Shown: piece after piece, positions 1 to 64,000 of the stretch | How the letters are laid out: every line of letters starts with the position of its first letter | Numbering within the stretch: position 1 is the stretch's first letter | Origin: a virus | DNA: 64,000 nt | Strand: one strand, 5' to 3' | Virus record (IMG/VR): IMGVR_UViG_3300045988_174371 | Span: 32,001-96,000 of that record | Notes under the pieces: generated by a model | Databases searched by the model: none | The model's input: only the letters and a program-made list of their open reading frames with translations | Told to the model about the DNA's origin: nothing | Program-made: the position numbers and the translations under genes

Positions 1-12
1 TGTGGTAGTAAT
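1..12 (+). promoter_or_regulatory. possible extended -10 promoter core cut by window edge
   Basis: TGTGGTAGTAAT matches the window-wide TGTGGTA..A.T core (cf. 62098..62108); -35 would lie outside the window. Confidence 0.3.
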
Positions 13-26
13 TGCGTGAAGTCAAA

Positions 27-79
27 CCCCCTGCTGGTAAGGAGTATTTCCTTACTGGCAGGGGGTATAACTATTTTTT
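27..79 (+). terminator. intrinsic terminator hairpin plus T-run
   Basis: 17-bp stem CCCCCTGCTGGTAAGGA/TCCTTACTGGCAGGGGG (G-U pairs only work in plus-strand RNA) followed by TATAACTATTTTTT. Confidence 0.6.
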
Positions 80-478
80 CTATTCGCCAAAGTAGTCAAT
101 GGATTCGATGGAGAGGTTGGCATCTGCACCCGCCGTTTCACTACCGGCAGTCACCTTGAAATGGCGGAGTCTGATTTCACCGAAAAGCTCGGAGGTCTGC
201 TTCATCTGCTCATAGTTCGGCGGGTTGGGGATGCTGTACACCGTTTCGCCAAGCTTAGTGTCGCCCTGATAGAACTCTACGGCATATCGCTTATTAGCGG
301 TGTCCACGGTAAGCATCGCATCATGGAAGGTTCCATTGAGGAAGCTCACCGCGTCCTCTGCGTTTACACCGGGGAACAGCTTTAGGGATAGGGGGATGTT
401 GAAGTCGTGGAAGAACCTACCTGGGGTGAACCCTGCGGGGACGTTGTTCCAATACATTGAGTCCATAAACATTGTCAC
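80..478 (-). CDS. hypothetical small acidic protein (132 aa)
   Basis: complete ORF; AAGGAAC SD about 7 nt before ATG; stacked directly after 493..822. Confidence 0.7.
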   Translation of the reverse strand: MTMFMDSMYWNNVPAGFTPGRFFHDFNIPLSLKLFPGVNAEDAVSFLNGTFHDAMLTVDTANKRYAVEFYQGDTKLGETVYSIPNPPNYEQMKQTSELFGEIRLRHFKVTAGSETAGADANLSIESIDYFGE

Positions 479-492
479 TGGTTCCTTTGGGG

Positions 493-822
493 CTAGATGT
501 TTACGCGATAGCTATCAATGTGGAGGTAGAGGCGTTCATTATCAATGGTGATACGTGCCTTGTTCTCGAAAGGGCTGTCAAGGATGAACATGCCGAACTC
601 ATGTACGGGGTCGATGGTTACGGCGTATTCCTTACCTTCGGCAGTAATGGTGCTTTCGAGGTATTCAACGGTAAGCTCATCACCACTGAAGCTGTCCGGG
701 TTAATGCTGAAGCGCGCTTCGTCCAGGTTAGCATTAGCGAGCGCTTCGAAGGTTTCCGCATCTGCGCTAATGGGGAAGTCGATGTCGGTGAAATGTGCGG
801 TGAGAAAATGGTTCTTTGCCAT
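493..822 (-). CDS. hypothetical acidic protein (109 aa; track ORF 493..831 trimmed)
   Basis: GAAAGGA SD lies 8-9 nt upstream of the ATG at 822; the first ATG overlaps the SD. Confidence 0.65.
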   Translation of the reverse strand: MAKNHFLTAHFTDIDFPISADAETFEALANANLDEARFSINPDSFSGDELTVEYLESTITAEGKEYAVTIDPVHEFGMFILDSPFENKARITIDNERLYLHIDSYRVNI

Positions 823-869
823 GATTATCATCCTTTCAGATAGCGGTAGTTGTCGTGGTGTGGCTTGCG

Positions 870-1184
870 TTATGCAAGGGTGCCCATGAGGGCAACGATG
901 AGCTGGTATGCTTCGGTGTTTTCGGAGCCGTCTGCCTTGTCCTCCATGTCAGTTACGGGGCTGATGCGGATGACAGGGGTAGTTGCCAGGCTATCGGTGG
1001 TGATGGTAACCAAGTAGGTGCCTTCGCGGGTTTCTACCAGGTAGGAGGTGCCGCCTTCGATGGAGACAGTATCAATATCGTCGATGATACCCAGGTGCTC
1101 GCGGTTGCTTTCTAGGATATTGAGTGCATCCTGGGTTGCGGTAGCGGTCTTTGCTTCGATGATGTGGGTGGAGGTGATGTACAT
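870..1184 (-). CDS. hypothetical protein (104 aa)
   Basis: GAAAGG SD; family promoter 1224..1253 directly upstream. Confidence 0.75.
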   Translation of the reverse strand: MYITSTHIIEAKTATATQDALNILESNREHLGIIDDIDTVSIEGGTSYLVETREGTYLVTITTDSLATTPVIRISPVTDMEDKADGSENTEAYQLIVALMGTLA

Positions 1185-1223
1185 GATTGTTGCCTTTCAA
1201 GCTAAAGCTAACTTACAGAAAAT

Positions 1224-1253
1224 AGTGTATCACATGTTTCAGCCCCTGCGCAA
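1224..1253 (-). promoter_or_regulatory. family promoter
   Basis: minus-strand reading TTGCGC-N13-TGTGATACACT, upstream of 870..1184. Confidence 0.6.
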
Positions 1254-1254
1254 G

Positions 1255-1283
1255 TCGCTATACGGTCTTTTCTGTGGTACTAT
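1255..1283 (+). promoter_or_regulatory. family promoter (divergent from 1224..1253)
   Basis: TCGCTA-N12-TGTGGTACTAT, 38 nt upstream of 1321 start. Confidence 0.55.
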
Positions 1284-1320
1284 CGATAATAACACATAAG
1301 CCCCATAAGAAAGGAATAGA

Positions 1321-2748
1321 ATGCGAGTTAATGCCGCAGGGGAAGATAATGTCATGTTTGCTGGGTGGCGCAATATTATCGCTCACATGCAGAGGAATCA
1401 CTCTGTCCCCGCTACTGCGCCGTCATGGGCAGGAGCTAAGCATATCCAGAAAGCCCCCGGCTGGAAGCTTGAAAAATTCTGTAGCAATAAGGGTCCCTAC
1501 TACGGTTGGTCAGACATGGACGGTGTTAATAGCGTTCACACCGACCAGGACTGCGTTATTCCAGAGGAGAAGTTCGTTGCAGGCGACATCTATAGCACAG
1601 CCTCAGTGACGCTACGACCTAAGAACCTCGTGACTGGCTCCATCCTCACCCATGACGCTGTTATCGAGCGCCACTGCCTTGTTGCAGGTGGAGTTAGCGT
1701 CCGCAACAGTGTCCATATTGAGCATGGCGCACTCATCGGCGCACCTTACCGCGTCGCACCCCACAAAGCACCCCTGCCTCTATGGTGTACTGTTGCAGTG
1801 CTTGCTGACGGTGACATCACTATTGATAGCGGCGCGGTAATCTTCGGCAGTGTCATCTCCCTATCGGGTGAAGTACACGTAAAGGATGGCGCACACATCT
1901 TCGGGCGCGTCTATGACAGCAAGCGGGGGCTTCCACATGACGGATTGGACATTGAGGAAGCAAGAAAAATGCCTGGCGTTGTAGCCGCCTACTCTCCTAT
2001 TGGCGTATCCCCCGCAGGGAAAGAGCCAATGTTTGCGAATACCTGGCTTGGTCAAGGTTATCCCATCCCTAAGGCGCGCCACAAGGAATGGCGCAAGGAC
2101 AGGGCGCTTTGGTATGGCGCATGGGATGACAACCTTCGCCGTATCCCCCTCGGCAACTACCAGCGTGAGCACGTCTCCCCTCTTGGTTGCTCATGCGTAG
2201 ACGGCAGTCGCGACAAGATGGAACCCAAATCTAAAGTCTACCCCTACTTCGCATCCGATGTGGAGACCTGGCTCAAAAGCTGGCTTATGGGTGGCGCGCC
2301 CGGTCTATGGGAAAACAGCTTCATCCTCGGTGATGTAGTGGTACCCAGGCGTAAGACGCTCATCATCCCTAAGGATTCATTTGTTGATGGAACCATCACT
2401 CTTAAACCAGGTGCCCACCTCTATCTGAGGGATGGGGCGCAGGTGTCCGGCGGCATCATCACCACCTCAAGGAACCACATTACTATCGGCAGGGAGTGCG
2501 TGGTGTACAACGGTATCATGGGGGACGGAAAGACCATGACGCTGGACTCTGTTGGAGATTTGAAGACCCCCACACTGCATACCCTTGAGGCTGGCATCAC
2601 CAAAGATTTTGCAGATAGCGTGTGGGGGTGGGGTGCTCGACATGCAGAGCGGATGAAGCGAACCTGTAGGTTTAGCGATGAGTTCATGGTTCTGCATGGC
2701 AGGTACCATATAGATATGTATGCTCTCTTTGTGGGGCAGTACGTCTAG
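1321..2748 (+). CDS. hypothetical protein with beta-helix-like repeats (475 aa)
   Basis: AGAAAGGAA SD; own promoter and terminator; segments such as AVIERHCLVAGGVSVRNSVHIEHGALIG and GDITIDSGAVIFGSVISLSGEVHVKDGAHIFG resemble bactofilin/hexapeptide-type repeats. Confidence 0.75.
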   Translation: MRVNAAGEDNVMFAGWRNIIAHMQRNHSVPATAPSWAGAKHIQKAPGWKLEKFCSNKGPYYGWSDMDGVNSVHTDQDCVIPEEKFVAGDIYSTASVTLRPKNLVTGSILTHDAVIERHCLVAGGVSVRNSVHIEHGALIGAPYRVAPHKAPLPLWCTVAVLADGDITIDSGAVIFGSVISLSGEVHVKDGAHIFGRVYDSKRGLPHDGLDIEEARKMPGVVAAYSPIGVSPAGKEPMFANTWLGQGYPIPKARHKEWRKDRALWYGAWDDNLRRIPLGNYQREHVSPLGCSCVDGSRDKMEPKSKVYPYFASDVETWLKSWLMGGAPGLWENSFILGDVVVPRRKTLIIPKDSFVDGTITLKPGAHLYLRDGAQVSGGIITTSRNHITIGRECVVYNGIMGDGKTMTLDSVGDLKTPTLHTLEAGITKDFADSVWGWGARHAERMKRTCRFSDEFMVLHGRYHIDMYALFVGQYV

Positions 2749-2769
2749 ACGCTTACTATCACTACCAAA

Positions 2770-2817
2770 GTAAAACCCCCTCAGGAAGCCGCATGCGGCT
2801 TCCTGAGGGGGTTTTAC
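2770..2817. terminator. bidirectional hairpin terminator
   Basis: GTAAAACCCCCTCAGGAAGCCGC/GCGGCTTCCTGAGGGGGTTTTAC between convergent genes. Confidence 0.75.
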
Positions 2818-2834
2818 TTACTTATGCAGGGGCT

Positions 2835-3374
2835 TTATGCTCCCGCGTAGAAGAAGTGCTTGAGGGTGGCGTGGCGAACCTTGCCGTAAGCCTTACTGGT
2901 CTGGATGGTAGCAACCATACCCTTGATGTTCTGGATGGACTCATTGCGCTTCGCAACAGGCTTCTTCTGCTCCTGCTGAACGACAGGGACAGCGCTCTCT
3001 ACGCGAGCCTCCAGCTTCACCGCCATGTCTTCAAGGTCAGATACCTTAATGGCGTAGAACTTACCTTGAATAGCGGCAGGGAGCTTGCCGCTTCGAATGA
3101 GTGCCATGACTTCCGGGCGGGTGATGCCTAGAATCTGTGCCGCCTCTACAGGGGACACCTCGGAGCGGCGAATTTCAATGTGGGTTGCGTTGCCCTCTGC
3201 AAGGGTTGCGATAAGGGCTTCCAGGACACTGCTCAGGTTTGCAGGCATTACGCGCTGACCCATGCGGGTAGTAAATGCCGCCTTGTTCTTGTTGCCGGTG
3301 AGCTTGGTCAGTTGGCGGGCTTCCTTGCAAGCCTGCATAAGAACTTCGGGGTTGATGGTGATGCGGTTCTGCAT
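2835..3374 (-). CDS. excisionase/MerR-like HTH DNA-binding protein (179 aa)
   Basis: AAGGAG SD; SPVEAAQILGITRPEVMALIRSGKLPAA..YAIKVSDLE resembles Xis-type winged HTH; paralogous C-terminus at 63960..64000. Confidence 0.7.
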   Translation of the reverse strand: MQNRITINPEVLMQACKEARQLTKLTGNKNKAAFTTRMGQRVMPANLSSVLEALIATLAEGNATHIEIRRSEVSPVEAAQILGITRPEVMALIRSGKLPAAIQGKFYAIKVSDLEDMAVKLEARVESAVPVVQQEQKKPVAKRNESIQNIKGMVATIQTSKAYGKVRHATLKHFFYAGA

Positions 3375-3466
3375 TGGCTAAACTCCTTAGCGTTGATGGC
3401 AGTTTAAATTAGTGAGCGGTAGAAGTCTTACCCCTTGTGGAAGGATAACCCCTCGCTACATATCTA

Positions 3467-3496
3467 AGTGTATCACATATTTTAATGGGGCAACAA
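3467..3496 (-). promoter_or_regulatory. family promoter
   Basis: minus reading TTGTTG-N13-TGTGATACACT upstream of 2835..3374. Confidence 0.55.
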
Positions 3497-3540
3497 GTTG
3501 AATGTTGGTGAGGTGCATCACTCTCGAATGTGGGCATAAA

Positions 3541-3580
3541 TGTGGCGGGTACCAAGCTCTAAGTCTCAGTACCCGCCACA
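3541..3580 (-). terminator. hairpin terminator
   Basis: TGTGGCGGGTAC ... GTACCCGCCACA, 15 nt downstream of 3595 stop. Confidence 0.65.
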
Positions 3581-3594
3581 CATGCATATGAACG

Positions 3595-4035
3595 CTATGC
3601 GCCCTTCTCATTCTCGGGAGAGTTCACCACAGTATTATCCGCGTCGTGAGTTACTTCGCTAGAGGTCTTAGCTACAGGCTTCTCACCCTCCTCAGCTTCC
3701 ACCGGCGCACCTTCCGACTCTTCCTTGATACCCTTCCGTACTTCTCGGAAAGGACCAACGAGCGCAAAGGTAGCTAGAACCACACAAATGACCGCAATAA
3801 CCAACTGAACAACCTTCAGGGCAATATTGTCGCCCCTAAAGACCTCAAGAAGGTTACCCACACCCATCAAGGCGAGCATCAGCATAAAGAGAACCGGCTG
3901 GCTACAGCTCATGAGTGACTTCATGAAGGTCTGACCATTTGGTCGGAAATTAAAATAGACAATAGCGATACCAGCGGCAAGGAAAATGTCACCGATAAAG
4001 CCAAGCAAATAGTGAATAGAATGCATGTCAAGCAT
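3595..4035 (-). CDS. small membrane protein, about 3 TM plus acidic tail (146 aa)
   Basis: GAAAGG SD; three hydrophobic stretches then an E/K-rich C-terminus; the holin-like topology is speculation. Confidence 0.7.
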   Translation of the reverse strand: MLDMHSIHYLLGFIGDIFLAAGIAIVYFNFRPNGQTFMKSLMSCSQPVLFMLMLALMGVGNLLEVFRGDNIALKVVQLVIAVICVVLATFALVGPFREVRKGIKEESEGAPVEAEEGEKPVAKTSSEVTHDADNTVVNSPENEKGA

Positions 4036-4091
4036 CTTGAAAACCTTTCGTATGTGCAGGCATGACAGGGAGCCTGCAAGGACTATGTGCT

Positions 4092-4134
4092 CTCGCCCCC
4101 GCCGTGGTTAGTGTAGAACCGTGGCAGGGGCGAG
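4092..4134 (-). terminator. hairpin terminator
   Basis: 18-nt arms CTCGCCCCCGCCGTGGTT/AACCGTGGCAGGGGCGAG with wobble pairs. Confidence 0.55.
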
Positions 4135-4147
4135 AACCTAAATACTT

Positions 4148-5446
4148 CTAGTCTACCTCGGTGGCGGTAGAGGGCTTGAAGCGTTCCGGGAAGTATAGGC
4201 AGAAGTCGGTAATCTTACCGTCAATCCCCTCATCCTCATCCTCATCACCTTCATTGCCTTCAATGAGGCATAGAGGTGACTCAGAATCATCAAGCGTATA
4301 CTTCACACTCGCATTAACTGGGAGCTTATACGTACCCATCAGCTTATAATCATCTTCTTCAAGAAGTACATACTTCTTACCCTCGTGAGACTTAATGTAG
4401 TCATCAAGAACAGCATCCTCGCTATCGAGACCATTGAAAGGCAAGACAGCGAACTCCAACGAAGAGTAATCCCACACCTTATCGTAAGGAGCGCACTCCT
4501 CATCAGCCGGAATACTAGGGTTGAAGAAAATCATTGCGAGAACCAAAGCACCGGAAGCGTACATGAGCCACACCGGAGCTGACTGCGTGAAGAAGAACAG
4601 AGAGTACAATGCAACTAGTGCAATAGCCAGAAGAGCGGCGGAAGCAGTCATCACCAGCGAAGAGAAGGGGCGATGCAGAAGGCTCCAGCCGGGGAACTCC
4701 AAATCCCCCATCATCTTATCGTGATTGATACGCAGAATAGGCTCATCAATCAGACGGCTAACCTCATTCTCTCCAAAGTTCTCAACAGCCGCCGCATAAC
4801 GCTCAGCACGAGACTTCTCATAGACCGAACGAATCAAACCCTTAACAGGCTTCTTCTCAGACATCGGAACATGAATCTCATAATGCAGATAACGCCTAGC
4901 AGACTCCCACTCACCAAAGACAACCTTCAGCCTCGGAGCAGAACCCTCAATCGCATCATAAACAGTGCGGACGCTATCGACCCTATCCAGGGAACCCTTC
5001 GAGAAAACCGGAGCCACCGGCAAGACCTTAGCCTCACCATCATCCGAAACAGTGACCCAAAGCTTACCGTCAGCAACCTTGAAGAACCGCTCCACATACG
5101 GAGCACCCTCAGCGACACCCTCAACAGGTAGCACTTCATACTCGACAGCCTCATCATCACTGTAATCCTTCACAGCAAGAGGCTCACCGCTGGTACGCTT
5201 CCACAATGAAAAGCCAATGAGTGAACAAGTGAACGTAATCACCGAAGCGGGCAAAAGAAAAATTCCACTAACGAAAATGAAAAAGCCCGTAACCGGCGAA
5301 TAGCCGCCCGCAGTCGTAAGGTTAAACCCAGACAATGCGACACCGCCCAAGGACAGAAGTAGCATAGCCGCCGCGAAAGCGAACAGGTTACGCCGCGAAA
5401 GCTTAGTCAAAGCCCTAGGCTTAATCAATTTCTCGTAAAGAGACAA
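4148..5446 (-). CDS. membrane protein with internal duplication (432 aa, TTG start)
   Basis: two halves, each with about 3 TM followed by an acidic soluble segment (VEYEVLPVEG.. / LEFAVLPFNG..); GGAAGG SD 12 nt before TTG; preceded by structured leader element A. Confidence 0.7.
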   Translation of the reverse strand: MSLYEKLIKPRALTKLSRRNLFAFAAAMLLLSLGGVALSGFNLTTAGGYSPVTGFFIFVSGIFLLPASVITFTCSLIGFSLWKRTSGEPLAVKDYSDDEAVEYEVLPVEGVAEGAPYVERFFKVADGKLWVTVSDDGEAKVLPVAPVFSKGSLDRVDSVRTVYDAIEGSAPRLKVVFGEWESARRYLHYEIHVPMSEKKPVKGLIRSVYEKSRAERYAAAVENFGENEVSRLIDEPILRINHDKMMGDLEFPGWSLLHRPFSSLVMTASAALLAIALVALYSLFFFTQSAPVWLMYASGALVLAMIFFNPSIPADEECAPYDKVWDYSSLEFAVLPFNGLDSEDAVLDDYIKSHEGKKYVLLEEDDYKLMGTYKLPVNASVKYTLDDSESPLCLIEGNEGDEDEDEGIDGKITDFCLYFPERFKPSTATEVD

Positions 5447-5767
5447 ACCGATACACTACCTTCCAGTAATAAGAACGAATAAGAATGAGGAACAGCAAGA
5501 AGAAGCCACTCCCTTGTGTATGGGAAAGCTGAGCAGGCATCTAGAGAAGGATGCACCCAAATTAGGGAGAATGCTCACCTAATACATGAAGCGCATCCAG
5601 TTTCCCAACTCAGTTAGATGAGTCAAGGCTTAGCCCTGACGGTAACCCTTAGTCGGTAGATGCCAGCCTTTCCTGGTCTTGACACCGCCGCCACCTAATT
5701 ACTATCAGGCTCGGCAATGCCCATTTATTTCACGCACCTCGCCCGTCTCTCACAGGCAAGGTGCGTT
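5447..5767 (-). ncRNA. structured 5' leader carrying RNA element copy A
   Basis: about 320 nt without an ORF between promoter 5774..5803 and the 5446 start; hairpin 5735..5763 (loop UGUGAGAGAC) plus domain 5617..5695 (GGUGGCGGCGGUGUCAAGACCAGGAAAGGCUGGC ... CCUUGACUCAUC), homologous to 28463..28542 and 56070..56191. Confidence 0.6.
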
Positions 5768-5773
5768 AGCTCA

Positions 5774-5803
5774 AGTGTAACACAGACGAGCCCTGTGTGT
5801 GAA
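5774..5803 (-). promoter_or_regulatory. family promoter driving element A and 4148..5446
   Basis: minus reading TTCACA-N13-TGTGTTACACT. Confidence 0.55.
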
Positions 5804-5866
5804 AAACGCGGACTCCCTGCACTGTATATTCCCTGCCCGCCTCTTCTTGAGGTGGATGCCGTGGGG

Positions 5867-6136
5867 TTACTCTGGGGTTATAACGCATTCTGTGGTACTG
5901 CGTATGGTGGCTTCGTAGTCCTTTGTCCAGTAGTTGTCTGGGGCGTACCCGAATAGAACGTCAAATACGGCTCGTATTTCGCCGTTGGGTTTGCGCTCTG
6001 CGCCTAGCAGGAATACGCCTATGGGCTCTTCTAGCCCTTCGGCTTTACACTTCTTGAGGTATTCATTTTCGGCAAGTTCTGTGATACGCTGTTTCACTGC
6101 CGGGGTGATAGTCTGCGCTTGTTGTGACGAAGGCAT
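5867..6136 (-). CDS. hypothetical protein (89 aa; track ORF extends to 6163)
   Basis: GAAAG 8 nt before the ATG at 6136, giving TAAgATG coupling with 6138..6413; earlier ATGs at 6163 and 6151 are possible. Confidence 0.6.
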   Translation of the reverse strand: MPSSQQAQTITPAVKQRITELAENEYLKKCKAEGLEEPIGVFLLGAERKPNGEIRAVFDVLFGYAPDNYWTKDYEATIRSTTECVITPE

Positions 6137-6137
6137 C

Positions 6138-6413
6138 TTAGAAGCTTTCATAGTATTCGACATCTTCTTCGATTGTGTAGGTGTTGGTTGCGCTGATGGT
6201 TACTCGGTAGCCCCTTTGCCACTGGTGGTATCGAGAGTCTTCGTAGTGGGCGAACGCTAGGGCTTTGATGGAGCCGTCGTTGGTGCGTTCAAGTTCTTCT
6301 AGGTAGACCTCGTGAGGGTCGCTTTCGGACGGGTCCATAACGCTTACTGCCTTGGTCTTAACCAGGTTCGCAATGTATTCCTGGGTGGTTTCGCTAATGC
6401 TGGTGGCGGTCAT
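6138..6413 (-). CDS. hypothetical acidic protein (91 aa)
   Basis: GGAAAGG SD; promoter 6476..6505. Confidence 0.75.
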   Translation of the reverse strand: MTATSISETTQEYIANLVKTKAVSVMDPSESDPHEVYLEELERTNDGSIKALAFAHYEDSRYHQWQRGYRVTISATNTYTIEEDVEYYESF

Positions 6414-6475
6414 GAGGTTTGCCTTTCCTGATTGGGTAGTGGGTGGGGAGCTTTGAGTCCACCCCTCATATGTAA

Positions 6476-6505
6476 TAGTTTACCACAGATTTTATGCCTT
6501 AAAAA
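6476..6505 (-). promoter_or_regulatory. family promoter
   Basis: minus reading TGTGGTAAACT core; weak -35. Confidence 0.5.
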
Positions 6506-6579
6506 CATTGAGAGCCTGTCATTTTAAAGATGAGCCAGTAGTGTTTGCGAGGTGCGCATGTTAATTATTAAGAAATTGC

Positions 6580-6642
6580 GAAAAACAGTACCAATATGAG
6601 GCTAGACCCTTAGGGATGAACTTCATATTGGTACTGTTTTTC
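6580..6642. terminator. long palindromic bidirectional terminator
   Basis: 20-bp perfect arms GAAAAACAGTACCAATATGA/TCATATTGGTACTGTTTTTC. Confidence 0.7.
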
Positions 6643-6781
6643 ACTTCTTATAGAGTGCCCGACACGTAACATACTGCAAAGATTGAGTGTGATAGATATG
6701 CGGCTACCACACTGCCAATCCTAGAAGATTCTTCGTCCGTTGGGGACTGAGGTTAATGTGGCGCAAACCACCCTGACGAAT

Positions 6782-6811
6782 TTTTGTCGTGTCTCAAAAC
6801 TGTGGTACAGT
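6782..6811 (+). promoter_or_regulatory. family promoter
   Basis: TGTGGTACAGT core 60 nt upstream of the 6871 start. Confidence 0.55.
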
Positions 6812-6870
6812 GTATTTCGTGAAGCTTCGCGCTTCCACACCCATAGTACGGTAACTACCAAAGGAGGACA

Positions 6871-7293
6871 ATGACTACCAACACCATTACTCTTGCCAAC
6901 TTCTCCATGCTCGGCTTCTTTGAGGGCGACTTTAGCGCCCAGTACATTGAAGCACTCAAGGGTGAGACCTCGACGGTAATCAAGAACCCGTCCATCAAGC
7001 TTGATAAGACTTCGGGTGCTCACGGTCGTCAGGAGCATCTTTTCCTGGATGTTGAATTTGAAGCACCCGCTGAGTTGGAGCCTGCGCGCACTGAGGAATC
7101 TAACGACGAGCAGGATACCATCATTTTGAAGGCGGTTTTTGGTATCACCTCGGGTGCTATTCGAGACATTGCCGAAAATATTGTGGCGATGGATGATATT
7201 CCCGTGGAAGTTGAAGTTACCAACATCTCCACCTCTGGAGGCGGTTTGAAGATGTCACTTGGCGGCTCTGGATTGCTGGAGCTGACCGCCTAG
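6871..7293 (+). CDS. hypothetical acidic protein (140 aa)
   Basis: AAAGGAGG SD 5 nt before ATG; terminator 7332..7370. Confidence 0.8.
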   Translation: MTTNTITLANFSMLGFFEGDFSAQYIEALKGETSTVIKNPSIKLDKTSGAHGRQEHLFLDVEFEAPAELEPARTEESNDEQDTIILKAVFGITSGAIRDIAENIVAMDDIPVEVEVTNISTSGGGLKMSLGGSGLLELTA

Positions 7294-7331
7294 CATCTTC
7301 CCTGCCTGATTGAGCTGACTACCGTATAGAG

Positions 7332-7370
7332 CAAAGTGCCCCTCGCATTGAATTTGCGAGGGGCACTTTG
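7332..7370. terminator. bidirectional hairpin terminator
   Basis: CAAAGTGCCCCTCGCA/TGCGAGGGGCACTTTG between convergent genes. Confidence 0.75.
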
Positions 7371-7401
7371 TTGCGCCATTTGCTATTGGTGTGCGTTGGG
7401 G

Positions 7402-8508
7402 TTAGCCGCCAGAGGTGCCACCGCCGGACTTCGAACCGCCACCAAAGCCGCCCTTTGAACCGCCCGAGGAGGAGCCGCCAGACTTTGAGCCGCCACTTGA
7501 TGGGGAGCCACTGTTAGACGATGAGTTACCGGACTTCTGAGAGCTGTTCGAGCTGTTACTGGATGAGTCGCTGGACTTCGAGCTACTGGAGCCGTTCTGG
7601 GAGCCATTGGAGCCACTGTTGGGCTTCGAGTTAGTGTCTGCCGCCTTGTCGGACTTGGAAGCGCCCTGGGAGCCGCTGGAGCCGTTCGGGGAGGTGTTAT
7701 TGTTCTTGTTGCCAGTATTGCCAGAGTCAGGCTTGTTTCCTGCCTTGTTTGCGGCAACAGCACCTGCCGCCGCTCCAGCCGCCGCGCCTGCACCTGCCGC
7801 CGCCGCTCCATTATTGGAGGAGCTTGAGTTGGATGAGGAGTTGGAAGACGAGGAATTGCCAGCAGGCTTGCCTGCCGCGCTCTTCATGTTGTTGCGCTCA
7901 ATGGTGGCAACCTTGCCGTCCTTCATGCCTGCCTTTGCGCGAGCGGAGCGGTAAGAGTCTGCGAAGGAGCCGCCGGTTGAGGGGAGCCCTTGGTATACGG
8001 TGCCTTTCTGCGGTGCAGTATTGGAGCCGCCATGCAGGGAAGCGCCAACGCTGGGTACGTTGCCGTTGTTGTAGCCGCCCGTGTATGCGTAACTGCCGCC
8101 GCCATTGGAGTTCTGCGACATCATGTAGCCGATGTAGTACCAGATGAAGGGGTTTCCGCCGCCGCCGCCGTTATGCGAGTCACCGCCCGAGCCTGCACTG
8201 CGTGCATGTTCTGCCGCCGCCTCGCCGGTCGGTGAAGCGCCTGCGGTGGTAGGCTCTTCGCAGTTATTGTCTTCCGCGCGGGTATTGTCGGCAGTGTTCT
8301 GGCATACGCGCACATATTCCATCCCCAACGTGCTGAAAGGGGTTTCCGTAGGCTGGGGTGAGGTATTTGAGTTAGGGGCTGAACAGCCGGATAGCGCGAG
8401 TAGGCTTACGCCAGCCGCCGCCGCAAGGCGAATAGCGGTCTTGTCCCCATGCTTAGGGGGCTTGGAAAAAGAATTGCCGTTCTGCGCGGGGTTGAAGTTA
8501 GTGGACAT
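7402..8508 (-). CDS. secreted lipoprotein with extreme Ser/Gly/Asn low-complexity C-terminal half (368 aa)
   Basis: AAAGGAGG SD; signal peptide with lipobox LLALSGC; about 180 aa of SSNSS / GGSKSGG-type repeats. Confidence 0.75.
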   Translation of the reverse strand: MSTNFNPAQNGNSFSKPPKHGDKTAIRLAAAAGVSLLALSGCSAPNSNTSPQPTETPFSTLGMEYVRVCQNTADNTRAEDNNCEEPTTAGASPTGEAAAEHARSAGSGGDSHNGGGGGNPFIWYYIGYMMSQNSNGGGSYAYTGGYNNGNVPSVGASLHGGSNTAPQKGTVYQGLPSTGGSFADSYRSARAKAGMKDGKVATIERNNMKSAAGKPAGNSSSSNSSSNSSSSNNGAAAAGAGAAAGAAAGAVAANKAGNKPDSGNTGNKNNNTSPNGSSGSQGASKSDKAADTNSKPNSGSNGSQNGSSSSKSSDSSSNSSNSSQKSGNSSSNSGSPSSGGSKSGGSSSGGSKGGFGGGSKSGGGTSGG

Positions 8509-8608
8509 GTGCCTCCTTTGGTGGCTACCACCGTATGTTTAGGTGGGGCAGTTGATGTGGGTAACGTATGTGCGGCGTGTAATGATTGATGCCGTATTTA
8601 TTAAAAAT

Positions 8609-8639
8609 AGTTTATCACATATCTCAGGTTAAGGTGCAT
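8609..8639 (-). promoter_or_regulatory. family promoter
   Basis: minus reading ATGCAC-N14-TGTGATAAACT upstream of 7402..8508. Confidence 0.5.
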
Positions 8640-8775
8640 AGATAAAAGTTGGTTCTCTTTCTCGCATATCACTACCACCCATTCTTAAATGTGATACGAA
8701 TAGGTGGGGTGAAGTCACCGCCCAGCTGTCCGCTGAGTGGCAACCTCGCCCCACCTATTATCTCAAGGGCGCTTT

Positions 8776-9846
8776 CTAGCGCTTACGCTTCTTCTTCTTA
8801 GTGAGGAAGGCATTGGAAACTACCTTGAAGTGGGCGCGGTTTCCCAGCTCCCTGCGGGGCTTGCCGTCCTTGAAGTACCAGACGATACCCTCTACGGTTT
8901 CACCCGGCGCAACGGCAGAGGTGATGGTGTCAGGCTGAGCAACGGCATTGCCTGCGTCCCAGGTAACGTTGTCGAGGATGGGAACCCAGAGCCCTGCGTC
9001 CTTGAATCGACGTTCAACATCTGCGTTAGATGCGTGGAAAGCGCGGAAGTCTGCAACGTCGCCGGTGGCGAACTTAAACTTCGAGCTAATCTTGTTGCAG
9101 AAGAGTTCACCCTGTACCCATTCACCAGGCTTGAGGCTGTCGAACAGTTCTGCGTAGCGGGAGTAGCCGTCGCGGTAGTACTTCCAAGCGGAGCTGTTGA
9201 GTGCGTCCTGCTTGATGGCGTAGTTGCGGTTAGCGATGCGGATAGCGCCAGTTTCAACATCTCGCCAGACGGTCATGGAGGTTCCGTCAATCTTCTCGGT
9301 AGCGTACACATCATCAGCAGAGATGTTTTCGAAGAAGGAGGCGGGAATGTTCTGGACGCGCTCAGCATCAGTAGTGCCAATGAACCCTGGGAAGCTTTCC
9401 AGACCCTCTTCGCCAACCGCGAGGATAGCATCTTCAATGTGCTTGGTGACAATGCCGTCAAAGTAAGCATCAACCTCATCCTGGGAAGCCTCCGCAGATA
9501 GACCTTCAAAGCTTTCCAGGGGAAGCAGGAGACCTTGGGAGAGGCTTTCACGGAAGTGCTGGCTACGGAGCACAACACCTGAGATTGCCTTGCCGTTAAT
9601 GATGCGGGTTGCCTTCTTGCCCTTAATGGGGGCAAATGCAGGGAAGTCGCTACTCAGCAGGGAGTCAATCTCAAAGTAGACCGCCTTGTCGCCTTCCTGC
9701 ATGGTCTTGGGTGCTACCACCCACCATAGGGTGTTCTTAGGGTTTGCCATGTGGATGAAGTTTGCGGGGTCGTTGCATTCCTTGGTCTTGTCGATGGTGA
9801 CAATGCGGGCGAGGTGGCGGATGCCGTCTACAGCAGTCGATGCCAT
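8776..9846 (-). CDS. ATP-dependent RNA ligase, DRB0094/Rnl5-like (356 aa)
   Basis: nucleotidyltransferase motif I EKIDGTS (KxDG), motif III-like GELFC, motif IV EGIVW, motif V FKVVS; N-terminal OB-like region with AVYFEIDSLL, typical of the DRB0094 family; GAAAGGA SD. Confidence 0.8.
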   Translation of the reverse strand: MASTAVDGIRHLARIVTIDKTKECNDPANFIHMANPKNTLWWVVAPKTMQEGDKAVYFEIDSLLSSDFPAFAPIKGKKATRIINGKAISGVVLRSQHFRESLSQGLLLPLESFEGLSAEASQDEVDAYFDGIVTKHIEDAILAVGEEGLESFPGFIGTTDAERVQNIPASFFENISADDVYATEKIDGTSMTVWRDVETGAIRIANRNYAIKQDALNSSAWKYYRDGYSRYAELFDSLKPGEWVQGELFCNKISSKFKFATGDVADFRAFHASNADVERRFKDAGLWVPILDNVTWDAGNAVAQPDTITSAVAPGETVEGIVWYFKDGKPRRELGNRAHFKVVSNAFLTKKKKRKR

Positions 9847-9933
9847 AAGAGTATTTTCCTTTCAGGAAGTGATGTGTAAGCAATGGTTTTGTTGAGTATG
9901 TATAAGGTTCTCACTCAATCACCATATACATAA

Positions 9934-9962
9934 AGTCTACCACAGATTTGGGACTATGGCAA
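9934..9962 (-). promoter_or_regulatory. family promoter
   Basis: minus reading TTGCCA-N12-TGTGGTAGACT upstream of the RNA ligase gene. Confidence 0.55.
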
Positions 9963-10098
9963 AGTGTCTGGCGTATGGGTGTGGTGTATACTGGTTACAT
10001 GATTACCCACCTATTGAAAGGATAACGCCTACTGTGAATAACAGTGTGATGCGAGTTTTGAAGATGCACGCCAAGAAGTATGGCGGGGAGGTTTCTTA

Positions 10099-10515
10099 AT
10101 GAGTGAGTTCGTCCGGGCGTTTGAGACATTGCTACTGTCGCAGTTCTGGTTGTTCGGCATGTATACCTTGTATCTGCTAGTAACTGGCTCCAGACTATAC
10201 AGAGCGGTCTTCATGCAACGCGAGCTACCCGAACGTATTGCGTTGCCTGCGCTACTGCTCTTCACGGGGGTGTTTCGCCTAAGTATGGATAGGCAGGTTC
10301 CTGGTTATGCTGTGATTGCTGTTCCTGTGGTGTTGCTTGTTGCTGTCGTGGTTGCGGTGAAGCTTGTTCAGCTTATTGTGCCGCCGACGTTGTTCTTTTT
10401 CTTCGGCTGGGTTTTTCTGCTTATGGTCTCTATTCTGAAGGTTGCCCCGGAGGAGGTTCGCGATAAGGTGTTTAGCATACTGAGGGGGCTTCTAGAGCGC
10501 GGTGAGGCAAGCTAA
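10099..10515 (+). CDS. membrane protein, about 4 TM (138 aa)
   Basis: GGGGAGG SD 8 nt before ATG; hydrophobic throughout; terminator 10557..10613. Confidence 0.75.
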   Translation: MSEFVRAFETLLLSQFWLFGMYTLYLLVTGSRLYRAVFMQRELPERIALPALLLFTGVFRLSMDRQVPGYAVIAVPVVLLVAVVVAVKLVQLIVPPTLFFFFGWVFLLMVSILKVAPEEVRDKVFSILRGLLERGEAS

Positions 10516-10556
10516 TCATTCGCATAAGCTTAGCGCCTGTTGAGGGAAGTAGAAGC

Positions 10557-10613
10557 GCCCGACCACTCTGCATCCGTTTAGTACGGAGTATTGCAGAGGG
10601 TCGGGCACTTTTA
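10557..10613. terminator. bidirectional terminator
   Basis: GCCCGACCACTCTGCA ... TGCAGAGGGTCGGGC followed by ACTTTTATT. Confidence 0.75.
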
Positions 10614-10628
10614 TTGTGCTAGATACTG

Positions 10629-11051
10629 TTAGAAGTTGTCCATCTTGAGAGTGATGTCTTCGCGCGTGATGTTCAGCTGTTCGAGCAGTGCGTCTTCAGT
10701 GGCTACATAGGACCCAGGTGCTTCACCATCAACGGTGCTGTCGAGAATTAGGAGTTCAGAGGTTGCCTCCAGTACGGAGTCTTCATCCTTGAAGTCGTAT
10801 TTATTCTTACCAGGCTGTACATCGAACGCAAGGAGCTTCAGATGGCAACAGGGGGCATAGGTGTCGTCTTCGTAAGACCACATGTGCGTGTCGGTGGCAC
10901 GCCATTCTAGCGCAAGCTTACCGCCTCGCTTGAGGTATTCGTGAACGTCTTCAGCGGTGGACAGGTAAGAGCGTTCGATTACTTCGTGGAGCTGTTCTTC
11001 TTCCTTGCGGGCAAGGTGGAAGATGTGGGTTGATTCGAGCTGGTTAGTCAT
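10629..11051 (-). CDS. hypothetical protein, GGKL-family paralog of 29445..29867 (140 aa; track ORF trimmed)
   Basis: start MTNQ.. aligns with the paralog start MTTN..; shared motifs EYxxxGGKLxLxWR and C-terminal ..REDITL/KEDITF. Confidence 0.7.
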   Translation of the reverse strand: MTNQLESTHIFHLARKEEEQLHEVIERSYLSTAEDVHEYLKRGGKLALEWRATDTHMWSYEDDTYAPCCHLKLLAFDVQPGKNKYDFKDEDSVLEATSELLILDSTVDGEAPGSYVATEDALLEQLNITREDITLKMDNF

Positions 11052-11132
11052 GGGGCAGAGAGCCTTTCTGTAAGGTTTCGATTTGGTGTCTTTCAAGGGG
11101 GCGGATTATGCCTACCCCAACCATATGCGGGT

Positions 11133-11162
11133 AGTCTACCACATATTCTGTGTATCGAGCAA
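11133..11162 (-). promoter_or_regulatory. family promoter
   Basis: minus reading TTGCTC-N13-TGTGGTAGACT. Confidence 0.55.
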
Positions 11163-11217
11163 GAAGTGGGTGTACACCACGGGGATATGCCTGTGGAAAA
11201 ATATTTGACACTACATA

Positions 11218-11247
11218 TTGCATACCGAGGATTTTATGTGGTACAGT
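11218..11247 (+). promoter_or_regulatory. family promoter
   Basis: TTGCAT-N13-TGTGGTACAGT. Confidence 0.65.
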
Positions 11248-11309
11248 ATTCATGTCGGCAGGAATTGCAGACATCAACAACTTTACCCAATCAATCTAAG
11301 GAGAGCATT

Positions 11310-11750
11310 ATGGCTCAGGCAACCCAGGCACTCACTATCGAAGGTCAGCTCCACATGGACGAAGCTCAGAAGAAGATTGTGAAGCTTCCCAAGTATGGCG
11401 AACCAACCGGCAATCACTACCAGCACCTCATCAACTTCCTGCAAGGTGAACACACCAAGAAGACCAACACCCCCTACCAGATGTACGGAAAGTTCAACAT
11501 CTGGAGCAACAGTGAAGAAGGCGAAGAACCCTACGAGATTGGCTACGAAGTAGAGTTCACCTCTGACGCAGAATGCGAGAAGCCGACCGGCATCCGAATC
11601 TTCGAATACCGCGAAGACGACGAAGAAGGTTGCGAGAGCAACAAGGAACTTCTCGCCCTGAATGGTCGAAAGTTCAAGGTTACCAGTGCAATGCCCTTCA
11701 GCTCCGCAGGTGACTACCTGGCAGAAACGACTATCGCCCTCATCGACTAA
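11310..11750 (+). CDS. hypothetical acidic protein (146 aa; track ORF 11166.. trimmed)
   Basis: TAAGGAG SD 6 nt before the ATG at 11310; the promoter lies inside the longer track ORF. Confidence 0.75.
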   Translation: MAQATQALTIEGQLHMDEAQKKIVKLPKYGEPTGNHYQHLINFLQGEHTKKTNTPYQMYGKFNIWSNSEEGEEPYEIGYEVEFTSDAECEKPTGIRIFEYREDDEEGCESNKELLALNGRKFKVTSAMPFSSAGDYLAETTIALID

Positions 11751-12055
11751 GCACAGTAAGGTAAGGCGGGGCATCTCCAACTAAGGAGGTGTCCCGCCTT
11801 ACCATGCCCTGCAACCCCTGAGCCTGCCATGAGCGCCACTTTTGGCGGATGTGAGGTAAATATTCCACCGTCTCGCTTACCGTTATGGTAGGGGCGTTCC
11901 GCTTCTCGCGCAGTATTCTTCGCGGTGTTAAGGTCATGGTCAAGCTTGTACCCACAATGCCCGCAGTGGAACATGCGGTCACTCAACCCCTGCTTCTCAG
12001 TTGCGCGCTCCTCACAGTTACTACAGGTCTGAGATGACGAATTGAAATGCGTCAA
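11747..12055 (-). pseudogene. tnpB: truncated TnpB (IS200/IS605-family OrfB) C-terminal remnant
   Basis: SSQTCSNCEE..GLSDRMFHCGHCGYKLDHDLNTAKN matches the TnpB zinc-ribbon/RuvC-III C-terminus (TSQxCSxCG...LSxRxxxCxxCG...DRDxNAAxN); the ~350 aa N-terminal part is absent and the region upstream is the promoter/RBS of 12140..12574. Confidence 0.65.
11760..11803 (+). terminator. hairpin terminator
   Basis: GGTAAGGCGGGG ... CCCGCCTTACC immediately after the 11750 stop. Confidence 0.65.
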
Positions 12056-12139
12056 TACTAAATAGGTGGGAAGATAGTTCTGTCAAGCCGCTACAAACTG
12101 GCGGCACACATTCATGCTATCAACATCAAGGAGACCCCT

Positions 12140-12574
12140 ATGCAGAACGACTACCAGCCGGGCGAAGACCTCACCATCACCATTGCGCACATCGAGCACA
12201 ACATCAAGGTTCTTACCGTCATTCATAAGAAGGCGCAGGCATTGCTCGACAAGCCCATTGAGGCGCTATATGCCATGACCGATGCCTTTGAGGAAGGGGA
12301 GCCGGTAAACATGCCGATGAACCTCAAGGCTGTTACCCGCATTCAGAAAGTAGATGCTATCTTGAGGGATGCGCGGGCGGTTATTGAGGATGCGCGGCTA
12401 TCCCTTGCTATTATGGCGTGCGGCGGCATTAACCTAGAGTCTTTCAACTCTGACAGTATGGTGATGCGAGATGCTGTGGCGCTTGAGGTTACTACAGGGA
12501 AGGCAGTGGAGGAGCTTTCTGTTCGCTGGTTGGAGCACTCCACTCACCTAGATACCGTAGGTGAGGAGTTCTAA
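12140..12574 (+). CDS. hypothetical protein (144 aa)
   Basis: AAGGAG SD; terminator 12587..12624. Confidence 0.75.
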   Translation: MQNDYQPGEDLTITIAHIEHNIKVLTVIHKKAQALLDKPIEALYAMTDAFEEGEPVNMPMNLKAVTRIQKVDAILRDARAVIEDARLSLAIMACGGINLESFNSDSMVMRDAVALEVTTGKAVEELSVRWLEHSTHLDTVGEEF

Positions 12575-12586
12575 GGCGTAGCACTA

Positions 12587-12624
12587 GGCAGAAGGGGTAA
12601 GCATAGTTGCCGCCCCCTTCTGCC
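12587..12624 (+). terminator. hairpin terminator
   Basis: GGCAGAAGGGG ... CCCCTTCTGCC. Confidence 0.7.
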
Positions 12625-12656
12625 TAATATTATTTCTGGAGCTACATCTAATCGGC

Positions 12657-12686
12657 TTGCAAAAATAGTTCCTAGTGTGGTACTAT
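12657..12686 (+). promoter_or_regulatory. family promoter
   Basis: TTGCAA-N13-TGTGGTACTAT. Confidence 0.65.
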
Positions 12687-12737
12687 TTAAGTGTAGTAAG
12701 GAGCTACAGTAAAGCAACTACCGAAAGGTTCTCAATC

Positions 12738-13046
12738 ATGTACAAGTTCAACTTCTCCATCCCCGAAGCCATGTACGAAAAGTACGGCTGGGATTTTGAC
12801 ACTGAATGGGACCTCAACATCACCGGCTTCCGCGTCTACAATAAGACCCAGCGCATTACCATGCAGGTTATCGTTGAAGCAACTGATGAGGTTTTCAATG
12901 TTGAACTGGAAGGTATGGATTACGTAAAGTTCCCTCTGACTAAGGAGCTTATCGAACACGCACGCAAGAGCAAGAAGCCTCTGTCTTGTGTGGAGGTCGT
13001 ATGCTTCAATAAGCACTACGTCAAGTTCACTGCAAAGAACCTTTAA
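12738..13046 (+). CDS. hypothetical protein (102 aa; track ORF trimmed)
   Basis: CCGAAAGGTT SD 7 nt before the ATG at 12738; the promoter lies inside the longer track ORF. Confidence 0.75.
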   Translation: MYKFNFSIPEAMYEKYGWDFDTEWDLNITGFRVYNKTQRITMQVIVEATDEVFNVELEGMDYVKFPLTKELIEHARKSKKPLSCVEVVCFNKHYVKFTAKNL

Positions 13047-13047
13047 T

Positions 13048-13099
13048 ATACGCATAGTTAGCCCCTAGCATAGCCACCCTAGGGGCTAACTATGCGTAT
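13048..13099 (+). terminator. long palindromic terminator
   Basis: 21-bp perfect arms ATACGCATAGTTAGCCCCTAG/CTAGGGGCTAACTATGCGTAT. Confidence 0.75.
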
Positions 13100-13159
13100 G
13101 GGCAGACATGCTCATCCTTCTCAGAGATGGCGTGGGTAGCCACTTACATAGTCCACCAC

Positions 13160-13189
13160 TTGCACACCGCAATAAATATGTGCTATACT
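13160..13189 (+). promoter_or_regulatory. family promoter
   Basis: TTGCAC-N13-TGTGCTATACT. Confidence 0.65.
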
Positions 13190-13227
13190 TGAATCATCAA
13201 GTCAAAATCTACCGAAAGGTTCCTAAA

Positions 13228-13488
13228 ATGCCTCTCTACATCCCCCTCATGCTGGCGGGCGGCTTCACCGCATACGTCGCGCTCATGAACGAACCCAAGT
13301 TCCGTAGCCTCCTGCGCATCTGGCACACCGCTGAAAAGTTTAAGCCGCTCGCCGCAAACGCTAAGCCCAGCGAGGAAAGCGCTAAGTCCGACAATGAGGA
13401 CGTAAAGCCCAAGGTTCCCGAACACCACATGTGCGTTGCAGACGACAAGTGTATCTATAAGCATATAGACCACGCCAAGAGTAAGTAG
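13228..13488 (+). CDS. small single-TM protein (86 aa; track ORF trimmed)
   Basis: CCGAAAGGTT SD; N-terminal TM PLYIPLMLAGGFTAYVALM then a charged tail. Confidence 0.7.
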   Translation: MPLYIPLMLAGGFTAYVALMNEPKFRSLLRIWHTAEKFKPLAANAKPSEESAKSDNEDVKPKVPEHHMCVADDKCIYKHIDHAKSK

Positions 13489-13490
13489 TG

Positions 13491-13547
13491 ACATACACAT
13501 AAAAAGACCTCAGAGGGCGTACCTCTGAGGTCTTTTTATGTGTATGT
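13491..13547. terminator. 26-bp perfect palindrome, bidirectional terminator
   Basis: ACATACACATAAAAAGACCTCAGAGG-gcgta-CCTCTGAGGTCTTTTTATGTGTATGT. Confidence 0.75.
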
Positions 13548-13686
13548 GAGCAAGTGTACCCAGTGAGCCTTTAAATGTCTCAGGCAGGCGCACGGAAGCT
13601 CCTAAAGGCACCTGTGTGGCACTTAGTCCATCCGCCCTACCCGCACATTCCAGTCAGCGTTTCCGTAAAGGCGGGCGTTCGAAGTG

Positions 13687-14514
13687 CTACGTAACCGGCG
13701 GAAACTCCTGCTCCCATGAGTCACCATAAGTACTCATGGTGTTACCCCACGGGTCGTAGCGCACCTGCGCCTGTGCCTTCATTTCAGAAACCTCACGGCT
13801 ATGCGCCTGGAAGATTTCCAGCAGGTATGCAATGTGCGCGTATCGTGCGGGGGGAAGGGTACTGGTTCCTGTGAAGCCCTCGGTGGTCGGATAGAGACCG
13901 TTTGTGTCACGCTCATCCTGCATAATGTCGCCTGACTCAGCTTCTACGCAGGTAATCCAGTCGGTATCAGAGGTGTCCACCATGATACCGCTATAGTAAG
14001 CACATTCTTCATAGGTGAGGTCGCTTTCTGCGGGGACGATACGCATCTGGTAGCGGAGCGTATTCTGCTGGTCACGCTTCTTCTCGCTATCGTATGCAAG
14101 CTCCATGCCTGCCGCAGAGATAACTTCCGTAGCAGTGCTTGGCGGGACTATAACCTCACCATCAGGGAGGGAGATGTAGAAGTAGCTACTTTCCTCCTCT
14201 ATGATGTCAATTGCCGGGTCAGCGGGGCGGGTAGCAATGTCTTCTGGGGTGCTCAGCTGGCGGTCGATAACCATCCGCTGTAGAGCATGGTCGTTCCAGT
14301 ATGCAAGAAGTTCTAGGGCGTTATATGTTTCGCCGGTGGTGGTGGTCACTTCCGGGTACTTGCGGTAGCGGTTTTTGCTGTAGGTTCCGTGGATTGCGCC
14401 GCCACCAAACTCGGCGGGGATGAGTAGCTTCACAGCATCATGACGCTTAATATGCCACTTTTTACGAGGGGTGGGCGTATCCCCCTGCGCATAGGTTACC
14501 ATGATGCGGCTCAT
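13687..14514 (-). CDS. hypothetical protein (275 aa)
   Basis: GAGGGAG SD; promoter 14582..14611. Confidence 0.75.
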   Translation of the reverse strand: MSRIMVTYAQGDTPTPRKKWHIKRHDAVKLLIPAEFGGGAIHGTYSKNRYRKYPEVTTTTGETYNALELLAYWNDHALQRMVIDRQLSTPEDIATRPADPAIDIIEEESSYFYISLPDGEVIVPPSTATEVISAAGMELAYDSEKKRDQQNTLRYQMRIVPAESDLTYEECAYYSGIMVDTSDTDWITCVEAESGDIMQDERDTNGLYPTTEGFTGTSTLPPARYAHIAYLLEIFQAHSREVSEMKAQAQVRYDPWGNTMSTYGDSWEQEFPPVT

Positions 14515-14581
14515 TGCCTTCTTACTCCCTCAGATTGATTACTGGAATGTCTGAGCTATACGCCCAGCAACTATGCAACCA

Positions 14582-14611
14582 ATTATACCACATATTTAAA
14601 CGCTGGAAAGA
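14582..14611 (-). promoter_or_regulatory. family promoter
   Basis: minus reading TGTGGTATAAT core. Confidence 0.6.
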
Positions 14612-14613
14612 AA

Positions 14614-14663
14614 GGGCTTGAGGTATGGCGCGGGAAATGAAACCCGCGCCGCACCTCAAGCCC
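14614..14663 (-). terminator. hairpin terminator
   Basis: GGGCTTGAGGT ... ACCTCAAGCCC with an inner GGCGCGGG/CCCGCGCC stem. Confidence 0.7.
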
Positions 14664-14684
14664 TGAGTGACCTACAAGTCCCTA

Positions 14685-15290
14685 CTATTCGTTATGCAAC
14701 ACGCGGCGCAAAGAACCCGTATCCACAGGCACAGTAAGACCAGATGCCGTAATAGTAGGCGGCTCAGCAGTACGTCGAGCCCTCTGCCAAATACTCACAA
14801 TAACACCAACAAGCACAAAAGCATTACCAATGAGATTCGTGTAACTGCCCACCGCAATGTAGTAGCTAACCCACGCGGCAACATTCAGCAATGTAACAGT
14901 TTTAAGCAACGCGAAACTCTCCATGAGCGCCATAGCAAGCCCAGTAGCACCACCCAAAAGAGCAAGAGTGCCCGGAGACCAAACCCCACGCCCAAGAACC
15001 GCATACTGAGTAACCGCCGCCGCCACAACCGCAACACCCATAGACGTTACCCTATAGACGGTCGTCTGCACGAACTTCAGCCTATCCTCCAGCATGAGCA
15101 TACTGTAATAAGTGAGGTTCACCAGGTTCATCACCAGCACACTCGACTGCCCAAGCAGAAACGACTGTATGCCTGTCATGAGGCACATGCCAAAGCTTAG
15201 GTTCCTCACCCATCGCCGGTCAGCATAGCCAATAAAGAATAGCGAAGCGCTAATACACAGCCCCAATACCTGAACGATAATCATAGACAT
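14685..15290 (-). CDS. YgjV-like inner membrane protein (201 aa)
   Basis: multi-TM; the N-terminal FFIGYADRRWVRNLSFGMCLMTGIQSFLLG and C-terminal NVAAWVSYYIAVGSYTNLIGN blocks resemble my recollection of E. coli YgjV; SD spacing is long. Confidence 0.5.
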   Translation of the reverse strand: MSMIIVQVLGLCISASLFFIGYADRRWVRNLSFGMCLMTGIQSFLLGQSSVLVMNLVNLTYYSMLMLEDRLKFVQTTVYRVTSMGVAVVAAAVTQYAVLGRGVWSPGTLALLGGATGLAMALMESFALLKTVTLLNVAAWVSYYIAVGSYTNLIGNAFVLVGVIVSIWQRARRTAEPPTITASGLTVPVDTGSLRRVLHNE

Positions 15291-15420
15291 AGGTTACAAT
15301 ACTGCCTTTCTGAGTGACCCAGCACCTCGCGCCCAGCGAAGCACCCCCCCCCACGCATAACCTGCATGAGAGGGGGTGCTTTAATTCCGCACTACTTCCA
15401 GCAATGCGCTTACATCACTT

Positions 15421-15451
15421 AGCTTAGCACAGCTTCCATATGCCGTAAAGC
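15421..15451 (-). promoter_or_regulatory. family promoter
   Basis: minus reading TTTACG-N12-TGTGCTAAGCT. Confidence 0.45.
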
Positions 15452-15453
15452 GG

Positions 15454-15561
15454 CTAGAATGGGAGCATGGTGGAGATTACGCCAAGAACGACGAAGAACG
15501 CCATAGCGCACAAGCCAACAGTAATATTTCGGTCGGGGTTATCGTTACGGTTGCTACTCAT
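15454..15561 (-). CDS. candidate 35-aa single-TM micro-protein (not in ORF track)
   Basis: AGGAG SD 5 nt before ATG; MSSNRNDNPDRNITVGLCAMAFFVVLGVISTMLPF, a polar head plus one TM. Confidence 0.45.
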   Translation of the reverse strand: MSSNRNDNPDRNITVGLCAMAFFVVLGVISTMLPF

Positions 15562-15606
15562 TATTGCTCCTATCGGGGGGTACTTACTAATTGCGCCCTT
15601 GGGGGA

Positions 15607-16185
15607 CTACAGCTTTTCCGCCCATTCCTGGTACTCTGTCAGCATCTTACGGGCGGGGATGATGTCGATATGGTTGATGTGGCTGTAGCCAAATACAGCG
15701 GACTTAGCGTATTCCAGTAGGTTAGGGATGCTCACCTCTAGCGGTGCTTCATGAACCGCGATTTTGGGAAAGTAATCCCATTCGTCGTCATCTTCCTTGT
15801 CAGGGACAGTTGCAGAGTCCACAAGGTAGACGTATTTAGCGGTTTCGGGTTCTATGTCTTCACTCCAGTATTCGTACATGGGCTTACTGACGGGGATTTC
15901 ATTGCGCGCTTCGTCGTACAGACCGCCGTATTCGTTGGCATTGCGGCAGAACTCTGAACTGTGAGCGAGTGCGTTTCGGCTCAGGTGCTCCGCAATATCA
16001 TCAAGAGTGTTTACGGGTTCCCCGTAGACGGTGATTTCAGTGCCGCCCATGAGGGACTGGCGGGGCGCATGAATGATGACGCTGTAGGCTTTACCTCCAG
16101 CGCGTTCAATCTCTTCAATGCTGGACTGGATGCCTTCGATGTCGTTACGGTAGATACCTGAATACTCCACAGGTTCGTGAATCAT
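15607..16185 (-). CDS. hypothetical acidic protein (192 aa)
   Basis: AGAAAG SD; complete ORF. Confidence 0.7.
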   Translation of the reverse strand: MIHEPVEYSGIYRNDIEGIQSSIEEIERAGGKAYSVIIHAPRQSLMGGTEITVYGEPVNTLDDIAEHLSRNALAHSSEFCRNANEYGGLYDEARNEIPVSKPMYEYWSEDIEPETAKYVYLVDSATVPDKEDDDEWDYFPKIAVHEAPLEVSIPNLLEYAKSAVFGYSHINHIDIIPARKMLTEYQEWAEKL

Positions 16186-16341
16186 TGGGGTTATACTTTC
16201 TGTTAGGTGCCTGCTGTGGCTAATGGTCTATTTGCACCCACATGATGTAGGGGTGCTTAAATCTGTAAATATGGCGAGTGTTCCTCGCGCCTGCAAGACG
16301 TAGGGATATAGGGGCACTCATCGCTTAGCCCGTATATGACT

Positions 16342-16833
16342 CTACTGGGGCTTGACCCAGGTGCGGCGACGAGGAACCTTCTCCCACGTAAGAAGCTCTT
16401 CAGCCTCCCCATGATACTCATTGTAGTCATTGACGGCATCAACGATGTAGTCATCCACCTCTCCTAATGCGCGTTCAGTGGCATCAAAGTGCTCCTGGGG
16501 CGTAACTGAATATCGCTTGCTACCGTAAAGTTCAGTACCGTAGTTGGAGCTAGGCATGAAGAACAGGTTGATGGGGCCTCTAGAGAGCTTGATGATAGCG
16601 CCTTCGATTGCTTCCAGATATTCGCGGCTTGCCTTGGTATTCCAGCCCTTGTGCTGGATATGGTAGCGAACATCCTGCCTACGCTCAATTAGTCCCGCTT
16701 CCAGTTCGCCTAGCATGTTGCATACATGCCAGTATTCTAGGTGCATGAGTCGGGACAGTTCCCAAATTTCATCATTATTATCGTGAGGCATCCATTCGTA
16801 GCTACCGGGGGTGTAGTACTTACGCTCATACAT
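16342..16833 (-). CDS. hypothetical protein (163 aa)
   Basis: CCGAAAGGA SD; promoter 16878..16908. Confidence 0.75.
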   Translation of the reverse strand: MYERKYYTPGSYEWMPHDNNDEIWELSRLMHLEYWHVCNMLGELEAGLIERRQDVRYHIQHKGWNTKASREYLEAIEGAIIKLSRGPINLFFMPSSNYGTELYGSKRYSVTPQEHFDATERALGEVDDYIVDAVNDYNEYHGEAEELLTWEKVPRRRTWVKPQ

Positions 16834-16877
16834 TGGGTATGCATCCTTTCGGGCTGAAATTTCGATTAACTACTAAT

Positions 16878-16908
16878 AGTGTACCACATATTAGTTGGTA
16901 TTTGTACA
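16878..16908 (-). promoter_or_regulatory. family promoter
   Basis: minus reading TGTACA-N13-TGTGGTACACT. Confidence 0.55.
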
Positions 16909-16916
16909 CCTATATG

Positions 16917-16963
16917 TATAGGTTTGCCAGGCATCTCAGTTACGAATGCCCGGCAAACCTATA
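16917..16963 (-). terminator. hairpin terminator
   Basis: TATAGGTTTGCC ... GGCAAACCTATA directly after the 16966 stop. Confidence 0.7.
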
Positions 16964-16965
16964 TG

Positions 16966-17997
16966 CTAGTCAGTCCAGATGCTTGCCATAGTGTCGCGCC
17001 AGATGCGTTCCACGGCGGCAACATCCATGCCCTCCATGACGGCGGGGTCTACAGTGTTGCCGATTTGTGCGTTACGCCACACCCAAACCTGACGCGCGTC
17101 AGCACTGCCAGCATCACGGAAGAACAGCCAGGTAGCACAGTCGCAGTCAGCCGCGTCGTTTGCAGGGTTCACGCAGAAGGTGTTGAACTGAGGTGCTTCA
17201 CCTTCTTCAATCTCTGCACGAAGAACACCTGCCATATCCAGTGACCACCCATCCATGTTGCTTTCGCCGGTAGCCTTCTCCGCAATGTCTACCCATTCAG
17301 TACCCTCGGAGGTAATGAAACCGTTACGAGCGTCCACGAAGCAGGTAGCTTCACTCTCGGTGGCATCCAGGGCTACCTCGCCAACGATGCCAATAGTTTC
17401 CAGGGAGAAGGAGCCGCTAGTGCGAATAGTGCCTGAGATGAGCGTGGCAAACATGCTGGTTACGCCACTAAAGTCAGAGCCGGTACCGTCAATAAAGCTG
17501 TCGCGGAACTCACCGCTAGTCAGCGGGGTATCCGTCTTGACAACCATGCTATCAAACGAACCAGAGAATAGAATGGGTGCTTCACTAGTTGTCTGGAGGA
17601 AGTTGAAGCCAGTCAGCAGAGTACCTACACGCTTGCGAGGACGGCGCACCTGCATATCCAGCTGGGCGTTACCCAGAATGAAGGTGGTGGAGCTGGTGGC
17701 GAAGACCTTGTTTGCGCCAGCAGGGAGGCGGACAGCTTCGAGCTTACTTGCGTTGATGCCAGGAATGGTGTCCAGCGAGTCGGTAATGATAGTGATTTCC
17801 TCGTCGCCATTGGAAGTGAGGAAGGAGAGCTTAATGTCCGCTTGAGCCAGTGCGTCCATTTCGTCACAGAAGAACTCTACAGAGGAGATGTCGCCCTCAT
17901 TCCAGCGGGTGTCCAGCGCGCGGCGCTGTTCCTTGAATCGTTCCGCATCTTCGGTAGTGAAGGGGCGGGTTTCGATGGTGAATGTATTGCGTGACAT
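16966..17997 (-). CDS. hypothetical protein (343 aa)
   Basis: AAGGGAG SD; promoter 18047..18076. Confidence 0.8.
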   Translation of the reverse strand: MSRNTFTIETRPFTTEDAERFKEQRRALDTRWNEGDISSVEFFCDEMDALAQADIKLSFLTSNGDEEITIITDSLDTIPGINASKLEAVRLPAGANKVFATSSTTFILGNAQLDMQVRRPRKRVGTLLTGFNFLQTTSEAPILFSGSFDSMVVKTDTPLTSGEFRDSFIDGTGSDFSGVTSMFATLISGTIRTSGSFSLETIGIVGEVALDATESEATCFVDARNGFITSEGTEWVDIAEKATGESNMDGWSLDMAGVLRAEIEEGEAPQFNTFCVNPANDAADCDCATWLFFRDAGSADARQVWVWRNAQIGNTVDPAVMEGMDVAAVERIWRDTMASIWTD

Positions 17998-18046
17998 GAT
18001 TACTCCCTTTAGGGTGATGACTTAATGATTGACTGTAACTACTATT

Positions 18047-18076
18047 AGTGTATCACATATTTTAGGGTATGTGCAA
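18047..18076 (-). promoter_or_regulatory. family promoter (consensus copy)
   Basis: minus reading TTGCAC-N13-TGTGATACACT. Confidence 0.7.
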
Positions 18077-18097
18077 TATATTGGATGTGATTACGAC

Positions 18098-18131
18098 AAC
18101 ACCCCCTAGTGGACATACACTAAGGGGTGTT
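18098..18131 (-). terminator. hairpin terminator
   Basis: AACACCCCCTAGTG ... CACTAAGGGGTGTT. Confidence 0.65.
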
Positions 18132-18144
18132 ATCGCAGTACATG

Positions 18145-18480
18145 TTAGGCGATTCGGAAGATGCCGCGCTCCTCTAGAGCCGCCTCAATAATGGGGCGAA
18201 CCTCATGCTCCGGCATCACCGACTTGCAATGCACATGGTCAATATGAAGGGTATGCGCCTCATCAAGCCACAGCTTCATGCCAATAAGCCGATTTGCGGC
18301 AGTATTAGAGATAGCTTCACCGTTAAGCGTCGCCCAGCGAACGAAGCCAGATTTAAAGGTCTTATAGTGAAGACCGATTAGCTTTTCCCATCCGTTGAGG
18401 TATAGGCGCGGGCACTCGATAGCTGTAGGCTTCCACCGTGACACAATAATGGACTCCTCGGCTGTTGATTCGCGGTACAT
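18145..18480 (-). CDS. hypothetical protein (111 aa)
   Basis: GGGGGAGG SD; promoter 18532..18561. Confidence 0.75.
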   Translation of the reverse strand: MYRESTAEESIIVSRWKPTAIECPRLYLNGWEKLIGLHYKTFKSGFVRWATLNGEAISNTAANRLIGMKLWLDEAHTLHIDHVHCKSVMPEHEVRPIIEAALEERGIFRIA

Positions 18481-18531
18481 AAAGACCTCCCCCTTTTTTA
18501 GGTGTGGCTATAGGAATTACTTCTATAGGTA

Positions 18532-18561
18532 ACCATACCACATATTTTAAGGGTCGCGAAA
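18532..18561 (-). promoter_or_regulatory. family promoter
   Basis: minus reading TGTGGTATGGT core, overlapping the 3' end of 18547..18870. Confidence 0.5.
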
Positions 18562-18870
18562 GTCCTCCTCGTACTGTCGCTTGCCCCAAGTGTTCCAGTA
18601 CGCCACCGCCAGGGGTGTAGGCGGCGCGGGTGTAGATAGCTCTTCCCAGTCAATATAAACAATGCTCACACTCGCATCGCCACTATCATCAGGCATAACA
18701 CACAACTTACTGGCACAGCCGCAACAGCATGTTTCAGCATCCTGCAAATCCCCCGCAGGTACCCAAACGCATATGGGCGTAAACGTTGCTGGAGCTTTTC
18801 GGGAAGCAGTCGAGCTGTTGCCGGTATGCCTTCTACCTATCAGCCTTTTCATGAAGTTGAGAACCTTCAC
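18547..18870 (-). CDS. hypothetical Cys-rich protein (107 aa, GTG start)
   Basis: AAGGAAG about 10 nt before GTG; CCCGCASKLC cluster; no clear own promoter. Confidence 0.5.
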   Translation of the reverse strand: MKVLNFMKRLIGRRHTGNSSTASRKAPATFTPICVWVPAGDLQDAETCCCGCASKLCVMPDDSGDASVSIVYIDWEELSTPAPPTPLAVAYWNTWGKRQYEEDFRDP

Positions 18871-18899
18871 CTTTTCATCACTTCCTTGCTATGCCGTGT

Positions 18900-18949
18900 C
18901 ATTATGGGGTGGTCGCTAGTCACTAAGAGTTCACGCCCTCCCCATAATG
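18900..18949 (-). terminator. hairpin terminator
   Basis: CATTATGGGG ... CCCCATAATG. Confidence 0.6.
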
Positions 18950-18966
18950 ATGTATGCATGTTAGAG

Positions 18967-20055
18967 CTACTGTCCTGAACTGCCTGCATTGTAGTCCCAG
19001 GGGCGGTCATTCAGCTCTGGGTAGGGGAAGTTAGGGTTGTTCTTGAAAGCGCCTCGGGCAATGAGATGGCGGAGCTGGTACCAGTAGATGTCTCGTGCCA
19101 CCTCATAGCTATACTCGTCAGTTGCCTTCACCGCGTCATGGTATGCCTGCAAGCTTTCGCGAATGTCTCCAATTGCCGCCTCTAGCTTATCCAAAGAAAG
19201 GACTGCGTGGTCGATACGGTTTGCGAGGTCATTCATTTCCCAGGTGAGCTTAGAGCCGCCAACTACCTGCCGCTCTTCCTTAGTCGTATCCTCCCAGCCA
19301 CGCTCATGACGCTTGAAGCACCGCAAGGAAGCAGAGTTGAAACCCCTCAAGGCAGAGTCCATAACGTTCGCGTAAGCCGCATAGAAGTCCGTATCAGCGT
19401 CCACGATAGCCGCGCCATACTCATTGCACCAGCTGGCGTAATGCAAGCCGCTGAGTGCATAGTTAGTGCTAGGGTGATTGACCTTCTCATAAATCTTGGC
19501 GGCAAGGCTGTCCACTAGTGCGAACGCGATACCAGCAGGCGGCTCACCGGAGCTATCTTCAGGTACACCGCTAAACCCCGCCTCATACACCTTGTACGGT
19601 ACTGGCGGGAACGACTCACCCACGGTTGAGATAGGTGACCCTGGAATCACCTTGTGCTGACGTGCATCCTCGCCAGAGGTCACGGGGGCACCCAAGTAGA
19701 AGGCGCACACCGGCGGCTCAGTGAGAACGGATACTTGACCATCAATTTCCTCGCGGTACGTCACCAGGACTGAGGTCAGCTTCGAGCCTGCTTCAAGCTG
19801 ACTGCCCTCGCTAGGATGGATGAAACCAGCAACCTGGAGCACTCGCTCGCTGGTGAGAAGGTGACCCTCAAAACTACCCGTCTCCGGGTCGTACTTTTCA
19901 ATCTCACCCATTGCTGGCTTGACGAACGCTAGGCTTTCCTCCAGTTCTTCGTTGTCTCCTGTAGAGAGAGTTGCCATCACATGCCTAGCAAGAATGGGGC
20001 TGTCTTTGACGACGGCGAAAATGCCGTGCCCTACGATGGTTTCGGATGTGTTCAT
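18967..20055 (-). CDS. hypothetical protein (362 aa)
   Basis: AGAAAGG SD; complete ORF. Confidence 0.8.
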   Translation of the reverse strand: MNTSETIVGHGIFAVVKDSPILARHVMATLSTGDNEELEESLAFVKPAMGEIEKYDPETGSFEGHLLTSERVLQVAGFIHPSEGSQLEAGSKLTSVLVTYREEIDGQVSVLTEPPVCAFYLGAPVTSGEDARQHKVIPGSPISTVGESFPPVPYKVYEAGFSGVPEDSSGEPPAGIAFALVDSLAAKIYEKVNHPSTNYALSGLHYASWCNEYGAAIVDADTDFYAAYANVMDSALRGFNSASLRCFKRHERGWEDTTKEERQVVGGSKLTWEMNDLANRIDHAVLSLDKLEAAIGDIRESLQAYHDAVKATDEYSYEVARDIYWYQLRHLIARGAFKNNPNFPYPELNDRPWDYNAGSSGQ

Positions 20056-20130
20056 TTGGTTTCACCTTTCTTGTGGGGTGTAATATATGCTGGTATGTGC
20101 CCATTCTAGCAGGGTGGGTACCCTGCCAGC

Positions 20131-21213
20131 TCAGCTGGTGTAGGTTGCGGGGGTATTACATGTCACTTTGGCGGCTCCGTCCTCTGCAACTTCGATAGAT
20201 TCGATGCCGACGATATGCCCTGCCGGGTAGCCTCTTAGTGGTTCTTTCAGATGGAAGAAAGGGACGGTTGTGGTGGGTATACCAGATGAGGTGTTGGTGA
20301 TGATAGCTAGGGAGGGCGTGAGGAATAGCGCTTCGAAGTTGTTTCTTGTGGTTGATATGTCCATGCGGTGTATGTTGTTGAGTCGTAGTTCGCCAACGTT
20401 CAGGAACTCGTAAGAGCCCATACTGCGACTGAGGCGATGTGCCCTGTAATCTTCATGTATGTAGAGAACTGCTTCCGCGTCACGCTTTTCAAAAACTCCT
20501 GACACAGTACCTGTGTTGGCTTCCTTGAGTGTTTCAGTGAACCAGTAGATAGCATCTGCTCTGGCGTTATCTTCGTCCATGTCAGTCCAGTATCTCATGG
20601 AATCTGAAGCGTCACGCTTAACCGGCTTGCCTTTGTCGTTCCACCCGTAGAGGTGGTTGTGTGAACGAGGGTGTATTAGCTTCATGTAGTCATCAGTGGA
20701 ATGCTCTTTGTCGAGCAGTATTACCTCAGGTGAGCCGCCCCTAAGTGCTGGGAGCCTAACGCCCGTGGGGTCAGTGACATACAATCCAGGCTGTCCCCAG
20801 TACTGATGATTCTTCCTTAGCTTTGGGTGAGTCTCAGCTATCTTCGGGGTAAGAAAGCTGACTTTCTTGTCGGCTACAAGTAGCTGTATCTGCCAGTTAT
20901 GGTAAGAATGTTCGATGTCTCGCAGGCAACCGTCAATGACATGGTTCCAGCCCTTCGCTTTCCCCCAGGCGCTTTCGCTTGTGGTGTCGCCGCAGAAAAT
21001 CGACACATACTCCTGCATGTCACGCATACCTTCTAGGGCGCAGGTGAGGGGATGGATGGTGAAGATGTCTTTGAGTGGTTTGCCGATAGCGATAGGCGGG
21101 AAGTCATACTTGGGCTCAAACACCATGTCGCGCCATGCGCCACGCATAAAAGGAGTTCCCCCTGCCTGTGCAGAGGACACTCCTTGGTTATGGCGACTAC
21201 CTGGACGAAGCAT
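20131..21213 (-). CDS. SHN-YGW family paralog (360 aa)
   Basis: GGAGA SD; shares the DPxGVRxP...ILLD..H......R.SHNHLYGW block with 24264.., 25069.., 25848.., 26345.., 42827.. and 45630..; lies downstream of tRNA-Leu in the same transcription direction. Confidence 0.8.
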   Translation of the reverse strand: MLRPGSRHNQGVSSAQAGGTPFMRGAWRDMVFEPKYDFPPIAIGKPLKDIFTIHPLTCALEGMRDMQEYVSIFCGDTTSESAWGKAKGWNHVIDGCLRDIEHSYHNWQIQLLVADKKVSFLTPKIAETHPKLRKNHQYWGQPGLYVTDPTGVRLPALRGGSPEVILLDKEHSTDDYMKLIHPRSHNHLYGWNDKGKPVKRDASDSMRYWTDMDEDNARADAIYWFTETLKEANTGTVSGVFEKRDAEAVLYIHEDYRAHRLSRSMGSYEFLNVGELRLNNIHRMDISTTRNNFEALFLTPSLAIITNTSSGIPTTTVPFFHLKEPLRGYPAGHIVGIESIEVAEDGAAKVTCNTPATYTS

Positions 21214-21257
21214 TAGATGTCTCCAATCTGCAAAATAGTTAAGCGGTTGTGCTTACG

Positions 21258-21342
21258 TGTGCCTGGCGGGATTCGAACCCGCACGTCCTATTGCGGACAC
21301 CAGCCCCTCAAGCTGGCGTGTCTACCATTCCACCACAGGCGC
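21258..21342 (-). tRNA. tRNA-Leu(GAG), class II, copy 1
   Basis: cloverleaf read by eye: D-arm GTG/CAC with GAATGGTAGA loop, anticodon stem CCAGC/GCTGG, loop TTGAGGG, long variable arm, T-arm GCGGG-TTCGAAT-CCCGC; C2-A71 mismatch in the acceptor stem relative to copy 2. Confidence 0.8.
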
Positions 21343-21504
21343 TAAAGTCAAAGCCAGGCAGGGCTTCCACCCCCTCCGCCTCATTGTATCCCCGTCCAGG
21401 GTGAGGCGGTGAGAACGGATGCCTTCCGGGTGCTATCCAACACCCCTTGCCTGGCTCCTGGGGTCTCAATCCGAAACCCTTTAGGCGGTTTCTCAACCGT
21501 TGAT
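21343..21504 (-). ncRNA. structured RNA (copy D1) co-transcribed upstream of tRNA-Leu(GAG)
   Basis: about 160 nt between the promoter and the tRNA 5' end; homologous to 47912..48073 (shared GAGUUAUCAACGGUUGAGAARCCGCC, GGAGCCAGGYAAGGGG, CGGAAGG, GCCURGCUUUGA); local helices differ by compensatory changes. Confidence 0.6.
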
Positions 21505-21510
21505 AACTCC

Positions 21511-21540
21511 ACTGTACCACAATGATTTTGAGGTATGCAA
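21511..21540 (-). promoter_or_regulatory. family promoter (strong)
   Basis: minus reading TTGCAT-N13-TGTGGTACAGT. Confidence 0.7.
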
Positions 21541-21630
21541 GTCGAATTGATGTGAGGTGAGACATGTGGCATTGCGGATTACCTCGCCGTTACCTGGGTC
21601 GCTTCACGGAGATTCCCGTCAGCACTTTTG

Positions 21631-21641
21631 TGTGGTACACT
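21631..21641 (+). promoter_or_regulatory. family promoter core
   Basis: TGTGGTACACT, 55 nt upstream of the 21696 start. Confidence 0.55.
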
Positions 21642-21695
21642 GTAAGTATGTCCCCGCATGGGGGTACATCTACTACTACGACAGGAGCTACTAAG

Positions 21696-22316
21696 ATGGC
21701 ATATTTCCCCCGCTGGGATTATGGCGACGACTACACTGAATGGAATTACCCCACTGGCGTTGAGCTTGCCGAATACCTCAAGGAGGAGCTGGTCGGTAAG
21801 AAAATTACCTACATGGACGACACTCTGATTGAGCTCGATAACGGTCGAGTCCTGGAAATTGCCCCTAATGAGGGGTGTGATTGTTGCCCTAACGGTAACG
21901 CTAGTATTGTGGGTGATTCTGTGCGCGCCGCATCTGAATCCGCCATTCTAGACGTGAAGTACTCTGAGTGGGAAACTCATGGTGAATCTTCAAGCTTCGG
22001 CATCTTCATCCTTACCGCCAATAAGCATGAGAGCAACCTGTATGATACGGTCTCAATTAGCGGCTATGACGCTTTCGATGTACCGTCTTACTATGGGACT
22101 GGCTTCTGGGTCAGGGCGGCTTTCAAGGAGGGGATGAAGCCCACTGAAGCTGATGTAGCTGAGTCCTCCAATGTGGGCGGCAACAATGCGGCAGGTAAGC
22201 GTGAGCTTCCTGGTGCAATGGGCTACATGTCGAACCCGCCAATTATTCGCCCTAAGAAGCGTAAGGGCAAGCCATCCGGTACGTTGAAGCTTCGAGGTGA
22301 CATCTTCAAGCAGTAA
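21696..22316 (+). CDS. hypothetical protein with basic tail (206 aa; track ORF trimmed)
   Basis: CAGGAGC SD 8 nt before the ATG at 21696; the promoter lies inside the longer track ORF; C-terminal RPKKRKGKPSG. Confidence 0.7.
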   Translation: MAYFPRWDYGDDYTEWNYPTGVELAEYLKEELVGKKITYMDDTLIELDNGRVLEIAPNEGCDCCPNGNASIVGDSVRAASESAILDVKYSEWETHGESSSFGIFILTANKHESNLYDTVSISGYDAFDVPSYYGTGFWVRAAFKEGMKPTEADVAESSNVGGNNAAGKRELPGAMGYMSNPPIIRPKKRKGKPSGTLKLRGDIFKQ

Positions 22317-22378
22317 TGCGCACATCAAGGTCATCCGAAGCGCGCCGAAACCAATATTCATCTAAGCAATACAGGAAT

Positions 22379-22425
22379 ACACCCCATATGCACACCGTCA
22401 GCAATGAAGTGTGCATATGGGGTGT
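22379..22425. terminator. bidirectional terminator
   Basis: 17-bp arms ACACCCCATATGCACAC/GTGTGCATATGGGGTGT. Confidence 0.75.
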
Positions 22426-22458
22426 ATGTTAGCCCTAGGTATCTACTCGCAGATAGGG

Positions 22459-22722
22459 CTAAGCGTCGTCCGATTGCGACTTCTCGCCCGTCTTCGAAAC
22501 AGCCTGCATGAAAGATTTACGAACCTCACTAGAGATGTAATCTCCAGGCATTAGCTTCCGCTCCGTCACCTCTGCGGCAGGTGTTACTGCATCACTGCCT
22601 GTTGCTTCCGCGAAGGGGTCGCCTGGCGCTGGGGCGCAGAACAAAGGCAGGTCGTATTCCTTGCCATTAAGGTATGCCTTACCTTCGCCAAGTACAGTGG
22701 GAATAGGGTCACAGTTGGGCAT
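22459..22722 (-). CDS. hypothetical protein (87 aa; track ORF trimmed)
   Basis: AAAGGAG SD about 10 nt before the ATG at 22722. Confidence 0.65.
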   Translation of the reverse strand: MPNCDPIPTVLGEGKAYLNGKEYDLPLFCAPAPGDPFAEATGSDAVTPAAEVTERKLMPGDYISSEVRKSFMQAVSKTGEKSQSDDA

Positions 22723-22759
22723 AGTGGGTGTACTCCTTTTCAAACGATGGGCTACCCCT

Positions 22760-22768
22760 AGTATAACA
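22760..22768 (-). promoter_or_regulatory. possible extended -10
   Basis: minus reading TGTTATACT. Confidence 0.35.
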
Positions 22769-22853
22769 GTACACATGCGCTCATTACTAGGAGTATTTTC
22801 TTAGCGATAAGGAATGGCGTGAGCGCCCTCACAGGAAAATGTTGCGGTAGCGC

Positions 22854-22882
22854 TTGCATCCTGCTTGGGAGGCTGTTATGCT
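22854..22882 (+). promoter_or_regulatory. promoter for leader + tRNA-Leu(TAG)
   Basis: TTGCAT-N17-TATGCT with a TG extension (TGtTATGCT). Confidence 0.6.
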
Positions 22883-22888
22883 AGTATT

Positions 22889-23014
22889 ATCCATAAGGGA
22901 AATGAGGCTAACTCCCTTCGTTCCCGCCTTTACAGTAAAATGCTGTCAAAGGTTCCATCTTGGATGACTCTGTGTTCAGAGGGGGACTTTGGAAGTCTCT
23001 AAAGTCCCCCGTTA
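22889..23014 (+). ncRNA. about 125-nt structured 5' leader of tRNA-Leu(TAG)
   Basis: no ORF; hairpins AAGGGA..TCCCTT and GGGGGACTTT-ggaagtctct-AAAGTCCCCC (22981..23010) immediately 5' of the tRNA. Confidence 0.45.
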
Positions 23015-23097
23015 GCGCCCGTGGTGAAATTGGTAGACACGCAGGATTTAGGTTCCTGTGCCTTTACGGTGTGTGGGTTCGAGTCCCACCGGGCGTA
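23015..23097 (+). tRNA. tRNA-Leu(TAG), class II
   Basis: acceptor GCGCCCG/CGGGCGT (G1-U72), D-loop AAATTGGTAGA, anticodon stem CAGGA/TCCTG, loop TTTAGGT, long variable arm, T-arm GTGGG-TTCGAGT-CCCAC. Confidence 0.8.
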
Positions 23098-23137
23098 CTT
23101 GCTTTTCGAAGAAGTGATGCTAGATATTGGTCTAGAT

Positions 23138-23197
23138 AAAGGGCTGTCCCCCGTTCATATCCCCTGTATAGGGAATGTGGGCGGGGGACAGTCCTTT
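23138..23197. terminator. bidirectional terminator
   Basis: AAAGGGCTGTCCCCCG ... CGGGGGACAGTCCTTT. Confidence 0.7.
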
Positions 23198-23206
23198 ATG
23201 GCGCTA

Positions 23207-23413
23207 CTATTGTTCGCGCATCATATCCCGTCTTGCGACTTCCAGAGACCCCGCAGGCACACGCTTCATGAAGTCCTTATTGCGGGGCTCTCCAACCGAG
23301 TAATAAAGCGGCTCTACTGAGGTGGTGTTTTCGTTGGGTGGCAAACACGGCTCAGTGTGTGACTCCTTGTTGCTGACGCGCGGTTCGCTTCCCTCGCTCC
23401 TTGAGGTGGTCAT
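23207..23413 (-). CDS. hypothetical small protein (68 aa)
   Basis: AAAGGAG SD about 8 nt before ATG. Confidence 0.6.
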   Translation of the reverse strand: MTTSRSEGSEPRVSNKESHTEPCLPPNENTTSVEPLYYSVGEPRNKDFMKRVPAGSLEVARRDMMREQ

Positions 23414-23530
23414 ATGTTTAGCTCCTTTTCAATACGGTAGTGGGACTTACTATTGTATATCCGTGATGATGGCTATAGCAACGAGAAGGCATCATTCTTA
23501 TGGCATGTGACTCGGCTCATGCAAAACGAG

Positions 23531-23560
23531 TTGCACAACCTCCGAAATATGTGTTAGACT
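23531..23560 (+). promoter_or_regulatory. family promoter
   Basis: TTGCAC-N13-TGTGTTAGACT. Confidence 0.65.
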
Positions 23561-23626
23561 ATAGATGTAGCGAGGGAAACCTAGTGAGCTACAGTAAATC
23601 ATCCATCCACCGAAAGGTTAGCAATC

Positions 23627-24007
23627 ATGCAGGCAGTCCCGTTCATTAACTTCATGGAGAACTTCACCTTCCACGCTGAGGCTATCAGCTCCGGCATCTT
23701 CACCGCCGAGCAGGTTGCCCAGGAAATTAAGGCGAAGGCAACCTACCTGAGCACCGCCGTCACTGACGAAGGCGTTAAGACTTTCTACTTCACCGAGCGC
23801 AACGGCACCCCGGTAATGCTGGAAGAAGGTCTTGAGCTTCGCGAGGCTGTGGCAAACTTCTTCCGTGACGATGACCGCAAGGAAAACGCCTTCAACTTCA
23901 TGGAAAGTGAGGACTTGGTAGGTCGCATTGAGTCGATTGAAATTCACGGTGGCAACAACCTCCGCATCAACATTCAGCACTGCTTCCTGAACGACGGTTC
24001 CCTCTAA
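23627..24007 (+). CDS. hypothetical acidic protein (126 aa)
   Basis: CCGAAAGGTT SD; its leader shares GAGCTACAGTAAA..ACCGAAAGGTT..CAATCATG with the leader of 12738..13046. Confidence 0.8.
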   Translation: MQAVPFINFMENFTFHAEAISSGIFTAEQVAQEIKAKATYLSTAVTDEGVKTFYFTERNGTPVMLEEGLELREAVANFFRDDDRKENAFNFMESEDLVGRIESIEIHGGNNLRINIQHCFLNDGSL

Positions 24008-24014
24008 ACCGTGC

Positions 24015-24050
24015 AAGAGCCCCTAGCCAGACAAACGGCTAGGGGCTCTT
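24015..24050 (+). terminator. hairpin terminator
   Basis: AAGAGCCCCTAGCC ... GGCTAGGGGCTCTT then TTTGG. Confidence 0.75.
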
Positions 24051-24099
24051 TGGTTGCCCCATAGAATGCAAGACAGCCCTTCCCACGCCATTCCTAAAT

Positions 24100-24141
24100 A
24101 AACCCCCTCAAGATGCCCGCATGGAGCTTCTGAGGGGGTTT
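24100..24141. terminator. hairpin terminator
   Basis: AAACCCCCTCA ... TGAGGGGGTTT downstream of 24264 stop. Confidence 0.6.
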
Positions 24142-24263
24142 GCCCCATCGCTCTCACCCAAAAGGCGCATACGTGAAGACCATGCAGGCGTTAGGGGTAG
24201 TACCCAATGAGGAAACCTTGCCGCCTACCTTCCGGTGAACAGCAACACCCTATTCACTATTTG

Positions 24264-25115
24264 CTATCGCCTAAAGGTTACCATCGCTGGTTCCCATTCG
24301 CCGCCTGGCTTCACTGACTCGATAATGTAGCTGTACCCGGTGAGGTCTTGACTCATCGGTTTAGCCGCGCTTAGGACAATGAACGGGGCGGGCACCCTGC
24401 GGTTGATGCCGGTGACGCTGGTTACGACGGCAACATCCTTTGCAATGAAAGTTACCTGAGCCCTCCCCCTCCCAGACAAGTATTCTGCTGGGTTTCTATC
24501 CCTCAGATGATAGTATTGCGATTCGCGGTAAAGGAACGAATCGAATGCCCAACCGTCGCCCTTGCTGAAGTCTACATACATGGGGATGGTGGACTCGTTG
24601 AGGGTGGGTGCATTAGTGTTGTCGAGGGAATTGACATGCCATGTTAGGGCGTGTGACATTTCCTCAATGTCCCCATCAGACCCATCTGGGTTGTGGGGGC
24701 GGTTTGAGCCAGAAAATGATGCGGTTTTAAAACCTGACTTACCGAGAATGGTGCTGTGGTCCCACCAGCGAACAAGTTTTCCACCCCATTCCGCTACGTC
24801 GTATTTGGTGTTTAGTAGAATAGTGAGGGAGTTCGCCCCGAAGGTTTCAGGGAACACTACACCGCGAGGGTCGTGAACATAGATGCACCTGTCCCTATCA
24901 TAAAACTCTCTGGGGGTGTCGCCACCGAAATACTTCGCGGCATCTCGGTCGGTCGCATATCGCGCCTTACCCGTGTCGATGATGGACTGAATCTGGTGCT
25001 TCCTGTATCCGCGTTTAATCTCGTAGAAACCGTCACGGGCGGCACTTGCGCGTAACTGCTGATTCTCTTCACCCACACCTACAAGGGATAGGGCGGCGCA
25101 CCTCCTCTTGAACAC
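24264..25115 (-). CDS. SHN-YGW family paralog, distal part of a frame-split gene (283 aa)
   Basis: contains the second-type core (IYVHDPRGVVFPETFGANSLTILLN...RWWDHSTILG) and the C-terminal MYVDFSKGDGWAF...TGYSY domain; its N-terminus (VGVGEENQQLRASAAR) continues the homology interrupted in 25069..25752. Confidence 0.7.
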   Translation of the reverse strand: MFKRRCAALSLVGVGEENQQLRASAARDGFYEIKRGYRKHQIQSIIDTGKARYATDRDAAKYFGGDTPREFYDRDRCIYVHDPRGVVFPETFGANSLTILLNTKYDVAEWGGKLVRWWDHSTILGKSGFKTASFSGSNRPHNPDGSDGDIEEMSHALTWHVNSLDNTNAPTLNESTIPMYVDFSKGDGWAFDSFLYRESQYYHLRDRNPAEYLSGRGRAQVTFIAKDVAVVTSVTGINRRVPAPFIVLSAAKPMSQDLTGYSYIIESVKPGGEWEPAMVTFRR

Positions 25116-25752
25116 TCTTATCCACCATTATGTCCTTGTCAATGGTGTTTGCGTAAGCTGGAACCCACCCACCGTATGCTACAGCTTTCTCGCCACCATT
25201 CGTCCAGCCGAACATATTGTTGTGGGAGCTTCTGCTAACGAACTTGTGGGAGTGCTCCTTCGCGTCAATCTTTGGCGACAGAATGTATTCACGCGACTTA
25301 GCGCCACACATATCGCTCAAGCTCCCCTTCGGGCGCTGTTTATGCGGGTCTGAAACCACCGCAAAATGCGGGTAGTCGTAATCATAGAAGTGTGTGATGT
25401 GATTGCCTTGCAGTAGATAATCCTTGAGCCACAGGTTGTATGCGGCAAGGTCATCCATCTTGTCCCAGTCACGCTTCTTAGGGTTCCGGCGCATACGCTC
25501 CATCTGCTTCTCGCTGAGAGGGTTGATACGCTGAGATTCAATCAGATGCTCAGTAATGAATCTGCTAGTAGTGACGTTAGCTTCCTTGCGGCGCACTTCC
25601 TTCTTCATGTCAGACGCATGGGCAACAGAGCTATCATCCAGGGCGACGTTTCCACAGAAGCTAGTGGACGCTTGGCGTGCTTCGGCTTCTACAGCAAGAG
25701 TCTCGCCAAAACTGAAGTTCCGCCACGCGGATTTGAAAGCATATCGCGGCAC
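25069..25752 (-). CDS. SHN-YGW family paralog, proximal part of a frame-split gene (227 aa, GTG start)
   Basis: AAGGAG SD 7 nt before GTG; YNLWLKDYLLQGNHITHFYDYDYP...FVSRSSHNNMFGWTNGG...NTIDKDIMVDKSV matches the N-domain of 42827.. and 45630.. Confidence 0.75.
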   Translation of the reverse strand: MPRYAFKSAWRNFSFGETLAVEAEARQASTSFCGNVALDDSSVAHASDMKKEVRRKEANVTTSRFITEHLIESQRINPLSEKQMERMRRNPKKRDWDKMDDLAAYNLWLKDYLLQGNHITHFYDYDYPHFAVVSDPHKQRPKGSLSDMCGAKSREYILSPKIDAKEHSHKFVSRSSHNNMFGWTNGGEKAVAYGGWVPAYANTIDKDIMVDKSVQEEVRRPIPCRCG

Positions 25753-25847
25753 GTTAATTCTCCTTTATAGTCAATAAGTGATGGGCTTTGCACAGGTTAG
25801 GCGATAGTCGCCTACTACCACCTAACCTGATGTCTAGCGTCAGCGTG

Positions 25848-26321
25848 CTACCATTGCTCTACTTGGCGCGCCAACAAAACCCTCAGTCTGTTACTGACAC
25901 CCCAAGGGATGTTATGGTCAGTCAGCATGTCTTTATCGGCGGTATTCGTGTATACACATACGCCGTCAGGACTATGGTGAACTGGTTTCTGCCCGTTATG
26001 AGTCCACCCGTAGAGGGAGGCGTGAGAATAGCGCGACACAAACCTATGGTCGTAGCCATTAACGTCAAATTCGGGGCTAAGGATGTAGATGGGAGCGTTG
26101 CCACCCCATAGACTGTCAGGGTCACTGGGTGCCTGTGTGTCAGGGTTATCTACAGGGATGACTTTGCTGGCAGGGAGGTTAGTGTCGTAGTACTGGTGAA
26201 TTTCTCCGCCTTTGAGCAGGTAATCTTTAAGCCAGATGTTGTAGGCGGTGAGTCCATCCAGTTTTCCCCATTCACCCCATAGGTAGCTATTCGAAGCTGT
26301 GGTGAGCTCTTGCTTGGTCAA
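25848..26321 (-). CDS. SHN-YGW family paralog, N-domain only (157 aa, TTG start)
   Basis: AAGGAGG SD 8 nt before TTG; AYNIWLKDYLLKGG...FVSRYSHASLYGWTHNG. Confidence 0.75.
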   Translation of the reverse strand: MTKQELTTASNSYLWGEWGKLDGLTAYNIWLKDYLLKGGEIHQYYDTNLPASKVIPVDNPDTQAPSDPDSLWGGNAPIYILSPEFDVNGYDHRFVSRYSHASLYGWTHNGQKPVHHSPDGVCVYTNTADKDMLTDHNIPWGVSNRLRVLLARQVEQW

Positions 26322-26344
26322 TGTTCACTCCTCCTTTTGGGGAT

Positions 26345-27295
26345 TTATGCCTGGAAGGTGAAGGTCGCGGGCTTGCCGCTACCGGCTTCTTCGGCATGTG
26401 CAATGGTGAAGGTCTTGCCTGCCATAGTGAATGCGGGCGGGTTTGCGAGGGTGAGGCAGGTAAGCGGAACCTTCGGGGTTTTGCCTGCGATGGTGGTTAC
26501 TACGGCGAAGGTGTCGCTAATGAAGGTTGCTTTAACCTTCTGGTACTTTGAGCCCTGAGCCTGTTTCACTGCATTTGAAAGGTAATGCGTCGGGTTCTTC
26601 TGGTGCTCTTCAATGATGCGGGCTGATACCGGGTCGAGTTCCTTAGTGAAGGTGCTGATGGTGTAAATGTCGCCAAGGCTGAAATCCACGAACGCCTGGA
26701 TGGTGAATGGTTCTGCGTTAGGGGTGGTCTTTCCAGCGTTGGTGTGCGCATACCAGCGGCAGGCAGTCATGTATTCCTCGGATTTATGCTGGTCGCTGGA
26801 GTGAGGGCGGTCGGAACCATCAATCACAACAGGTGAGCCGTTATTCCAGCCATAGAGTGTATTGTGGCTCCAGTAGCGCAGAACTTCGCCGTAGTGTTCC
26901 TCGGTGTCATACTCGGGGTCGAGGATGATGTTGATGGAGTGTGCGCCGTACAGTTCAGGGATGCGAATATCTGCGGGGTTATCAACGTAGATTACTCGGT
27001 CGTAGCTGGAGCGTCGCTTATCCTTATAGAGAGGGTGAGTATGCTCTGCTTCATCGTTGGAGATGAAACGTACCTTGTCGGTGTTCATCGCAATGTTAAG
27101 AAGGTTCTTTCGGTAGTCAGAAAGGATTTCTCCCAGTAGGCGACCAATCTCGCGGATGCGGTCTTCCTCGGTGGAGCCCTGTAGCTCCTGATATGCCTCA
27201 CGGATGATGGAAGCTACAGTGTAGGGGTCTTTGCAGGACTCAAGGGCGCGTTCAAGGTGGTAGATATCCAAGGTATTAGCCTTTCTATTGCTCAT
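26345..27295 (-). CDS. SHN-YGW family paralog (316 aa; track ORF trimmed)
   Basis: the track ATG at 27343 lies inside the promoter -10, so the next ATG (MSNRKANT..) is used; VIYVDNPADIRIPELYGAHSINIILD...RYWSHNTLYGW plus a C-terminal domain. Confidence 0.7.
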   Translation of the reverse strand: MSNRKANTLDIYHLERALESCKDPYTVASIIREAYQELQGSTEEDRIREIGRLLGEILSDYRKNLLNIAMNTDKVRFISNDEAEHTHPLYKDKRRSSYDRVIYVDNPADIRIPELYGAHSINIILDPEYDTEEHYGEVLRYWSHNTLYGWNNGSPVVIDGSDRPHSSDQHKSEEYMTACRWYAHTNAGKTTPNAEPFTIQAFVDFSLGDIYTISTFTKELDPVSARIIEEHQKNPTHYLSNAVKQAQGSKYQKVKATFISDTFAVVTTIAGKTPKVPLTCLTLANPPAFTMAGKTFTIAHAEEAGSGKPATFTFQA

Positions 27296-27343
27296 TGCTA
27301 GTGGTTGCGGGGCGTTTATACCCCTTTTTTCGCTTATATGCAT

Positions 27344-27373
27344 AGTTTACCACAGATTTTAGAATATGTGCAG
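27344..27373 (-). promoter_or_regulatory. family promoter
   Basis: minus reading CTGCAC-N13-TGTGGTAAACT. Confidence 0.65.
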
Positions 27374-27541
27374 TTGCGTGTTGCGGCTTAGGAACATGCC
27401 CTGTTACAAAATAAGGTTATCACTAAGCGCCCAGCCACCCTTTTGTTTTCAAAGAAGAAGACCTCACCAAGCTTCCCAAGGGCTTAGTAAGGTCTTCTAG
27501 GTCTTGCTAGTTAGTCGCTCCTCCTGCGTTGCGGGCAAAGC

Positions 27542-27568
27542 GGGGTTTCAGGAGCACTCCTGAAACCC
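27542..27568 (-). terminator. hairpin terminator
   Basis: GGGGTTTCAGGA-gca-CTCCTGAAACCC abutting the stop codon. Confidence 0.6.
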
Positions 27569-27984
27569 TATTCTGTCACCACCGGAACCGCCTTCTCTGC
27601 GCTACCTACGGGTACATGGATAATCGTTTCCGCCTTCACAAACTTCACGGTAACGTTCCTGGTACAAGAGCCATACAGGGTAACATCTGCTTTTTCGTAC
27701 CTTAGTGGGTCGATGCATTCTTTGTGTCCGGCAGCGATTTCCTCAGGATTGAGCGCGTACTCGTACTTACGTTCGACGCGAGCCTCCGTATCAGTAGCGG
27801 GCAAGTCGTCCTTCACAACCACTTCCATTGGCGCATCTAGCGACCCTTTATACACCTTTCGAGCGGCAAGAGTGCCATCAGAGCGCTTCTCAACCCACCT
27901 ATAAGTGGTGCCTTCAGGATTGACTCTCAGATTTGAGATGGGGTAGGTGTGTTTCGCCTTCCATTTTACGGTTGTCGGCATCAA
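27568..27984 (-). CDS. C-terminal (extracytoplasmic-domain) half of a frame-split TM-domain family paralog (138 aa)
   Basis: HTYPISNLRVNPEGTTYRWVEKRSDGTL...DLPATDTEARVE...IIHVPVGS aligns with residues ~165-291 of 30028..30903. Confidence 0.65.
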   Translation of the reverse strand: MMPTTVKWKAKHTYPISNLRVNPEGTTYRWVEKRSDGTLAARKVYKGSLDAPMEVVVKDDLPATDTEARVERKYEYALNPEEIAAGHKECIDPLRYEKADVTLYGSCTRNVTVKFVKAETIIHVPVGSAEKAVPVVTE

Positions 27985-28453
27985 CGTAGTGCGTCACAGG
28001 CTGAGTGAACTTCGCATCCTCAGCCTTTGCGCCATTGACCATTGAGGTAGCCATCCCTACAAGAAGTAGGGAGAGTAGGTAGATAAGCCCGGTCAGGTAC
28101 ACATCTTCAGCCTTTATACCCTCCTTGTACTCTTCCACTGCTCCCCCTTGGTTGAAGGAGCTGATGGCGGCGACAAGGGTTATGATAGCCGCAATGATGA
28201 CGTGAGCTATAAGCCAGCGTGCGTCAAAGAATAAGACGAGCACACATGACACTGCTACGTGGGCGGCAACGAATAGGCGCGCCCACCGCCGCATAAACGA
28301 GTTCACGGCATAAGTTGTCCTGCTTACCTGCCGGTCTTTAGTGATGATGGCAGTGACCACTATAAGCGGGATGAGGATATAGGCGGCAATGCTCACAACG
28401 GTGGCTATAAGCCATGCTGTATTGGTGTCCATAAAGGGTTGTTGTCCTCTCAT
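27914..28453 (-). CDS. N-terminal (multi-TM) half of a frame-split TM-domain family paralog (179 aa)
   Basis: 4 TM then KFTQPVTHYVDADNRKMEGE aligning with KFTQSVSYYLDADNHKLEGD of 30028..30903; the frame is lost near 27950. Confidence 0.65.
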   Translation of the reverse strand: MRGQQPFMDTNTAWLIATVVSIAAYILIPLIVVTAIITKDRQVSRTTYAVNSFMRRWARLFVAAHVAVSCVLVLFFDARWLIAHVIIAAIITLVAAISSFNQGGAVEEYKEGIKAEDVYLTGLIYLLSLLLVGMATSMVNGAKAEDAKFTQPVTHYVDADNRKMEGETHLPHLKSESQS

Positions 28454-28576
28454 GTATAGTCAGGTGGGTCAAGGTTTAGCTCCTGGCGATAGTCCTCCAG
28501 GTAACTAACGCCAGCCTTCTCGGTCTTGACACCGCCGCCACCCCATAGAGCTTTGGCAGTGCCCCCTCGCTGGCGG
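28454..28576 (-). ncRNA. structured leader carrying RNA element copy B
   Basis: GGUGGCGGCGGUGUCAAGACCGAGAAGGCUGGCG...CGCCAGGAGCUAAACCUUGACCCACC (28463..28542), ending 10 nt before the ATG at 28453. Confidence 0.55.
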
Positions 28577-29341
28577 TTAGCGATTGAGCTTGTTGTCTAT
28601 TTCAGTGGCAATTACGTCCCTGATGATTTCGTCTATAGTGTGTCGCTCCTGGTGGTCTGCCCAGGTGGTTGCCTCAATGGTGGCGTGGGTGGGGAGTCTG
28701 TCGATGAGGTGCGCGAGCTTCGCTGAGGTTTCCTTAATCTCGTTGTAGAGTTCTTCGAGTGCTTCGCCGGTCAGCCATTCCTTTTGGGTTACAGGCGGCG
28801 TAGCGCTAGTGGGCGGGGTAGTGAGAAGGTTTAACACTTCTCGTACTGCTTCCACTGCGGGCTCGGTGGTTGCCAGGGCGTTCTCCAGGTGTGAGGTGAA
28901 GGTGCGGAGGTTGATGTTTGCCACTGCTTCACGGTAGGACTCATGCTTGTACTGCTCGGCTTCGGCGTATTCCATAATTGGCGCAATGTAGGGGCTGTTT
29001 CGCAAGGTAGCCGGAAGGCTGTGGCGACTGTAGCTTGTGTCATGGTCGTGCAGTAGCGTGTAGTATGCCAGGGCATGTAGCTTCTGGGTAAGTACAGTGT
29101 CTTGAGTGGGGATGTTCGTTTCGGGCATGAACGTGTAACCTGCGTGTTCGTAGCCGCCTACGTAGTCGTCGCTCCTATGCCAACCGGCAAGGTTTTCGGT
29201 GGGTACGTAGTATCCGTGCCCGTTGCGGTCAAGGTGTAGGGTGGCACCTAGCACGTTGAACCAGGTTGCGCCGGTTTCCTTGTCGTGGTGTTGGGCTACG
29301 AGGGTGTTTACGTATTCTTCTAGGGTGATTTCTGTGGACAT
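28577..29341 (-). CDS. hypothetical protein (254 aa; track ORF trimmed)
   Basis: AGAGGAA SD before the ATG at 29341 (MSTEITLEE..). Confidence 0.7.
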   Translation of the reverse strand: MSTEITLEEYVNTLVAQHHDKETGATWFNVLGATLHLDRNGHGYYVPTENLAGWHRSDDYVGGYEHAGYTFMPETNIPTQDTVLTQKLHALAYYTLLHDHDTSYSRHSLPATLRNSPYIAPIMEYAEAEQYKHESYREAVANINLRTFTSHLENALATTEPAVEAVREVLNLLTTPPTSATPPVTQKEWLTGEALEELYNEIKETSAKLAHLIDRLPTHATIEATTWADHQERHTIDEIIRDVIATEIDNKLNR

Positions 29342-29444
29342 TATTTCCTCTAGTTCTTTCGTTGGCTTGTGATACCCCTGCATAATCATGGTTCGGTTAA
29401 TGCAGGGGTATCCAGTGTGGCACTGCTGGAGTGCCTTGTGATGG

Positions 29445-29867
29445 CTATGCGGGGTGGGTGAGGGGTACGTAGAAGGTAATATCCTCCTTGGTTAGCCTAT
29501 ACCGCCCCAGTAGCTTATTTTCCATCTCTACTGCTTCGCGTTCGTACAGGTGGCGAGAGTTGGGTGTCCATGAGCGTTCGGTGTCCTTGATGTAGATGTC
29601 TCCGCCGAAAGACATGTCTAGCTTCACTACGTCGCTTTCTGGGTGTAGAGGGGTGTCTGCGATGCCTAGCGAAAGTTCGTAACCTTCACTGGGGAGTAGC
29701 GCTGACATGTTGCAACGTGTGCGCCAACCCAGGAAGAGTTTGCCTCCGGCGGCGTGGTATTCCTGTACTGCTTCGTAGATGTTGTCTGCCTTGGTTCCAG
29801 CCCACCAGAGCTTTGTAGATTCTTCGGCGGTTAGGGTGTAGGTGTAATCTTGAGTGTTGGTCGTCAT
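29445..29867 (-). CDS. hypothetical protein, GGKL-family paralog of 10629..11051 (140 aa)
   Basis: TGAAAGGTT SD; promoter 29936..29965. Confidence 0.8.
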   Translation of the reverse strand: MTTNTQDYTYTLTAEESTKLWWAGTKADNIYEAVQEYHAAGGKLFLGWRTRCNMSALLPSEGYELSLGIADTPLHPESDVVKLDMSFGGDIYIKDTERSWTPNSRHLYEREAVEMENKLLGRYRLTKEDITFYVPLTHPA

Positions 29868-29935
29868 TTGTAGGGGAACCTTTCAGTAGGTAGCGTTGTT
29901 GATGGTGGGCGGGTAGCCCGTTCAGTAATACCCAT

Positions 29936-29965
29936 AGTGTATCACATAATTTAGCTTGGGTACAG
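29936..29965 (-). promoter_or_regulatory. family promoter
   Basis: minus reading TGTGATACACT core. Confidence 0.6.
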
Positions 29966-30016
29966 CAACAAGCACGCTGGGGTAGAGAAGTTCCCCTCCC
30001 CCAGCGTGCTTGTTGC
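29965..30016 (-). terminator. hairpin terminator
   Basis: 18-bp arms GCAACAAGCACGCTGGGG/CCCCAGCGTGCTTGTTGC. Confidence 0.75.
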
Positions 30017-30027
30017 ATACTTGATAA

Positions 30028-30903
30028 CTAATCCACTACGGACAGCATCCTACCGGCGCTACCCTGCGGAATATGAATAACCGCCTCAGCTTTCACGAAC
30101 TTTACGGTACTCGCGCCATCCTTGCATACGGGGTAGATGCCTGCGTCTTCGTCCACAATGCGCGAGGCAACACACGCCTCCTTACCCTCAGCAATTTCTT
30201 CAGGGATAGGCACATACTCATACCTGCGTTCGACGCGCGCCTCCGTATCAGTAGCGGGCAAGTCGTCCTTCACAACTACCTCCCAGTGCCCATCAGTAAC
30301 GTGCCTGAAAGCTTTGCGGGTAGTTAGCGTACCGTCCTCACGCTTCTCAATCCAGGTGTAAGTGTCGCCCTCATCATTAACTGCAATATTTGAGATGGGG
30401 TAGGTATGCGAATCGCCCTCTAGCTTATGATTGTCAGCGTCCAAGTAGTAGCTGACCGACTGGGTGAATTTCGTATCCCTTGCGGCTTCCTTCGCCTTCT
30501 CCTGACCATACAAGACAGAAGCTTCCGCGAAGAACATTAGCGCTCCGAAGAAGATAAGCCCAACAAACAGAGTATCAAAGAAAGTTCCTGACGTGCCCTC
30601 CGACTCTGTGCGCCTAGCCCAAACGAGAAAAGCGGCAAAGAGTGCAATTAAAGTCGCCCCCAGAACATGCAATCCAAGCCACATAGTGCCAGTCGCGATT
30701 GCTAGAACAAAGAATCCCAACATAGATAGGCAAGGAATTAGCACGCTCCACAGTTCGCGGAATGTAGACATGCGACGATGGGCGCGTTCTGAAATCTTCG
30801 CGCGGAAGACCTTGCCTGCCAAGAATACTGCCAGTAGGGGCAATAGGTATATACCAAGGAAAATGAGTGTAAGAATCGGTTCCCAGGTTTCTCTAATCTG
30901 CAT
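30028..30903 (-). CDS. TM-domain family paralog, intact (291 aa)
   Basis: AGGAG SD; 4 TM plus a C-terminal domain (YTWIEKREDGTL...DLPATDTEARVE...C...C...VIHIPQGS). Confidence 0.8.
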   Translation of the reverse strand: MQIRETWEPILTLIFLGIYLLPLLAVFLAGKVFRAKISERAHRRMSTFRELWSVLIPCLSMLGFFVLAIATGTMWLGLHVLGATLIALFAAFLVWARRTESEGTSGTFFDTLFVGLIFFGALMFFAEASVLYGQEKAKEAARDTKFTQSVSYYLDADNHKLEGDSHTYPISNIAVNDEGDTYTWIEKREDGTLTTRKAFRHVTDGHWEVVVKDDLPATDTEARVERRYEYVPIPEEIAEGKEACVASRIVDEDAGIYPVCKDGASTVKFVKAEAVIHIPQGSAGRMLSVVD

Positions 30904-30924
30904 GGTGGGTAAACTCCTGAGGGG

Positions 30925-31326
30925 TTAGTTGATGGGGGTGAAGCTGAGCCAAGCGGCATAGAGCGCAAGAAAAGCTAACATGAACATAATTTGATTCAGG
31001 TTGCGCAGAACGGTTTGGTGCGCACCTTGAGCAGTCAGGGAAAGCTCATTCATGCTCGTGGTCGAACCTGAAATTACCATGAGCACAAAGCATGAGCCGC
31101 GAAGGTTGTCGGCGGCAACACCTTCCCACAGTAGAGTACTGAGTAAGAGTATGAACAGGACGAACGCTGTCACTGCCCATTGCAGGTAGAGGTTGCGGGT
31201 AGCTCGCCGGTCAATCTCGCTATCGGTAGCGCTCTTAAGCTCTTTGTTTGCCTTGAGTCGGAAGAAGTACCAGTATGCGAGTGTGTATGCGGCTAGTGAT
31301 GCCGCTGAGAAGAGTTCAGGTTTCAA
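30925..31326 (-). CDS. membrane protein (133 aa, TTG start; track ORF trimmed)
   Basis: CGAAAGGG SD 7 nt before the TTG at 31326; the longer track ORF overlaps 31400..31747. Confidence 0.5.
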   Translation of the reverse strand: MKPELFSAASLAAYTLAYWYFFRLKANKELKSATDSEIDRRATRNLYLQWAVTAFVLFILLLSTLLWEGVAADNLRGSCFVLMVISGSTTSMNELSLTAQGAHQTVLRNLNQIMFMLAFLALYAAWLSFTPIN

Positions 31327-31399
31327 GAGTATCCCTTTCGTTGATGTGGGCGCACCCAGCTTACCTTCTTGGGTTTGCTGGGTGCATACTACGGTTGCT

Positions 31400-31747
31400 C
31401 TATGCGGAATAGTTGTTGAGGGCGGTCTGGTGCTTGTTTGCAATGGAGATGTAGAGGCTAGTAAGCTCATTGATTCGGTTCTTGCGAACCTCTTCCATTG
31501 CTTCCATGCCTTCGCGCCTAGCAATGTAGAGGTCTGCGTCACGCATCATCTCGTAGTCGCCTACGGTCAGGTACAGCTCATGTGCCTTAGGGGTTAGTTC
31601 CTTTAGTGCTTCATGCAGGTACCCGTGCTTGTTGGGCATGTTTTCGACGGCTTCGGTCAGTTCCTCGTGAAGTGCCTTTGCGTACTTGCGAACCTTGCGG
31701 AGGGAGCCAAGGTAGGTCTTGGTGTGGAAGTTTACAGATGCGCTCAT
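31400..31747 (-). CDS. hypothetical helical protein (115 aa; track ORF trimmed)
   Basis: CCGAAAGG SD before the ATG at 31747. Confidence 0.75.
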   Translation of the reverse strand: MSASVNFHTKTYLGSLRKVRKYAKALHEELTEAVENMPNKHGYLHEALKELTPKAHELYLTVGDYEMMRDADLYIARREGMEAMEEVRKNRINELTSLYISIANKHQTALNNYSA

Positions 31748-31813
31748 GACTTGAAGCCTTTCGGTTGAGATGTGCGGTTCGGTATTCCGAGGGGTTCCCC
31801 TCACTACATAAAT

Positions 31814-31843
31814 AGTGTATCACATAAATAACCTTGTGTGCAA
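31814..31843 (-). promoter_or_regulatory. family promoter (consensus copy)
   Basis: minus reading TTGCAC-N13-TGTGATACACT. Confidence 0.7.
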
Positions 31844-32071
31844 CGCGGGTATGTTGCATTGCCGCTCAGAACGCTTTCGAGTCCCGAGCTGTATCATGGT
31901 CGGGATGGTCTGCTTACCTGTATTGAACAGTACTACATCCAAGCTCCCCGGTAGTGGCAAGCTTCAGTGAACACCCGTCACCGTAACGCTACTGACACTA
32001 TCTCTTGCGCCCGCATTCTTTGGCGTGCTGTGTGATGCCATCACCCACTTCGCCACATGGGGAAAGGAAAA

Positions 32072-32119
32072 TAAAAGCCGCCCCATCTACCGTATTGAAA
32101 AGGTAGATGGGGCGGCTTT
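32072..32119. terminator. bidirectional terminator
   Basis: 19-bp arms AAAAGCCGCCCCATCTACC/GGTAGATGGGGCGGCTTTT. Confidence 0.8.
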
Positions 32120-32155
32120 TACGTATTAGGGGTAGCTCGCCGGGGTTATATTGCG

Positions 32156-32878
32156 CTACCTCTTATAGACGTACTCTAGAAGCCTCAGAATCTCTAGGTA
32201 TACCCAAATGATAGACAGCATCAGCCCAAACGCTAGAGTCCAGCCAAAAGCATCTGGCGCGCCAGCGTCCACCGCCTCACCAATTTCAGTGAAGTCCATG
32301 AGGAGGCAGTAGACACCCATGCCGACGGCAAGCACTCCAAGAATAGCGCCAAGGGGTAGACCGAAAACGACGGTATCACTAATACTGAAACCAGTAAACG
32401 CCTGTATTGCGATAGAAGCAAACAGATAGATGATGTATGCGACCATGCCGATAAGGACGATGCGGGTCAGCTTCGGGTTTGACCTCGCGCCGAACATATA
32501 TGCCGCAAAGACTGTCATAAACGCAACAAGCGTGCCTAGTACAGCCGCCAATGCGATACCGGGGTATCGAGTCTGCGCCCACATGGTTACAGCACCAAGA
32601 GCAACGCCCTCAATACCGGCATACAGCAGTACAGCCCAAGCAGGAATATTGCCGCCACTCTTGAAAGCAAGCACTAGACCAAGCACGAACGCGATAAGCG
32701 CCGCCGGTAAAGCAAGTACAGGCGTGTACCAGCCGACAATACCACCAAGAAGCAAAACAGCAAACGAAAAGCCTGTCTTTGCGACGACACTGCTAGTGGT
32801 TAGCGGCTCAGCGTTAGTGCCATTTAAGCCCGGAATGTCTTTCATGCGACCATTCAGATAGGGGTTACGCGCACTCAC
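32156..32878 (-). CDS. Bax inhibitor-1/YccA family membrane protein (240 aa, GTG start)
   Basis: 7 predicted TM; N-terminal S-x-NP...TxxxVVAKT and C-terminal FGLMLSIIWVYLEILRLL are typical of actinobacterial BI-1/YccA proteins; GGGAGGA SD. Confidence 0.75.
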   Translation of the reverse strand: MSARNPYLNGRMKDIPGLNGTNAEPLTTSSVVAKTGFSFAVLLLGGIVGWYTPVLALPAALIAFVLGLVLAFKSGGNIPAWAVLLYAGIEGVALGAVTMWAQTRYPGIALAAVLGTLVAFMTVFAAYMFGARSNPKLTRIVLIGMVAYIIYLFASIAIQAFTGFSISDTVVFGLPLGAILGVLAVGMGVYCLLMDFTEIGEAVDAGAPDAFGWTLAFGLMLSIIWVYLEILRLLEYVYKR

Positions 32879-33038
32879 CTAAAAATCCTCCCTGCTACAA
32901 AACATTACCTATAAGTAATAGCAAGAATGCGCATCATGCCCATTGCATCGTCTCTTACATGTGGGGTATGCCAATTCGGTTACGGTCGCCTGTGCCATAT
33001 TGCGCTCTTCAAGCGCCTATTCGTGCGCACATAAACGC

Positions 33039-33080
33039 CCTTCCACTCTCTAATTGAAAAGACTCAGCCAGAGTGGAAGG
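33039..33080 (-). terminator. hairpin terminator
   Basis: CCTTCCACTCT ... AGAGTGGAAGG, 19 nt after the 33099 stop. Confidence 0.7.
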
Positions 33081-33098
33081 AATGTGACGCTTATCCGT

Positions 33099-33680
33099 TT
33101 AGCCTGCTACGTCTCGCAGGTTCACCGCGTTACCATTGTCATTGCTGGTGGCATTGAGCGGCACCTCGAAGATGACCTCACCATTGGCAACCTGCTCCTT
33201 AGTTCCATATGCAAGGGTGTAATCCCTATCTACAGTAACGACTCGCACCTTATCGCGCGGCACAGTCTTGGTGATGATTTCGCCATCAACACCGCGCAGG
33301 GTGTAGGTGACGGTCACGTCGTAGCGGGTACGGGATTCACCGGCGAGGGGGGTGAAATGACCATTGCTCCAATTCATAATGTGCTCATTGTCTCTGGATT
33401 CGTAGGTGTCGCCGGGCTTGATGCGGTAGGGGTGCATGGTTGCGTCGGTGTAGGCGCGGTTGCTCATGGATGCGCTGATGACGACATACTGCTCCATCTT
33501 TGGGGTGGGGCTTACGGTAGGGGTCGGGTTTGCAGTGGGCGTTACGGTTACAGTGACCGGCTGGGTGGGGGTTTCTGCGTTTGTGGGGGTGGTGCGCGAG
33601 GTGGCGCAAGCGGTAAGGGACGCGGCAACCAGCAGTACGGTGGCTACTGCGGTACGGCGCGAGGACTTATCGGTAAACAT
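33099..33680 (-). CDS. lipoprotein, paralog of 61594..62016 (193 aa; track ORF trimmed)
   Basis: TGAAAGGAA SD before the ATG at 33680; signal peptide plus lipobox LTAC; Pro/Thr linker; shared YTLRG.DG.I...V.RD.V.VV block. Confidence 0.8.
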   Translation of the reverse strand: MFTDKSSRRTAVATVLLVAASLTACATSRTTPTNAETPTQPVTVTVTPTANPTPTVSPTPKMEQYVVISASMSNRAYTDATMHPYRIKPGDTYESRDNEHIMNWSNGHFTPLAGESRTRYDVTVTYTLRGVDGEIITKTVPRDKVRVVTVDRDYTLAYGTKEQVANGEVIFEVPLNATSNDNGNAVNLRDVAG

Positions 33681-33750
33681 TGATGTGTTCCTTTCAGAGG
33701 GGGTTGTAATACGTGTGGTGATTGTGAGGTTTCGACCTCTCAATAGGTAT

Positions 33751-33780
33751 ATTGTAGCACAGAATAACCCTTCCATGTAA
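33751..33780 (-). promoter_or_regulatory. family promoter
   Basis: minus reading TTACAT-N13-TGTGCTACAAT. Confidence 0.65.
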
Positions 33781-33828
33781 CGCGATAGACGTGTCATGTA
33801 CATGGAAGGGTTACATGTAAGGTGTTTC

Positions 33829-35088
33829 TTAATTTGCGATAGAGTGCTTGCCATTGATGGTAGCCAGCCCGGAAATAACCCGCTGAACCTCCTCCTCGCG
33901 CTCTTTAACCACGCGCTCAGCGTCCAGGACAGCCTTATCTAAGGTGTCCTGTAGGGCATTGTTGCAGTACTGGATACACTCAACACCATTTCGACCATGC
34001 AGAGAGTTGAAGATAACTTCTAGAACCTCGTAGGCGGTGTCGAAGCCGTAAGAGTTAGCACATTCACTAATGGGTTTATGTGCAATTTCATCAATATTGC
34101 GTAGCTCCGCCTCCTGCCATGCCTGCCACTTTGCGTATGCCGCCTCCTGCTCGAAGCTTAGAGCCTCACTAGCGGTATACTTCTCAATGCATTCAGTGTC
34201 TCCTTGAGAGTCGGTGAGCATGAGCATATCCACCTGCCATACCGGGTCGGAACAGCCGGTGCATACGTCACGTTTCCTATAGTAGCTACCCAAGTCGTTG
34301 ATTGCCATGTCGTCTACATGCGCCAAGTGCTCACGGCGTAGCGTGATGGTGCCTGCCGCATTGCCTTCACTGTCGGCTAGGTAGATGGTTGAGCTATTGC
34401 CGACGGTCACCTGTAGCTTCTTAGTGGCATTGCGGGTCTCCACGGTGATAATGGTACCTTCCATGAAGCAGTAGCCGGTTGCCAGTCCATCTGCATTGGT
34501 GAGCATGTGGAACTTGCCGCTAGAGCCGCTATTGATGGCATTGTACTTGGTGTGCATCTTTGAGTCTGCTACAGCAAGTTCTTCCATCTTCTCACGAATG
34601 AGTGTAAGGGTTTCCAGTAGGGATTTCATGCCGTCATGCATATGGTTACGGGTCGCCACCAATACGTTCGCCTGCACGTCAGAAGTGATGGTGTGCGGTT
34701 CACGCTGGGAGCCTGCCATACCCTTAACGCCCTTAAGAAGCTCTCTTGCCTCATTCAGTAGCTTCACATAGCTGTCAGCTTCACTCTTAGCCGTGTCGCC
34801 TGCAAAGGTCTTGACGAGGGCTACCTGCCAGGTATCGACTTCACGCAAGCATGGCGAGGTTACGTAGAAGTTCTTACGGTAATTAGTGATGAGCTTCTGA
34901 ATGGCGTATGCGCCCTGCTGGTCACGGCTAGGGATAAGGGCATATGCTCCATCATTTAGAATTGCCATATCTCCTGCGTGTGAGGTAACGCTGTAGGCGG
35001 CGTACTTGCGCTCCTTATATGCTTCAAGGTGTTGGGTGGTTTGGGTAACAATTACGCTATCGAGAGTGAGCGCCTTAGCGTTTTCCAT
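33829..35088 (-). CDS. hypothetical protein (419 aa)
   Basis: AAAAGGAG SD; complete ORF. Confidence 0.8.
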   Translation of the reverse strand: MENAKALTLDSVIVTQTTQHLEAYKERKYAAYSVTSHAGDMAILNDGAYALIPSRDQQGAYAIQKLITNYRKNFYVTSPCLREVDTWQVALVKTFAGDTAKSEADSYVKLLNEARELLKGVKGMAGSQREPHTITSDVQANVLVATRNHMHDGMKSLLETLTLIREKMEELAVADSKMHTKYNAINSGSSGKFHMLTNADGLATGYCFMEGTIITVETRNATKKLQVTVGNSSTIYLADSEGNAAGTITLRREHLAHVDDMAINDLGSYYRKRDVCTGCSDPVWQVDMLMLTDSQGDTECIEKYTASEALSFEQEAAYAKWQAWQEAELRNIDEIAHKPISECANSYGFDTAYEVLEVIFNSLHGRNGVECIQYCNNALQDTLDKAVLDAERVVKEREEEVQRVISGLATINGKHSIAN

Positions 35089-35130
35089 GAAGGGGGTTCT
35101 CCTTTTTAGTAGTTTGATGGGGGTGAGTGT

Positions 35131-35164
35131 TGCCCCGGCGAAGGGCTGGTTCCTTGCCGGGGCA
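35131..35164 (-). terminator. hairpin terminator
   Basis: TGCCCCGGC ... GCCGGGGCA. Confidence 0.6.
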
Positions 35165-35177
35165 CAGTGTGTGAGAT

Positions 35178-35597
35178 TTAGCGGGTCTGGATAGTGAATG
35201 AGAACTGGCTGGGAGCGTCGGTGATAGCTACCAGCTTCTTGATGCCCTTGAAGGTGTTCTCGCGCTTGACGCGGAACTCGAACTCCGGCTCCTCGCTAGA
35301 GCACTCCTTATCAAGGAAGATTCCAATGCGAACGTAGGCTCGGGTTCGCTTAACCTCCTTTGCGAACAGGTTCAGGTCGTCAAGGTTGTGTGCCTTCCTG
35401 AGGTATTCAAGGCTTTCACGCCACACGTAGCCCTTGTCGATAAAACGCTTCCCGGATTCCCTTTCTGCATTGTAGTGCTCGTAGTTGAAGTGTCCGAACT
35501 GTCCACGAAGGGTAACATCCTTCGCCTCGATAGTCTTCTTATTCTTGCCAATGCATACGTCTGCCTGCCAGTCGGTAGTGATGATGTGGATAGCCAT
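35178..35597 (-). CDS. hypothetical protein (139 aa; track ORF trimmed)
   Basis: CCGAAAGGTT SD before the ATG at 35597. Confidence 0.75.
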   Translation of the reverse strand: MAIHIITTDWQADVCIGKNKKTIEAKDVTLRGQFGHFNYEHYNAERESGKRFIDKGYVWRESLEYLRKAHNLDDLNLFAKEVKRTRAYVRIGIFLDKECSSEEPEFEFRVKRENTFKGIKKLVAITDAPSQFSFTIQTR

Positions 35598-35662
35598 GAT
35601 AGGGGAACCTTTCGGTAGGAATTGATTGCTGGAAGATTTCTTTACTCTTCCTTTCTGTAAAT

Positions 35663-35692
35663 AGTGTATCACATATTTTAGAAACTATGCAA
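35663..35692 (-). promoter_or_regulatory. family promoter (consensus copy)
   Basis: minus reading TTGCAT-N13-TGTGATACACT. Confidence 0.7.
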
Positions 35693-35868
35693 GCCGTCTA
35701 TTGATGGGGTTGCTGTCAGGTTTAGCGCTTCACCTCAATGTTGCACTCGTCACATTTGTGTCATGTTGGCAAGCTGGAGGACGTGTCGCCGTCACCTTAG
35801 ATGCTATCCTGATAGGTAGTTATTTTAAGGGTGAGGTTTCGCCCACTCCTCAAGAAAGGCTTTGCACC

Positions 35869-36807
35869 ATGTTCCACTACCTATCACTGCCCGCGTGGGT
35901 ACTGGCAACGCTCTACATCATTATCGTGCTCATTGTGTTGTTTATAGGAGTTGCTACCTTAACGTCCTACTTAATGTTGCGACGGCAAAGGCGGAACTCT
36001 GCTGAGATAATCCCTGGCGGCGGCGAAATACAGGCGGCAGGCTGGCGAAAAGCGGTTGCTAGAGTTACTGACATTGAGGCGGTGGAGGGAGCTGGCATTG
36101 TGGCGCTTCTTACAGTCACCCTTCTTGGTATCGTTACTTGCTCACTACTGCTAATGTCGCCAATACTCATTATGGTTCCTTTGGTTGGCATACTGATGTT
36201 TCTGCCCTTGAAAAGCAAAGAGGGTGGATTGTCAGCTTCCGAAAAGTTTGGTTACTTGTCGATTGTTGCGTTGCTTCTATCTATCGCTGTTCCTGCTGGT
36301 GTAGATGCGTACTTCGTTTACAATTCTCATTCATCTGTGACGTACTATCAGGACGCTTCTGGCGGATACCATGAGTCAGCTCAGCGCAACATTCTTGCCG
36401 GGCGGGTTGTTGAGTCTCGCAAGGCGGACGGTCTGGTTGAGTACCAGTGGGGCGAGATAAGCGCGAGGGACGGCAATGTTATATTGCCGAATACTGGCAA
36501 CAGTAAAGATTCCCAGAAGCGCGTTGAGATTGTAGAAGACCTAGCGCCCGGTGAAGCGCCGTATGTTGTTCGCAGAATCGACGTTGCAAAGCCTGTGGGG
36601 GTGCCTGAAAGCTTGCGGCTTTGCCTTGCTGGTCAGGATGATGTGAAGTCGTCGCCCTGCGCCCCTCATCACGAGAGAGTGGACAAGAGAAACGTCAGTG
36701 TTATTAGCAGTATCCATATTCCTGCTGGTGAGCGAGATAAGTATGTTACCTCATCCTTGGCGGACAGTTCAGTAGCTGGTAAGGAGGAGAACTCTAATGA
36801 TTCCTAA
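35869..36807 (+). CDS. TM-domain family paralog 1 of a tandem triplet (312 aa; track ORF trimmed)
   Basis: AGAAAGG SD 9 nt before the ATG at 35869; N-terminal TMs; C-terminal ..VEIVEDLAPGEAPYVVRRI..C..C..SIHIPAGE. Confidence 0.75.
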   Translation: MFHYLSLPAWVLATLYIIIVLIVLFIGVATLTSYLMLRRQRRNSAEIIPGGGEIQAAGWRKAVARVTDIEAVEGAGIVALLTVTLLGIVTCSLLLMSPILIMVPLVGILMFLPLKSKEGGLSASEKFGYLSIVALLLSIAVPAGVDAYFVYNSHSSVTYYQDASGGYHESAQRNILAGRVVESRKADGLVEYQWGEISARDGNVILPNTGNSKDSQKRVEIVEDLAPGEAPYVVRRIDVAKPVGVPESLRLCLAGQDDVKSSPCAPHHERVDKRNVSVISSIHIPAGERDKYVTSSLADSSVAGKEENSNDS

Positions 36808-37714
36808 TTTCGATGCTCTATGGCCCGTTGTTCTGCATCTTGCGGGACTGGCAGTGTACGTTGTTGTTGCTACAGTTCTTTATTTCCGTGTTAGGCGGAT
36901 TGATGATGCTGTGGTGGCGCGCGGTAAAGCTGAAAACATTGAGTACACATTCTGGATTTATGGTCTAGGTGGAGGCTTCCTGTCGCTTGTGGTTTCCAGT
37001 ATCTTGACACAGAGCTTAGTCCTGCCTGTAGTTGCTTTTGTGGCTGGCTTTATTGCACTGGCTGTTACGTGTGCGTATGCCTGTACACAGCCAACAATGA
37101 GCAACGGTTATTCACTTCAGGGGCTTGCCTTGCTTCGCACGTGGGTTGTTTTCACGCTTGTTTACGGGACGCTGTTCGCTGGGGTGCTGAGTATGATTGC
37201 TCCGGCTCTTCCTAAGACTTTCTTCTATAGCGCGGATGGCACTAAGACTGTCACCTTTTATCGTGGCGACGGGTTCACCCCGGTAGAGCGTGAGGTGCGC
37301 AATGAGCTGGTTGGCGTTGTTTCGGTACATACTTCGGGTAGGGACGTGACGGCAGGCGACCCTGTGTATGAGTGGGTTGAGCGAACTGATGGCGGCGAGT
37401 TGCGCCCTATCTACAAGAAGTCTAGCGGCGACCTCGGCGCATATGTCCTTATGATAAGCACTTTAAATGAAACGCCTGCCGACACGTGGGTTAGTAACGT
37501 TGAGGTAGTCAGCGACTTGAAACCTGGCGAAGCTCCGTATGCAGTCCATCAGATTACTTACAAGGTACCCAACTCATATGACGGGAAGAGCCCTCTGTGC
37601 ACTAGGTATCATTCTGCCAGGAGTAAGTGCTCAGTCAATGTTGATAGCATTAAAACGAAGGCTACTATCCACATTCCAGAGGGTTCTTACGACCAGTATG
37701 TGAAGGTTTTCTAG
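36797..37714 (+). CDS. TM-domain family paralog 2 of a tandem triplet (305 aa)
   Basis: AAGGAGG SD; 11-nt overlap with the upstream gene; ..YEWVERTDGGEL..DLKPGEAPYAV..C..C..TIHIPEGS. Confidence 0.8.
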   Translation: MIPNFDALWPVVLHLAGLAVYVVVATVLYFRVRRIDDAVVARGKAENIEYTFWIYGLGGGFLSLVVSSILTQSLVLPVVAFVAGFIALAVTCAYACTQPTMSNGYSLQGLALLRTWVVFTLVYGTLFAGVLSMIAPALPKTFFYSADGTKTVTFYRGDGFTPVEREVRNELVGVVSVHTSGRDVTAGDPVYEWVERTDGGELRPIYKKSSGDLGAYVLMISTLNETPADTWVSNVEVVSDLKPGEAPYAVHQITYKVPNSYDGKSPLCTRYHSARSKCSVNVDSIKTKATIHIPEGSYDQYVKVF

Positions 37715-37726
37715 GAGGTAAGTAGA

Positions 37727-38791
37727 GTGGTTCTGTTGATGAGTGTTGCTGATGGCGTGTACATGTACCCGCTTATCGGGTTCTTGGGGTTGAGTGCTGT
37801 CGCGTTTGTTGCGTCACTGTTTTCTTGGTGGCGTTATCGTGGAGCGGCTGAGCAGGTGAGTTCCGCTATTAACCGCGTGCAGGCGGCTAGGGAGGATGCT
37901 GAGCGGCTACTAGAAAAGCGCGAACAGGAGCTTCTTGACGAGTATAGCCTCAAGCGCAAAGGCTGGGCAGATAGGGGTGATGCTTACTTTGATGAGATTG
38001 AGCGGATGTGGGCTGATTATCGCAAGAACCCGGCAAAGTATGCAGGCGACAGGCTATCTGGTGAGGAGTCTGGTAACCGCAGTAAGCTTGAGTTCATCTA
38101 CAATTCCTACATGGGCGTTGGGTTGCTACTGGCGGTGCTACTACTACTGACTTTCACCGTTGTAGGATTATGGGGTATGGCGATTCTTGCCGGGGTTCTA
38201 TTCTTCCTATCGGCAGGTTGGGCTGTCCTTGATGACTCTGAGCTGAGGGGGACGAAGCTTTGGGCTATCCCCGCTAGTATTGCCGCAAGCGCGCTTGTGG
38301 CGCTATTGCTAATCCCTGTTTCTGGGATGGCGACGAATAGCAACCCGCCGCCGGGATGGATTGCACACACTCATGAGGTTACGCTTGCTCAGCAGGCGGA
38401 CGGCACATATGGTGTAGGTGAGCCTGCTAGGATGCGTCTAGACGGTACGGTAACTAAGAGTAAAGAGCCTGATGCTGACTACTCCTGGGTTGAGCTGGAC
38501 TCACGTAATGTGAAGCGGTCTTACGACTCGTACTATTACAGGGGTGTTGAGAAGCAGGTTCGTGTTATGGATGACCTTGCGGCAGGCGAAGCTCCATATG
38601 TCGTGCATCACCATGTGTTCAATGTGCTGGATGGGTATGCTGATGGTGAGGTCTGTGCCGCCAGGTTTAGTGCTTCACCTGCCCTAACTACCTCATGCTC
38701 TGACCGTAATGCGTGGAGTAAGCGTGATGATGCTGTTATTCATATCCCTAGGGGTGAGTATGAGCGCTGGGTAGTCGCTAAGCAGAAATGA
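37727..38791 (+). CDS. TM-domain family paralog 3 of a tandem triplet (354 aa, GTG start)
   Basis: AGGAGG SD 8 nt before GTG; ..YSWVELDSRNV..DLAAGEAPYVV..C..C..VIHIPRGE. Confidence 0.8.
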   Translation: MVLLMSVADGVYMYPLIGFLGLSAVAFVASLFSWWRYRGAAEQVSSAINRVQAAREDAERLLEKREQELLDEYSLKRKGWADRGDAYFDEIERMWADYRKNPAKYAGDRLSGEESGNRSKLEFIYNSYMGVGLLLAVLLLLTFTVVGLWGMAILAGVLFFLSAGWAVLDDSELRGTKLWAIPASIAASALVALLLIPVSGMATNSNPPPGWIAHTHEVTLAQQADGTYGVGEPARMRLDGTVTKSKEPDADYSWVELDSRNVKRSYDSYYYRGVEKQVRVMDDLAAGEAPYVVHHHVFNVLDGYADGEVCAARFSASPALTTSCSDRNAWSKRDDAVIHIPRGEYERWVVAKQK

Positions 38792-38849
38792 TAGGCGGTT
38801 CCCCATTAGCTGTACTCACTGTTCTTGTGGGGCATTTTGATGGGGCATA

Positions 38850-38901
38850 AAGGATAAGCGGCGGAACTTCATGTTTTCTTGAAGTTCCGCCGCTTATCCT
38901 T
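38850..38901. terminator. long palindromic bidirectional terminator
   Basis: 21-bp perfect arms AAGGATAAGCGGCGGAACTTC/GAAGTTCCGCCGCTTATCCTT. Confidence 0.8.
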
Positions 38902-38941
38902 AGCATTATGAGGGAATGACCTTCTAGCGTTCCGTCGTTGC

Positions 38942-40354
38942 TCAGTCGGTGAAGGCGGCGCTACCAGCTTCCCAAATGTCGTTAGGTGCCCATTCCTGAA
39001 TGCCCTTTCGGGTCTTCTGGTAGCCCTTCCACAGGGAGCGCCAGGCAGGGAGCCCAGTATTGGCAATCAGGGTGTCTTTGTGTTCCTCAAGTGCCTGTTG
39101 CACGTCTTCATACAGCTCGGGTGTTGCGTTGCTTTGCGTCTGGAGAGCACGCAAATACTTTACAAGTTCAGGGATGTACGGAGCGCCCGTCCGAAGGCGT
39201 CGCTGGACAGTATCGCTAGGAGTTTCCCTAAGCTCGTCCATAACGCTTTCGAAACGGCGTTTCGCCTCAATGTATTGTTGCGCCTCTTCGGAGGTGCTAC
39301 CAGGCATTGAGGCAACAGGGTCAAGGGTCGCGTAGTCAAGCCCTTCATAGGTGATGTTGCCGTGACCGTCAGGGGTAATGCAGAGAGTTGCCGTGTCGCC
39401 GTCAGGGAAAGTGATGACGGCTTCCTGCTTGTCAGCATCAACAGCTGTAAGATGTGCCAGGAGGAAGCTTACCGGCTGGGTGGGGTACATGCCTTCACTG
39501 ATGGGCTTGTATGCGTTGAATCGGGTGAGGATGTGGTCACCTTCGTGGAGAGTGCCGCCGCCGGGGATTGCTAGCCCTCCACTGCGTCCGCTAGGTGCCA
39601 CAGGTGCCTGCTGGAACTTCTCCCATTCGTTGCGTGCGTCAAGATACTGCTTGTACTTGTTGTAGGAGCGGCGAAGCTCTGCGAGCGCCGCTTCATACTC
39701 TTCCTTGATTCGTCCAGTGGTTCTCTTAGTTGCGGTACGCATCTTACGGATGGTGTCCGTGTAGTCGAGAAAGAGGCTGAACGCGGTACCTTCGAAGGCG
39801 TAGCCGTCGTTGATGCCGTCTACTACGGCGGGGAGCTTATGGTTGGCTTCCTGGACTAGGCTCTCCTGTGCTTCCCATGCGAGGATTACCTCGTTGATGA
39901 GGGCTTTCTCTTCTTGGGGGATATGGTAGATGTGGCTACAGTCTGCGCTGTAGCGGTGGACGAGGATGTCTTCATCGTACTCATCTCCTTCTTCTAGGAA
40001 GGATAGCTTGTAGATTGGTTCACCAGCGGAGTAGGTCACATTATGGTAGAACTTGCCGGTGTACTGCTTGCCGGTGGGATGCAGGGCTACGGTGATGTAG
40101 CCCTCTGCGTCGATGGAGATGACTTTGAGGATGCTGTCGGCATTGACGAGAACGGGTCGATGCTTAGCGCTTTCCCATGCTTTCCCGTTAAGGTCGATGT
40201 AGCGGGTGGGGTCGAATAGGTTTGCGGTGACGAGAATATCGCCAGCGGAGACGTTGAGTTCGTTGAGTGTCTTTACGATTCCGCTCGTTGTGTTCCTCCA
40301 CTTACCTGTGCGGTAGCGGTGGGGGTAGACGCGGTTAATCTTCGTGCTGGTCAT
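38942..40354 (-). CDS. hypothetical protein (470 aa)
   Basis: complete ORF; weak SD (AAAGAG). Confidence 0.75.
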   Translation of the reverse strand: MTSTKINRVYPHRYRTGKWRNTTSGIVKTLNELNVSAGDILVTANLFDPTRYIDLNGKAWESAKHRPVLVNADSILKVISIDAEGYITVALHPTGKQYTGKFYHNVTYSAGEPIYKLSFLEEGDEYDEDILVHRYSADCSHIYHIPQEEKALINEVILAWEAQESLVQEANHKLPAVVDGINDGYAFEGTAFSLFLDYTDTIRKMRTATKRTTGRIKEEYEAALAELRRSYNKYKQYLDARNEWEKFQQAPVAPSGRSGGLAIPGGGTLHEGDHILTRFNAYKPISEGMYPTQPVSFLLAHLTAVDADKQEAVITFPDGDTATLCITPDGHGNITYEGLDYATLDPVASMPGSTSEEAQQYIEAKRRFESVMDELRETPSDTVQRRLRTGAPYIPELVKYLRALQTQSNATPELYEDVQQALEEHKDTLIANTGLPAWRSLWKGYQKTRKGIQEWAPNDIWEAGSAAFTD

Positions 40355-40405
40355 GGGTTACTCTTTTTCTTTACGCACTTAGCGTCTTACAGGTCTGCTT
40401 GCCGC

Positions 40406-41416
40406 TCATTGCTGGGCGTGCTTGTTGATGAATTGTTGAGTGAGGCGAATTACTGCCTCTAGTCGGTAAAGGGTGAGGTCTGTGTCGTGAATTACTGCCC
40501 CTATGTGGTGGGCGAGGGCTTCACGAATCTTGTAGGGTGTGTATCCGTGCCCTGTGGTGATGCAGGTGAGAGCTTTGTGGCTGTAGGCGGTCGGGGTTCT
40601 ACCTTCAAAGGTTGCCCTGTATAGTTTGGCTACTTTGATGCGGTATTGCTCTTGTGCCTTCATGCCGTCAATGTATGCTTGAACCTGCTTGAATGAGATG
40701 ATGGGGACTGGGACTATCGCGTCGATAGGGTATTGCGCGTCACCTGTCACGACTGCGTTTCGGTAGGGGGTTTTCAGGTGTCCTTCCCTGCCGTCACTGA
40801 GTTTGATGCTGACATGCTCAGCTGTGATGTTGGTGACTTGGAAGTATGCGGTTGCGCGGTTGTAGCGGTAGGTGGCGTAGAACTTTCCCCGCTCCACCTC
40901 ACGTGCGTAGTTCTTCTTAACACCTGGGATGATGAGGTTTGAGTATCTGCCGGTTGGCTCCTTGAGGGTTGCAAGCGCGGCGATATACTGCTCTACCTTA
41001 TTGTTGAGCCACTTGGAGCCTTCTAAGAGCTCCCCCTCAATGGCTTCAAGGTGGCTCAACAGGTTTGTTGCTGACTGCTTATCGTTCAGGGTTACTTTTG
41101 AGATGGCGCACAATGCTTCATAAAGGCGCGGGGTGATACCTGCTAGGTCTGCTCCTCTGATGTGTTGTAGGTGCTTGTTTATGGCGCGTGCTTGATGCTC
41201 CTGCCGGTGGTATGCGTCGAGGGTTTGCTTGCTGGGGTTTGGGATGATAGCGGCGCGGGACTCTTGCAGGTTGATTTCCATGACCTTTAGGATTCCTCCT
41301 CGGTTACGGTAGGTGACATGCACGCTGTCGCTGTTCACTGGGGATGGGGTGACTTTTTCGGCTACTATCGCCTCATCTTCAAGGATAATGAGGTTGCCGG
41401 GTGTGAGCGTCTGCAT
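40406..41416 (-). CDS. hypothetical protein (336 aa; track ORF trimmed)
   Basis: CCGAAAGGAA SD before the ATG at 41416 (MQTLTPGN..). Confidence 0.75.
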   Translation of the reverse strand: MQTLTPGNLIILEDEAIVAEKVTPSPVNSDSVHVTYRNRGGILKVMEINLQESRAAIIPNPSKQTLDAYHRQEHQARAINKHLQHIRGADLAGITPRLYEALCAISKVTLNDKQSATNLLSHLEAIEGELLEGSKWLNNKVEQYIAALATLKEPTGRYSNLIIPGVKKNYAREVERGKFYATYRYNRATAYFQVTNITAEHVSIKLSDGREGHLKTPYRNAVVTGDAQYPIDAIVPVPIISFKQVQAYIDGMKAQEQYRIKVAKLYRATFEGRTPTAYSHKALTCITTGHGYTPYKIREALAHHIGAVIHDTDLTLYRLEAVIRLTQQFINKHAQQ

Positions 41417-41492
41417 TGCGTTTTCCTTTCGGGTTAGGGATATGCCCCCCCTGTCACGGTTGGCAACTAGGGGGTATTCGGCTTTATCTCCT

Positions 41493-41945
41493 CTATGCGT
41501 TGAGGCTTTCGGGAGTGGGCATTGTTGCGGTGTGAGCACGCCGGGTAAGTTCCTTGGCGTGGCTGTAAAGGACTTCTTCGAGGTCTTCGGGGTGGTAGAG
41601 TCGGATTTCTCCAAAGCAGACCTCCTCAGCGCACAGGCGGTAGACCTTGTACCACCATTCGCGCTTGGTCTCCTCTGGGAGGGCATCTAGGGCATCCAGC
41701 AGGTCTGGGTGGATGATTGCATTGTAGAGCTGAGTAATGCGCTCCCAATAGATTTCACTGGGCGCGCTCTTGTCGGACATGATAATGCCGCTGGTACCCC
41801 AGACGTAGCCGCCTTCCTTGTCGTAACGCACTGACAGGGTGGTTGGCATCAGGCGCGGCATGAGCAGAAACTCTATTTCCTTGACAGGTACAAGCACGTC
41901 CAGCAGGGGTGTTACAGTTTCTTCGATAGTGCGGATTAGCGACAT
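41493..41945 (-). CDS. hypothetical protein (150 aa)
   Basis: GAAGGAG SD. Confidence 0.75.
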   Translation of the reverse strand: MSLIRTIEETVTPLLDVLVPVKEIEFLLMPRLMPTTLSVRYDKEGGYVWGTSGIIMSDKSAPSEIYWERITQLYNAIIHPDLLDALDALPEETKREWWYKVYRLCAEEVCFGEIRLYHPEDLEEVLYSHAKELTRRAHTATMPTPESLNA

Positions 41946-41976
41946 TTGGGTTCTCCTTCGTATGTTGCCATGTTGG

Positions 41977-42453
41977 TTAAATGTAGAACTCTACGCGGTG
42001 GTAGGTCGAGCTGATTTTGCCATTCTTTTCTGCGTGCTCGGGGCGACCGTCGCACACCTGAACGTCGTGGCTAATTTCCCTGCGGTAGGGGTGTTCGTTG
42101 TCGGTTCCTGCGGGGTCTACACTTTCGCGTACCCAGTCTTCGGTTCCGACGTAGCGCCATTCAAAGGTTGCAGGTTCGTAACGTTCCACCATTCGAGAGG
42201 TTCCTTCCCATTGACCCTCTGAGTTGATGTGGTAACCAGCTTCTTCTTCGAACCAGCGCCTAGATGGTTCGAAGTTCTGAATCTCAATGCTTGAGTCCAC
42301 CTGCTTTTCATTGACGATGCAGGTATTGGGTGTAGAGCGGATGCCTAGGATGACTGCTACGGCAATAGGGATGATGGCTATGGCGATTATAAGACCGCCC
42401 ACAATATCGTCGCCTGTGAACTTCACGACCTGCGAGGTGTTCTCCTTAGGCAT
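41977..42453 (-). CDS. TM-anchored Cys-containing protein, paralog of 46843..47310 (158 aa)
   Basis: N-terminal TM; shared NTCI.NE..VD..IE..N..PSR.W......FEWRYVGTE.W..ES..P.G.DN..PYRR....DVQVCDGR.E. Confidence 0.8.
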   Translation of the reverse strand: MPKENTSQVVKFTGDDIVGGLIIAIAIIPIAVAVILGIRSTPNTCIVNEKQVDSSIEIQNFEPSRRWFEEEAGYHINSEGQWEGTSRMVERYEPATFEWRYVGTEDWVRESVDPAGTDNEHPYRREISHDVQVCDGRPEHAEKNGKISSTYHRVEFYI

Positions 42454-42491
42454 TGATGCCCCTTCTGTAAGTGATTTCCTAAACTAATTAA

Positions 42492-42521
42492 AGTGTAGCA
42501 CATAATTCACAGTGAACACAA
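42492..42521 (-). promoter_or_regulatory. family promoter
   Basis: minus reading TTGTGT-N13-TGTGCTACACT. Confidence 0.6.
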
Positions 42522-42589
42522 GCGCGCAATTCCTTTATATAAGGCAGGTGCAACTATACCCAGTGTGTCACGCGCTACACTCTACCAAC

Positions 42590-42619
42590 TTGCCTGCTAT
42601 TCAAAATATGTGCTACACT
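42590..42619 (+). promoter_or_regulatory. family promoter
   Basis: TTGCCT-N13-TGTGCTACACT. Confidence 0.6.
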
Positions 42620-42654
42620 GTTTATGTAAGCAAATCATATATGGAGGTACAGAT

Positions 42655-42696
42655 ATGGGATTCCTTGGTTTTCTCTTGACCCTCTGGTTCGGATAA
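42655..42696 (+). CDS. candidate 13-aa hydrophobic micro-peptide MGFLGFLLTLWFG
   Basis: perfect GGAGG SD 7 nt before ATG; dedicated promoter 42590..42619 and terminator 42712..42750; could instead be a noncoding sRNA. Confidence 0.4.
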   Translation: MGFLGFLLTLWFG

Positions 42697-42711
42697 CCCG
42701 AATGAACCAAC

Positions 42712-42750
42712 AGTAAAAGCCCCTCAGCTTGTCACTGAGGGGCTTTTACT
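42712..42750. terminator. hairpin terminator
   Basis: AGTAAAAGCCCCTCAG ... CTGAGGGGCTTTTACT. Confidence 0.75.
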
Positions 42751-42826
42751 ATGCCTTATTGGGATTTCCCTGTCTGATGACCAATAAGACGGGGAAATGA
42801 CCATTGATGGCTTTCATGCAGTAGAA

Positions 42827-43978
42827 TTAGTTGGTCAGGAAAGCGACACTAGCAGGCTCCCATTCTTCACCAAGATTCATTGAGTCAATGGTGTAGCTAT
42901 ACCCGGTGAGGTCTTGGTTTAGCGGCATTTCTGCCGTGAGGCAGATAAGCGGCAACGGGACATTGCTTGATGCGCCAATCCTGGTAACTACCGCAGATTC
43001 CTTATTGATGAACGTTACCGTCACCGAACCCCGGCGTTCTACTAGGTTGCCTAGGTATTTAGCGGGGTTAGTGTCCTTGAGGTGGTAGAAGCCTGAGTTC
43101 TCATAAAGGAAGCTCTTAAATGCCCATCCATCACCCTTATTGAAGTCCACGTACATAGGGAGCCGCGTGTAGTTGAGAGCGGGCGCATCACTGTTATCCT
43201 TAGATGCGACGTACATCTCCAGGACTTTAGATACATATTCGGCATCACTGCGACACTGGTTTCGCATAGGGGTGCGCGGTTTATCCCCTTGTAGCTCGTA
43301 GGCAATTCGCCAGAATGCGTCTTGCAGTTCGCTTGCGCGAGACTGCTCCTTAGACTCTGCTACACCCTTCAAGAGGTGGTGGCGAATCTCCTTAGGAATA
43401 GACTTGTCGTACATCATCTCTTTGTCAATGGTGTTCGTGTAGACGGGGACAAAGGTTCCGTATGTGGTAGGTTTCTTGCCCTGCTTTTCCCATCCAAACA
43501 CTCCACGCATACTGAGGTAATCCCTACTGCTGGCAGTGATGCCGCAATATTCCCACACATCAATCCCCGGCGATAGGATGCGTTCTCTATTGGTGCGTGG
43601 TCGATAGCTGTGACTGTCAGTAATCACTTCCATGCCTCGGCAGGGGTAGTCGTAAAAGTGGGTGGCTTTCCCGCCGCTCAGCAGATACTCTTTCAGCCAG
43701 AGGTTATACGCGGCTAGATAGTCAGGTTCCTCCACTTTCTCCGCCTTAACGGTTGCAAAGTTGATTCCAACCCTCCCCTTCAGGCGGTGTGCCCGCGCAT
43801 GGTTGATACGGGGCTCCGGCAAGAGGACAGTACTGGTCTTGCTTTGACTAGGCGCAGTTTGTGCAGTATTCACCTTAAGAAGGGTGATACTGTTCTTAGG
43901 GTCGCGCCATGCGGCACGGTAGGTGTTGCCGCGAGCGCCTGCGTATCGTGCAGTGAATTTCGAGAGCACGTCTTTCAT
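42827..43978 (-). CDS. SHN-YGW family paralog, fused N- and C-domains (383 aa)
   Basis: GGAG SD; AAYNLWLKEYLLSGG...RGVFGWEKQG...NTIDKEMMYDKSIP... plus MYVDFNKGDGWAF...TGYSYTI. Confidence 0.8.
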   Translation of the reverse strand: MKDVLSKFTARYAGARGNTYRAAWRDPKNSITLLKVNTAQTAPSQSKTSTVLLPEPRINHARAHRLKGRVGINFATVKAEKVEEPDYLAAYNLWLKEYLLSGGKATHFYDYPCRGMEVITDSHSYRPRTNRERILSPGIDVWEYCGITASSRDYLSMRGVFGWEKQGKKPTTYGTFVPVYTNTIDKEMMYDKSIPKEIRHHLLKGVAESKEQSRASELQDAFWRIAYELQGDKPRTPMRNQCRSDAEYVSKVLEMYVASKDNSDAPALNYTRLPMYVDFNKGDGWAFKSFLYENSGFYHLKDTNPAKYLGNLVERRGSVTVTFINKESAVVTRIGASSNVPLPLICLTAEMPLNQDLTGYSYTIDSMNLGEEWEPASVAFLTN

Positions 43979-44068
43979 CCTTTCAAGCTCCAGTTAGTAT
44001 GTCGGGTTTCTTGATGTATAACTGCGCAACACATGGCAATAAGAACACCCCATCAGCGGCTTCACACC

Positions 44069-44389
44069 TTACGGCAGATACGAGTGAGAAATCTGTGCTT
44101 GAGCCAAAAACTCTGGCGAACAGGTCACCGTCACATTAGTAAGACCCTCAACCGTACCCCCGAAATTCCCCTCAGCACTAGCGGAAACCTCATACTCGAT
44201 TACTGGCTGAGCATCTGCAACAGTGATAACACGCGCCGGGAACGGCATACGCACAAACTCAAACGTGCGCGATTGACGCGGGACAAAATACACCACCAAT
44301 TCAACACCACCACGCGAACCACGCACGCTACGGTAATAGCGGTGCTCAATCATAAGATGGGTAATATCCCCATAAAACGTACTAGCCAT
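44069..44389 (-). CDS. hypothetical protein (106 aa)
   Basis: GGAAAGGA SD; the antisense ORF 44033..44467 is R/H/T-rich junk. Confidence 0.7.
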   Translation of the reverse strand: MASTFYGDITHLMIEHRYYRSVRGSRGGVELVVYFVPRQSRTFEFVRMPFPARVITVADAQPVIEYEVSASAEGNFGGTVEGLTNVTVTCSPEFLAQAQISHSYLP

Positions 44390-44502
44390 TTAAATCCTTT
44401 CCAAAAACAAAGGGTTGATAGGAGGTTGGGTGAAAATCCAACGATACCCCACCACCATACCAGATGAAGGGTGGCGAGGGTATCAGTGCTCACTGCGTGG
44501 GC

Positions 44503-44892
44503 TTAGTGTTGCCAGTACAGGGCATCTACGGTGAATCGAAGCATATTCTCCTCCTCGGGGTGCTCTTCGATAATCGGGGCGATACCACATACGGAGTACT
44601 GAGAAGCGAAAACGAGGATACCGTCTTCCTTATCACCGTAGACAGTGGTGGCACCATTGAGCATGATGTTCGGGCCCCCTGCATTCAGAGTCAGGGGTTC
44701 ATGTCCTTCGCCACAGGGAGTTAGATACAGCTCGCCAGTGTCCGTATCCTCGTCAATAGTGAAGTAGGTAGCATCTTCCTTCACCTTATTTAGAATCTCC
44801 TGCACGGTGACACCCTCAATCTCATACGGGGCGTACTCAATGACGATGCCCCGAGGGGGGAAGGACATTGCAAGCTTAGGGGTGGCACTCAT
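44503..44892 (-). CDS. hypothetical protein (129 aa; track ORF trimmed)
   Basis: AAAGGAG SD before the ATG at 44892. Confidence 0.75.
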   Translation of the reverse strand: MSATPKLAMSFPPRGIVIEYAPYEIEGVTVQEILNKVKEDATYFTIDEDTDTGELYLTPCGEGHEPLTLNAGGPNIMLNGATTVYGDKEDGILVFASQYSVCGIAPIIEEHPEEENMLRFTVDALYWQH

Positions 44893-44970
44893 GGAAGTCT
44901 CCTTTGTAAAGGTGGTAAATCTTAGGTTGGTAGTTCTTAGTGGGAGGCTTTCTCCCTCACCAACAATTAT

Positions 44971-45000
44971 ATTGTACCACACTTTTAAATGCCTACACAA
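44971..45000 (-). promoter_or_regulatory. family promoter
   Basis: minus reading TTGTGT-N13-TGTGGTACAAT. Confidence 0.65.
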
Positions 45001-45130
45001 CTCTTAGGTTGGTGGTTTTTGGGAAAATTTTCCAACACTCACCAGCATCCCACATGTGCAGGGAAGCAGGGAAGGGCATCACCATGAAGAGTATTGCCAT
45101 ATTGCCAGGTACTACCCAGTACCAGGATTG

Positions 45131-45538
45131 TCAATGCCTACGGTAGGCATTCTTACGAATCGCAATACTGTAGATTGCGGTAGTAACCGTACTAGTGACC
45201 GCAAGTATGAGCCAGATGCCGTACCCAACCGCCACGCCGCCGCCGGGGGCAACTCCGTTCGCTTCAAAGATGCCCTTCGACAGGAACAATGCGGGCATGT
45301 CGATAGCCACAAAGCACGCCATGCAACCCAGGAATATGATAATCCCATCGAAGAAGAGCGCCACGTCCTCAGAGGTGCCTTCTGGCAGGCTGTCGCTAGT
45401 GGTTCGCAAATTAGCTACCCACACAACGAACAGGAATAGCAGGTTGAACACGTGAGGTAGGGCAAAGAATGCCCATAGCGGCATGGTTCTAAAGAAGTTT
45501 GCGGGGTCTTGGAACAGGTTGAGAAAATCGGCAAACAT
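45131..45538 (-). CDS. membrane protein (135 aa; the start could be 45583)
   Basis: AGAAAG SD 9 nt before the ATG at 45538; about 4 TM. Confidence 0.6.
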   Translation of the reverse strand: MFADFLNLFQDPANFFRTMPLWAFFALPHVFNLLFLFVVWVANLRTTSDSLPEGTSEDVALFFDGIIIFLGCMACFVAIDMPALFLSKGIFEANGVAPGGGVAVGYGIWLILAVTSTVTTAIYSIAIRKNAYRRH

Positions 45539-45629
45539 ATCGCGACACTTTCTTTTGGTAAGAGGCGCGGCAATGGCTTGCATAGCACAAGCCGTTACCG
45601 CGCCTTAATTGCAGGTTTCTGACATGAAA

Positions 45630-46793
45630 TTAGCAGGGCTGGAAAGTGACCTTTGCGGGCTCCCATACGTCGCCGGGTTCCACGGATGCGATGGTGTAGC
45701 TATATCCAGTGAGATTCTGACCGGCAGGCTTGGTTGCCGTGAGGATAATGAGGGGCGTGCGGTTGCCCACATCGCCACCAGTAATGACTGCCACTTTGTC
45801 AGTGATGAACATTGCGGTGGCGTTCCTCATGTGAGATAGGTATTCTGCGGGGTCGATACCTTTAAAGTGGGAGAACTTTGAGTCGTCATAAAGGAATGTT
45901 TCAAAAGCCCAGTTGTCGCCTTTGTTGAAGTCCACAAACATGGTCATGGTCGGCTGACTGAGGGTGGGCGCGGCGCTGTTATCCTTGGAGTTGGTGTACC
46001 AGTTAATAGCGCGTCCTACTCGCTCAGCTTCATTGTCGCGGCTATTGCGGTAGTCCCTACGCTTGGATGCATGGGCGGACTCTCCACTCTTCGCGTATTC
46101 GCACATAATGGAGTGAAAGTCGAGGCTCCATGCGCGGGCTTGCTTCGCTTCTTCTGCTACGCCGTGTCGTATGTGAAGGCGGACACTTTCTGGCACAGAC
46201 TCATCATGCATCATTTCCTTGTCAATGGTGTTCGTGTATGCCGGTACCCAATGACCGTCATAGGCGACAGCGGTTTTGCCGCCGTTAGTCCAACCGTACA
46301 TGTTATTGTGACAGCGGTCACCCGTGAAGTCGCTCACATAGTGGTTGGCGGTAAACTCGCGGGACAGAATGTAGTTGCGAGAATTAGCGCCACACATCCC
46401 ATACGTAGACGATGGGCGCTGGTTACGGGGGTTGGTCACCACTTCAATACGCGGGCAGGGGTAGTCGTAGAAGTGGGTAATCCTGTTGCCTTGCAACAGG
46501 TAGTCCTTGAGCCAGCTGTTGTACATGGCTAGATAGTCAGTTTCCTCTACTTCTTCCGCCTTGACGGTTGCGAAGTTGGGCTTAATTCTTTCTCTCTGGA
46601 GGCGCACCCATGCAGGGTTGATACGGGACTCCGGCTGGAGAGGAGAGCCAGCTTCGGTTTTACTAGGGACAGCTTGTGCAGTATCCACCTTAAGGGGGAT
46701 ACTGTTGCCGGGGTCGCGCCAGGTGGCGTGAAAAACGGTGCCTTGCGCAGTGTCTTCCGTGCCAATAAGTCGGCTAATGAGGTTAGTGAACAT
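45630..46793 (-). CDS. SHN-YGW family paralog, fused N- and C-domains (387 aa)
   Basis: CGAAAGGG SD; closest paralog of 42827..43978. Confidence 0.8.
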   Translation of the reverse strand: MFTNLISRLIGTEDTAQGTVFHATWRDPGNSIPLKVDTAQAVPSKTEAGSPLQPESRINPAWVRLQRERIKPNFATVKAEEVEETDYLAMYNSWLKDYLLQGNRITHFYDYPCPRIEVVTNPRNQRPSSTYGMCGANSRNYILSREFTANHYVSDFTGDRCHNNMYGWTNGGKTAVAYDGHWVPAYTNTIDKEMMHDESVPESVRLHIRHGVAEEAKQARAWSLDFHSIMCEYAKSGESAHASKRRDYRNSRDNEAERVGRAINWYTNSKDNSAAPTLSQPTMTMFVDFNKGDNWAFETFLYDDSKFSHFKGIDPAEYLSHMRNATAMFITDKVAVITGGDVGNRTPLIILTATKPAGQNLTGYSYTIASVEPGDVWEPAKVTFQPC

Positions 46794-46842
46794 TTTCGGG
46801 CACCCTTTCGAGGTGGTTGATAGTGGTTAGGTTTAGGTGTTG

Positions 46843-47310
46843 CTAAATGTAGTAGGAAACAACAGAGCGGTGGGAGCGAATCGAGCCGTTAATGTCGGCA
46901 TACTCTGCGCGTCCATCACAGACCTGCACGTCGTATTCTTTGACTCGACGGTAAGGGGCGGTGTTATCTCTGCCTTCCGGTTCGCGCGACTCATGCGCCC
47001 AGTTTTCAGTACCTACATAACGCCACTCAAAGCTTGCAGGCGAAGAGTACTCAACATCCTTCATGCATGATTCATACTTTGCCGTGGTGGGATTCAGGCA
47101 ATAGCTGAACTCGCGGTCTGTCCATTTACGGGAAGGGGTGTAGTTGCGAGTCTCAATAGGCGTATCCACCACCGTTTCATTGATAATGCAGGTATTGGGG
47201 TAGGTGTAAGTTGAGCACGCCGTCAGTCCCACAATAGGAGCAAGACATAGGGTGATAGCTCCGGCGGCGCGAGTGATGCGCGGCTTAGCGGCAGGCTTAT
47301 TGGCGCTCAT
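46843..47310 (-). CDS. Cys-containing lipoprotein, paralog of 41977..42453 (155 aa; track ORF trimmed)
   Basis: GAAAGGA SD 9 nt before the ATG at 47310; lipobox GLTAC. Confidence 0.8.
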   Translation of the reverse strand: MSANKPAAKPRITRAAGAITLCLAPIVGLTACSTYTYPNTCIINETVVDTPIETRNYTPSRKWTDREFSYCLNPTTAKYESCMKDVEYSSPASFEWRYVGTENWAHESREPEGRDNTAPYRRVKEYDVQVCDGRAEYADINGSIRSHRSVVSYYI

Positions 47311-47341
47311 GGGTATATTTCCTTTCAATGTGAGGGTTTGT

Positions 47342-47375
47342 CCCGCCTGACACTAAATCTCAGGTGCCAGGCGGG
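47342..47375 (-). terminator. hairpin terminator
   Basis: CCCGCCTG ... CAGGCGGG. Confidence 0.6.
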
Positions 47376-47393
47376 GTCTAATTGGAAGCTTTA

Positions 47394-47738
47394 CTACTTA
47401 GCTTCGGTGCGATTGGGGACATTGTACTTCACATCGTTCAGGACTGCTACACCTTCCTTACCCCATACAATTTCCTGAAATGCTTCCTGCGGGGAGGAGA
47501 GGTAGGTGAAGAGTGCGAAGTGGGCTTCCCAAGAGTGGTTAATGAGAGGCAGGCGGAACAGGGCTCCAGTCTCGTAGAAGCGAACATCCATAAAAGCATC
47601 GGAGAGAGGCTTAAGGGGAGAGTCGAGCTTCACACCAATTCCTACCACCTTCGGGGAGTAGCCCTCATTGAGAAGTTCCTGGAAACGCTCAGGGATGGAG
47701 AAGGTGAACTCGACGTTGGAGATGGAAATGTTAGACAT
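47394..47738 (-). CDS. hypothetical protein (114 aa; track ORF trimmed)
   Basis: CCGAAAGG SD before the ATG at 47738. Confidence 0.75.
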   Translation of the reverse strand: MSNISISNVEFTFSIPERFQELLNEGYSPKVVGIGVKLDSPLKPLSDAFMDVRFYETGALFRLPLINHSWEAHFALFTYLSSPQEAFQEIVWGKEGVAVLNDVKYNVPNRTEAK

Positions 47739-47809
47739 GATGTAAAAGCCTTTCGGTAGGGTTTGAAGGTTTTCGCTTGAGATTTCTACTCTCTCAAGCT
47801 CATATACAT

Positions 47810-47839
47810 ATCGTACCACATATTTTGGGGAATGTGCAA
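47810..47839 (-). promoter_or_regulatory. family promoter
   Basis: minus reading TTGCAC-N13-TGTGGTACGAT. Confidence 0.7.
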
Positions 47840-47875
47840 CACGTAGTCACGTGGGACACCTCACACCAATTCGAC

Positions 47876-47905
47876 TTGCATACCCCAAATAATCTGTGAT
47901 ACGAT
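47876..47905 (+). promoter_or_regulatory. family promoter (strong), divergent from 47810..47839
   Basis: TTGCAT-N13-TGTGATACGAT. Confidence 0.7.
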
Positions 47906-47911
47906 AGAGTT

Positions 47912-48073
47912 ATCAACGGTTGAGAAGCCGCCCAAACAAACCCCGGATGGGGTTTAAGGGAGCCAGGTAAGGGGCGCTGGAAAGCCGCTCGGAAGGTTTC
48001 TCACTTACTGTCTTGCCCCGGATGGGGACTACCCGCTAGACACTAAGTGAGAAACCCGCCTAGCTTTGAGTAA
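47912..48073 (+). ncRNA. structured RNA (copy D2) co-transcribed upstream of tRNA-Leu(GAG)
   Basis: no ATG at all; hairpins AAACCCCGGAUGGGGUUU, CCCCGGAUGGGG and GUUUCUCACUUA...UAAGUGAGAAAC; homologous to 21343..21504. Confidence 0.6.
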
Positions 48074-48158
48074 GTGCCTGTGGTGGAATGGTAGACACGC
48101 CAGCTTGAGGGGCTGGTGTCCGACACAGGACGTGCGGGTTCGAATCCCGCCAGGCACA
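48074..48158 (+). tRNA. tRNA-Leu(GAG), class II, copy 2
   Basis: perfect acceptor GTGCCTG/CAGGCAC, anticodon loop TTGAGGG, variable arm GTCCGACACAGGAC, T-arm GCGGG-TTCGAAT-CCCGC. Confidence 0.85.
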
Positions 48159-48289
48159 CTAGTCACCCCCTATATGGGGTGGTGAGAAGCTTCAGGCTAA
48201 TCTTCTGCCCCCTGCATGGCTTCATCTCATGTAAACCTGGTGGTAATCCCATCACTGGAGTTAAAAGACCTAACGAAAGGTATGTCATT

Positions 48290-48538
48290 ATGTCCGATAT
48301 TCAGTACCTCGGTAACGACGAGTTTAAGATTTCCCGCAATGAGCTTGCAGGGCTCCTTAAGTCTGACGCTATCCTCTCTGCGCTTGAATGGGCAGGTGTA
48401 GATAATTGGTGTGGCTGGGATGATGCGCGCGGCGATTACGTCCGCGAATACGTAGAAGAGCACGAGGATATGGAAGCCGAAGACCCGTGGTTTGATGAGA
48501 TTGTCGCTCACAAGCTGAAGCTCATCGAAGAGGCATAA
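48290..48538 (+). CDS. hypothetical acidic protein (82 aa; track ORF trimmed)
   Basis: CGAAAGG SD about 10 nt before the ATG at 48290; the longer track ORF overlaps the tRNA. Confidence 0.7.
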   Translation: MSDIQYLGNDEFKISRNELAGLLKSDAILSALEWAGVDNWCGWDDARGDYVREYVEEHEDMEAEDPWFDEIVAHKLKLIEEA

Positions 48539-48562
48539 GGTAAGTAAACCTCAATAAGGAAG

Positions 48563-48606
48563 TAAGGGAGCCGCCTAACCCGGTATGGGGTTAGGCGGCT
48601 CCCTTA
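48563..48606. terminator. bidirectional terminator
   Basis: 19-bp arms TAAGGGAGCCGCCTAACCC/GGGTTAGGCGGCTCCCTTA. Confidence 0.8.
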
Positions 48607-48655
48607 TGCTCTACATACGACTACATACCGCTTCATGGTACTCTACTCTCAGCTT

Positions 48656-49126
48656 CTAGCTTTGCAAGAACCTTTCCTTCACCGCAACAAGTAGCGCAAA
48701 CCCGCCAATATACCCAAGGATACCTGCACCTGTCCCAAACGTTGCTACGCCAAGAATGGCGATAGTGCCGATTACCACTGCAACGAAGGTGAGCTTCAAG
48801 CTATTGTTTACGTCTTTCCATGTAGCAGGTTCGTCACTTCCTGGGTTCTCATCGAGGAGTACGACGACGCTAAAGAGAGAGGGGAAGAATGCGACCATTT
48901 GAGCGCCATCAAAGGATACCAGCAAGGAAGTTATAAAGAATAGCGCCGCAAGCACCGCTTTATGCGCAGTGAGCAGAGTGCTTGGCTTTCCATGCCATGT
49001 CTCACCATCAGGCGACAAGCCCATATTGGGCGCAAACACTGTACTATTGATGCAGTAGAACATGGTGGCGTTGAACGCCGCCCATACGGTGAGTCCAATA
49101 AGCGGTATTGTGATATTGGCAGTCAT
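48656..49126 (-). CDS. membrane protein, paralog of 52104..52562 (156 aa; track ORF trimmed)
   Basis: AGAAAGGGG SD; shared N-terminus PLIGLTVWAAFNATMFYCINSTVFAP / PLMGLALWLAFNATVYYCINSATFAP. Confidence 0.75.
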   Translation of the reverse strand: MTANITIPLIGLTVWAAFNATMFYCINSTVFAPNMGLSPDGETWHGKPSTLLTAHKAVLAALFFITSLLVSFDGAQMVAFFPSLFSVVVLLDENPGSDEPATWKDVNNSLKLTFVAVVIGTIAILGVATFGTGAGILGYIGGFALLVAVKERFLQS

Positions 49127-49266
49127 GGTGTGTCGCCCCTTTCTTGGCGTAGACCGTGAGCTAATCAAGTTTGCGCTGAGCTAGAGGCGCGTCCCTTCTA
49201 TTGCTCTCTTGGGGGTGTGGTTTCACATATGCGCTTCTAGGTGATGGTCTAGCGCCTATCTTTCTA

Positions 49267-50073
49267 CTATCGGCTGGTTGCGCCTAGAGTCCCTTGGTGT
49301 AGGTCATCCCAATTCACCTTGAGGTCATGCACCTCACCAATTACGTTATGAGTCTCGTCTACATACTCAACAACTGAGCGCGTATTGTATCCGCCGCATG
49401 TAGTGCGATGCTCTTCCCACTCTTCTACAAGGCGCTGGTTGGTCGGGTCGTCATCAACTGCATCAAGTAGCAGGTTGCATGTTTCGCAGTCGTGACGGCG
49501 CATCACATGCCGCAGGTGACCTACATGCTCATCCTGCTCATTGAAAAGCCGCATATTTCGGTATGCGCGGTAGGTGCGGGTTGCGCCTTCCTGACCATCA
49601 ACCTTAAACTCTACCCGGTCGCCCCTGAAAATGAGCAACTGAGCGTTTTCGCTAAGAGGAATGGGGTTAGAGCTGTCGGCGTTAAACTCACGCAATTCTT
49701 CGCGGTAGGCGCTGGGTACCTTGCGGGGTTCATCTCCTTCTTTCGCTAGGGTCACGTATACGGCAACAGCTTCCTTGTGGGCACCTTCTGGAAGCGTTCC
49801 GTCGTGACTAATTTCGCCTAGGTATATGGTCTTCCTGTAGCCGCTGTACAGACCGTGAGGAGCAAGCAGGGCGGCTAGTACGTCCATATTAGCTACTTCG
49901 CCGGTATCGATGTTCACGTATTCACCAATGATGCCTGTGTCGCCAACGCGCGAGACGCGAATATGCTTACGTTCGCGGTGGGCATCATCTGTAGTAGGTG
50001 ATACTTCTACAATGTCGCCGGGGTTCACGGTTCGGAGAGTGTCGAATGTGAGGTTTTCGAGGTCGGTGGTCAT
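49267..50073 (-). CDS. hypothetical protein (268 aa)
   Basis: GGAAAGGA SD. Confidence 0.8.
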   Translation of the reverse strand: MTTDLENLTFDTLRTVNPGDIVEVSPTTDDAHRERKHIRVSRVGDTGIIGEYVNIDTGEVANMDVLAALLAPHGLYSGYRKTIYLGEISHDGTLPEGAHKEAVAVYVTLAKEGDEPRKVPSAYREELREFNADSSNPIPLSENAQLLIFRGDRVEFKVDGQEGATRTYRAYRNMRLFNEQDEHVGHLRHVMRRHDCETCNLLLDAVDDDPTNQRLVEEWEEHRTTCGGYNTRSVVEYVDETHNVIGEVHDLKVNWDDLHQGTLGATSR

Positions 50074-50164
50074 GTTGTTATCCTTTCCTGCCGCGCATTA
50101 GGGTGTAGATGTTTACGGGTGGTCTTGCTTGCTGGTGGTATGTATCGTGGGGGGTTCTAAGGGG

Positions 50165-50201
50165 GAGCCTGCCGAAACGCCTAGCACATTTCGGCAGGCT
50201 C
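50165..50201 (-). terminator. hairpin terminator
   Basis: GAGCCTGCCGAAA ... TTTCGGCAGGCTC. Confidence 0.7.
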
Positions 50202-50227
50202 TTGGGTTTAAGTTCTCAGAATGGCGG

Positions 50228-51076
50228 CTAGAGAATAAAGTGCCCCAGAATGAATCCTGCAAGGAATAGGAGTACTAGAAGGAGCGTCACAATGGCGGGG
50301 TGGCTATACACCGCCTGCTTCACCTGGCTCACAGTTACCGTGTCGCTCGAAGCTGAACTGCTCAGGGTTGAACTACTCGGGGGCAACACGGCACCCTTCG
50401 GCTTCTTAGGCTTCTTGGGTTCCTTGGGTTTCTTCGGCTTCTTGGGTTCCTTGGGTTTCTTCGGCTTCTTGGGAGGCTTGAGAGCCGCAATTTCCTGGCT
50501 ATAGTCGCTAAAGTCCAGATAGCCGATGAGCTGTTCATTGTCCCATCCCTGAGCAGGAAGTACTCCAATGCTAAGCATTGCCTTGAGAACAATTTCCTCG
50601 GCTTCCTCAAGAGAGATAGCGCCGCCCTGAGTGGTGTCAATGTACTCAGTAATGCGCTTAAGAACTCTGTCCCTATCGTCCCTTACAGCGAAGTGCTTAG
50701 GGCGCTCCGAACTTGGCATACTGTGAAACTCGCTAATCGCTTCACTAATACTGTCAGGTAGCGGGGTGTACGGCAATTGGTGGGTATTGTATGCCCACAG
50801 GTGCCGCAAGTAATCCTTAGGCTCAGTGGTTTTAAGGGGAAGCTGGATTTTCTTGTGGATACCATTCTCCGTTGATGTTAGGTGGAGGGAGTACCCATAT
50901 TCGCCAAGGTGAATATGCATCTCTCCGCCGCCTTCTTCTACGAATCGCGGGTAGATGTCCTTGAGCGTGCTTTTGAATGCTGGCACCTGCTTAGCTACGC
51001 CAACCATCAGCATAAGAGCCTGGGCATACTGTGCGCAGGAGTTAATGACACTGTAATCAAGGGTGCTTTTAGCCAT
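50228..51076 (-). CDS. tail-anchored protein with KPKKPKEP repeat linker (282 aa)
   Basis: AAGGGGA SD; ATGGCTAA overlap with the 51069 stop; C-terminal TM AIVTLLLVLLFLAGFILGHFIL. Confidence 0.8.
   Translation of the reverse strand: MAKSTLDYSVINSCAQYAQALMLMVGVAKQVPAFKSTLKDIYPRFVEEGGGEMHIHLGEYGYSLHLTSTENGIHKKIQLPLKTTEPKDYLRHLWAYNTHQLPYTPLPDSISEAISEFHSMPSSERPKHFAVRDDRDRVLKRITEYIDTTQGGAISLEEAEEIVLKAMLSIGVLPAQGWDNEQLIGYLDFSDYSQEIAALKPPKKPKKPKEPKKPKKPKEPKKPKKPKGAVLPPSSSTLSSSASSDTVTVSQVKQAVYSHPAIVTLLLVLLFLAGFILGHFIL
50399..50473. repeat. 27-nt tandem repeat (about 2.8 copies) encoding (KKPKEPKKP)n
   Basis: CTTCTTGGGTTCCTTGGGTTTCTTCGG repeated exactly at 50411 and 50438, with partial flanking copies. 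Confidence 0.8.
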
Positions 51077-51335
51077 TGTGCATCCCCTTAATCTGCTTCA
51101 CCTTTTCCACCAGGACTAGGTTGGTGAGTTCCCGCTCTTCAGGGGATTCACTTGCGATTTCTGCGGCGGCTTCCAGCTGAGACTCAAGCTTCTTAATGTT
51201 TCGGCTTGCGTCTTCACCGCCAAGGCTGTCTGCGATGCTCGATGCGGTAGATGCGCTGTTGGCGATTCTACCCAGAGCTTCTAGCTGGTTGATGTTAATT
51301 TCCAGGGTGGTGATGTTCGCGTCTAGCGCCTGCAT
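51069..51335 (-). CDS. coiled-coil protein (88 aa), in frame with 51384..51869
   Basis: complete ORF but no SD within 15 nt of ATG; the 16 codons upstream are open and in frame up to the TAG of the preceding gene. Confidence 0.6.
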   Translation of the reverse strand: MQALDANITTLEININQLEALGRIANSASTASSIADSLGGEDASRNIKKLESQLEAAAEIASESPEERELTNLVLVEKVKQIKGMHNG

Positions 51336-51383
51336 GTGGCGCTTGATGTCGTCAATGCTCTTCTTAATGTGCTCAATGGAGCC

Positions 51384-51869
51384 CTAGAGGGAGGTGTAGC
51401 GAGCCGCCATTTCGAGTACTTCCGGGTCGTCTGGGTTGCCGCCGTAGGCGTGGATTTGGCGTGAGAGGGCTTCGTACTCGTTCCTGTAGCTTGCCAGTAG
51501 GTTCTGGAGGTTGCCGTGGGGTTCTGCGACTTCGCCTAGTTCTTGGCGTGCTTGGGCGTGTAGGTGCTTGAGAGTTGCGGTGTTGGGGTGGGTTTCGCGC
51601 ATGTTGTAGAGGTGCTTTCCTTTGAATGCTTGGTACTGGTCGAGGAGGTCTAGTTTGCGGCTTGCTTGTCGGATGCTGATGCGGAATGCGACGCGGAGGA
51701 GTTCTTCAAGGTCTTCCTTGGTGATGCTCTGCTCGTCTGCTTTGAGCTTCTTGTAGTAGTTGCTCAGCGCGTTTGCGAGGGGTGCGCGGTTTCCCTTGTC
51801 GATGGTGTGCATTAGGGTGCGTTCTGCGTCGCTCTGTGCGAAGCGCCTTACGCGAATATCTACGCCCAT
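51384..51869 (-). CDS. helical protein (161 aa)
   Basis: AGAAAG SD; promoter 51910..51939. Confidence 0.75.
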   Translation of the reverse strand: MGVDIRVRRFAQSDAERTLMHTIDKGNRAPLANALSNYYKKLKADEQSITKEDLEELLRVAFRISIRQASRKLDLLDQYQAFKGKHLYNMRETHPNTATLKHLHAQARQELGEVAEPHGNLQNLLASYRNEYEALSRQIHAYGGNPDDPEVLEMAARYTSL

Positions 51870-51909
51870 TGGCTTACTTTCTGTGGGTAATGAATGATTA
51901 CCTGCATAT

Positions 51910-51939
51910 AGTATAGCACATATTTGTGAGTGTAGACAA
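51910..51939 (-). promoter_or_regulatory. family promoter
   Basis: minus reading TTGTCT-N13-TGTGCTATACT. Confidence 0.65.
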
Positions 51940-52103
51940 ACGGCTATACTGGTTTCCTCTGGGGCAATTTACGCAACTGATGAGATAGCCGCTTGAGGCA
52001 CTAGCACTCACCTAGGCGGCTATCTACACAGCATCTTTAGGAAAAGCGACATACTTACTCCACCTCGTGTCACTGGCACGCCACCACACCTTATACCCAC
52101 CCA

Positions 52104-52562
52104 CTAGTCGCTACTTTTCTTGAGCAGGATAAAGAGTGCGCAGATACTGAGCGCAAGCGGTATGAGGACCCCAAGGAAGAGCCATTCAAAAAGTGACACC
52201 ATACTGAGAGCCGTTACCGGGAACATTACTCCAATACACCAATTAACCCCCTTCCAACTTGTCACCCTTGCCCCATCCAGCATCTTGTGCACGAGTACCC
52301 CAATGTAGAACAGCGGATAGAAGAACACCTCGAACGGGGCGGGCTTATATAACCATGTGGGACACAAGGCAATCATTAGAACGATAAGTGCCACAAGGTA
52401 GATTGCAAGTAGCGCCGCCTGCACTCTTCCAGTTGGCTCCTTACCACTATTGGCACCTATCCCAGGGGCGAATGTGGCACTGTTGATGCAGTAATAAACT
52501 GTGGCATTGAAGGCAAGCCACAAGGCGAGACCCATAAGGGGTGTTTCGATACCGGCAGGCAT
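52104..52562 (-). CDS. membrane protein, paralog of 48656..49126 (152 aa; track ORF trimmed)
   Basis: GAGAGGA SD before the ATG at 52562. Confidence 0.7.
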   Translation of the reverse strand: MPAGIETPLMGLALWLAFNATVYYCINSATFAPGIGANSGKEPTGRVQAALLAIYLVALIVLMIALCPTWLYKPAPFEVFFYPLFYIGVLVHKMLDGARVTSWKGVNWCIGVMFPVTALSMVSLFEWLFLGVLIPLALSICALFILLKKSSD

Positions 52563-52589
52563 GTGATATGTGTTCCTCTCTGAGGTGGT

Positions 52590-52626
52590 GCTACGCGGGC
52601 TACCCATACGAGATAGCCCGCGTAGC
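52590..52626 (-). terminator. hairpin
   Basis: 13-bp arms GCTACGCGGGCTA/TAGCCCGCGTAGC. Confidence 0.6.
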
Positions 52627-52793
52627 ATGTTTGGTTGGTGACTGTCTGGGGCTTACGGCTGAAAGCGGTGATAGTGGGCACTTTTTCGGCAATTATTGCC
52701 AATTATTGCACCATAGTGCATAACTCACCGACTAGGGGAAAGGCTCGTTTCTCCGTATACCGGAATACCCATTTTTTCTACCCCTAGATGGCT

Positions 52794-53801
52794 CTACTGG
52801 TAATCCACTTGAACCTTTGAAACATGCGTCGCGATGCACTGCATATTTCGGGTGACAATGACGACAGTCCCAAACTCATCAGGGGCGCTGACACTCCTAA
52901 CGTTCGAATACCTTTCCGAGTCACAGTCATCAGTAATTACCACGTTAATGCGAGGCTCACTGGGCGGCTCCGCGCATACGGTAGGCATAATTTCAAGGGA
53001 TTCAATCTCTCCGATAACCTCAGTAACCCTGCCGCTAGTGTTGAACATAGAAAATGCCAGACCGCCAGATGTATTCTCCTGAATGCACATGCTGACCGAC
53101 CGCACACCTGAAATGCCTTGAACAGGGGTGACAGAGAAGAAGTTATGGTCATTATGATTAACCCAGAAGAAGCGAGGCTCGTCGGGTCTACCGACCAAGG
53201 TAATCTTTAGGCACTCCCCATAGTGTAGGTGTGTGCCTACAATGCTTGCCGCATGATAGGCGTAATCGCGGTATGTAACCCCTTCATTAGGTGCGGGACT
53301 TCCCTGAATAGTGTGTTTCGCCAGTGTGTCTAGAGCGCCTGCGACGGTGTGGGATTCTGCACCCCATCCGCGAAGCTCCTCTGCCAGCGTGTGCAATTGC
53401 ATTTCATTCATGACATGCGGGGATACTTGAGCGATATGCAGTAATGCGGGTGTGCTGGGTGCCTGACTTGCATTAGTGGTCACCTGCTTCGCTAAAGTCA
53501 CCACATTGTTAAGTGCGTTACTTAGGGGTTCGAGTTCGTTAAGGTCTCCAACAATGAGGACTGAGACGATTTCAGTACTCATTTCGAAGAACGCGCCTTT
53601 CCTGTATTTCGTGGGGTAGGTGTAGAGTTCGTGGCGGTGGGTGTGGCAGGTGCTTCGGAACCCGTTCTCTTCGGCAAATGTGATGTAGGTGAAGCTTGTG
53701 CTGATGTGCTCTATGCGGCGTACCTGGTAGGTTCCTGAGTTGCGGTGGTAGAGTAGTGCGGCACTGTTGGGCTTAGTGGTGCTGGATGGGGCGAACTTCA
53801 T
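52794..53801 (-). CDS. hypothetical protein (335 aa)
   Basis: AGAAAG SD. Confidence 0.8.
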   Translation of the reverse strand: MKFAPSSTTKPNSAALLYHRNSGTYQVRRIEHISTSFTYITFAEENGFRSTCHTHRHELYTYPTKYRKGAFFEMSTEIVSVLIVGDLNELEPLSNALNNVVTLAKQVTTNASQAPSTPALLHIAQVSPHVMNEMQLHTLAEELRGWGAESHTVAGALDTLAKHTIQGSPAPNEGVTYRDYAYHAASIVGTHLHYGECLKITLVGRPDEPRFFWVNHNDHNFFSVTPVQGISGVRSVSMCIQENTSGGLAFSMFNTSGRVTEVIGEIESLEIMPTVCAEPPSEPRINVVITDDCDSERYSNVRSVSAPDEFGTVVIVTRNMQCIATHVSKVQVDYQ

Positions 53802-53831
53802 GGGTAGCTTTCTGTAGTGGAGGTATTGGGG

Positions 53832-54062
53832 TTAGTTTGCGGTTGGGGGCGTGTGCTTGTAGCGCTTATCGGTGGCTCCTGCTTTGGCGCGGAGCTTATT
53901 CCATGCTTCTACGTCTTCTAGGGTGTACCCGTACTGGTTGCCGGTTTTGGAGGCAACTTCGAGTTCGCCGCGTTCTCGCGCCTTGTCTACGCCTCGTCTG
54001 GAGAAGTTGGTTAGCTTGGCAACTTCTTCGGTGGTGAGGTAGATGATGGGCTTTTTAGCCAT
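53832..54062 (-). CDS. excisionase-family HTH protein (76 aa)
   Basis: AGAAAGAG SD; IYLTTEEVAKLTNFSRRGVDKARERGEL..YTLEDVEAW is a typical Xis/MerR-like HTH. Confidence 0.75.
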   Translation of the reverse strand: MAKKPIIYLTTEEVAKLTNFSRRGVDKARERGELEVASKTGNQYGYTLEDVEAWNKLRAKAGATDKRYKHTPPTAN

Positions 54063-54179
54063 TTTTTCTCTTTCTGTCTTGTGGGTGTCCGGTTAAGGTG
54101 TGGTAGCTCAGGTTTGCGAGCCGCCACTGGGTGCTGTGGGTAACCATAGGTGGCGCGCTTCACCTTGCCATTTGGGGTA

Positions 54180-54209
54180 ATAGTACCATGAAGGGGACTA
54201 TTTTGTCGA
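54180..54209 (-). promoter_or_regulatory. promoter
   Basis: minus reading TCGACA-N18-TACTAT with a TGg extension. Confidence 0.5.
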
Positions 54210-54263
54210 TATTGCCGCACCTAAAATTGGGGGTGTGCTACTAAACTCTTCAAGTAACACCAC

Positions 54264-54292
54264 TTGCAAAACAGTTCCAACTGTGGTACTAT
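54264..54292 (+). promoter_or_regulatory. family promoter
   Basis: TTGCAA-N12-TGTGGTACTAT. Confidence 0.65.
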
Positions 54293-54358
54293 TTAATTGT
54301 TGGTTCGAACAGAGCCGCAACAATTAGTTACTAGTCATCTTGAAAGGATGAAACCATC

Positions 54359-55531
54359 ATGCGCAACCTTGACCTCTCCACCCTGAATGCAGGCGACATT
54401 CTGCTCGCAGTGTATAACGACAACTTCGTTCGCACTTTCTGGAAGGGTGTTCACCCTAACCTGCTGGTCGTACACTCTGTAGACCCGGCAAGCTCCACTG
54501 CCATTGTCGCCGCCGCCGGGGAGGGAAACTACGGTATGTACCTGCTGAGCATTAACGAAGACGGCATCACCTTTGAAAGGTTCGCTGATGCCACCGATAA
54601 GTTCGCCCCGGTTCAGGTATTCCAGTTCACCCCCGCCGAAGCTCAGGCACAGGGTTTGGTTCGCCGCCTGAATGCGGAGGGTAAGCTGTTCAAGTTCCTT
54701 GAATCCATCAATGATGACGCTCTTATCCACGACGTGCGCCAGGCGGTAGCAAAGGAATACTCTCTTCACTACTTCATGGGTAAGCCCAACACCCTTCTTG
54801 GTGACCTGGAACACGCCCGCAAGGTAACGCAGAACATGTACACTGTTGCAGAGAATGAGTATGAGCGAATCTTGCGAGAAAAAGGTGAGATTCTGGATAA
54901 GATGGTCGAACTTGTGGATGAGGCTATCGCTAAGGTAAACCCGCTCCTTGCTGGCTCTGGCATGACCTCCAACCGCTCCACTGACGCTAACACCATTCAG
55001 CACCACTTTGAATACACTAAAGACGCTCACACTTTCCGCGTGGGTAGCACTTTCGCTGTACATGATGTAAACTACACGGTTACTCGCGTCTCTAAGTCCC
55101 GCGCATACGTAGTGAAGACTGATACGGGTGAAGATGCTGGCTACGTCACCTACACGAAGAGCCGCGGTGTGCGCCTGCATGTCGGCAATGGCGAGCCCGC
55201 TGTGTCTTTCCGCTATTCCCCTGTCCCGGTTGCTAATGCGGATGACATGCAGGCATTTGATGCGACTAAGCGCGAAATTCACGACATTGCCACTGAGTGC
55301 ATGGCAAACCTTCGAGACCTGCTACTCAAGGTTGCCGTCAGCAATAAGTTTGGTGATACCCTGAGCCGCGTATACCGCCGCAATATCGTACCTCACGGCG
55401 TTACCACCACTACCTCCCTCCTGTATGACCTGCTTTCCGAAATTGAAGCCGTAAAGGAAGCCCTGCATGAGCAGGCTGAGGTGAGCATGTTCAAGATGGA
55501 GCGCCTGATTACCCAGACCTACGGCAAGTAA
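54359..55531 (+). CDS. hypothetical protein (390 aa)
   Basis: GAAAGGA SD; promoter and strong terminator; the antisense 315-aa ORF is rejected. Confidence 0.8.
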   Translation: MRNLDLSTLNAGDILLAVYNDNFVRTFWKGVHPNLLVVHSVDPASSTAIVAAAGEGNYGMYLLSINEDGITFERFADATDKFAPVQVFQFTPAEAQAQGLVRRLNAEGKLFKFLESINDDALIHDVRQAVAKEYSLHYFMGKPNTLLGDLEHARKVTQNMYTVAENEYERILREKGEILDKMVELVDEAIAKVNPLLAGSGMTSNRSTDANTIQHHFEYTKDAHTFRVGSTFAVHDVNYTVTRVSKSRAYVVKTDTGEDAGYVTYTKSRGVRLHVGNGEPAVSFRYSPVPVANADDMQAFDATKREIHDIATECMANLRDLLLKVAVSNKFGDTLSRVYRRNIVPHGVTTTTSLLYDLLSEIEAVKEALHEQAEVSMFKMERLITQTYGK

Positions 55532-55541
55532 CAAACTGAGA

Positions 55542-55599
55542 GCATAAAAGGTGCCCTAGAAGTATTCCATGCGAGATACTTCTAGGGCACCTTTTATGC
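55542..55599 (+). terminator. long palindromic terminator
   Basis: 23-bp perfect arms GCATAAAAGGTGCCCTAGAAGTA/TACTTCTAGGGCACCTTTTATGC. Confidence 0.8.
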
Positions 55600-55780
55600 A
55601 TCCTGTGCGCTGACTGGTCGAATAACATGTCTACAGGTGACACATGCGCCCCTAAGGGGATAAAGCGGTGATAATGGGTTCTCTACCTCAGTGGTAAAGT
55701 TAGGGGCTTAGGGAGCCGCGTGTAGCTTAGCCCCAATGGGAAGCCCTCCGCTTAAACATCTCTCCATTCAGTCCACTTTT

Positions 55781-55791
55781 TGCGGTATAAT
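55781..55791 (+). promoter_or_regulatory. extended -10 promoter
   Basis: TGCGGTATAAT. Confidence 0.5.
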
Positions 55792-55820
55792 GGAAAGCAG
55801 TCAATCAGAAAGGAGCGAGT

Positions 55821-55946
55821 GTGGTCACCGCTGGAGACATGTTCATGCGGGCTATTGCTGAGGCGGAAGCTATTAAGGCAACATGGGAAGAAGCTGGGCT
55901 AACCCCTCAGGAAGCCCTGGAACTTCTACGCCACCTTCAATACTAG
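55821..55946 (+). CDS. candidate 41-aa helical protein (not in ORF track, GTG start)
   Basis: AGGAG SD 5 nt before GTG; MVTAGDMFMRAIAEAEAIKATWEEAGLTPQEALELLRHLQY; own promoter and terminator. Confidence 0.5.
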   Translation: MVTAGDMFMRAIAEAEAIKATWEEAGLTPQEALELLRHLQY

Positions 55947-55950
55947 AAAC

Positions 55951-55990
55951 ACAGTAAAAGCCCTCACGACTAGGTGAGGGCTTTTACTGT
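55951..55990. terminator. bidirectional terminator
   Basis: 17-bp arms ACAGTAAAAGCCCTCAC/GTGAGGGCTTTTACTGT. Confidence 0.8.
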
Positions 55991-56200
55991 ACCTACATGG
56001 GTTACAGGAGCCACCTCAAAGCACAGGGGGGGGAGAAGCTTGGATTATAAGCTACTCTTCCCACTGCTGGGTGGGTCAGGGATTTTCCCTGGCGGTACCC
56101 CCCCCCGCCAGCCGAAGCCAGCCTTCCTGGTCTTGACGTGTTAGCGTCCGTTTAGTTTACCCACCTCTCCCAGTCTCTCACAGGCGAGGTGTATTGGTTG
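55991..56200 (-). ncRNA. free-standing RNA element copy C
   Basis: starts right after the 56201 stop and ends at terminator 55951..55990 with no ORF; hairpin 56162..56191 (loop UGUGAGAGAC) plus domain 56070..56137 (GUCAAGACCAGGAAGGCUGGC..CUGGCGG..CCGCCAG..CCCUGACCCACC). Confidence 0.55.
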
Positions 56201-56710
56201 CTACTGCTCCAGGTATTCCAGGAGGAAGCGCTTTACGGATGCCGCCGCGTGGTCAGCTTCGGCATTAGTGTTGCGACTGCGGGTTAGGGCGTACAGGTAT
56301 AGGGCGTATCCTTCCGTGAACTCATCTAGCTCACCGGCAGGCTTGCGTCCGTGCTCGTTAGCGAGGTGTCCTACAAGGGCGAGCTGGGCTTCTTGGCGGG
56401 TCATTTCGGCGGGGTGGGTGTCGGGTCGCCCAACTTCAACATACCTGCCCGCCTTGTTGATACTGAAAAGGGATGCTACGGCGACTTCGTGTGCGTCCGC
56501 ATTTGAGCGGTAGGTCATATGCATCTGCGGGATGTACGCCCCCTCATTGATAGCGTAGCCGCCGTCGGGTAGGGGCGCGGTGTGGAAGCGGGTGGGGTTG
56601 GTGTTGTCGCCTGCTGGGTAGTAGATGTATTCCCACCGCCCGGAGGTGCGGTTGAGGGTTGCTTCGATGTGCTTGTCGAGGAAGTTCTGTAGGGTGGTTT
56701 CGGTGGTCAT
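56201..56710 (-). CDS. hypothetical protein (169 aa; track ORF trimmed)
   Basis: AGAAAGAG SD before the ATG at 56710 (MTTETTLQ..). Confidence 0.7.
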   Translation of the reverse strand: MTTETTLQNFLDKHIEATLNRTSGRWEYIYYPAGDNTNPTRFHTAPLPDGGYAINEGAYIPQMHMTYRSNADAHEVAVASLFSINKAGRYVEVGRPDTHPAEMTRQEAQLALVGHLANEHGRKPAGELDEFTEGYALYLYALTRSRNTNAEADHAAASVKRFLLEYLEQ

Positions 56711-56775
56711 GGGTGGTGTTTCTCTTTCTGTGGATGCCCTGCGGGGTTGCAGGGGTTTGTAGTTGAGTGTTTGTT

Positions 56776-56813
56776 GCGCGCCCCACTGCCCGATGATGGG
56801 TGGTGGGGCGCGC
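56776..56813 (-). terminator. hairpin terminator
   Basis: GCGCGCCCCAC ... GTGGGGCGCGC. Confidence 0.65.
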
Positions 56814-56862
56814 CGGTGGGCGGGTATCCTTTGGTGACCTGCGGGATGCCCACCCAAAGCCT

Positions 56863-57975
56863 TTAGTGGTACTTGTAGAGCGCCTGAACGTCTTCCAGAC
56901 CGTACTCGGTGCGGATGAGGTTCTTCCAGTCGTCCAGGTTGCGGATGCTGGTGGGGATGCGCTTGCCGTCTTTCTTGATGATGAGGGTGTCGCCGCAGAG
57001 CTTGTTGGCGTAGACGTAGATGCCTTCCAGCTCTGCGAGCATCTGCTCTTCGGTCATGCCTGCGTATTCTGCGGGGATGTATTCGGTCAGACCTGCGCGG
57101 TTAAGTAGGTAGCTGATTGCCACAGGGAGACCGGCGAGCGCCAGCGGGGTTACATAACCGCACTTGCAGGGGGTGTCATCGCTGGTTTCGTGGAGCGCGT
57201 TGTTGAGGCAGAAGGTGTCGAGGTTGCTAGTGGGGTTGGGGGTCAGGGGCGCAGATGCTTCTCGGACAGCGTATCGCCATGCCGCATCGGATACCTCGAT
57301 TGCTTCTCCCCACTCGGGGCTACCGTTCACGGTTCCATCTGCGGCGAGGCGGTAGTTATTGACGGTTGCCTTGCCGGGCTCTGCGGACAAGATGACATTG
57401 CCTGACAGTCGAGCGCCGGAGGTATTTACGTCGTACACGATAACCTGTCCGGTGGTGCTGAGTCCTTCATGTTCACCACCGATAACGCTACTGTACCCGT
57501 CAATGACACAGTTCTTGAGGGTGGTTCGCGCGGCGAAAGCGTGACCCATAAGCACGGTGTCTTCCATGTAGAGCTGGTCGAGAGCTACGCCCGCCTTGTC
57601 AATAATGGCATTGCAACCCAGCAGGCGCTTACCCAGCTCATTGTTGCAGGTGTAGAGGTTGTTGCGCACCTTTTCTACCTGGAGCTGGTCGGCTACAGCA
57701 TCAAGGGTCTCAATGAAGGTAGCCTTAGGGCGGACGGAGGTGCCACTGTAGAGTACCGCTCCGGGGCGGTTCAGCATGGCTTCGCGGCGGAACTGAGAGA
57801 GCTCCCGGACGGGGTTGTGGAGGCTCAGGCTGTCCTCATGCAGGCTTGCTTTGTTGGTGGGCATGGTCAAGCCGTGGCGCGCGCGGCTCCAAGCAGGAAG
57901 CTTCATCTGCGCGGTGACGTTCTTGGAGGTCTTGATGATGCAAGCGGTAGGCTTAGTGCTTTCACGAAGGGTCAT
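56863..57975 (-). CDS. hypothetical protein with beta-helix-like central repeats (370 aa)
   Basis: AAAGGAG SD; promoter 58038..58067. Confidence 0.8.
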   Translation of the reverse strand: MTLRESTKPTACIIKTSKNVTAQMKLPAWSRARHGLTMPTNKASLHEDSLSLHNPVRELSQFRREAMLNRPGAVLYSGTSVRPKATFIETLDAVADQLQVEKVRNNLYTCNNELGKRLLGCNAIIDKAGVALDQLYMEDTVLMGHAFAARTTLKNCVIDGYSSVIGGEHEGLSTTGQVIVYDVNTSGARLSGNVILSAEPGKATVNNYRLAADGTVNGSPEWGEAIEVSDAAWRYAVREASAPLTPNPTSNLDTFCLNNALHETSDDTPCKCGYVTPLALAGLPVAISYLLNRAGLTEYIPAEYAGMTEEQMLAELEGIYVYANKLCGDTLIIKKDGKRIPTSIRNLDDWKNLIRTEYGLEDVQALYKYH

Positions 57976-58037
57976 TGGTCAGCTCCTTTGAAGGTAGGTC
58001 ATTCATGATTACTGGTTACTTCCGAACCAATAATCAT

Positions 58038-58067
58038 ATAGTACCACATAATGAACCATCTATGCAA
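58038..58067 (-). promoter_or_regulatory. family promoter (consensus copy)
   Basis: minus reading TTGCAT-N13-TGTGGTACTAT. Confidence 0.7.
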
Positions 58068-58123
58068 GCGCTACGGCTTTCCTTAGATGCTTAAAACATG
58101 CCCCCAAGGAGGAAATATAGATG

Positions 58124-58196
58124 TACCCCTTGCCGGGTTCGAACCGGCGACTTCTAGATTCGGACTCTAGCGCTCTATCCACTGAGCTAAAGGGGC
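58124..58196 (-). tRNA. tRNA-Arg(CCG)
   Basis: GCCCCTT-TA-GCTC-AGTGGATA-GAGC-G-CTAGA-GTCCGAA-TCTAG-AAGTC-GCCGG-TTCGAAC-CCGGC-AAGGGGT-A; G1-U72 and an unusual G32. Confidence 0.75.
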
Positions 58197-58200
58197 TTTG

Positions 58201-58233
58201 CCACCCCATACGGGCTTACTATGTATGGGGCGG
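58201..58233 (-). terminator. hairpin between 58253 stop and tRNA-Arg
   Basis: CCCCATAC ... GTATGGGG. Confidence 0.5.
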
Positions 58234-58252
58234 CGGGTAAGCAGGTCACACG

Positions 58253-59176
58253 TTATGCCGCTTCGCCGGATGCCAGCGCATCAAAAGCGCCCACAATCTC
58301 ACACGTACTTGCGATGGACTGCGTGGCAAAGTTGATGAACACTGGCAGGGCGTACATGTCATCAAAGAACAGACCCATCTTGCGGGGTTTTAGTGCGACA
58401 GGCTTATATGCGCCAGAAAAGCACTTATAAGCAGGCGGGTTACCCTCAATGTCTAGCCCTTCACACCCGCGCATAGCGCTCACATAACGACCATACTCAC
58501 CGCTCTCTTCAACTAGCTCCTTAAGTGCGCCTAGAAGCTTAGGTGAATAGGTTTGGCGGAAGTACTTGTCAGAGCGGCGGTCAGGCAAACCTACGCCCGC
58601 GTGGACAGTGATTATCATGTCGTCGTCACGCCCTGGGTCACCCCACACAAGCCAGCCAGCGGTACTTTCAGGGTATGCCGATACTACCGACGTGTTAATA
58701 CCGGGAAGCTCTGCAAGTTCCTGCGCCCGCTTAGGCTGAATAACGTTACCAATGCATTCCACCATGTAGCAGGGCTGGGAGGCGGGGGTGTCTCGCAACA
58801 TGTCCTTTAGTTCAGGGTATACCTGGAGCGGGTTCACGACCCTCACAGGTGAGTTCTTGACTGCGGAGAAGCTGACGAACGGGTCTGCGTAGCTTGCGGA
58901 GTAACAATGAGTTCCCTGCTCTACTAGGGTTTCTGCGATGCCGTGGAAGTAATCATCAAAGCTATTCACGTTGCCGGGAGACTCAGGGGCGATAACCTCT
59001 GCAAGGTACGGGTGGACGGGGAGGACAACGCTCTGTTCCGCATTCAAGGGTGCGTGGACGAATCCGTGGGTGAACCACAGCTTATCGCCCTCCTGGTCGG
59101 CAAACAGTAGCAGGTTTACGGGTACGCCTTCTGAGACATGGGAGAACGTCTCGAAGTCGATAGTGGGGGAAGTCAT
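58253..59176 (-). CDS. hypothetical protein (307 aa)
   Basis: GGAAAGGAG SD. Confidence 0.8.
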   Translation of the reverse strand: MTSPTIDFETFSHVSEGVPVNLLLFADQEGDKLWFTHGFVHAPLNAEQSVVLPVHPYLAEVIAPESPGNVNSFDDYFHGIAETLVEQGTHCYSASYADPFVSFSAVKNSPVRVVNPLQVYPELKDMLRDTPASQPCYMVECIGNVIQPKRAQELAELPGINTSVVSAYPESTAGWLVWGDPGRDDDMIITVHAGVGLPDRRSDKYFRQTYSPKLLGALKELVEESGEYGRYVSAMRGCEGLDIEGNPPAYKCFSGAYKPVALKPRKMGLFFDDMYALPVFINFATQSIASTCEIVGAFDALASGEAA

Positions 59177-59261
59177 TAGGGGCTCCTTTCCTTATTTGGC
59201 GGTTGTATTCTATGGGTGAGTTGTCTCGTGGGTTATCTCACCTCTGGTGGTGTGCTTTCTG

Positions 59262-59561
59262 CTAGTTCTTGCGGTTGAGCAGTTCGTAGCAGTTGTGGAA
59301 GTTGTCAGGCTTGTAGTAGAGCTGGGGGTATCCGCTACTCGGGGCGGTAGAGCGGAGAGCCCAGGTGAACTTACCTCTGTTGCCGGTGGTGTTGGAGGTG
59401 AAGTATGCGTACTTCTGGTCGGTATGGGTGATGGTGACTGCTTCTGCGCCTTCTTCGGTAGCGTCCCAGTTGATGCTTGTGCCGTCTACGGGGAATAGTC
59501 CGATGGTGTCGCCAACTTTCAGGGGGGAGGTGATGCCGTTGTGGATGATTTCATTGCTCAT
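59262..59561 (-). CDS. hypothetical protein (99 aa)
   Basis: AGAAAGGAA SD. Confidence 0.75.
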   Translation of the reverse strand: MSNEIIHNGITSPLKVGDTIGLFPVDGTSINWDATEEGAEAVTITHTDQKYAYFTSNTTGNRGKFTWALRSTAPSSGYPQLYYKPDNFHNCYELLNRKN

Positions 59562-59594
59562 GGTGGCGGGTTCCTTTCTTGCGGTCAGCTTTCG

Positions 59595-59897
59595 TTATGC
59601 CTTAAATAGCGATGCGACAGCTTGGTTGATGTGGTTGATGATGCGAGTTTGCGCCTTGTCCTCGTCTTCGTAGTCCCATTCGTTTTCAGCCCAGATGGTC
59701 GGCGCGCGGTTAGTGACACTGTAACCGATGGGTACTTTGGTGAAGCGGACGGTGTACTTGTCGTCGCCGTCTTTGAGTGAGATGGTGAAGCCGCTCTTGT
59801 TGCGCTCTTCAATAGATGCGTTAAGCGTCGGTAGCGCCGTCTGTAGCGCGTCTTTTACTTTGGCGGGTTTGATGGTGTGGTTGATTTCGTAGTGCAT
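59595..59897 (-). CDS. hypothetical protein (100 aa)
   Basis: CAGGAGGAA SD. Confidence 0.75.
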   Translation of the reverse strand: MHYEINHTIKPAKVKDALQTALPTLNASIEERNKSGFTISLKDGDDKYTVRFTKVPIGYSVTNRAPTIWAENEWDYEDEDKAQTRIINHINQAVASLFKA

Positions 59898-59928
59898 GGG
59901 TTCCTCCTGTGGTGGGTGAGTGTGGGTG

Positions 59929-60342
59929 TTACAGCTTCACGGTGAAGTCTGGTAGTTGGAATGTGGTGGTAACGTAAAGTGTGCCTGGCGCAAATTCGTT
60001 ATCGTACTCATAGGTGACTTTGGATGCTTTGATAGGCAGTATGTCTGCGGTGATTGACTTGATGAGCTCAGCTTCGATGAAGTCGTTACCTAGGTCAAGT
60101 TTCTTGGTCACGGTTGCAGAGCCACATGTGAAGGTTGCAGGGGCAGTGTTTCGGCTATGGTCGCCGCTAAAGCCTGTCTTCTCGAACGCTCCTCCGGTCA
60201 GCTCGTGCTTCATCTCACCCACGGCGACTAGGTAGACATCTTCACCGCGTTCTAGTTGATGCGTGATGTCTGCGTCGTAGCTTAGGGCTAGGGTGGTAAA
60301 TGATGGGTTGCTGAACTTTATTTCAGCTGAATAGTCTTCCAT
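59929..60342 (-). CDS. hypothetical protein (137 aa)
   Basis: CCGAAAGGAA SD; promoter 60376..60405. Confidence 0.8.
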   Translation of the reverse strand: MEDYSAEIKFSNPSFTTLALSYDADITHQLERGEDVYLVAVGEMKHELTGGAFEKTGFSGDHSRNTAPATFTCGSATVTKKLDLGNDFIEAELIKSITADILPIKASKVTYEYDNEFAPGTLYVTTTFQLPDFTVKL

Positions 60343-60375
60343 GAGTGGGTTCCTTTCGGTTACGATTCATGTTCC

Positions 60376-60405
60376 AGTGTATCACACATATAAAGGTGAT
60401 TGCAG
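60376..60405 (-). promoter_or_regulatory. family promoter
   Basis: minus reading CTGCAA-N13-TGTGATACACT. Confidence 0.65.
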
Positions 60406-60527
60406 ACCATATTTAGGTGGCGTACACCACAATGCCCATAGGTCAAGCACTCCGCCTCACATCACCCCTTACATGGTATTCTAAATGAGGTAAACCCATA
60501 AAACTACTACTCCAAGGAGAACCCCTT

Positions 60528-61448
60528 ATGCGCCTTAGGTTTGTGACTGATTACCCTGACATTGGTGACGGTCTGCTCTATATCCGCTATCCCTCTAGCT
60601 CGTCTGATAGACATGATGTGTCTATTGAGCTCTATGAAGTGTCCAGCGCGGATGCGGACGGTCTGCTCTATGCTCGCAGAGTGAGTGATGCGGGCGGGAA
60701 TGACTCGCAGGAAGTTATTACCTTCCGTTATAGAGATGAGAATGTACATATTTATCCGCCTGTAGATGGGGTACTGCTCGCCGCTGTCGGCAAGCCCACC
60801 ACTGCTGAAAAGGCGGGGTTGCCCACTTCCATGTTCTTTATGCACGGCGGGCGCATTACACATGCGGAAGCTAAGATGGCGTACAGTGATGGTGTCGCAC
60901 CCATTCGAGATGGTAAGAACATTCTCTTTTCAGCTGATGCGTGGCGCATGATTGCCGACTATTTCCACCACACTGTGGGTGACGTATATGGTGGCAGGCA
61001 ATTCCTTCATTCATGGGTTCGGTCTAATGCGGCTGTCGCGGTGACCGATGTGCTCACGTGCCCGGTGGATGCAGACTCAGCTCTGCGGGAGTTCCTGTCA
61101 GACCCATATATCACTGACGCTATTTCACTTCATATTGAGCGTGAAAGGGATGCGGATGAGAGCCGCTGGCGGCTTCTCACCCTGGATAGGGGGCTGATTG
61201 AGAAGCAGACCTGCGTCAAGTTGCTTGACGATGCTTATGATGACTATGGTCTACTCACTGCTGAGCTATCGGGGGACGACGTGAAGAAGCGGAGCGTGAC
61301 AAGGTATCTGACTATCTGGTTTGAGGCATTCCTATCACTAGCTAAGGTGGTTGATGAGGACGTTGCGGAAGCCACTGTTCTCCCAGCCGTCAGTAGGGCT
61401 AGGGGTATTATTGCCACCCTAGTTGCCCGCCCCACGTATTGCAAGTAG
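60528..61448 (+). CDS. hypothetical protein (306 aa)
   Basis: CAAGGAG SD. Confidence 0.8.
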   Translation: MRLRFVTDYPDIGDGLLYIRYPSSSSDRHDVSIELYEVSSADADGLLYARRVSDAGGNDSQEVITFRYRDENVHIYPPVDGVLLAAVGKPTTAEKAGLPTSMFFMHGGRITHAEAKMAYSDGVAPIRDGKNILFSADAWRMIADYFHHTVGDVYGGRQFLHSWVRSNAAVAVTDVLTCPVDADSALREFLSDPYITDAISLHIERERDADESRWRLLTLDRGLIEKQTCVKLLDDAYDDYGLLTAELSGDDVKKRSVTRYLTIWFEAFLSLAKVVDEDVAEATVLPAVSRARGIIATLVARPTYCK

Positions 61449-61511
61449 CAATACCTCTGCGGGTTTACGCATGTGTATGTGTGGGTAGGGTGGCTGGAGC
61501 GACAGGAATAC

Positions 61512-61540
61512 TAGCAAAGTAGTTCACCTTGTGGTACTAT
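61512..61540 (+). promoter_or_regulatory. family promoter
   Basis: TAGCAA-N12-TGTGGTACTAT. Confidence 0.6.
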
Positions 61541-61593
61541 ATTGTTTGTAGGCGGGATTGAATAGCAGTCCCGCATAGAGAAGGAGAGCTATC

Positions 61594-62016
61594 ATGCTTA
61601 CCCGTAAATCTTTTGTCGCCCTGGCTGTCGCTGGTGTTCTGCTCACCGGATGCGCAGGAACCGCCAATACTCACTCGACTCAGGCACCCACTGGAACCAA
61701 TGTGTCTCAGGCGGCAAGTCCGACCGCTTCAGAAACCGCTAAGCAGAAGCAGTACATTGTGCTTTCAGCGCATATGTTCACTCGCACCAATGATAGTGGC
61801 AAGCAGGTCACTATGATTGCCTATACGTTGCGCGGTCAGGATGGTGCTATTTACAGCCACACCATTATTCGTGATGCTGTAAAGGTAGTTGCTGAGGACA
61901 TGGATTACGCTGTCGCTTATGCTACGGACTCCCAGCTGATGCTTGGTGAGGTAACCTTTGTGGTTCCTAAGGATGGCATTGCTCCCAATATTGACTTCGT
62001 GAATATTGCTCACTAG
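61594..62016 (+). CDS. lipoprotein, paralog of 33099..33680 (140 aa)
   Basis: GAAGGAG SD; signal peptide plus lipobox LLTGC. Confidence 0.85.
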   Translation: MLTRKSFVALAVAGVLLTGCAGTANTHSTQAPTGTNVSQAASPTASETAKQKQYIVLSAHMFTRTNDSGKQVTMIAYTLRGQDGAIYSHTIIRDAVKVVAEDMDYAVAYATDSQLMLGEVTFVVPKDGIAPNIDFVNIAH

Positions 62017-62023
62017 TGACGGT

Positions 62024-62056
62024 GGAAGCCCTGGCAGATTGCTTGCCGGGGCTTCC
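62024..62056 (+). terminator. hairpin terminator
   Basis: GGAAGCCCTGGCA ... TGCCGGGGCTTCC then TTTC. Confidence 0.7.
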
Positions 62057-62078
62057 TTTCGTATTCTCACCTAAATAA

Positions 62079-62108
62079 TTGGCATAATAGTTCCAGATGT
62101 GGTAGTAT
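62079..62108 (+). promoter_or_regulatory. family promoter
   Basis: TTGGCA-N13-TGTGGTAGTAT. Confidence 0.65.
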
Positions 62109-62162
62109 TATATTGTTATCGAGGGAACCCCTCAATCATACTTCCAGCAAAAGGAGTCTACA

Positions 62163-62531
62163 ATGTTCCAGGCAGAAACCTTCCAGTACCCCACCGAATA
62201 CACCGCCCGCCTTGCAGTGTCAGCCCAGGAAGCCAGCGACTCATTCCTGGAGCACGACTACTACTACATCGACACGCTCGCATACACCCACAATAAAGCA
62301 AAGACTGAATGGGGTATTGAAGCCACCATTGAAGAGCCTTACCACATTGGCGACGAGAAGCCGGAAGGCTGGACTCCCGAAACCCTCACCCTCACCACCA
62401 CTGAACCCCTTAGCGAAGAGCACGCAGAGCTTCTTATGGGCACCCTAGAGTATGTACAGCGTCACGGCATCGAACTTTCCCTCGACCGTGAAGATGACAC
62501 GCTCTTCGTGGATGCCACCTATACCAACTAA
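62163..62531 (+). CDS. hypothetical acidic protein (122 aa)
   Basis: AAAGGAG SD. Confidence 0.8.
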   Translation: MFQAETFQYPTEYTARLAVSAQEASDSFLEHDYYYIDTLAYTHNKAKTEWGIEATIEEPYHIGDEKPEGWTPETLTLTTTEPLSEEHAELLMGTLEYVQRHGIELSLDREDDTLFVDATYTN

Positions 62532-62543
62532 CACAAGCCACCT

Positions 62544-62581
62544 GCTACACCCCGCACCTACAACACAGGGCGGGGTGTAGC
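62544..62581 (+). terminator. hairpin terminator
   Basis: GCTACACCCCGC ... GCGGGGTGTAGC. Confidence 0.7.
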
Positions 62582-62613
62582 AATACCACCACCCACCCAC
62601 AGGAAGGCATGAC

Positions 62614-63531
62614 ATGACCATTCTTCAAAAGTATATGATGGGCTCTTCCGCCGCGCTCCTAACATGCTTCCTAACGGCGGCGCTACTAATCGCCATTATT
62701 GCCTCTGTTCGCCGCTATCTTGATGCGCGGGCGGTAAGGAAGGGTTTGGCTTTACCAAGCGGCGCTTCCTCTTGGTTCACCTACGCATACGGTGTCGTAG
62801 CTCTGCTTCACCTAATCATTGCCCTTACTTTGGCAGGGGACAACCAGGACATGTTTGTCACTGTTTTTTGGACGGGTCTAGCAATACCCTTGATGGTACT
62901 AGTCCTCTATCACGTCATTCAAGGCATAGGTAATGATAGTGCCCCTCAGGATGCCCCCAGCGAATCCGACCTCATATCGCAGTATAAGGCGACATACTTC
63001 GACACTCTTCTACTGACTGCAATATGTACTATCTTTGCGACCATTTTTGCCGTCGTCGGTAGCACTGTCTATGAGAGTAAAACGGTCGTTACCGAGGTTA
63101 TAGATGGGCGAGTAGTGGAGTATCGAGGCGAAATTGAACTCACCTCTAACGGTGTAGCTGTCACTATAGCGCCCGCAACGAGTGAATATGAAGAATACGA
63201 CTATGTTTCGAAGAACCATCAGCGGAGGGAAGCTACGAGCACTGTTGCCACCTGGCTTGAGCGTGACTCTAGCGGCTCTGTAAAGACCGTCTCTATCGAC
63301 ACGGGCGGGCGGGGCGGTTTCAACATTGCCGATGACCTACCTGCCGGTGAAGCGCCTTACGTCACCTACACGCCTCAGTACAGCTTGGATAGTTACAGTA
63401 AGCCAGGTGATGCCCTCTGCGTCATGAAGCGTGACACTGGTTGCCCGCTAAATGCACGCCATATCTATGATTCTGTCACGATACATATTCCTGCTGGGTC
63501 TACAGACAGGATGGTGAGCACGAAAGCTTAA
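62614..63531 (+). CDS. TM-domain family paralog (305 aa)
   Basis: AGGAAGG SD; N-terminal TMs; ..TWLERDSSGSV..DLPAGEAPYVT..C..C..TIHIPAGS. Confidence 0.8.
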   Translation: MTILQKYMMGSSAALLTCFLTAALLIAIIASVRRYLDARAVRKGLALPSGASSWFTYAYGVVALLHLIIALTLAGDNQDMFVTVFWTGLAIPLMVLVLYHVIQGIGNDSAPQDAPSESDLISQYKATYFDTLLLTAICTIFATIFAVVGSTVYESKTVVTEVIDGRVVEYRGEIELTSNGVAVTIAPATSEYEEYDYVSKNHQRREATSTVATWLERDSSGSVKTVSIDTGGRGGFNIADDLPAGEAPYVTYTPQYSLDSYSKPGDALCVMKRDTGCPLNARHIYDSVTIHIPAGSTDRMVSTKA

Positions 63532-63550
63532 CAGTTGCTCCACTGGACAC

Positions 63551-63596
63551 AAATGCACCCCCTAACGCAAGAACTTTCACGTTAGGGGGTGCATTT
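63551..63596. terminator. bidirectional terminator
   Basis: 17-bp arms AAATGCACCCCCTAACG/CGTTAGGGGGTGCATTT. Confidence 0.8.
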
Positions 63597-63611
63597 CGTT
63601 AGGGCTGTGTA

Positions 63612-63845
63612 TTACTGACCGCTCTTAATGCGGGCAATTTCAGCTTCTACCGCCTCTTCGCCGCTCTCGTAGCCGTAGTACCTAAGGATTTCGGAGCGAT
63701 AGTAGCAGAACTCATCAGTCAGGCGTAGCTTATAAGAGCTACTCTTTACGAGCTCAGCATCAATAATTTCCCTGAGCGTATCCTCAGGGACGATAAAACC
63801 AATACCTTCACGATAGGTAATATCCTCGATAATGGGTTTGCTCAT
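63612..63845 (-). CDS. hypothetical protein (77 aa; track ORF trimmed)
   Basis: AAGAGGAG SD 7 nt before the ATG at 63845. Confidence 0.7.
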   Translation of the reverse strand: MSKPIIEDITYREGIGFIVPEDTLREIIDAELVKSSSYKLRLTDEFCYYRSEILRYYGYESGEEAVEAEIARIKSGQ

Positions 63846-63898
63846 GCGGGTACTCCTCTTTCTCTGCGGCATGAATCATTGGGGTGAATTACCTCTTA

Positions 63899-63909
63899 AT
63901 TATACCACA
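63899..63909 (-). promoter_or_regulatory. family promoter core
   Basis: minus reading TGTGGTATAAT. Confidence 0.55.
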
Positions 63910-63959
63910 TATTCAATGCTTGCTGGAAATACTGGCGTGTAGCGTCCGTCACAAGATAC

Positions 63960-64000
63960 CTATATGCCCGCGTAGAAGTTCTTGAGCTCACTACGCACCC
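63960..64000 (-). CDS. 3' end of a paralog of the HTH protein 2835..3374 (partial, runs off the window)
   Basis: the minus frame reads ..VRSELKNFYAGI-stop, versus ..RHATLKHFFYAGA-stop at 2835; the DNA is also similar (cgcgtagaag..cttgag). Confidence 0.5.
   Translation of the reverse strand, partial: VRSELKNFYAGI

Follow-up and report, generated by a model that had tools for sequence, protein, structure and literature searches.

Cas12n is regarded as an early intermediate in the passage from the transposon nuclease TnpB to CRISPR-Cas12. To our knowledge, it has been studied until now in Actinomycetota loci that carry one tracrRNA and one array. The Cas12n of Rothia dentocariosa (RdCas12n; PDB 9J09) is a monomeric nuclease of type V-N (formerly V-U4) with a 5'-AAC PAM, and its tracrRNA region lies at the 3' end of the ORF (PMC12216341). 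The RdCas12n sgRNA comprises a 194-nt scaffold of five stems with a 20-nt guide at the 3' end, the engineered sgRNA measuring 214 nt. In this RNA the loop of stem 1 forms a pseudoknot with the last scaffold nucleotides and an A-rich strand forms a triplex on stem 1, while stems 2, 3 and 5 tolerate the loss of their upper parts (PMC12216341). Phage-encoded V-U4 nucleases have previously been noted in landfill viromes (PMC12607003).

Here we describe an RNA element, copy C, in a 64-kb stretch of viral DNA (the window). We propose, with a probability of about 0.78, that copy C is the gene for a natural single-guide RNA of type V-N (Cas12n, formerly V-U4) in a clade of ~300-kb uncultivated phages. 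Its identity as a Cas12n scaffold is argued from the adjacency of family members to cas12n, from hits at bacterial cas12n loci, from V-N-type repeats in 61-nt arrays and from AAC-flanked matches. The phage units resemble the guide RNA of R. dentocariosa (PMC12216341; PDB 9J09) in that their effector is a close homolog and that the effector gene has the scaffold at its 3' end. They share with it a scaffold of ~190 nt in which stem 1 is conserved, a junction is rich in A, stems 2 and 3 vary, and a stem 4 and a repeat-derived stem 5 follow, as well as the 3'-end guide, the 5'-AAC PAM, arrays with a 61-nt period and similar repeats. They differ in that scaffold and repeat are naturally fused in one RNA, in that a genome holds dozens of such units at sites other than that of the effector gene, and in that copies have their own promoters or lie 15-27 nt behind tRNA genes. 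The carrier here is also a giant phage, in contrast to the Actinomycetota chromosomes and plasmids of the described systems. On this reading, a molecule of a known kind occurs in an arrangement that is new, being carried by phages, massively multiplied, naturally single-guide and coupled to tRNAs.

Copy C spans 56191..56007 on the minus strand by direct reading of the sequence, and it is the most complete of three copies in the window. Its first nucleotide, at the start of helix P1 (56191), lies 9 nt past the TAG stop codon (56203..56201) of an ORF on the same strand (56201..56710, 169 aa from ATG, extending to 56857 from TTG), in agreement with the first-pass annotation, which had placed the element directly after that stop. 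The product of this ORF has a 97% identical ortholog in IMGVR_UViG_3300045988_174689, a 307-kb viral contig, and had no match in Pfam or PHROG searches. At the other end, 16 nt separate copy C from a bidirectional intrinsic terminator (55951..55990, both strands), a 17-bp stem, ACAGUAAAAGCCCUCAC-cuaguc-GUGAGGGCUUUUACUGU, with a U run on both strands. The terminator hairpin (55990..55951) was recovered by folding and was also matched by the terminator portions of several Rfam models. Both this strong terminator and the lack of a same-strand ORF beyond it had been predicted earlier and hold up: we found no plausible downstream ORF on the strand of copy C, and the next real gene (54359..55531, plus strand), conserved in relatives, is convergent. 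A small 41-codon ORF (55821..55946) also lies on the plus strand between the two. Promoter prediction over 55600..57100 returned nothing, either in the 9 nt that separate the stop codon from P1 or nearby. Copy C and the upstream ORF are probably transcribed together, and the copy C RNA would be made by read-through from the ORF.

The surrounding genome offers few functional clues. Window ORFs have almost no Pfam or PHROG matches, no cultured phage was related at the DNA level, and the RNA ligase shares no more than 33% identity with the RNA ligases of known phages. Positions 4831..16154 of the window are 91-95% identical to the 307-kb contig that carries the ortholog of the upstream ORF. Copy C itself is kept at the same locus, behind the same ORF, in at least three close genomes, and more diverged orthologs are found at further loci. 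The element is thus conserved in relatives. It is also no orphan, as it had been called, since the family holds about 290 copies and copy C is itself conserved at its locus.

The family was apparent within the window itself, where a core, GTCAAGACCNNGA(A)AGGCTGGC, occurs three times, always on the minus strand (5662-5683, 28510-28530 and 56117-56137), compared with no occurrence in 100 shuffles. Covariance-model matches delimit copy A to 5596..5768 (minus strand), with a degenerate repeat end, GGGAGUGGCUUC, further 3', and copy B to 28442..28583 (minus strand), where the element abuts the start of an ORF (27914..28453) and has neither P1 nor a repeat. Using nhmmer, we collected 293 distinct copies in the window, in two IMG/VR contigs (307 and 319 kb) and in many metagenome contigs of 240-360 kb. 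The covariance model, R1, gave 353 hits, made up of 29 in the window and the two IMG/VR contigs and of 204 and 120 in metagenome loci. Copy C scores 125 bits against the model and has a fold z-score of -4.7.

The modelled structure is well supported by covariation. In 142 distinct sequences and 30 modelled pairs, 96.4% of cells are standard-paired, compared with 31-49% in controls with slid partners, and double changes affect 18 pairs and 462 cells, a level matched by none of 500 shuffles. Because G-U pairs are abundant, the structure is assigned to the RNA of the element strand, which is the tRNA-sense strand. Family-wide, P1 is CUCGCCUGU/ACGGGAGAG extended by CAC/GUG, P2 and P3 are variable hairpins, P4 has 8 bp and P4a (GGGU/ACCC) is weaker. 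Between the helices lie essentially invariant unpaired blocks, namely the P1 loop GAGAG, UAAACGG, CAAGACCAGGA, GAGGGU and ACCG. Mutual information across the 142 sequences recovers the known helices and the interior of P2 only, with no pseudoknot signal. The bases of two pseudoknot candidates, GGUG:YACC and GGUG with the tail, are invariant, and 16% of copies have no GGUG; likewise, GAG of the P1 loop and CUC of GGCUCC are invariant and so cannot covary within the family. An alternative GUCAAG/CUUGAC pairing noticed by eye is broken by paralogs, whereas P4 covaries.

The scaffold family is absent from Rfam. At gathering thresholds, Rfam 15 found only tRNAs in the window, copy C at E<=10 gave only terminator-like matches, and a search with an island in a relative (L028) returned nothing for scaffold or repeats. 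Rfam gave no support for a likeness to tRNA minihelices, SRP RNA domain IV or the T-box antiterminator (GGGUGGNACCGCG against GGGUYACCGUC), and the element lacks the UGG bulge. Scanning a bacterial genome collection yielded chance matches only (Rhizobium, Streptomyces and one Chloroflexota MAG), none of them confirmed by the model, and we found no description of the present dispersed scaffold family in the literature. The notion of a MITE or functionless selfish repeat is at odds with the invariant unpaired blocks and with the effector linkage described below.

Where the copies lie bears on what the RNA does. A same-strand tRNA gene ends 15-27 nt ahead of 148 of the 284 distinct copies, and many of the copies without a tRNA have their own TTGCA-17-TAnnnT promoter ending ~10 nt before P1; neither arrangement applies to copy C. 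A scaffold copy precedes an ORF in few cases, and the family is found mostly outside 3' UTRs. These positions favor the earlier view that the element is a functional RNA in itself and not a leader, although the description of copy C as free-standing does not apply to a copy that has no promoter of its own. The first-pass annotation had in mind a free-standing sRNA. Along this line, copy C would be a non-CRISPR regulatory sRNA or 3'-UTR element, working by base-pairing or by stabilizing the upstream mRNA. Copy C does lie directly past an ORF and ahead of a terminator, and it has a stable fold and no Rfam match, yet the predominance of family members outside 3' UTRs, together with the evidence linking them to Cas12n, makes this reading very improbable. 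Recurrence behind each tRNA and ahead of untranslated arrays, along with the conserved unpaired nucleotides, could also point to a cis-acting, put-like processive antitermination RNA that keeps the polymerase elongating through untranslated tRNA and CRISPR arrays. Copy C, however, meets a strong terminator at once and then convergent genes, and such a function would leave the adjacency to cas12n, the PAM and the targets unexplained; we rank it as the least probable of the alternatives.

TnpB/Cas12-like proteins make up three of the 98 ORF clusters neighboring scaffold copies, and all nine full-length Cas12n-like ORFs in relatives (348-564 aa as called) are followed, 19-24 nt past the stop codon and on the same strand, by a scaffold. 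A representative phage protein matches PDB 9J09 (RdCas12n) and 9UDI over residues 16-519 (E=2.6e-173), carries the Pfam domains HTH_OrfB_IS605, OrfB_IS605 and Cas12f1-like_TNB, and is called Cas12u4 by PADLOC (1e-164). It groups with Cas12n and not with the TnpB of ISDra2 (E=7e-35). The closest relative has an intact cas12n of 520 aa; the 64-kb window holds no intact cas12n, only a remnant of the C-terminal zinc-ribbon part (11894..12145, minus strand) that is 43% identical to residues 432-515.

Bacterial Cas12n loci provide a comparison. Plasmids of C. glutamicum, M. luteus and C. maris encode Cas12n homologs that share 44-47% identity with the phage protein, and in each of these loci R1 scores best at the 3' end of cas12n, on the strand of the gene. 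The scores are weak (E=0.004, 6.9e-5 and 0.32, respectively), one of the three not being significant alone, but the shared location is persuasive. The alignments cover P1 and AAACGG. Each of the three genes is then followed by an array with a 61-nt period whose repeats are related to the phage repeats. The loop of stem 1 and the repeat end are complementary in every case, as GAG:CUC in the phages, GGC:GCC in M. luteus and GGA:UCC in Corynebacterium, a pattern seen in few sequences. From these loop and repeat-end pairs in the three bacterial loci and from the RdCas12n sgRNA, we infer a GAG:CUC pseudoknot in the phage scaffold. On the RdCas12n plan, P1 would correspond to stem 1, UAAACGG to the triplex strand, P2 and P3 to stems 2 and 3 and P4 to stem 4; stem 5 and the pseudoknot strand would have their counterpart in the repeat hairpin together with AUGGCUCC.

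In transcript order, the parts of copy C (all on the minus strand) are as follows. A PAM-like AAC (56197..56199, within GCAGUAGCAAC, which is followed by CAAUA and P1) ends 5 nt before P1, so placed that an empty site would presumably read AAC and then the guide. P1 (56162..56191; CACCUCGCCUGU-GAGAG-ACUGGGAGAGGUG), the putative stem 1, is supported by covariation, and its conserved, invariant GAGAG loop (56179..56175) is proposed to form a pseudoknot with the CUC of GGCUCC. The junction J1/2 (56149..56161; GGUAAACUAAACG) is defined by conservation and contains the near-invariant UAAACGG, a candidate triplex strand on stem 1 by analogy with RdCas12n (PMC12216341); its AAACGG aligns in the tracr regions of M. 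luteus and C. glutamicum. In P2, the putative stem 2 (56135..56148; GACG-CUAACA-CGUC), the base pairs covary and the interior shows mutual information across the family; the window copy is 22 nt shorter here than both close orthologs. J2/3 (56123..56134; AAGACCAGGAAG) is again conserved and includes the invariant CAAGACCAGGA. P3, the putative stem 3 (56107..56122), reads GCUGGC-UUCG-GCUGGC, with G-U pairs and a UUCG loop. It had been taken for a local duplication, and while the two GCUGGC segments are present (56122..56107), they are the arms of a helix that covaries family-wide (helix 4, with double changes in all four pairs). The P3 of the window differs from that of both close orthologs, and an identical 31-nt segment is found in two paralogs, L177 and L227. 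The recurrence of the window sequence in paralogs elsewhere suggests exchange between copies.

A G9 run (56098..56106) occupies J3/4 and the 5' strand of P4a, where the family consensus is UUGAGGGU(Y). It is followed at 56073..56097 by a UACC bulge, the P4 hairpin CAGGG-AAAAU-CCCUG (the putative stem 4) and the 3' strand of P4a, ACCC. P4 is the best-covarying helix, and P4a has one-sided changes only. Two hairpins, P5 (56071..56060; CCCA-GCAG-UGGG) and P6 (56057..56033; GAGUAGCUU-auaaucc-AAGCUUCUC), form an extension specific to a subfamily. They were recognized in an alignment of nine subfamily members, in which P6 shows compensatory changes. Such hairpins are not described for the RdCas12n sgRNA, from which copy C differs further in its degenerate repeat. 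That repeat consists of a C8 run in the 5' arm of the hairpin (56026..56033) and the remaining repeat-like module, UGUGCUUUGAGG-UGGCUCC (56007..56025), identified against the family repeat consensus; it is a single repeat with a stem of 3-4 bp. The scaffold ends with GAGGUGGCUCC (56017..56007), of which GGCUCC (56012..56007) is the final part. By the layout of the Cas12n sgRNA (PMC12216341) and by our guide and target analysis, the following 20 nt, UGUAACCCAUGUAGGUACAG (55987..56006), would be the guide, its last 4 nt overlapping the terminator stem. The copy C RNA would accordingly be read as a tracrRNA-like scaffold (P1-P4) with the P5-P6 extension, a degenerate repeat hairpin running to UGGCUCC, a 20-nt guide and a terminator.

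Downstream of the core, many family members carry a hairpin module with the consensus UUUUCCCCGUACACGCGGGGAUGGCUCC, found 175 times on the element strand and 20 times on the opposite strand. The 193 repeats include arrays, the spacing between adjacent repeats being 61 nt for 41 pairs and 60 nt for 6. Arrays in the phages have at most 4 repeats, with unique 33-nt spacers, and AAC precedes each match that array spacers have in related phage loci. One array spacer matches the scaffold itself. Anti-repeat pairing between the tail and the repeat occurs in 48 of 130 units, compared with 29 +/- 3 after shuffling, and the largest class is unpaired. Short phage arrays with spacers matching related viruses are also a feature of the virus-borne mini-CRISPR arrays of interviral conflicts (PMC6858448) and of huge-phage CRISPR. 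The mini-arrays, though, use host effectors and have no tracr-like scaffold, whereas the present phages encode the effector themselves and most of their units have one fixed guide.

The repeat consensus is identical at 23 of 28 positions to a Streptomyces repeat beside annotated type I-E cas genes. With the 61-nt period, this likeness had raised the idea that the phages hijack or decoy a host type I-E CRISPR system, an idea demoted by the adjacency to cas12n and by the V-N arrays of the same period. Class 1 Cas proteins were absent from the 98 neighboring ORF clusters and from the 74 window ORFs. In its sharper form, the proposal would make the RNA a Racr-like anti-CRISPR decoy that mimics host I-E repeats and sequesters Cas6e or Cascade, the 5' domain serving only to stabilize it. 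The Streptomyces match fits this proposal, as do the high copy number and strong promoters, and solitary phage repeat units can indeed act as RNA anti-CRISPRs, also against type I-E (PMC10651486). These known units are alike in being solitary repeat-like phage hairpins with a strong promoter; they differ in being short repeat mimics that have no conserved ~160-nt scaffold and are not adjacent to an effector gene. Since bona fide V-N arrays share the repeat type and the 61-nt period, since the scaffold is physically tied to cas12n and appears to resemble its tracrRNA, since guides have AAC-flanked targets, and since a decoy would leave the invariant unpaired nucleotides unexplained, we give this reading little credence.

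To look for targets, we compared the 24 nt past every scaffold end (169 distinct sequences) with all loci collected. Of the 70 off-scaffold matches, 33 are preceded by AAC and 7 by AAT, and the rest include several unfiltered orthologous scaffold ends. A guide from a relative (L223) has an exact match, beside AAT, at 62794..62817 on the minus strand of the window; at the same site, another relative has AAC and two mismatches to the guide. A second case involves presence and absence of a unit. At window positions 15525..15557, a relative has an extra unit whose right boundary falls exactly after GGCUCC, the same motif that ends the scaffold of copy C, and the window site has AAT and two PAM-proximal mismatches to the guide of that unit. 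The difference between the two genomes is a replacement and not a clean insertion. For the guide of copy C, no target was found among the loci collected, and no site reading AAC plus guide was found in IMG/VR; two 18-mer matches in IMG/VR are chance hits in unrelated AT-rich contigs and have no AAC.

An AAC to the left of the unit is frequent in the family, though not universal: it ends 5-6 nt past the tRNA in 63 of 120 tRNA-linked copies. Together with a guide that is the unit's own right flank, the left AAC would fit a TnpB-like homing logic. The omegaRNA (reRNA) of TnpB in IS200/IS605 elements is likewise a structured scaffold past a nuclease gene whose guide is right-flank DNA, and the two systems share a short left motif (TAM or PAM), predicted selfish homing and presence/absence polymorphism between relatives. 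The phage units differ in that no TnpA was seen, no LE/RE transposon ends are defined, real spacer arrays exist and the protein groups with Cas12n. The search for TnpA (Y1) covered the 98 neighboring ORF clusters, none of which was of this family.

The two homopolymer runs of copy C appear to differ in origin. The C9 run of the plus strand lies at 56098..56106, as had been reported, and the plus-strand G8 run exists as well but sits at 56026..56033, two bases away from the position first given (56028..56035). Where the window reads GGGGGGGGG, both close orthologs read UGGAGGGUU; on this comparison, three substitutions gave rise to the G9 run of the RNA. The A lost in this way is invariant in 142 of 142 other copies (column 150) and is found in 28 of 29. 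The C run has lengths of 8, 10 and 7 in three orthologs with identical flanks, and paralogs carry CUCGCG or CUUGCG at this site, which looks like genuine homopolymer instability or assembly noise. The length of the C run is therefore not invariant, and slippage, raised in the first-pass annotation for both runs, is plausible for the C run and implausible for the G run. The C run sits in the pyrimidine-rich 5' arm of the repeat hairpin, a part that is dispensable in the Rothia sgRNA. As for the suggested pairing of the two runs, RNAfold does pair G9 with C8 in the window sequence, giving a minimum free energy of -112.1 kcal/mol compared with -108.9 kcal/mol when the family helices are enforced. 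The pairing is not a family feature, because both orthologs read UGGAGGGUU in place of G9, and neither orthologs nor paralogs are able to form it.

With the invariant A replaced by the G9 run and with P2 truncated, the window copy may be impaired. Taken further, this would make copy C a decaying, non-functional relic of a guide RNA that is tolerated as a 3' UTR, its runs reflecting relaxed constraint. The loss of an A invariant in all 142 copies by way of three substitutions, the 22 nt missing from P2, the weak repeat hairpin, the drift of the C run among 7, 8 and 10, and the clear truncation of copy B in the same window are what such decay would leave. Against it stand P1, J1/2, J2/3, P4, P5, P6, the scaffold end, the guide and the flanks, which are identical or nearly so in the three genomes. 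The dispensability of the upper parts of stems 2, 3 and 5 in the RdCas12n sgRNA (PMC12216341) also counts against decay, and copy C still reaches 125 bits. We consider decay to a relic unlikely, though it has more in its favor than the other alternatives.

A natural single-guide RNA remains our preferred reading of copy C. Counted against it are the presence of only a cas12n remnant in the window, the weak bacterial hits, the lack of a target for copy C and the A altered by G9. The degenerate repeat, the additional P5-P6 hairpins, the overlap of guide and terminator, the replacement polymorphism and the lack of covariation within the family for either pseudoknot or triplex were counted in the same way.

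If copy C does encode such an RNA, a Cas12n presumably encoded elsewhere in the genome, as it is in intact form in the closest relative, would bind the scaffold RNAs and cut AAC-flanked targets in co-infecting relatives. Copies linked to tRNAs would be released through tRNA processing. Because copy C has AAC immediately on its left and its right flank as guide, the unit would be expected to cut an allele that lacks it; repair by recombination could then spread the unit, in the manner of TnpB-omegaRNA elements. A broader proposal, which we put forward tentatively and which could well be wrong, is that a Cas12n unit has been turned into dispersed natural single-guide genes, ~20-30 per genome and many of them tRNA-processed, that serve for homing or as a weapon against AAC-flanked empty alleles in co-infecting relatives. 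Such units would represent an intermediate between TnpB-omegaRNA elements and CRISPR arrays, and the homopolymer runs could switch the guide of copy C on or off.

In giant phages of this clade, stand-alone scaffold-repeat-guide units number in the hundreds; they lie interspersed among tRNA genes, and their guides match related phages. If the units are active, they would be natural single-guide RNAs useful in the engineering of compact editors, and they would reveal a tRNA-coupled route of guide-RNA production in nature. They would also give a view of omegaRNA-like fixed guides coexisting with adaptive arrays, and of RNA-guided warfare or homing between phages.

The closest relative carries an extra unit of Cas12n scaffold plus guide (L001 604..791), in place of which the window has 31 unrelated nucleotides at 15525..15557. 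This interval falls within a possible 36-codon hydrophobic ORF, and a C9 run lies near the polymorphic site, at 15344..15352. A guide borne by a related contig, after a scaffold end in L223, is identical at 24 of 24 positions to window 62794..62817 (minus strand), within the plus-strand ORF 62614..63531. This candidate target site is preceded by AAT in the window; another relative, L244, has AAC, the Cas12n PAM, and two mismatches there. The window site may represent a target that escaped through a change in its PAM.

The region 11283..12145 (minus strand) holds the remnant of a second Cas12n/TnpB-like gene, of which the zinc-ribbon part alone is left (ORF 11747..12055). The remnant is followed by a 165-aa ORF (11283..11780) that relatives keep and that had no family match. 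On the same strand, an RNA ligase (8776..9846) combines an RNA_ligase domain with a PHA02142 OB fold and shares at most 33% identity with cultured-phage RNA ligases. Convergent with scaffold copy C is a plus-strand ORF of 41 codons (55821..55946), which has the ribosome-binding site GAAAGGAG and ends 5 nt short of the shared bidirectional terminator. Two proteins encoded elsewhere in the window are BaxI_1-like and one is an HTH_17 protein; PADLOC also gives a Csx1 hit for one ORF.

We compared a Streptomyces laculatispora plasmid (NZ_CP120993; L245 8500..10100) with the V-N arrays of three bacterial loci (L246-L248). In Actinomycetota, a 61-nt period and very similar repeats are common to arrays of types I-E and V-N, consistent with V-N systems borrowing I-E adaptation machinery.

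Among the spacers of the phage mini-arrays, TTCGAGTCCAAATTCCATTGGAACACAGGATAG is common to several genomes (L028 2767..2798, L133, L161, L210, and L217). Its start resembles a tRNA T-arm (TTCGAGTCC), and this spacer may come from a tRNA gene. The tRNA island of L028 also contains two Rfam matches to the Y RNA-like YrlA, at 5131..5221 and 4018..4086, scoring 38.5 and 32.6 bits, below the gathering threshold of 69; they could represent modules resembling tRNA, or Y-like RNAs.

Downstream of scaffold copy A, the window encodes a 432-aa ORF (4148..5446, minus strand), and its 433-aa counterpart in a relative (L002 3612..4913) likewise has a partial scaffold ahead of it. Inside this counterpart lies the AAC-flanked protospacer of array spacer sp8. 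The array spacer GGGCACTCACGTGTCAAGACTAGGAAGGCTGAA, found at L159 1838..1870 and in related loci, matches the scaffold element of other phages, and the AAC PAM for this target is supplied by the scaffold’s own UAAAC. Because the scaffold itself is matched and brings its own PAM, certain phages may be targeting guide genes that their relatives carry in multiple copies.
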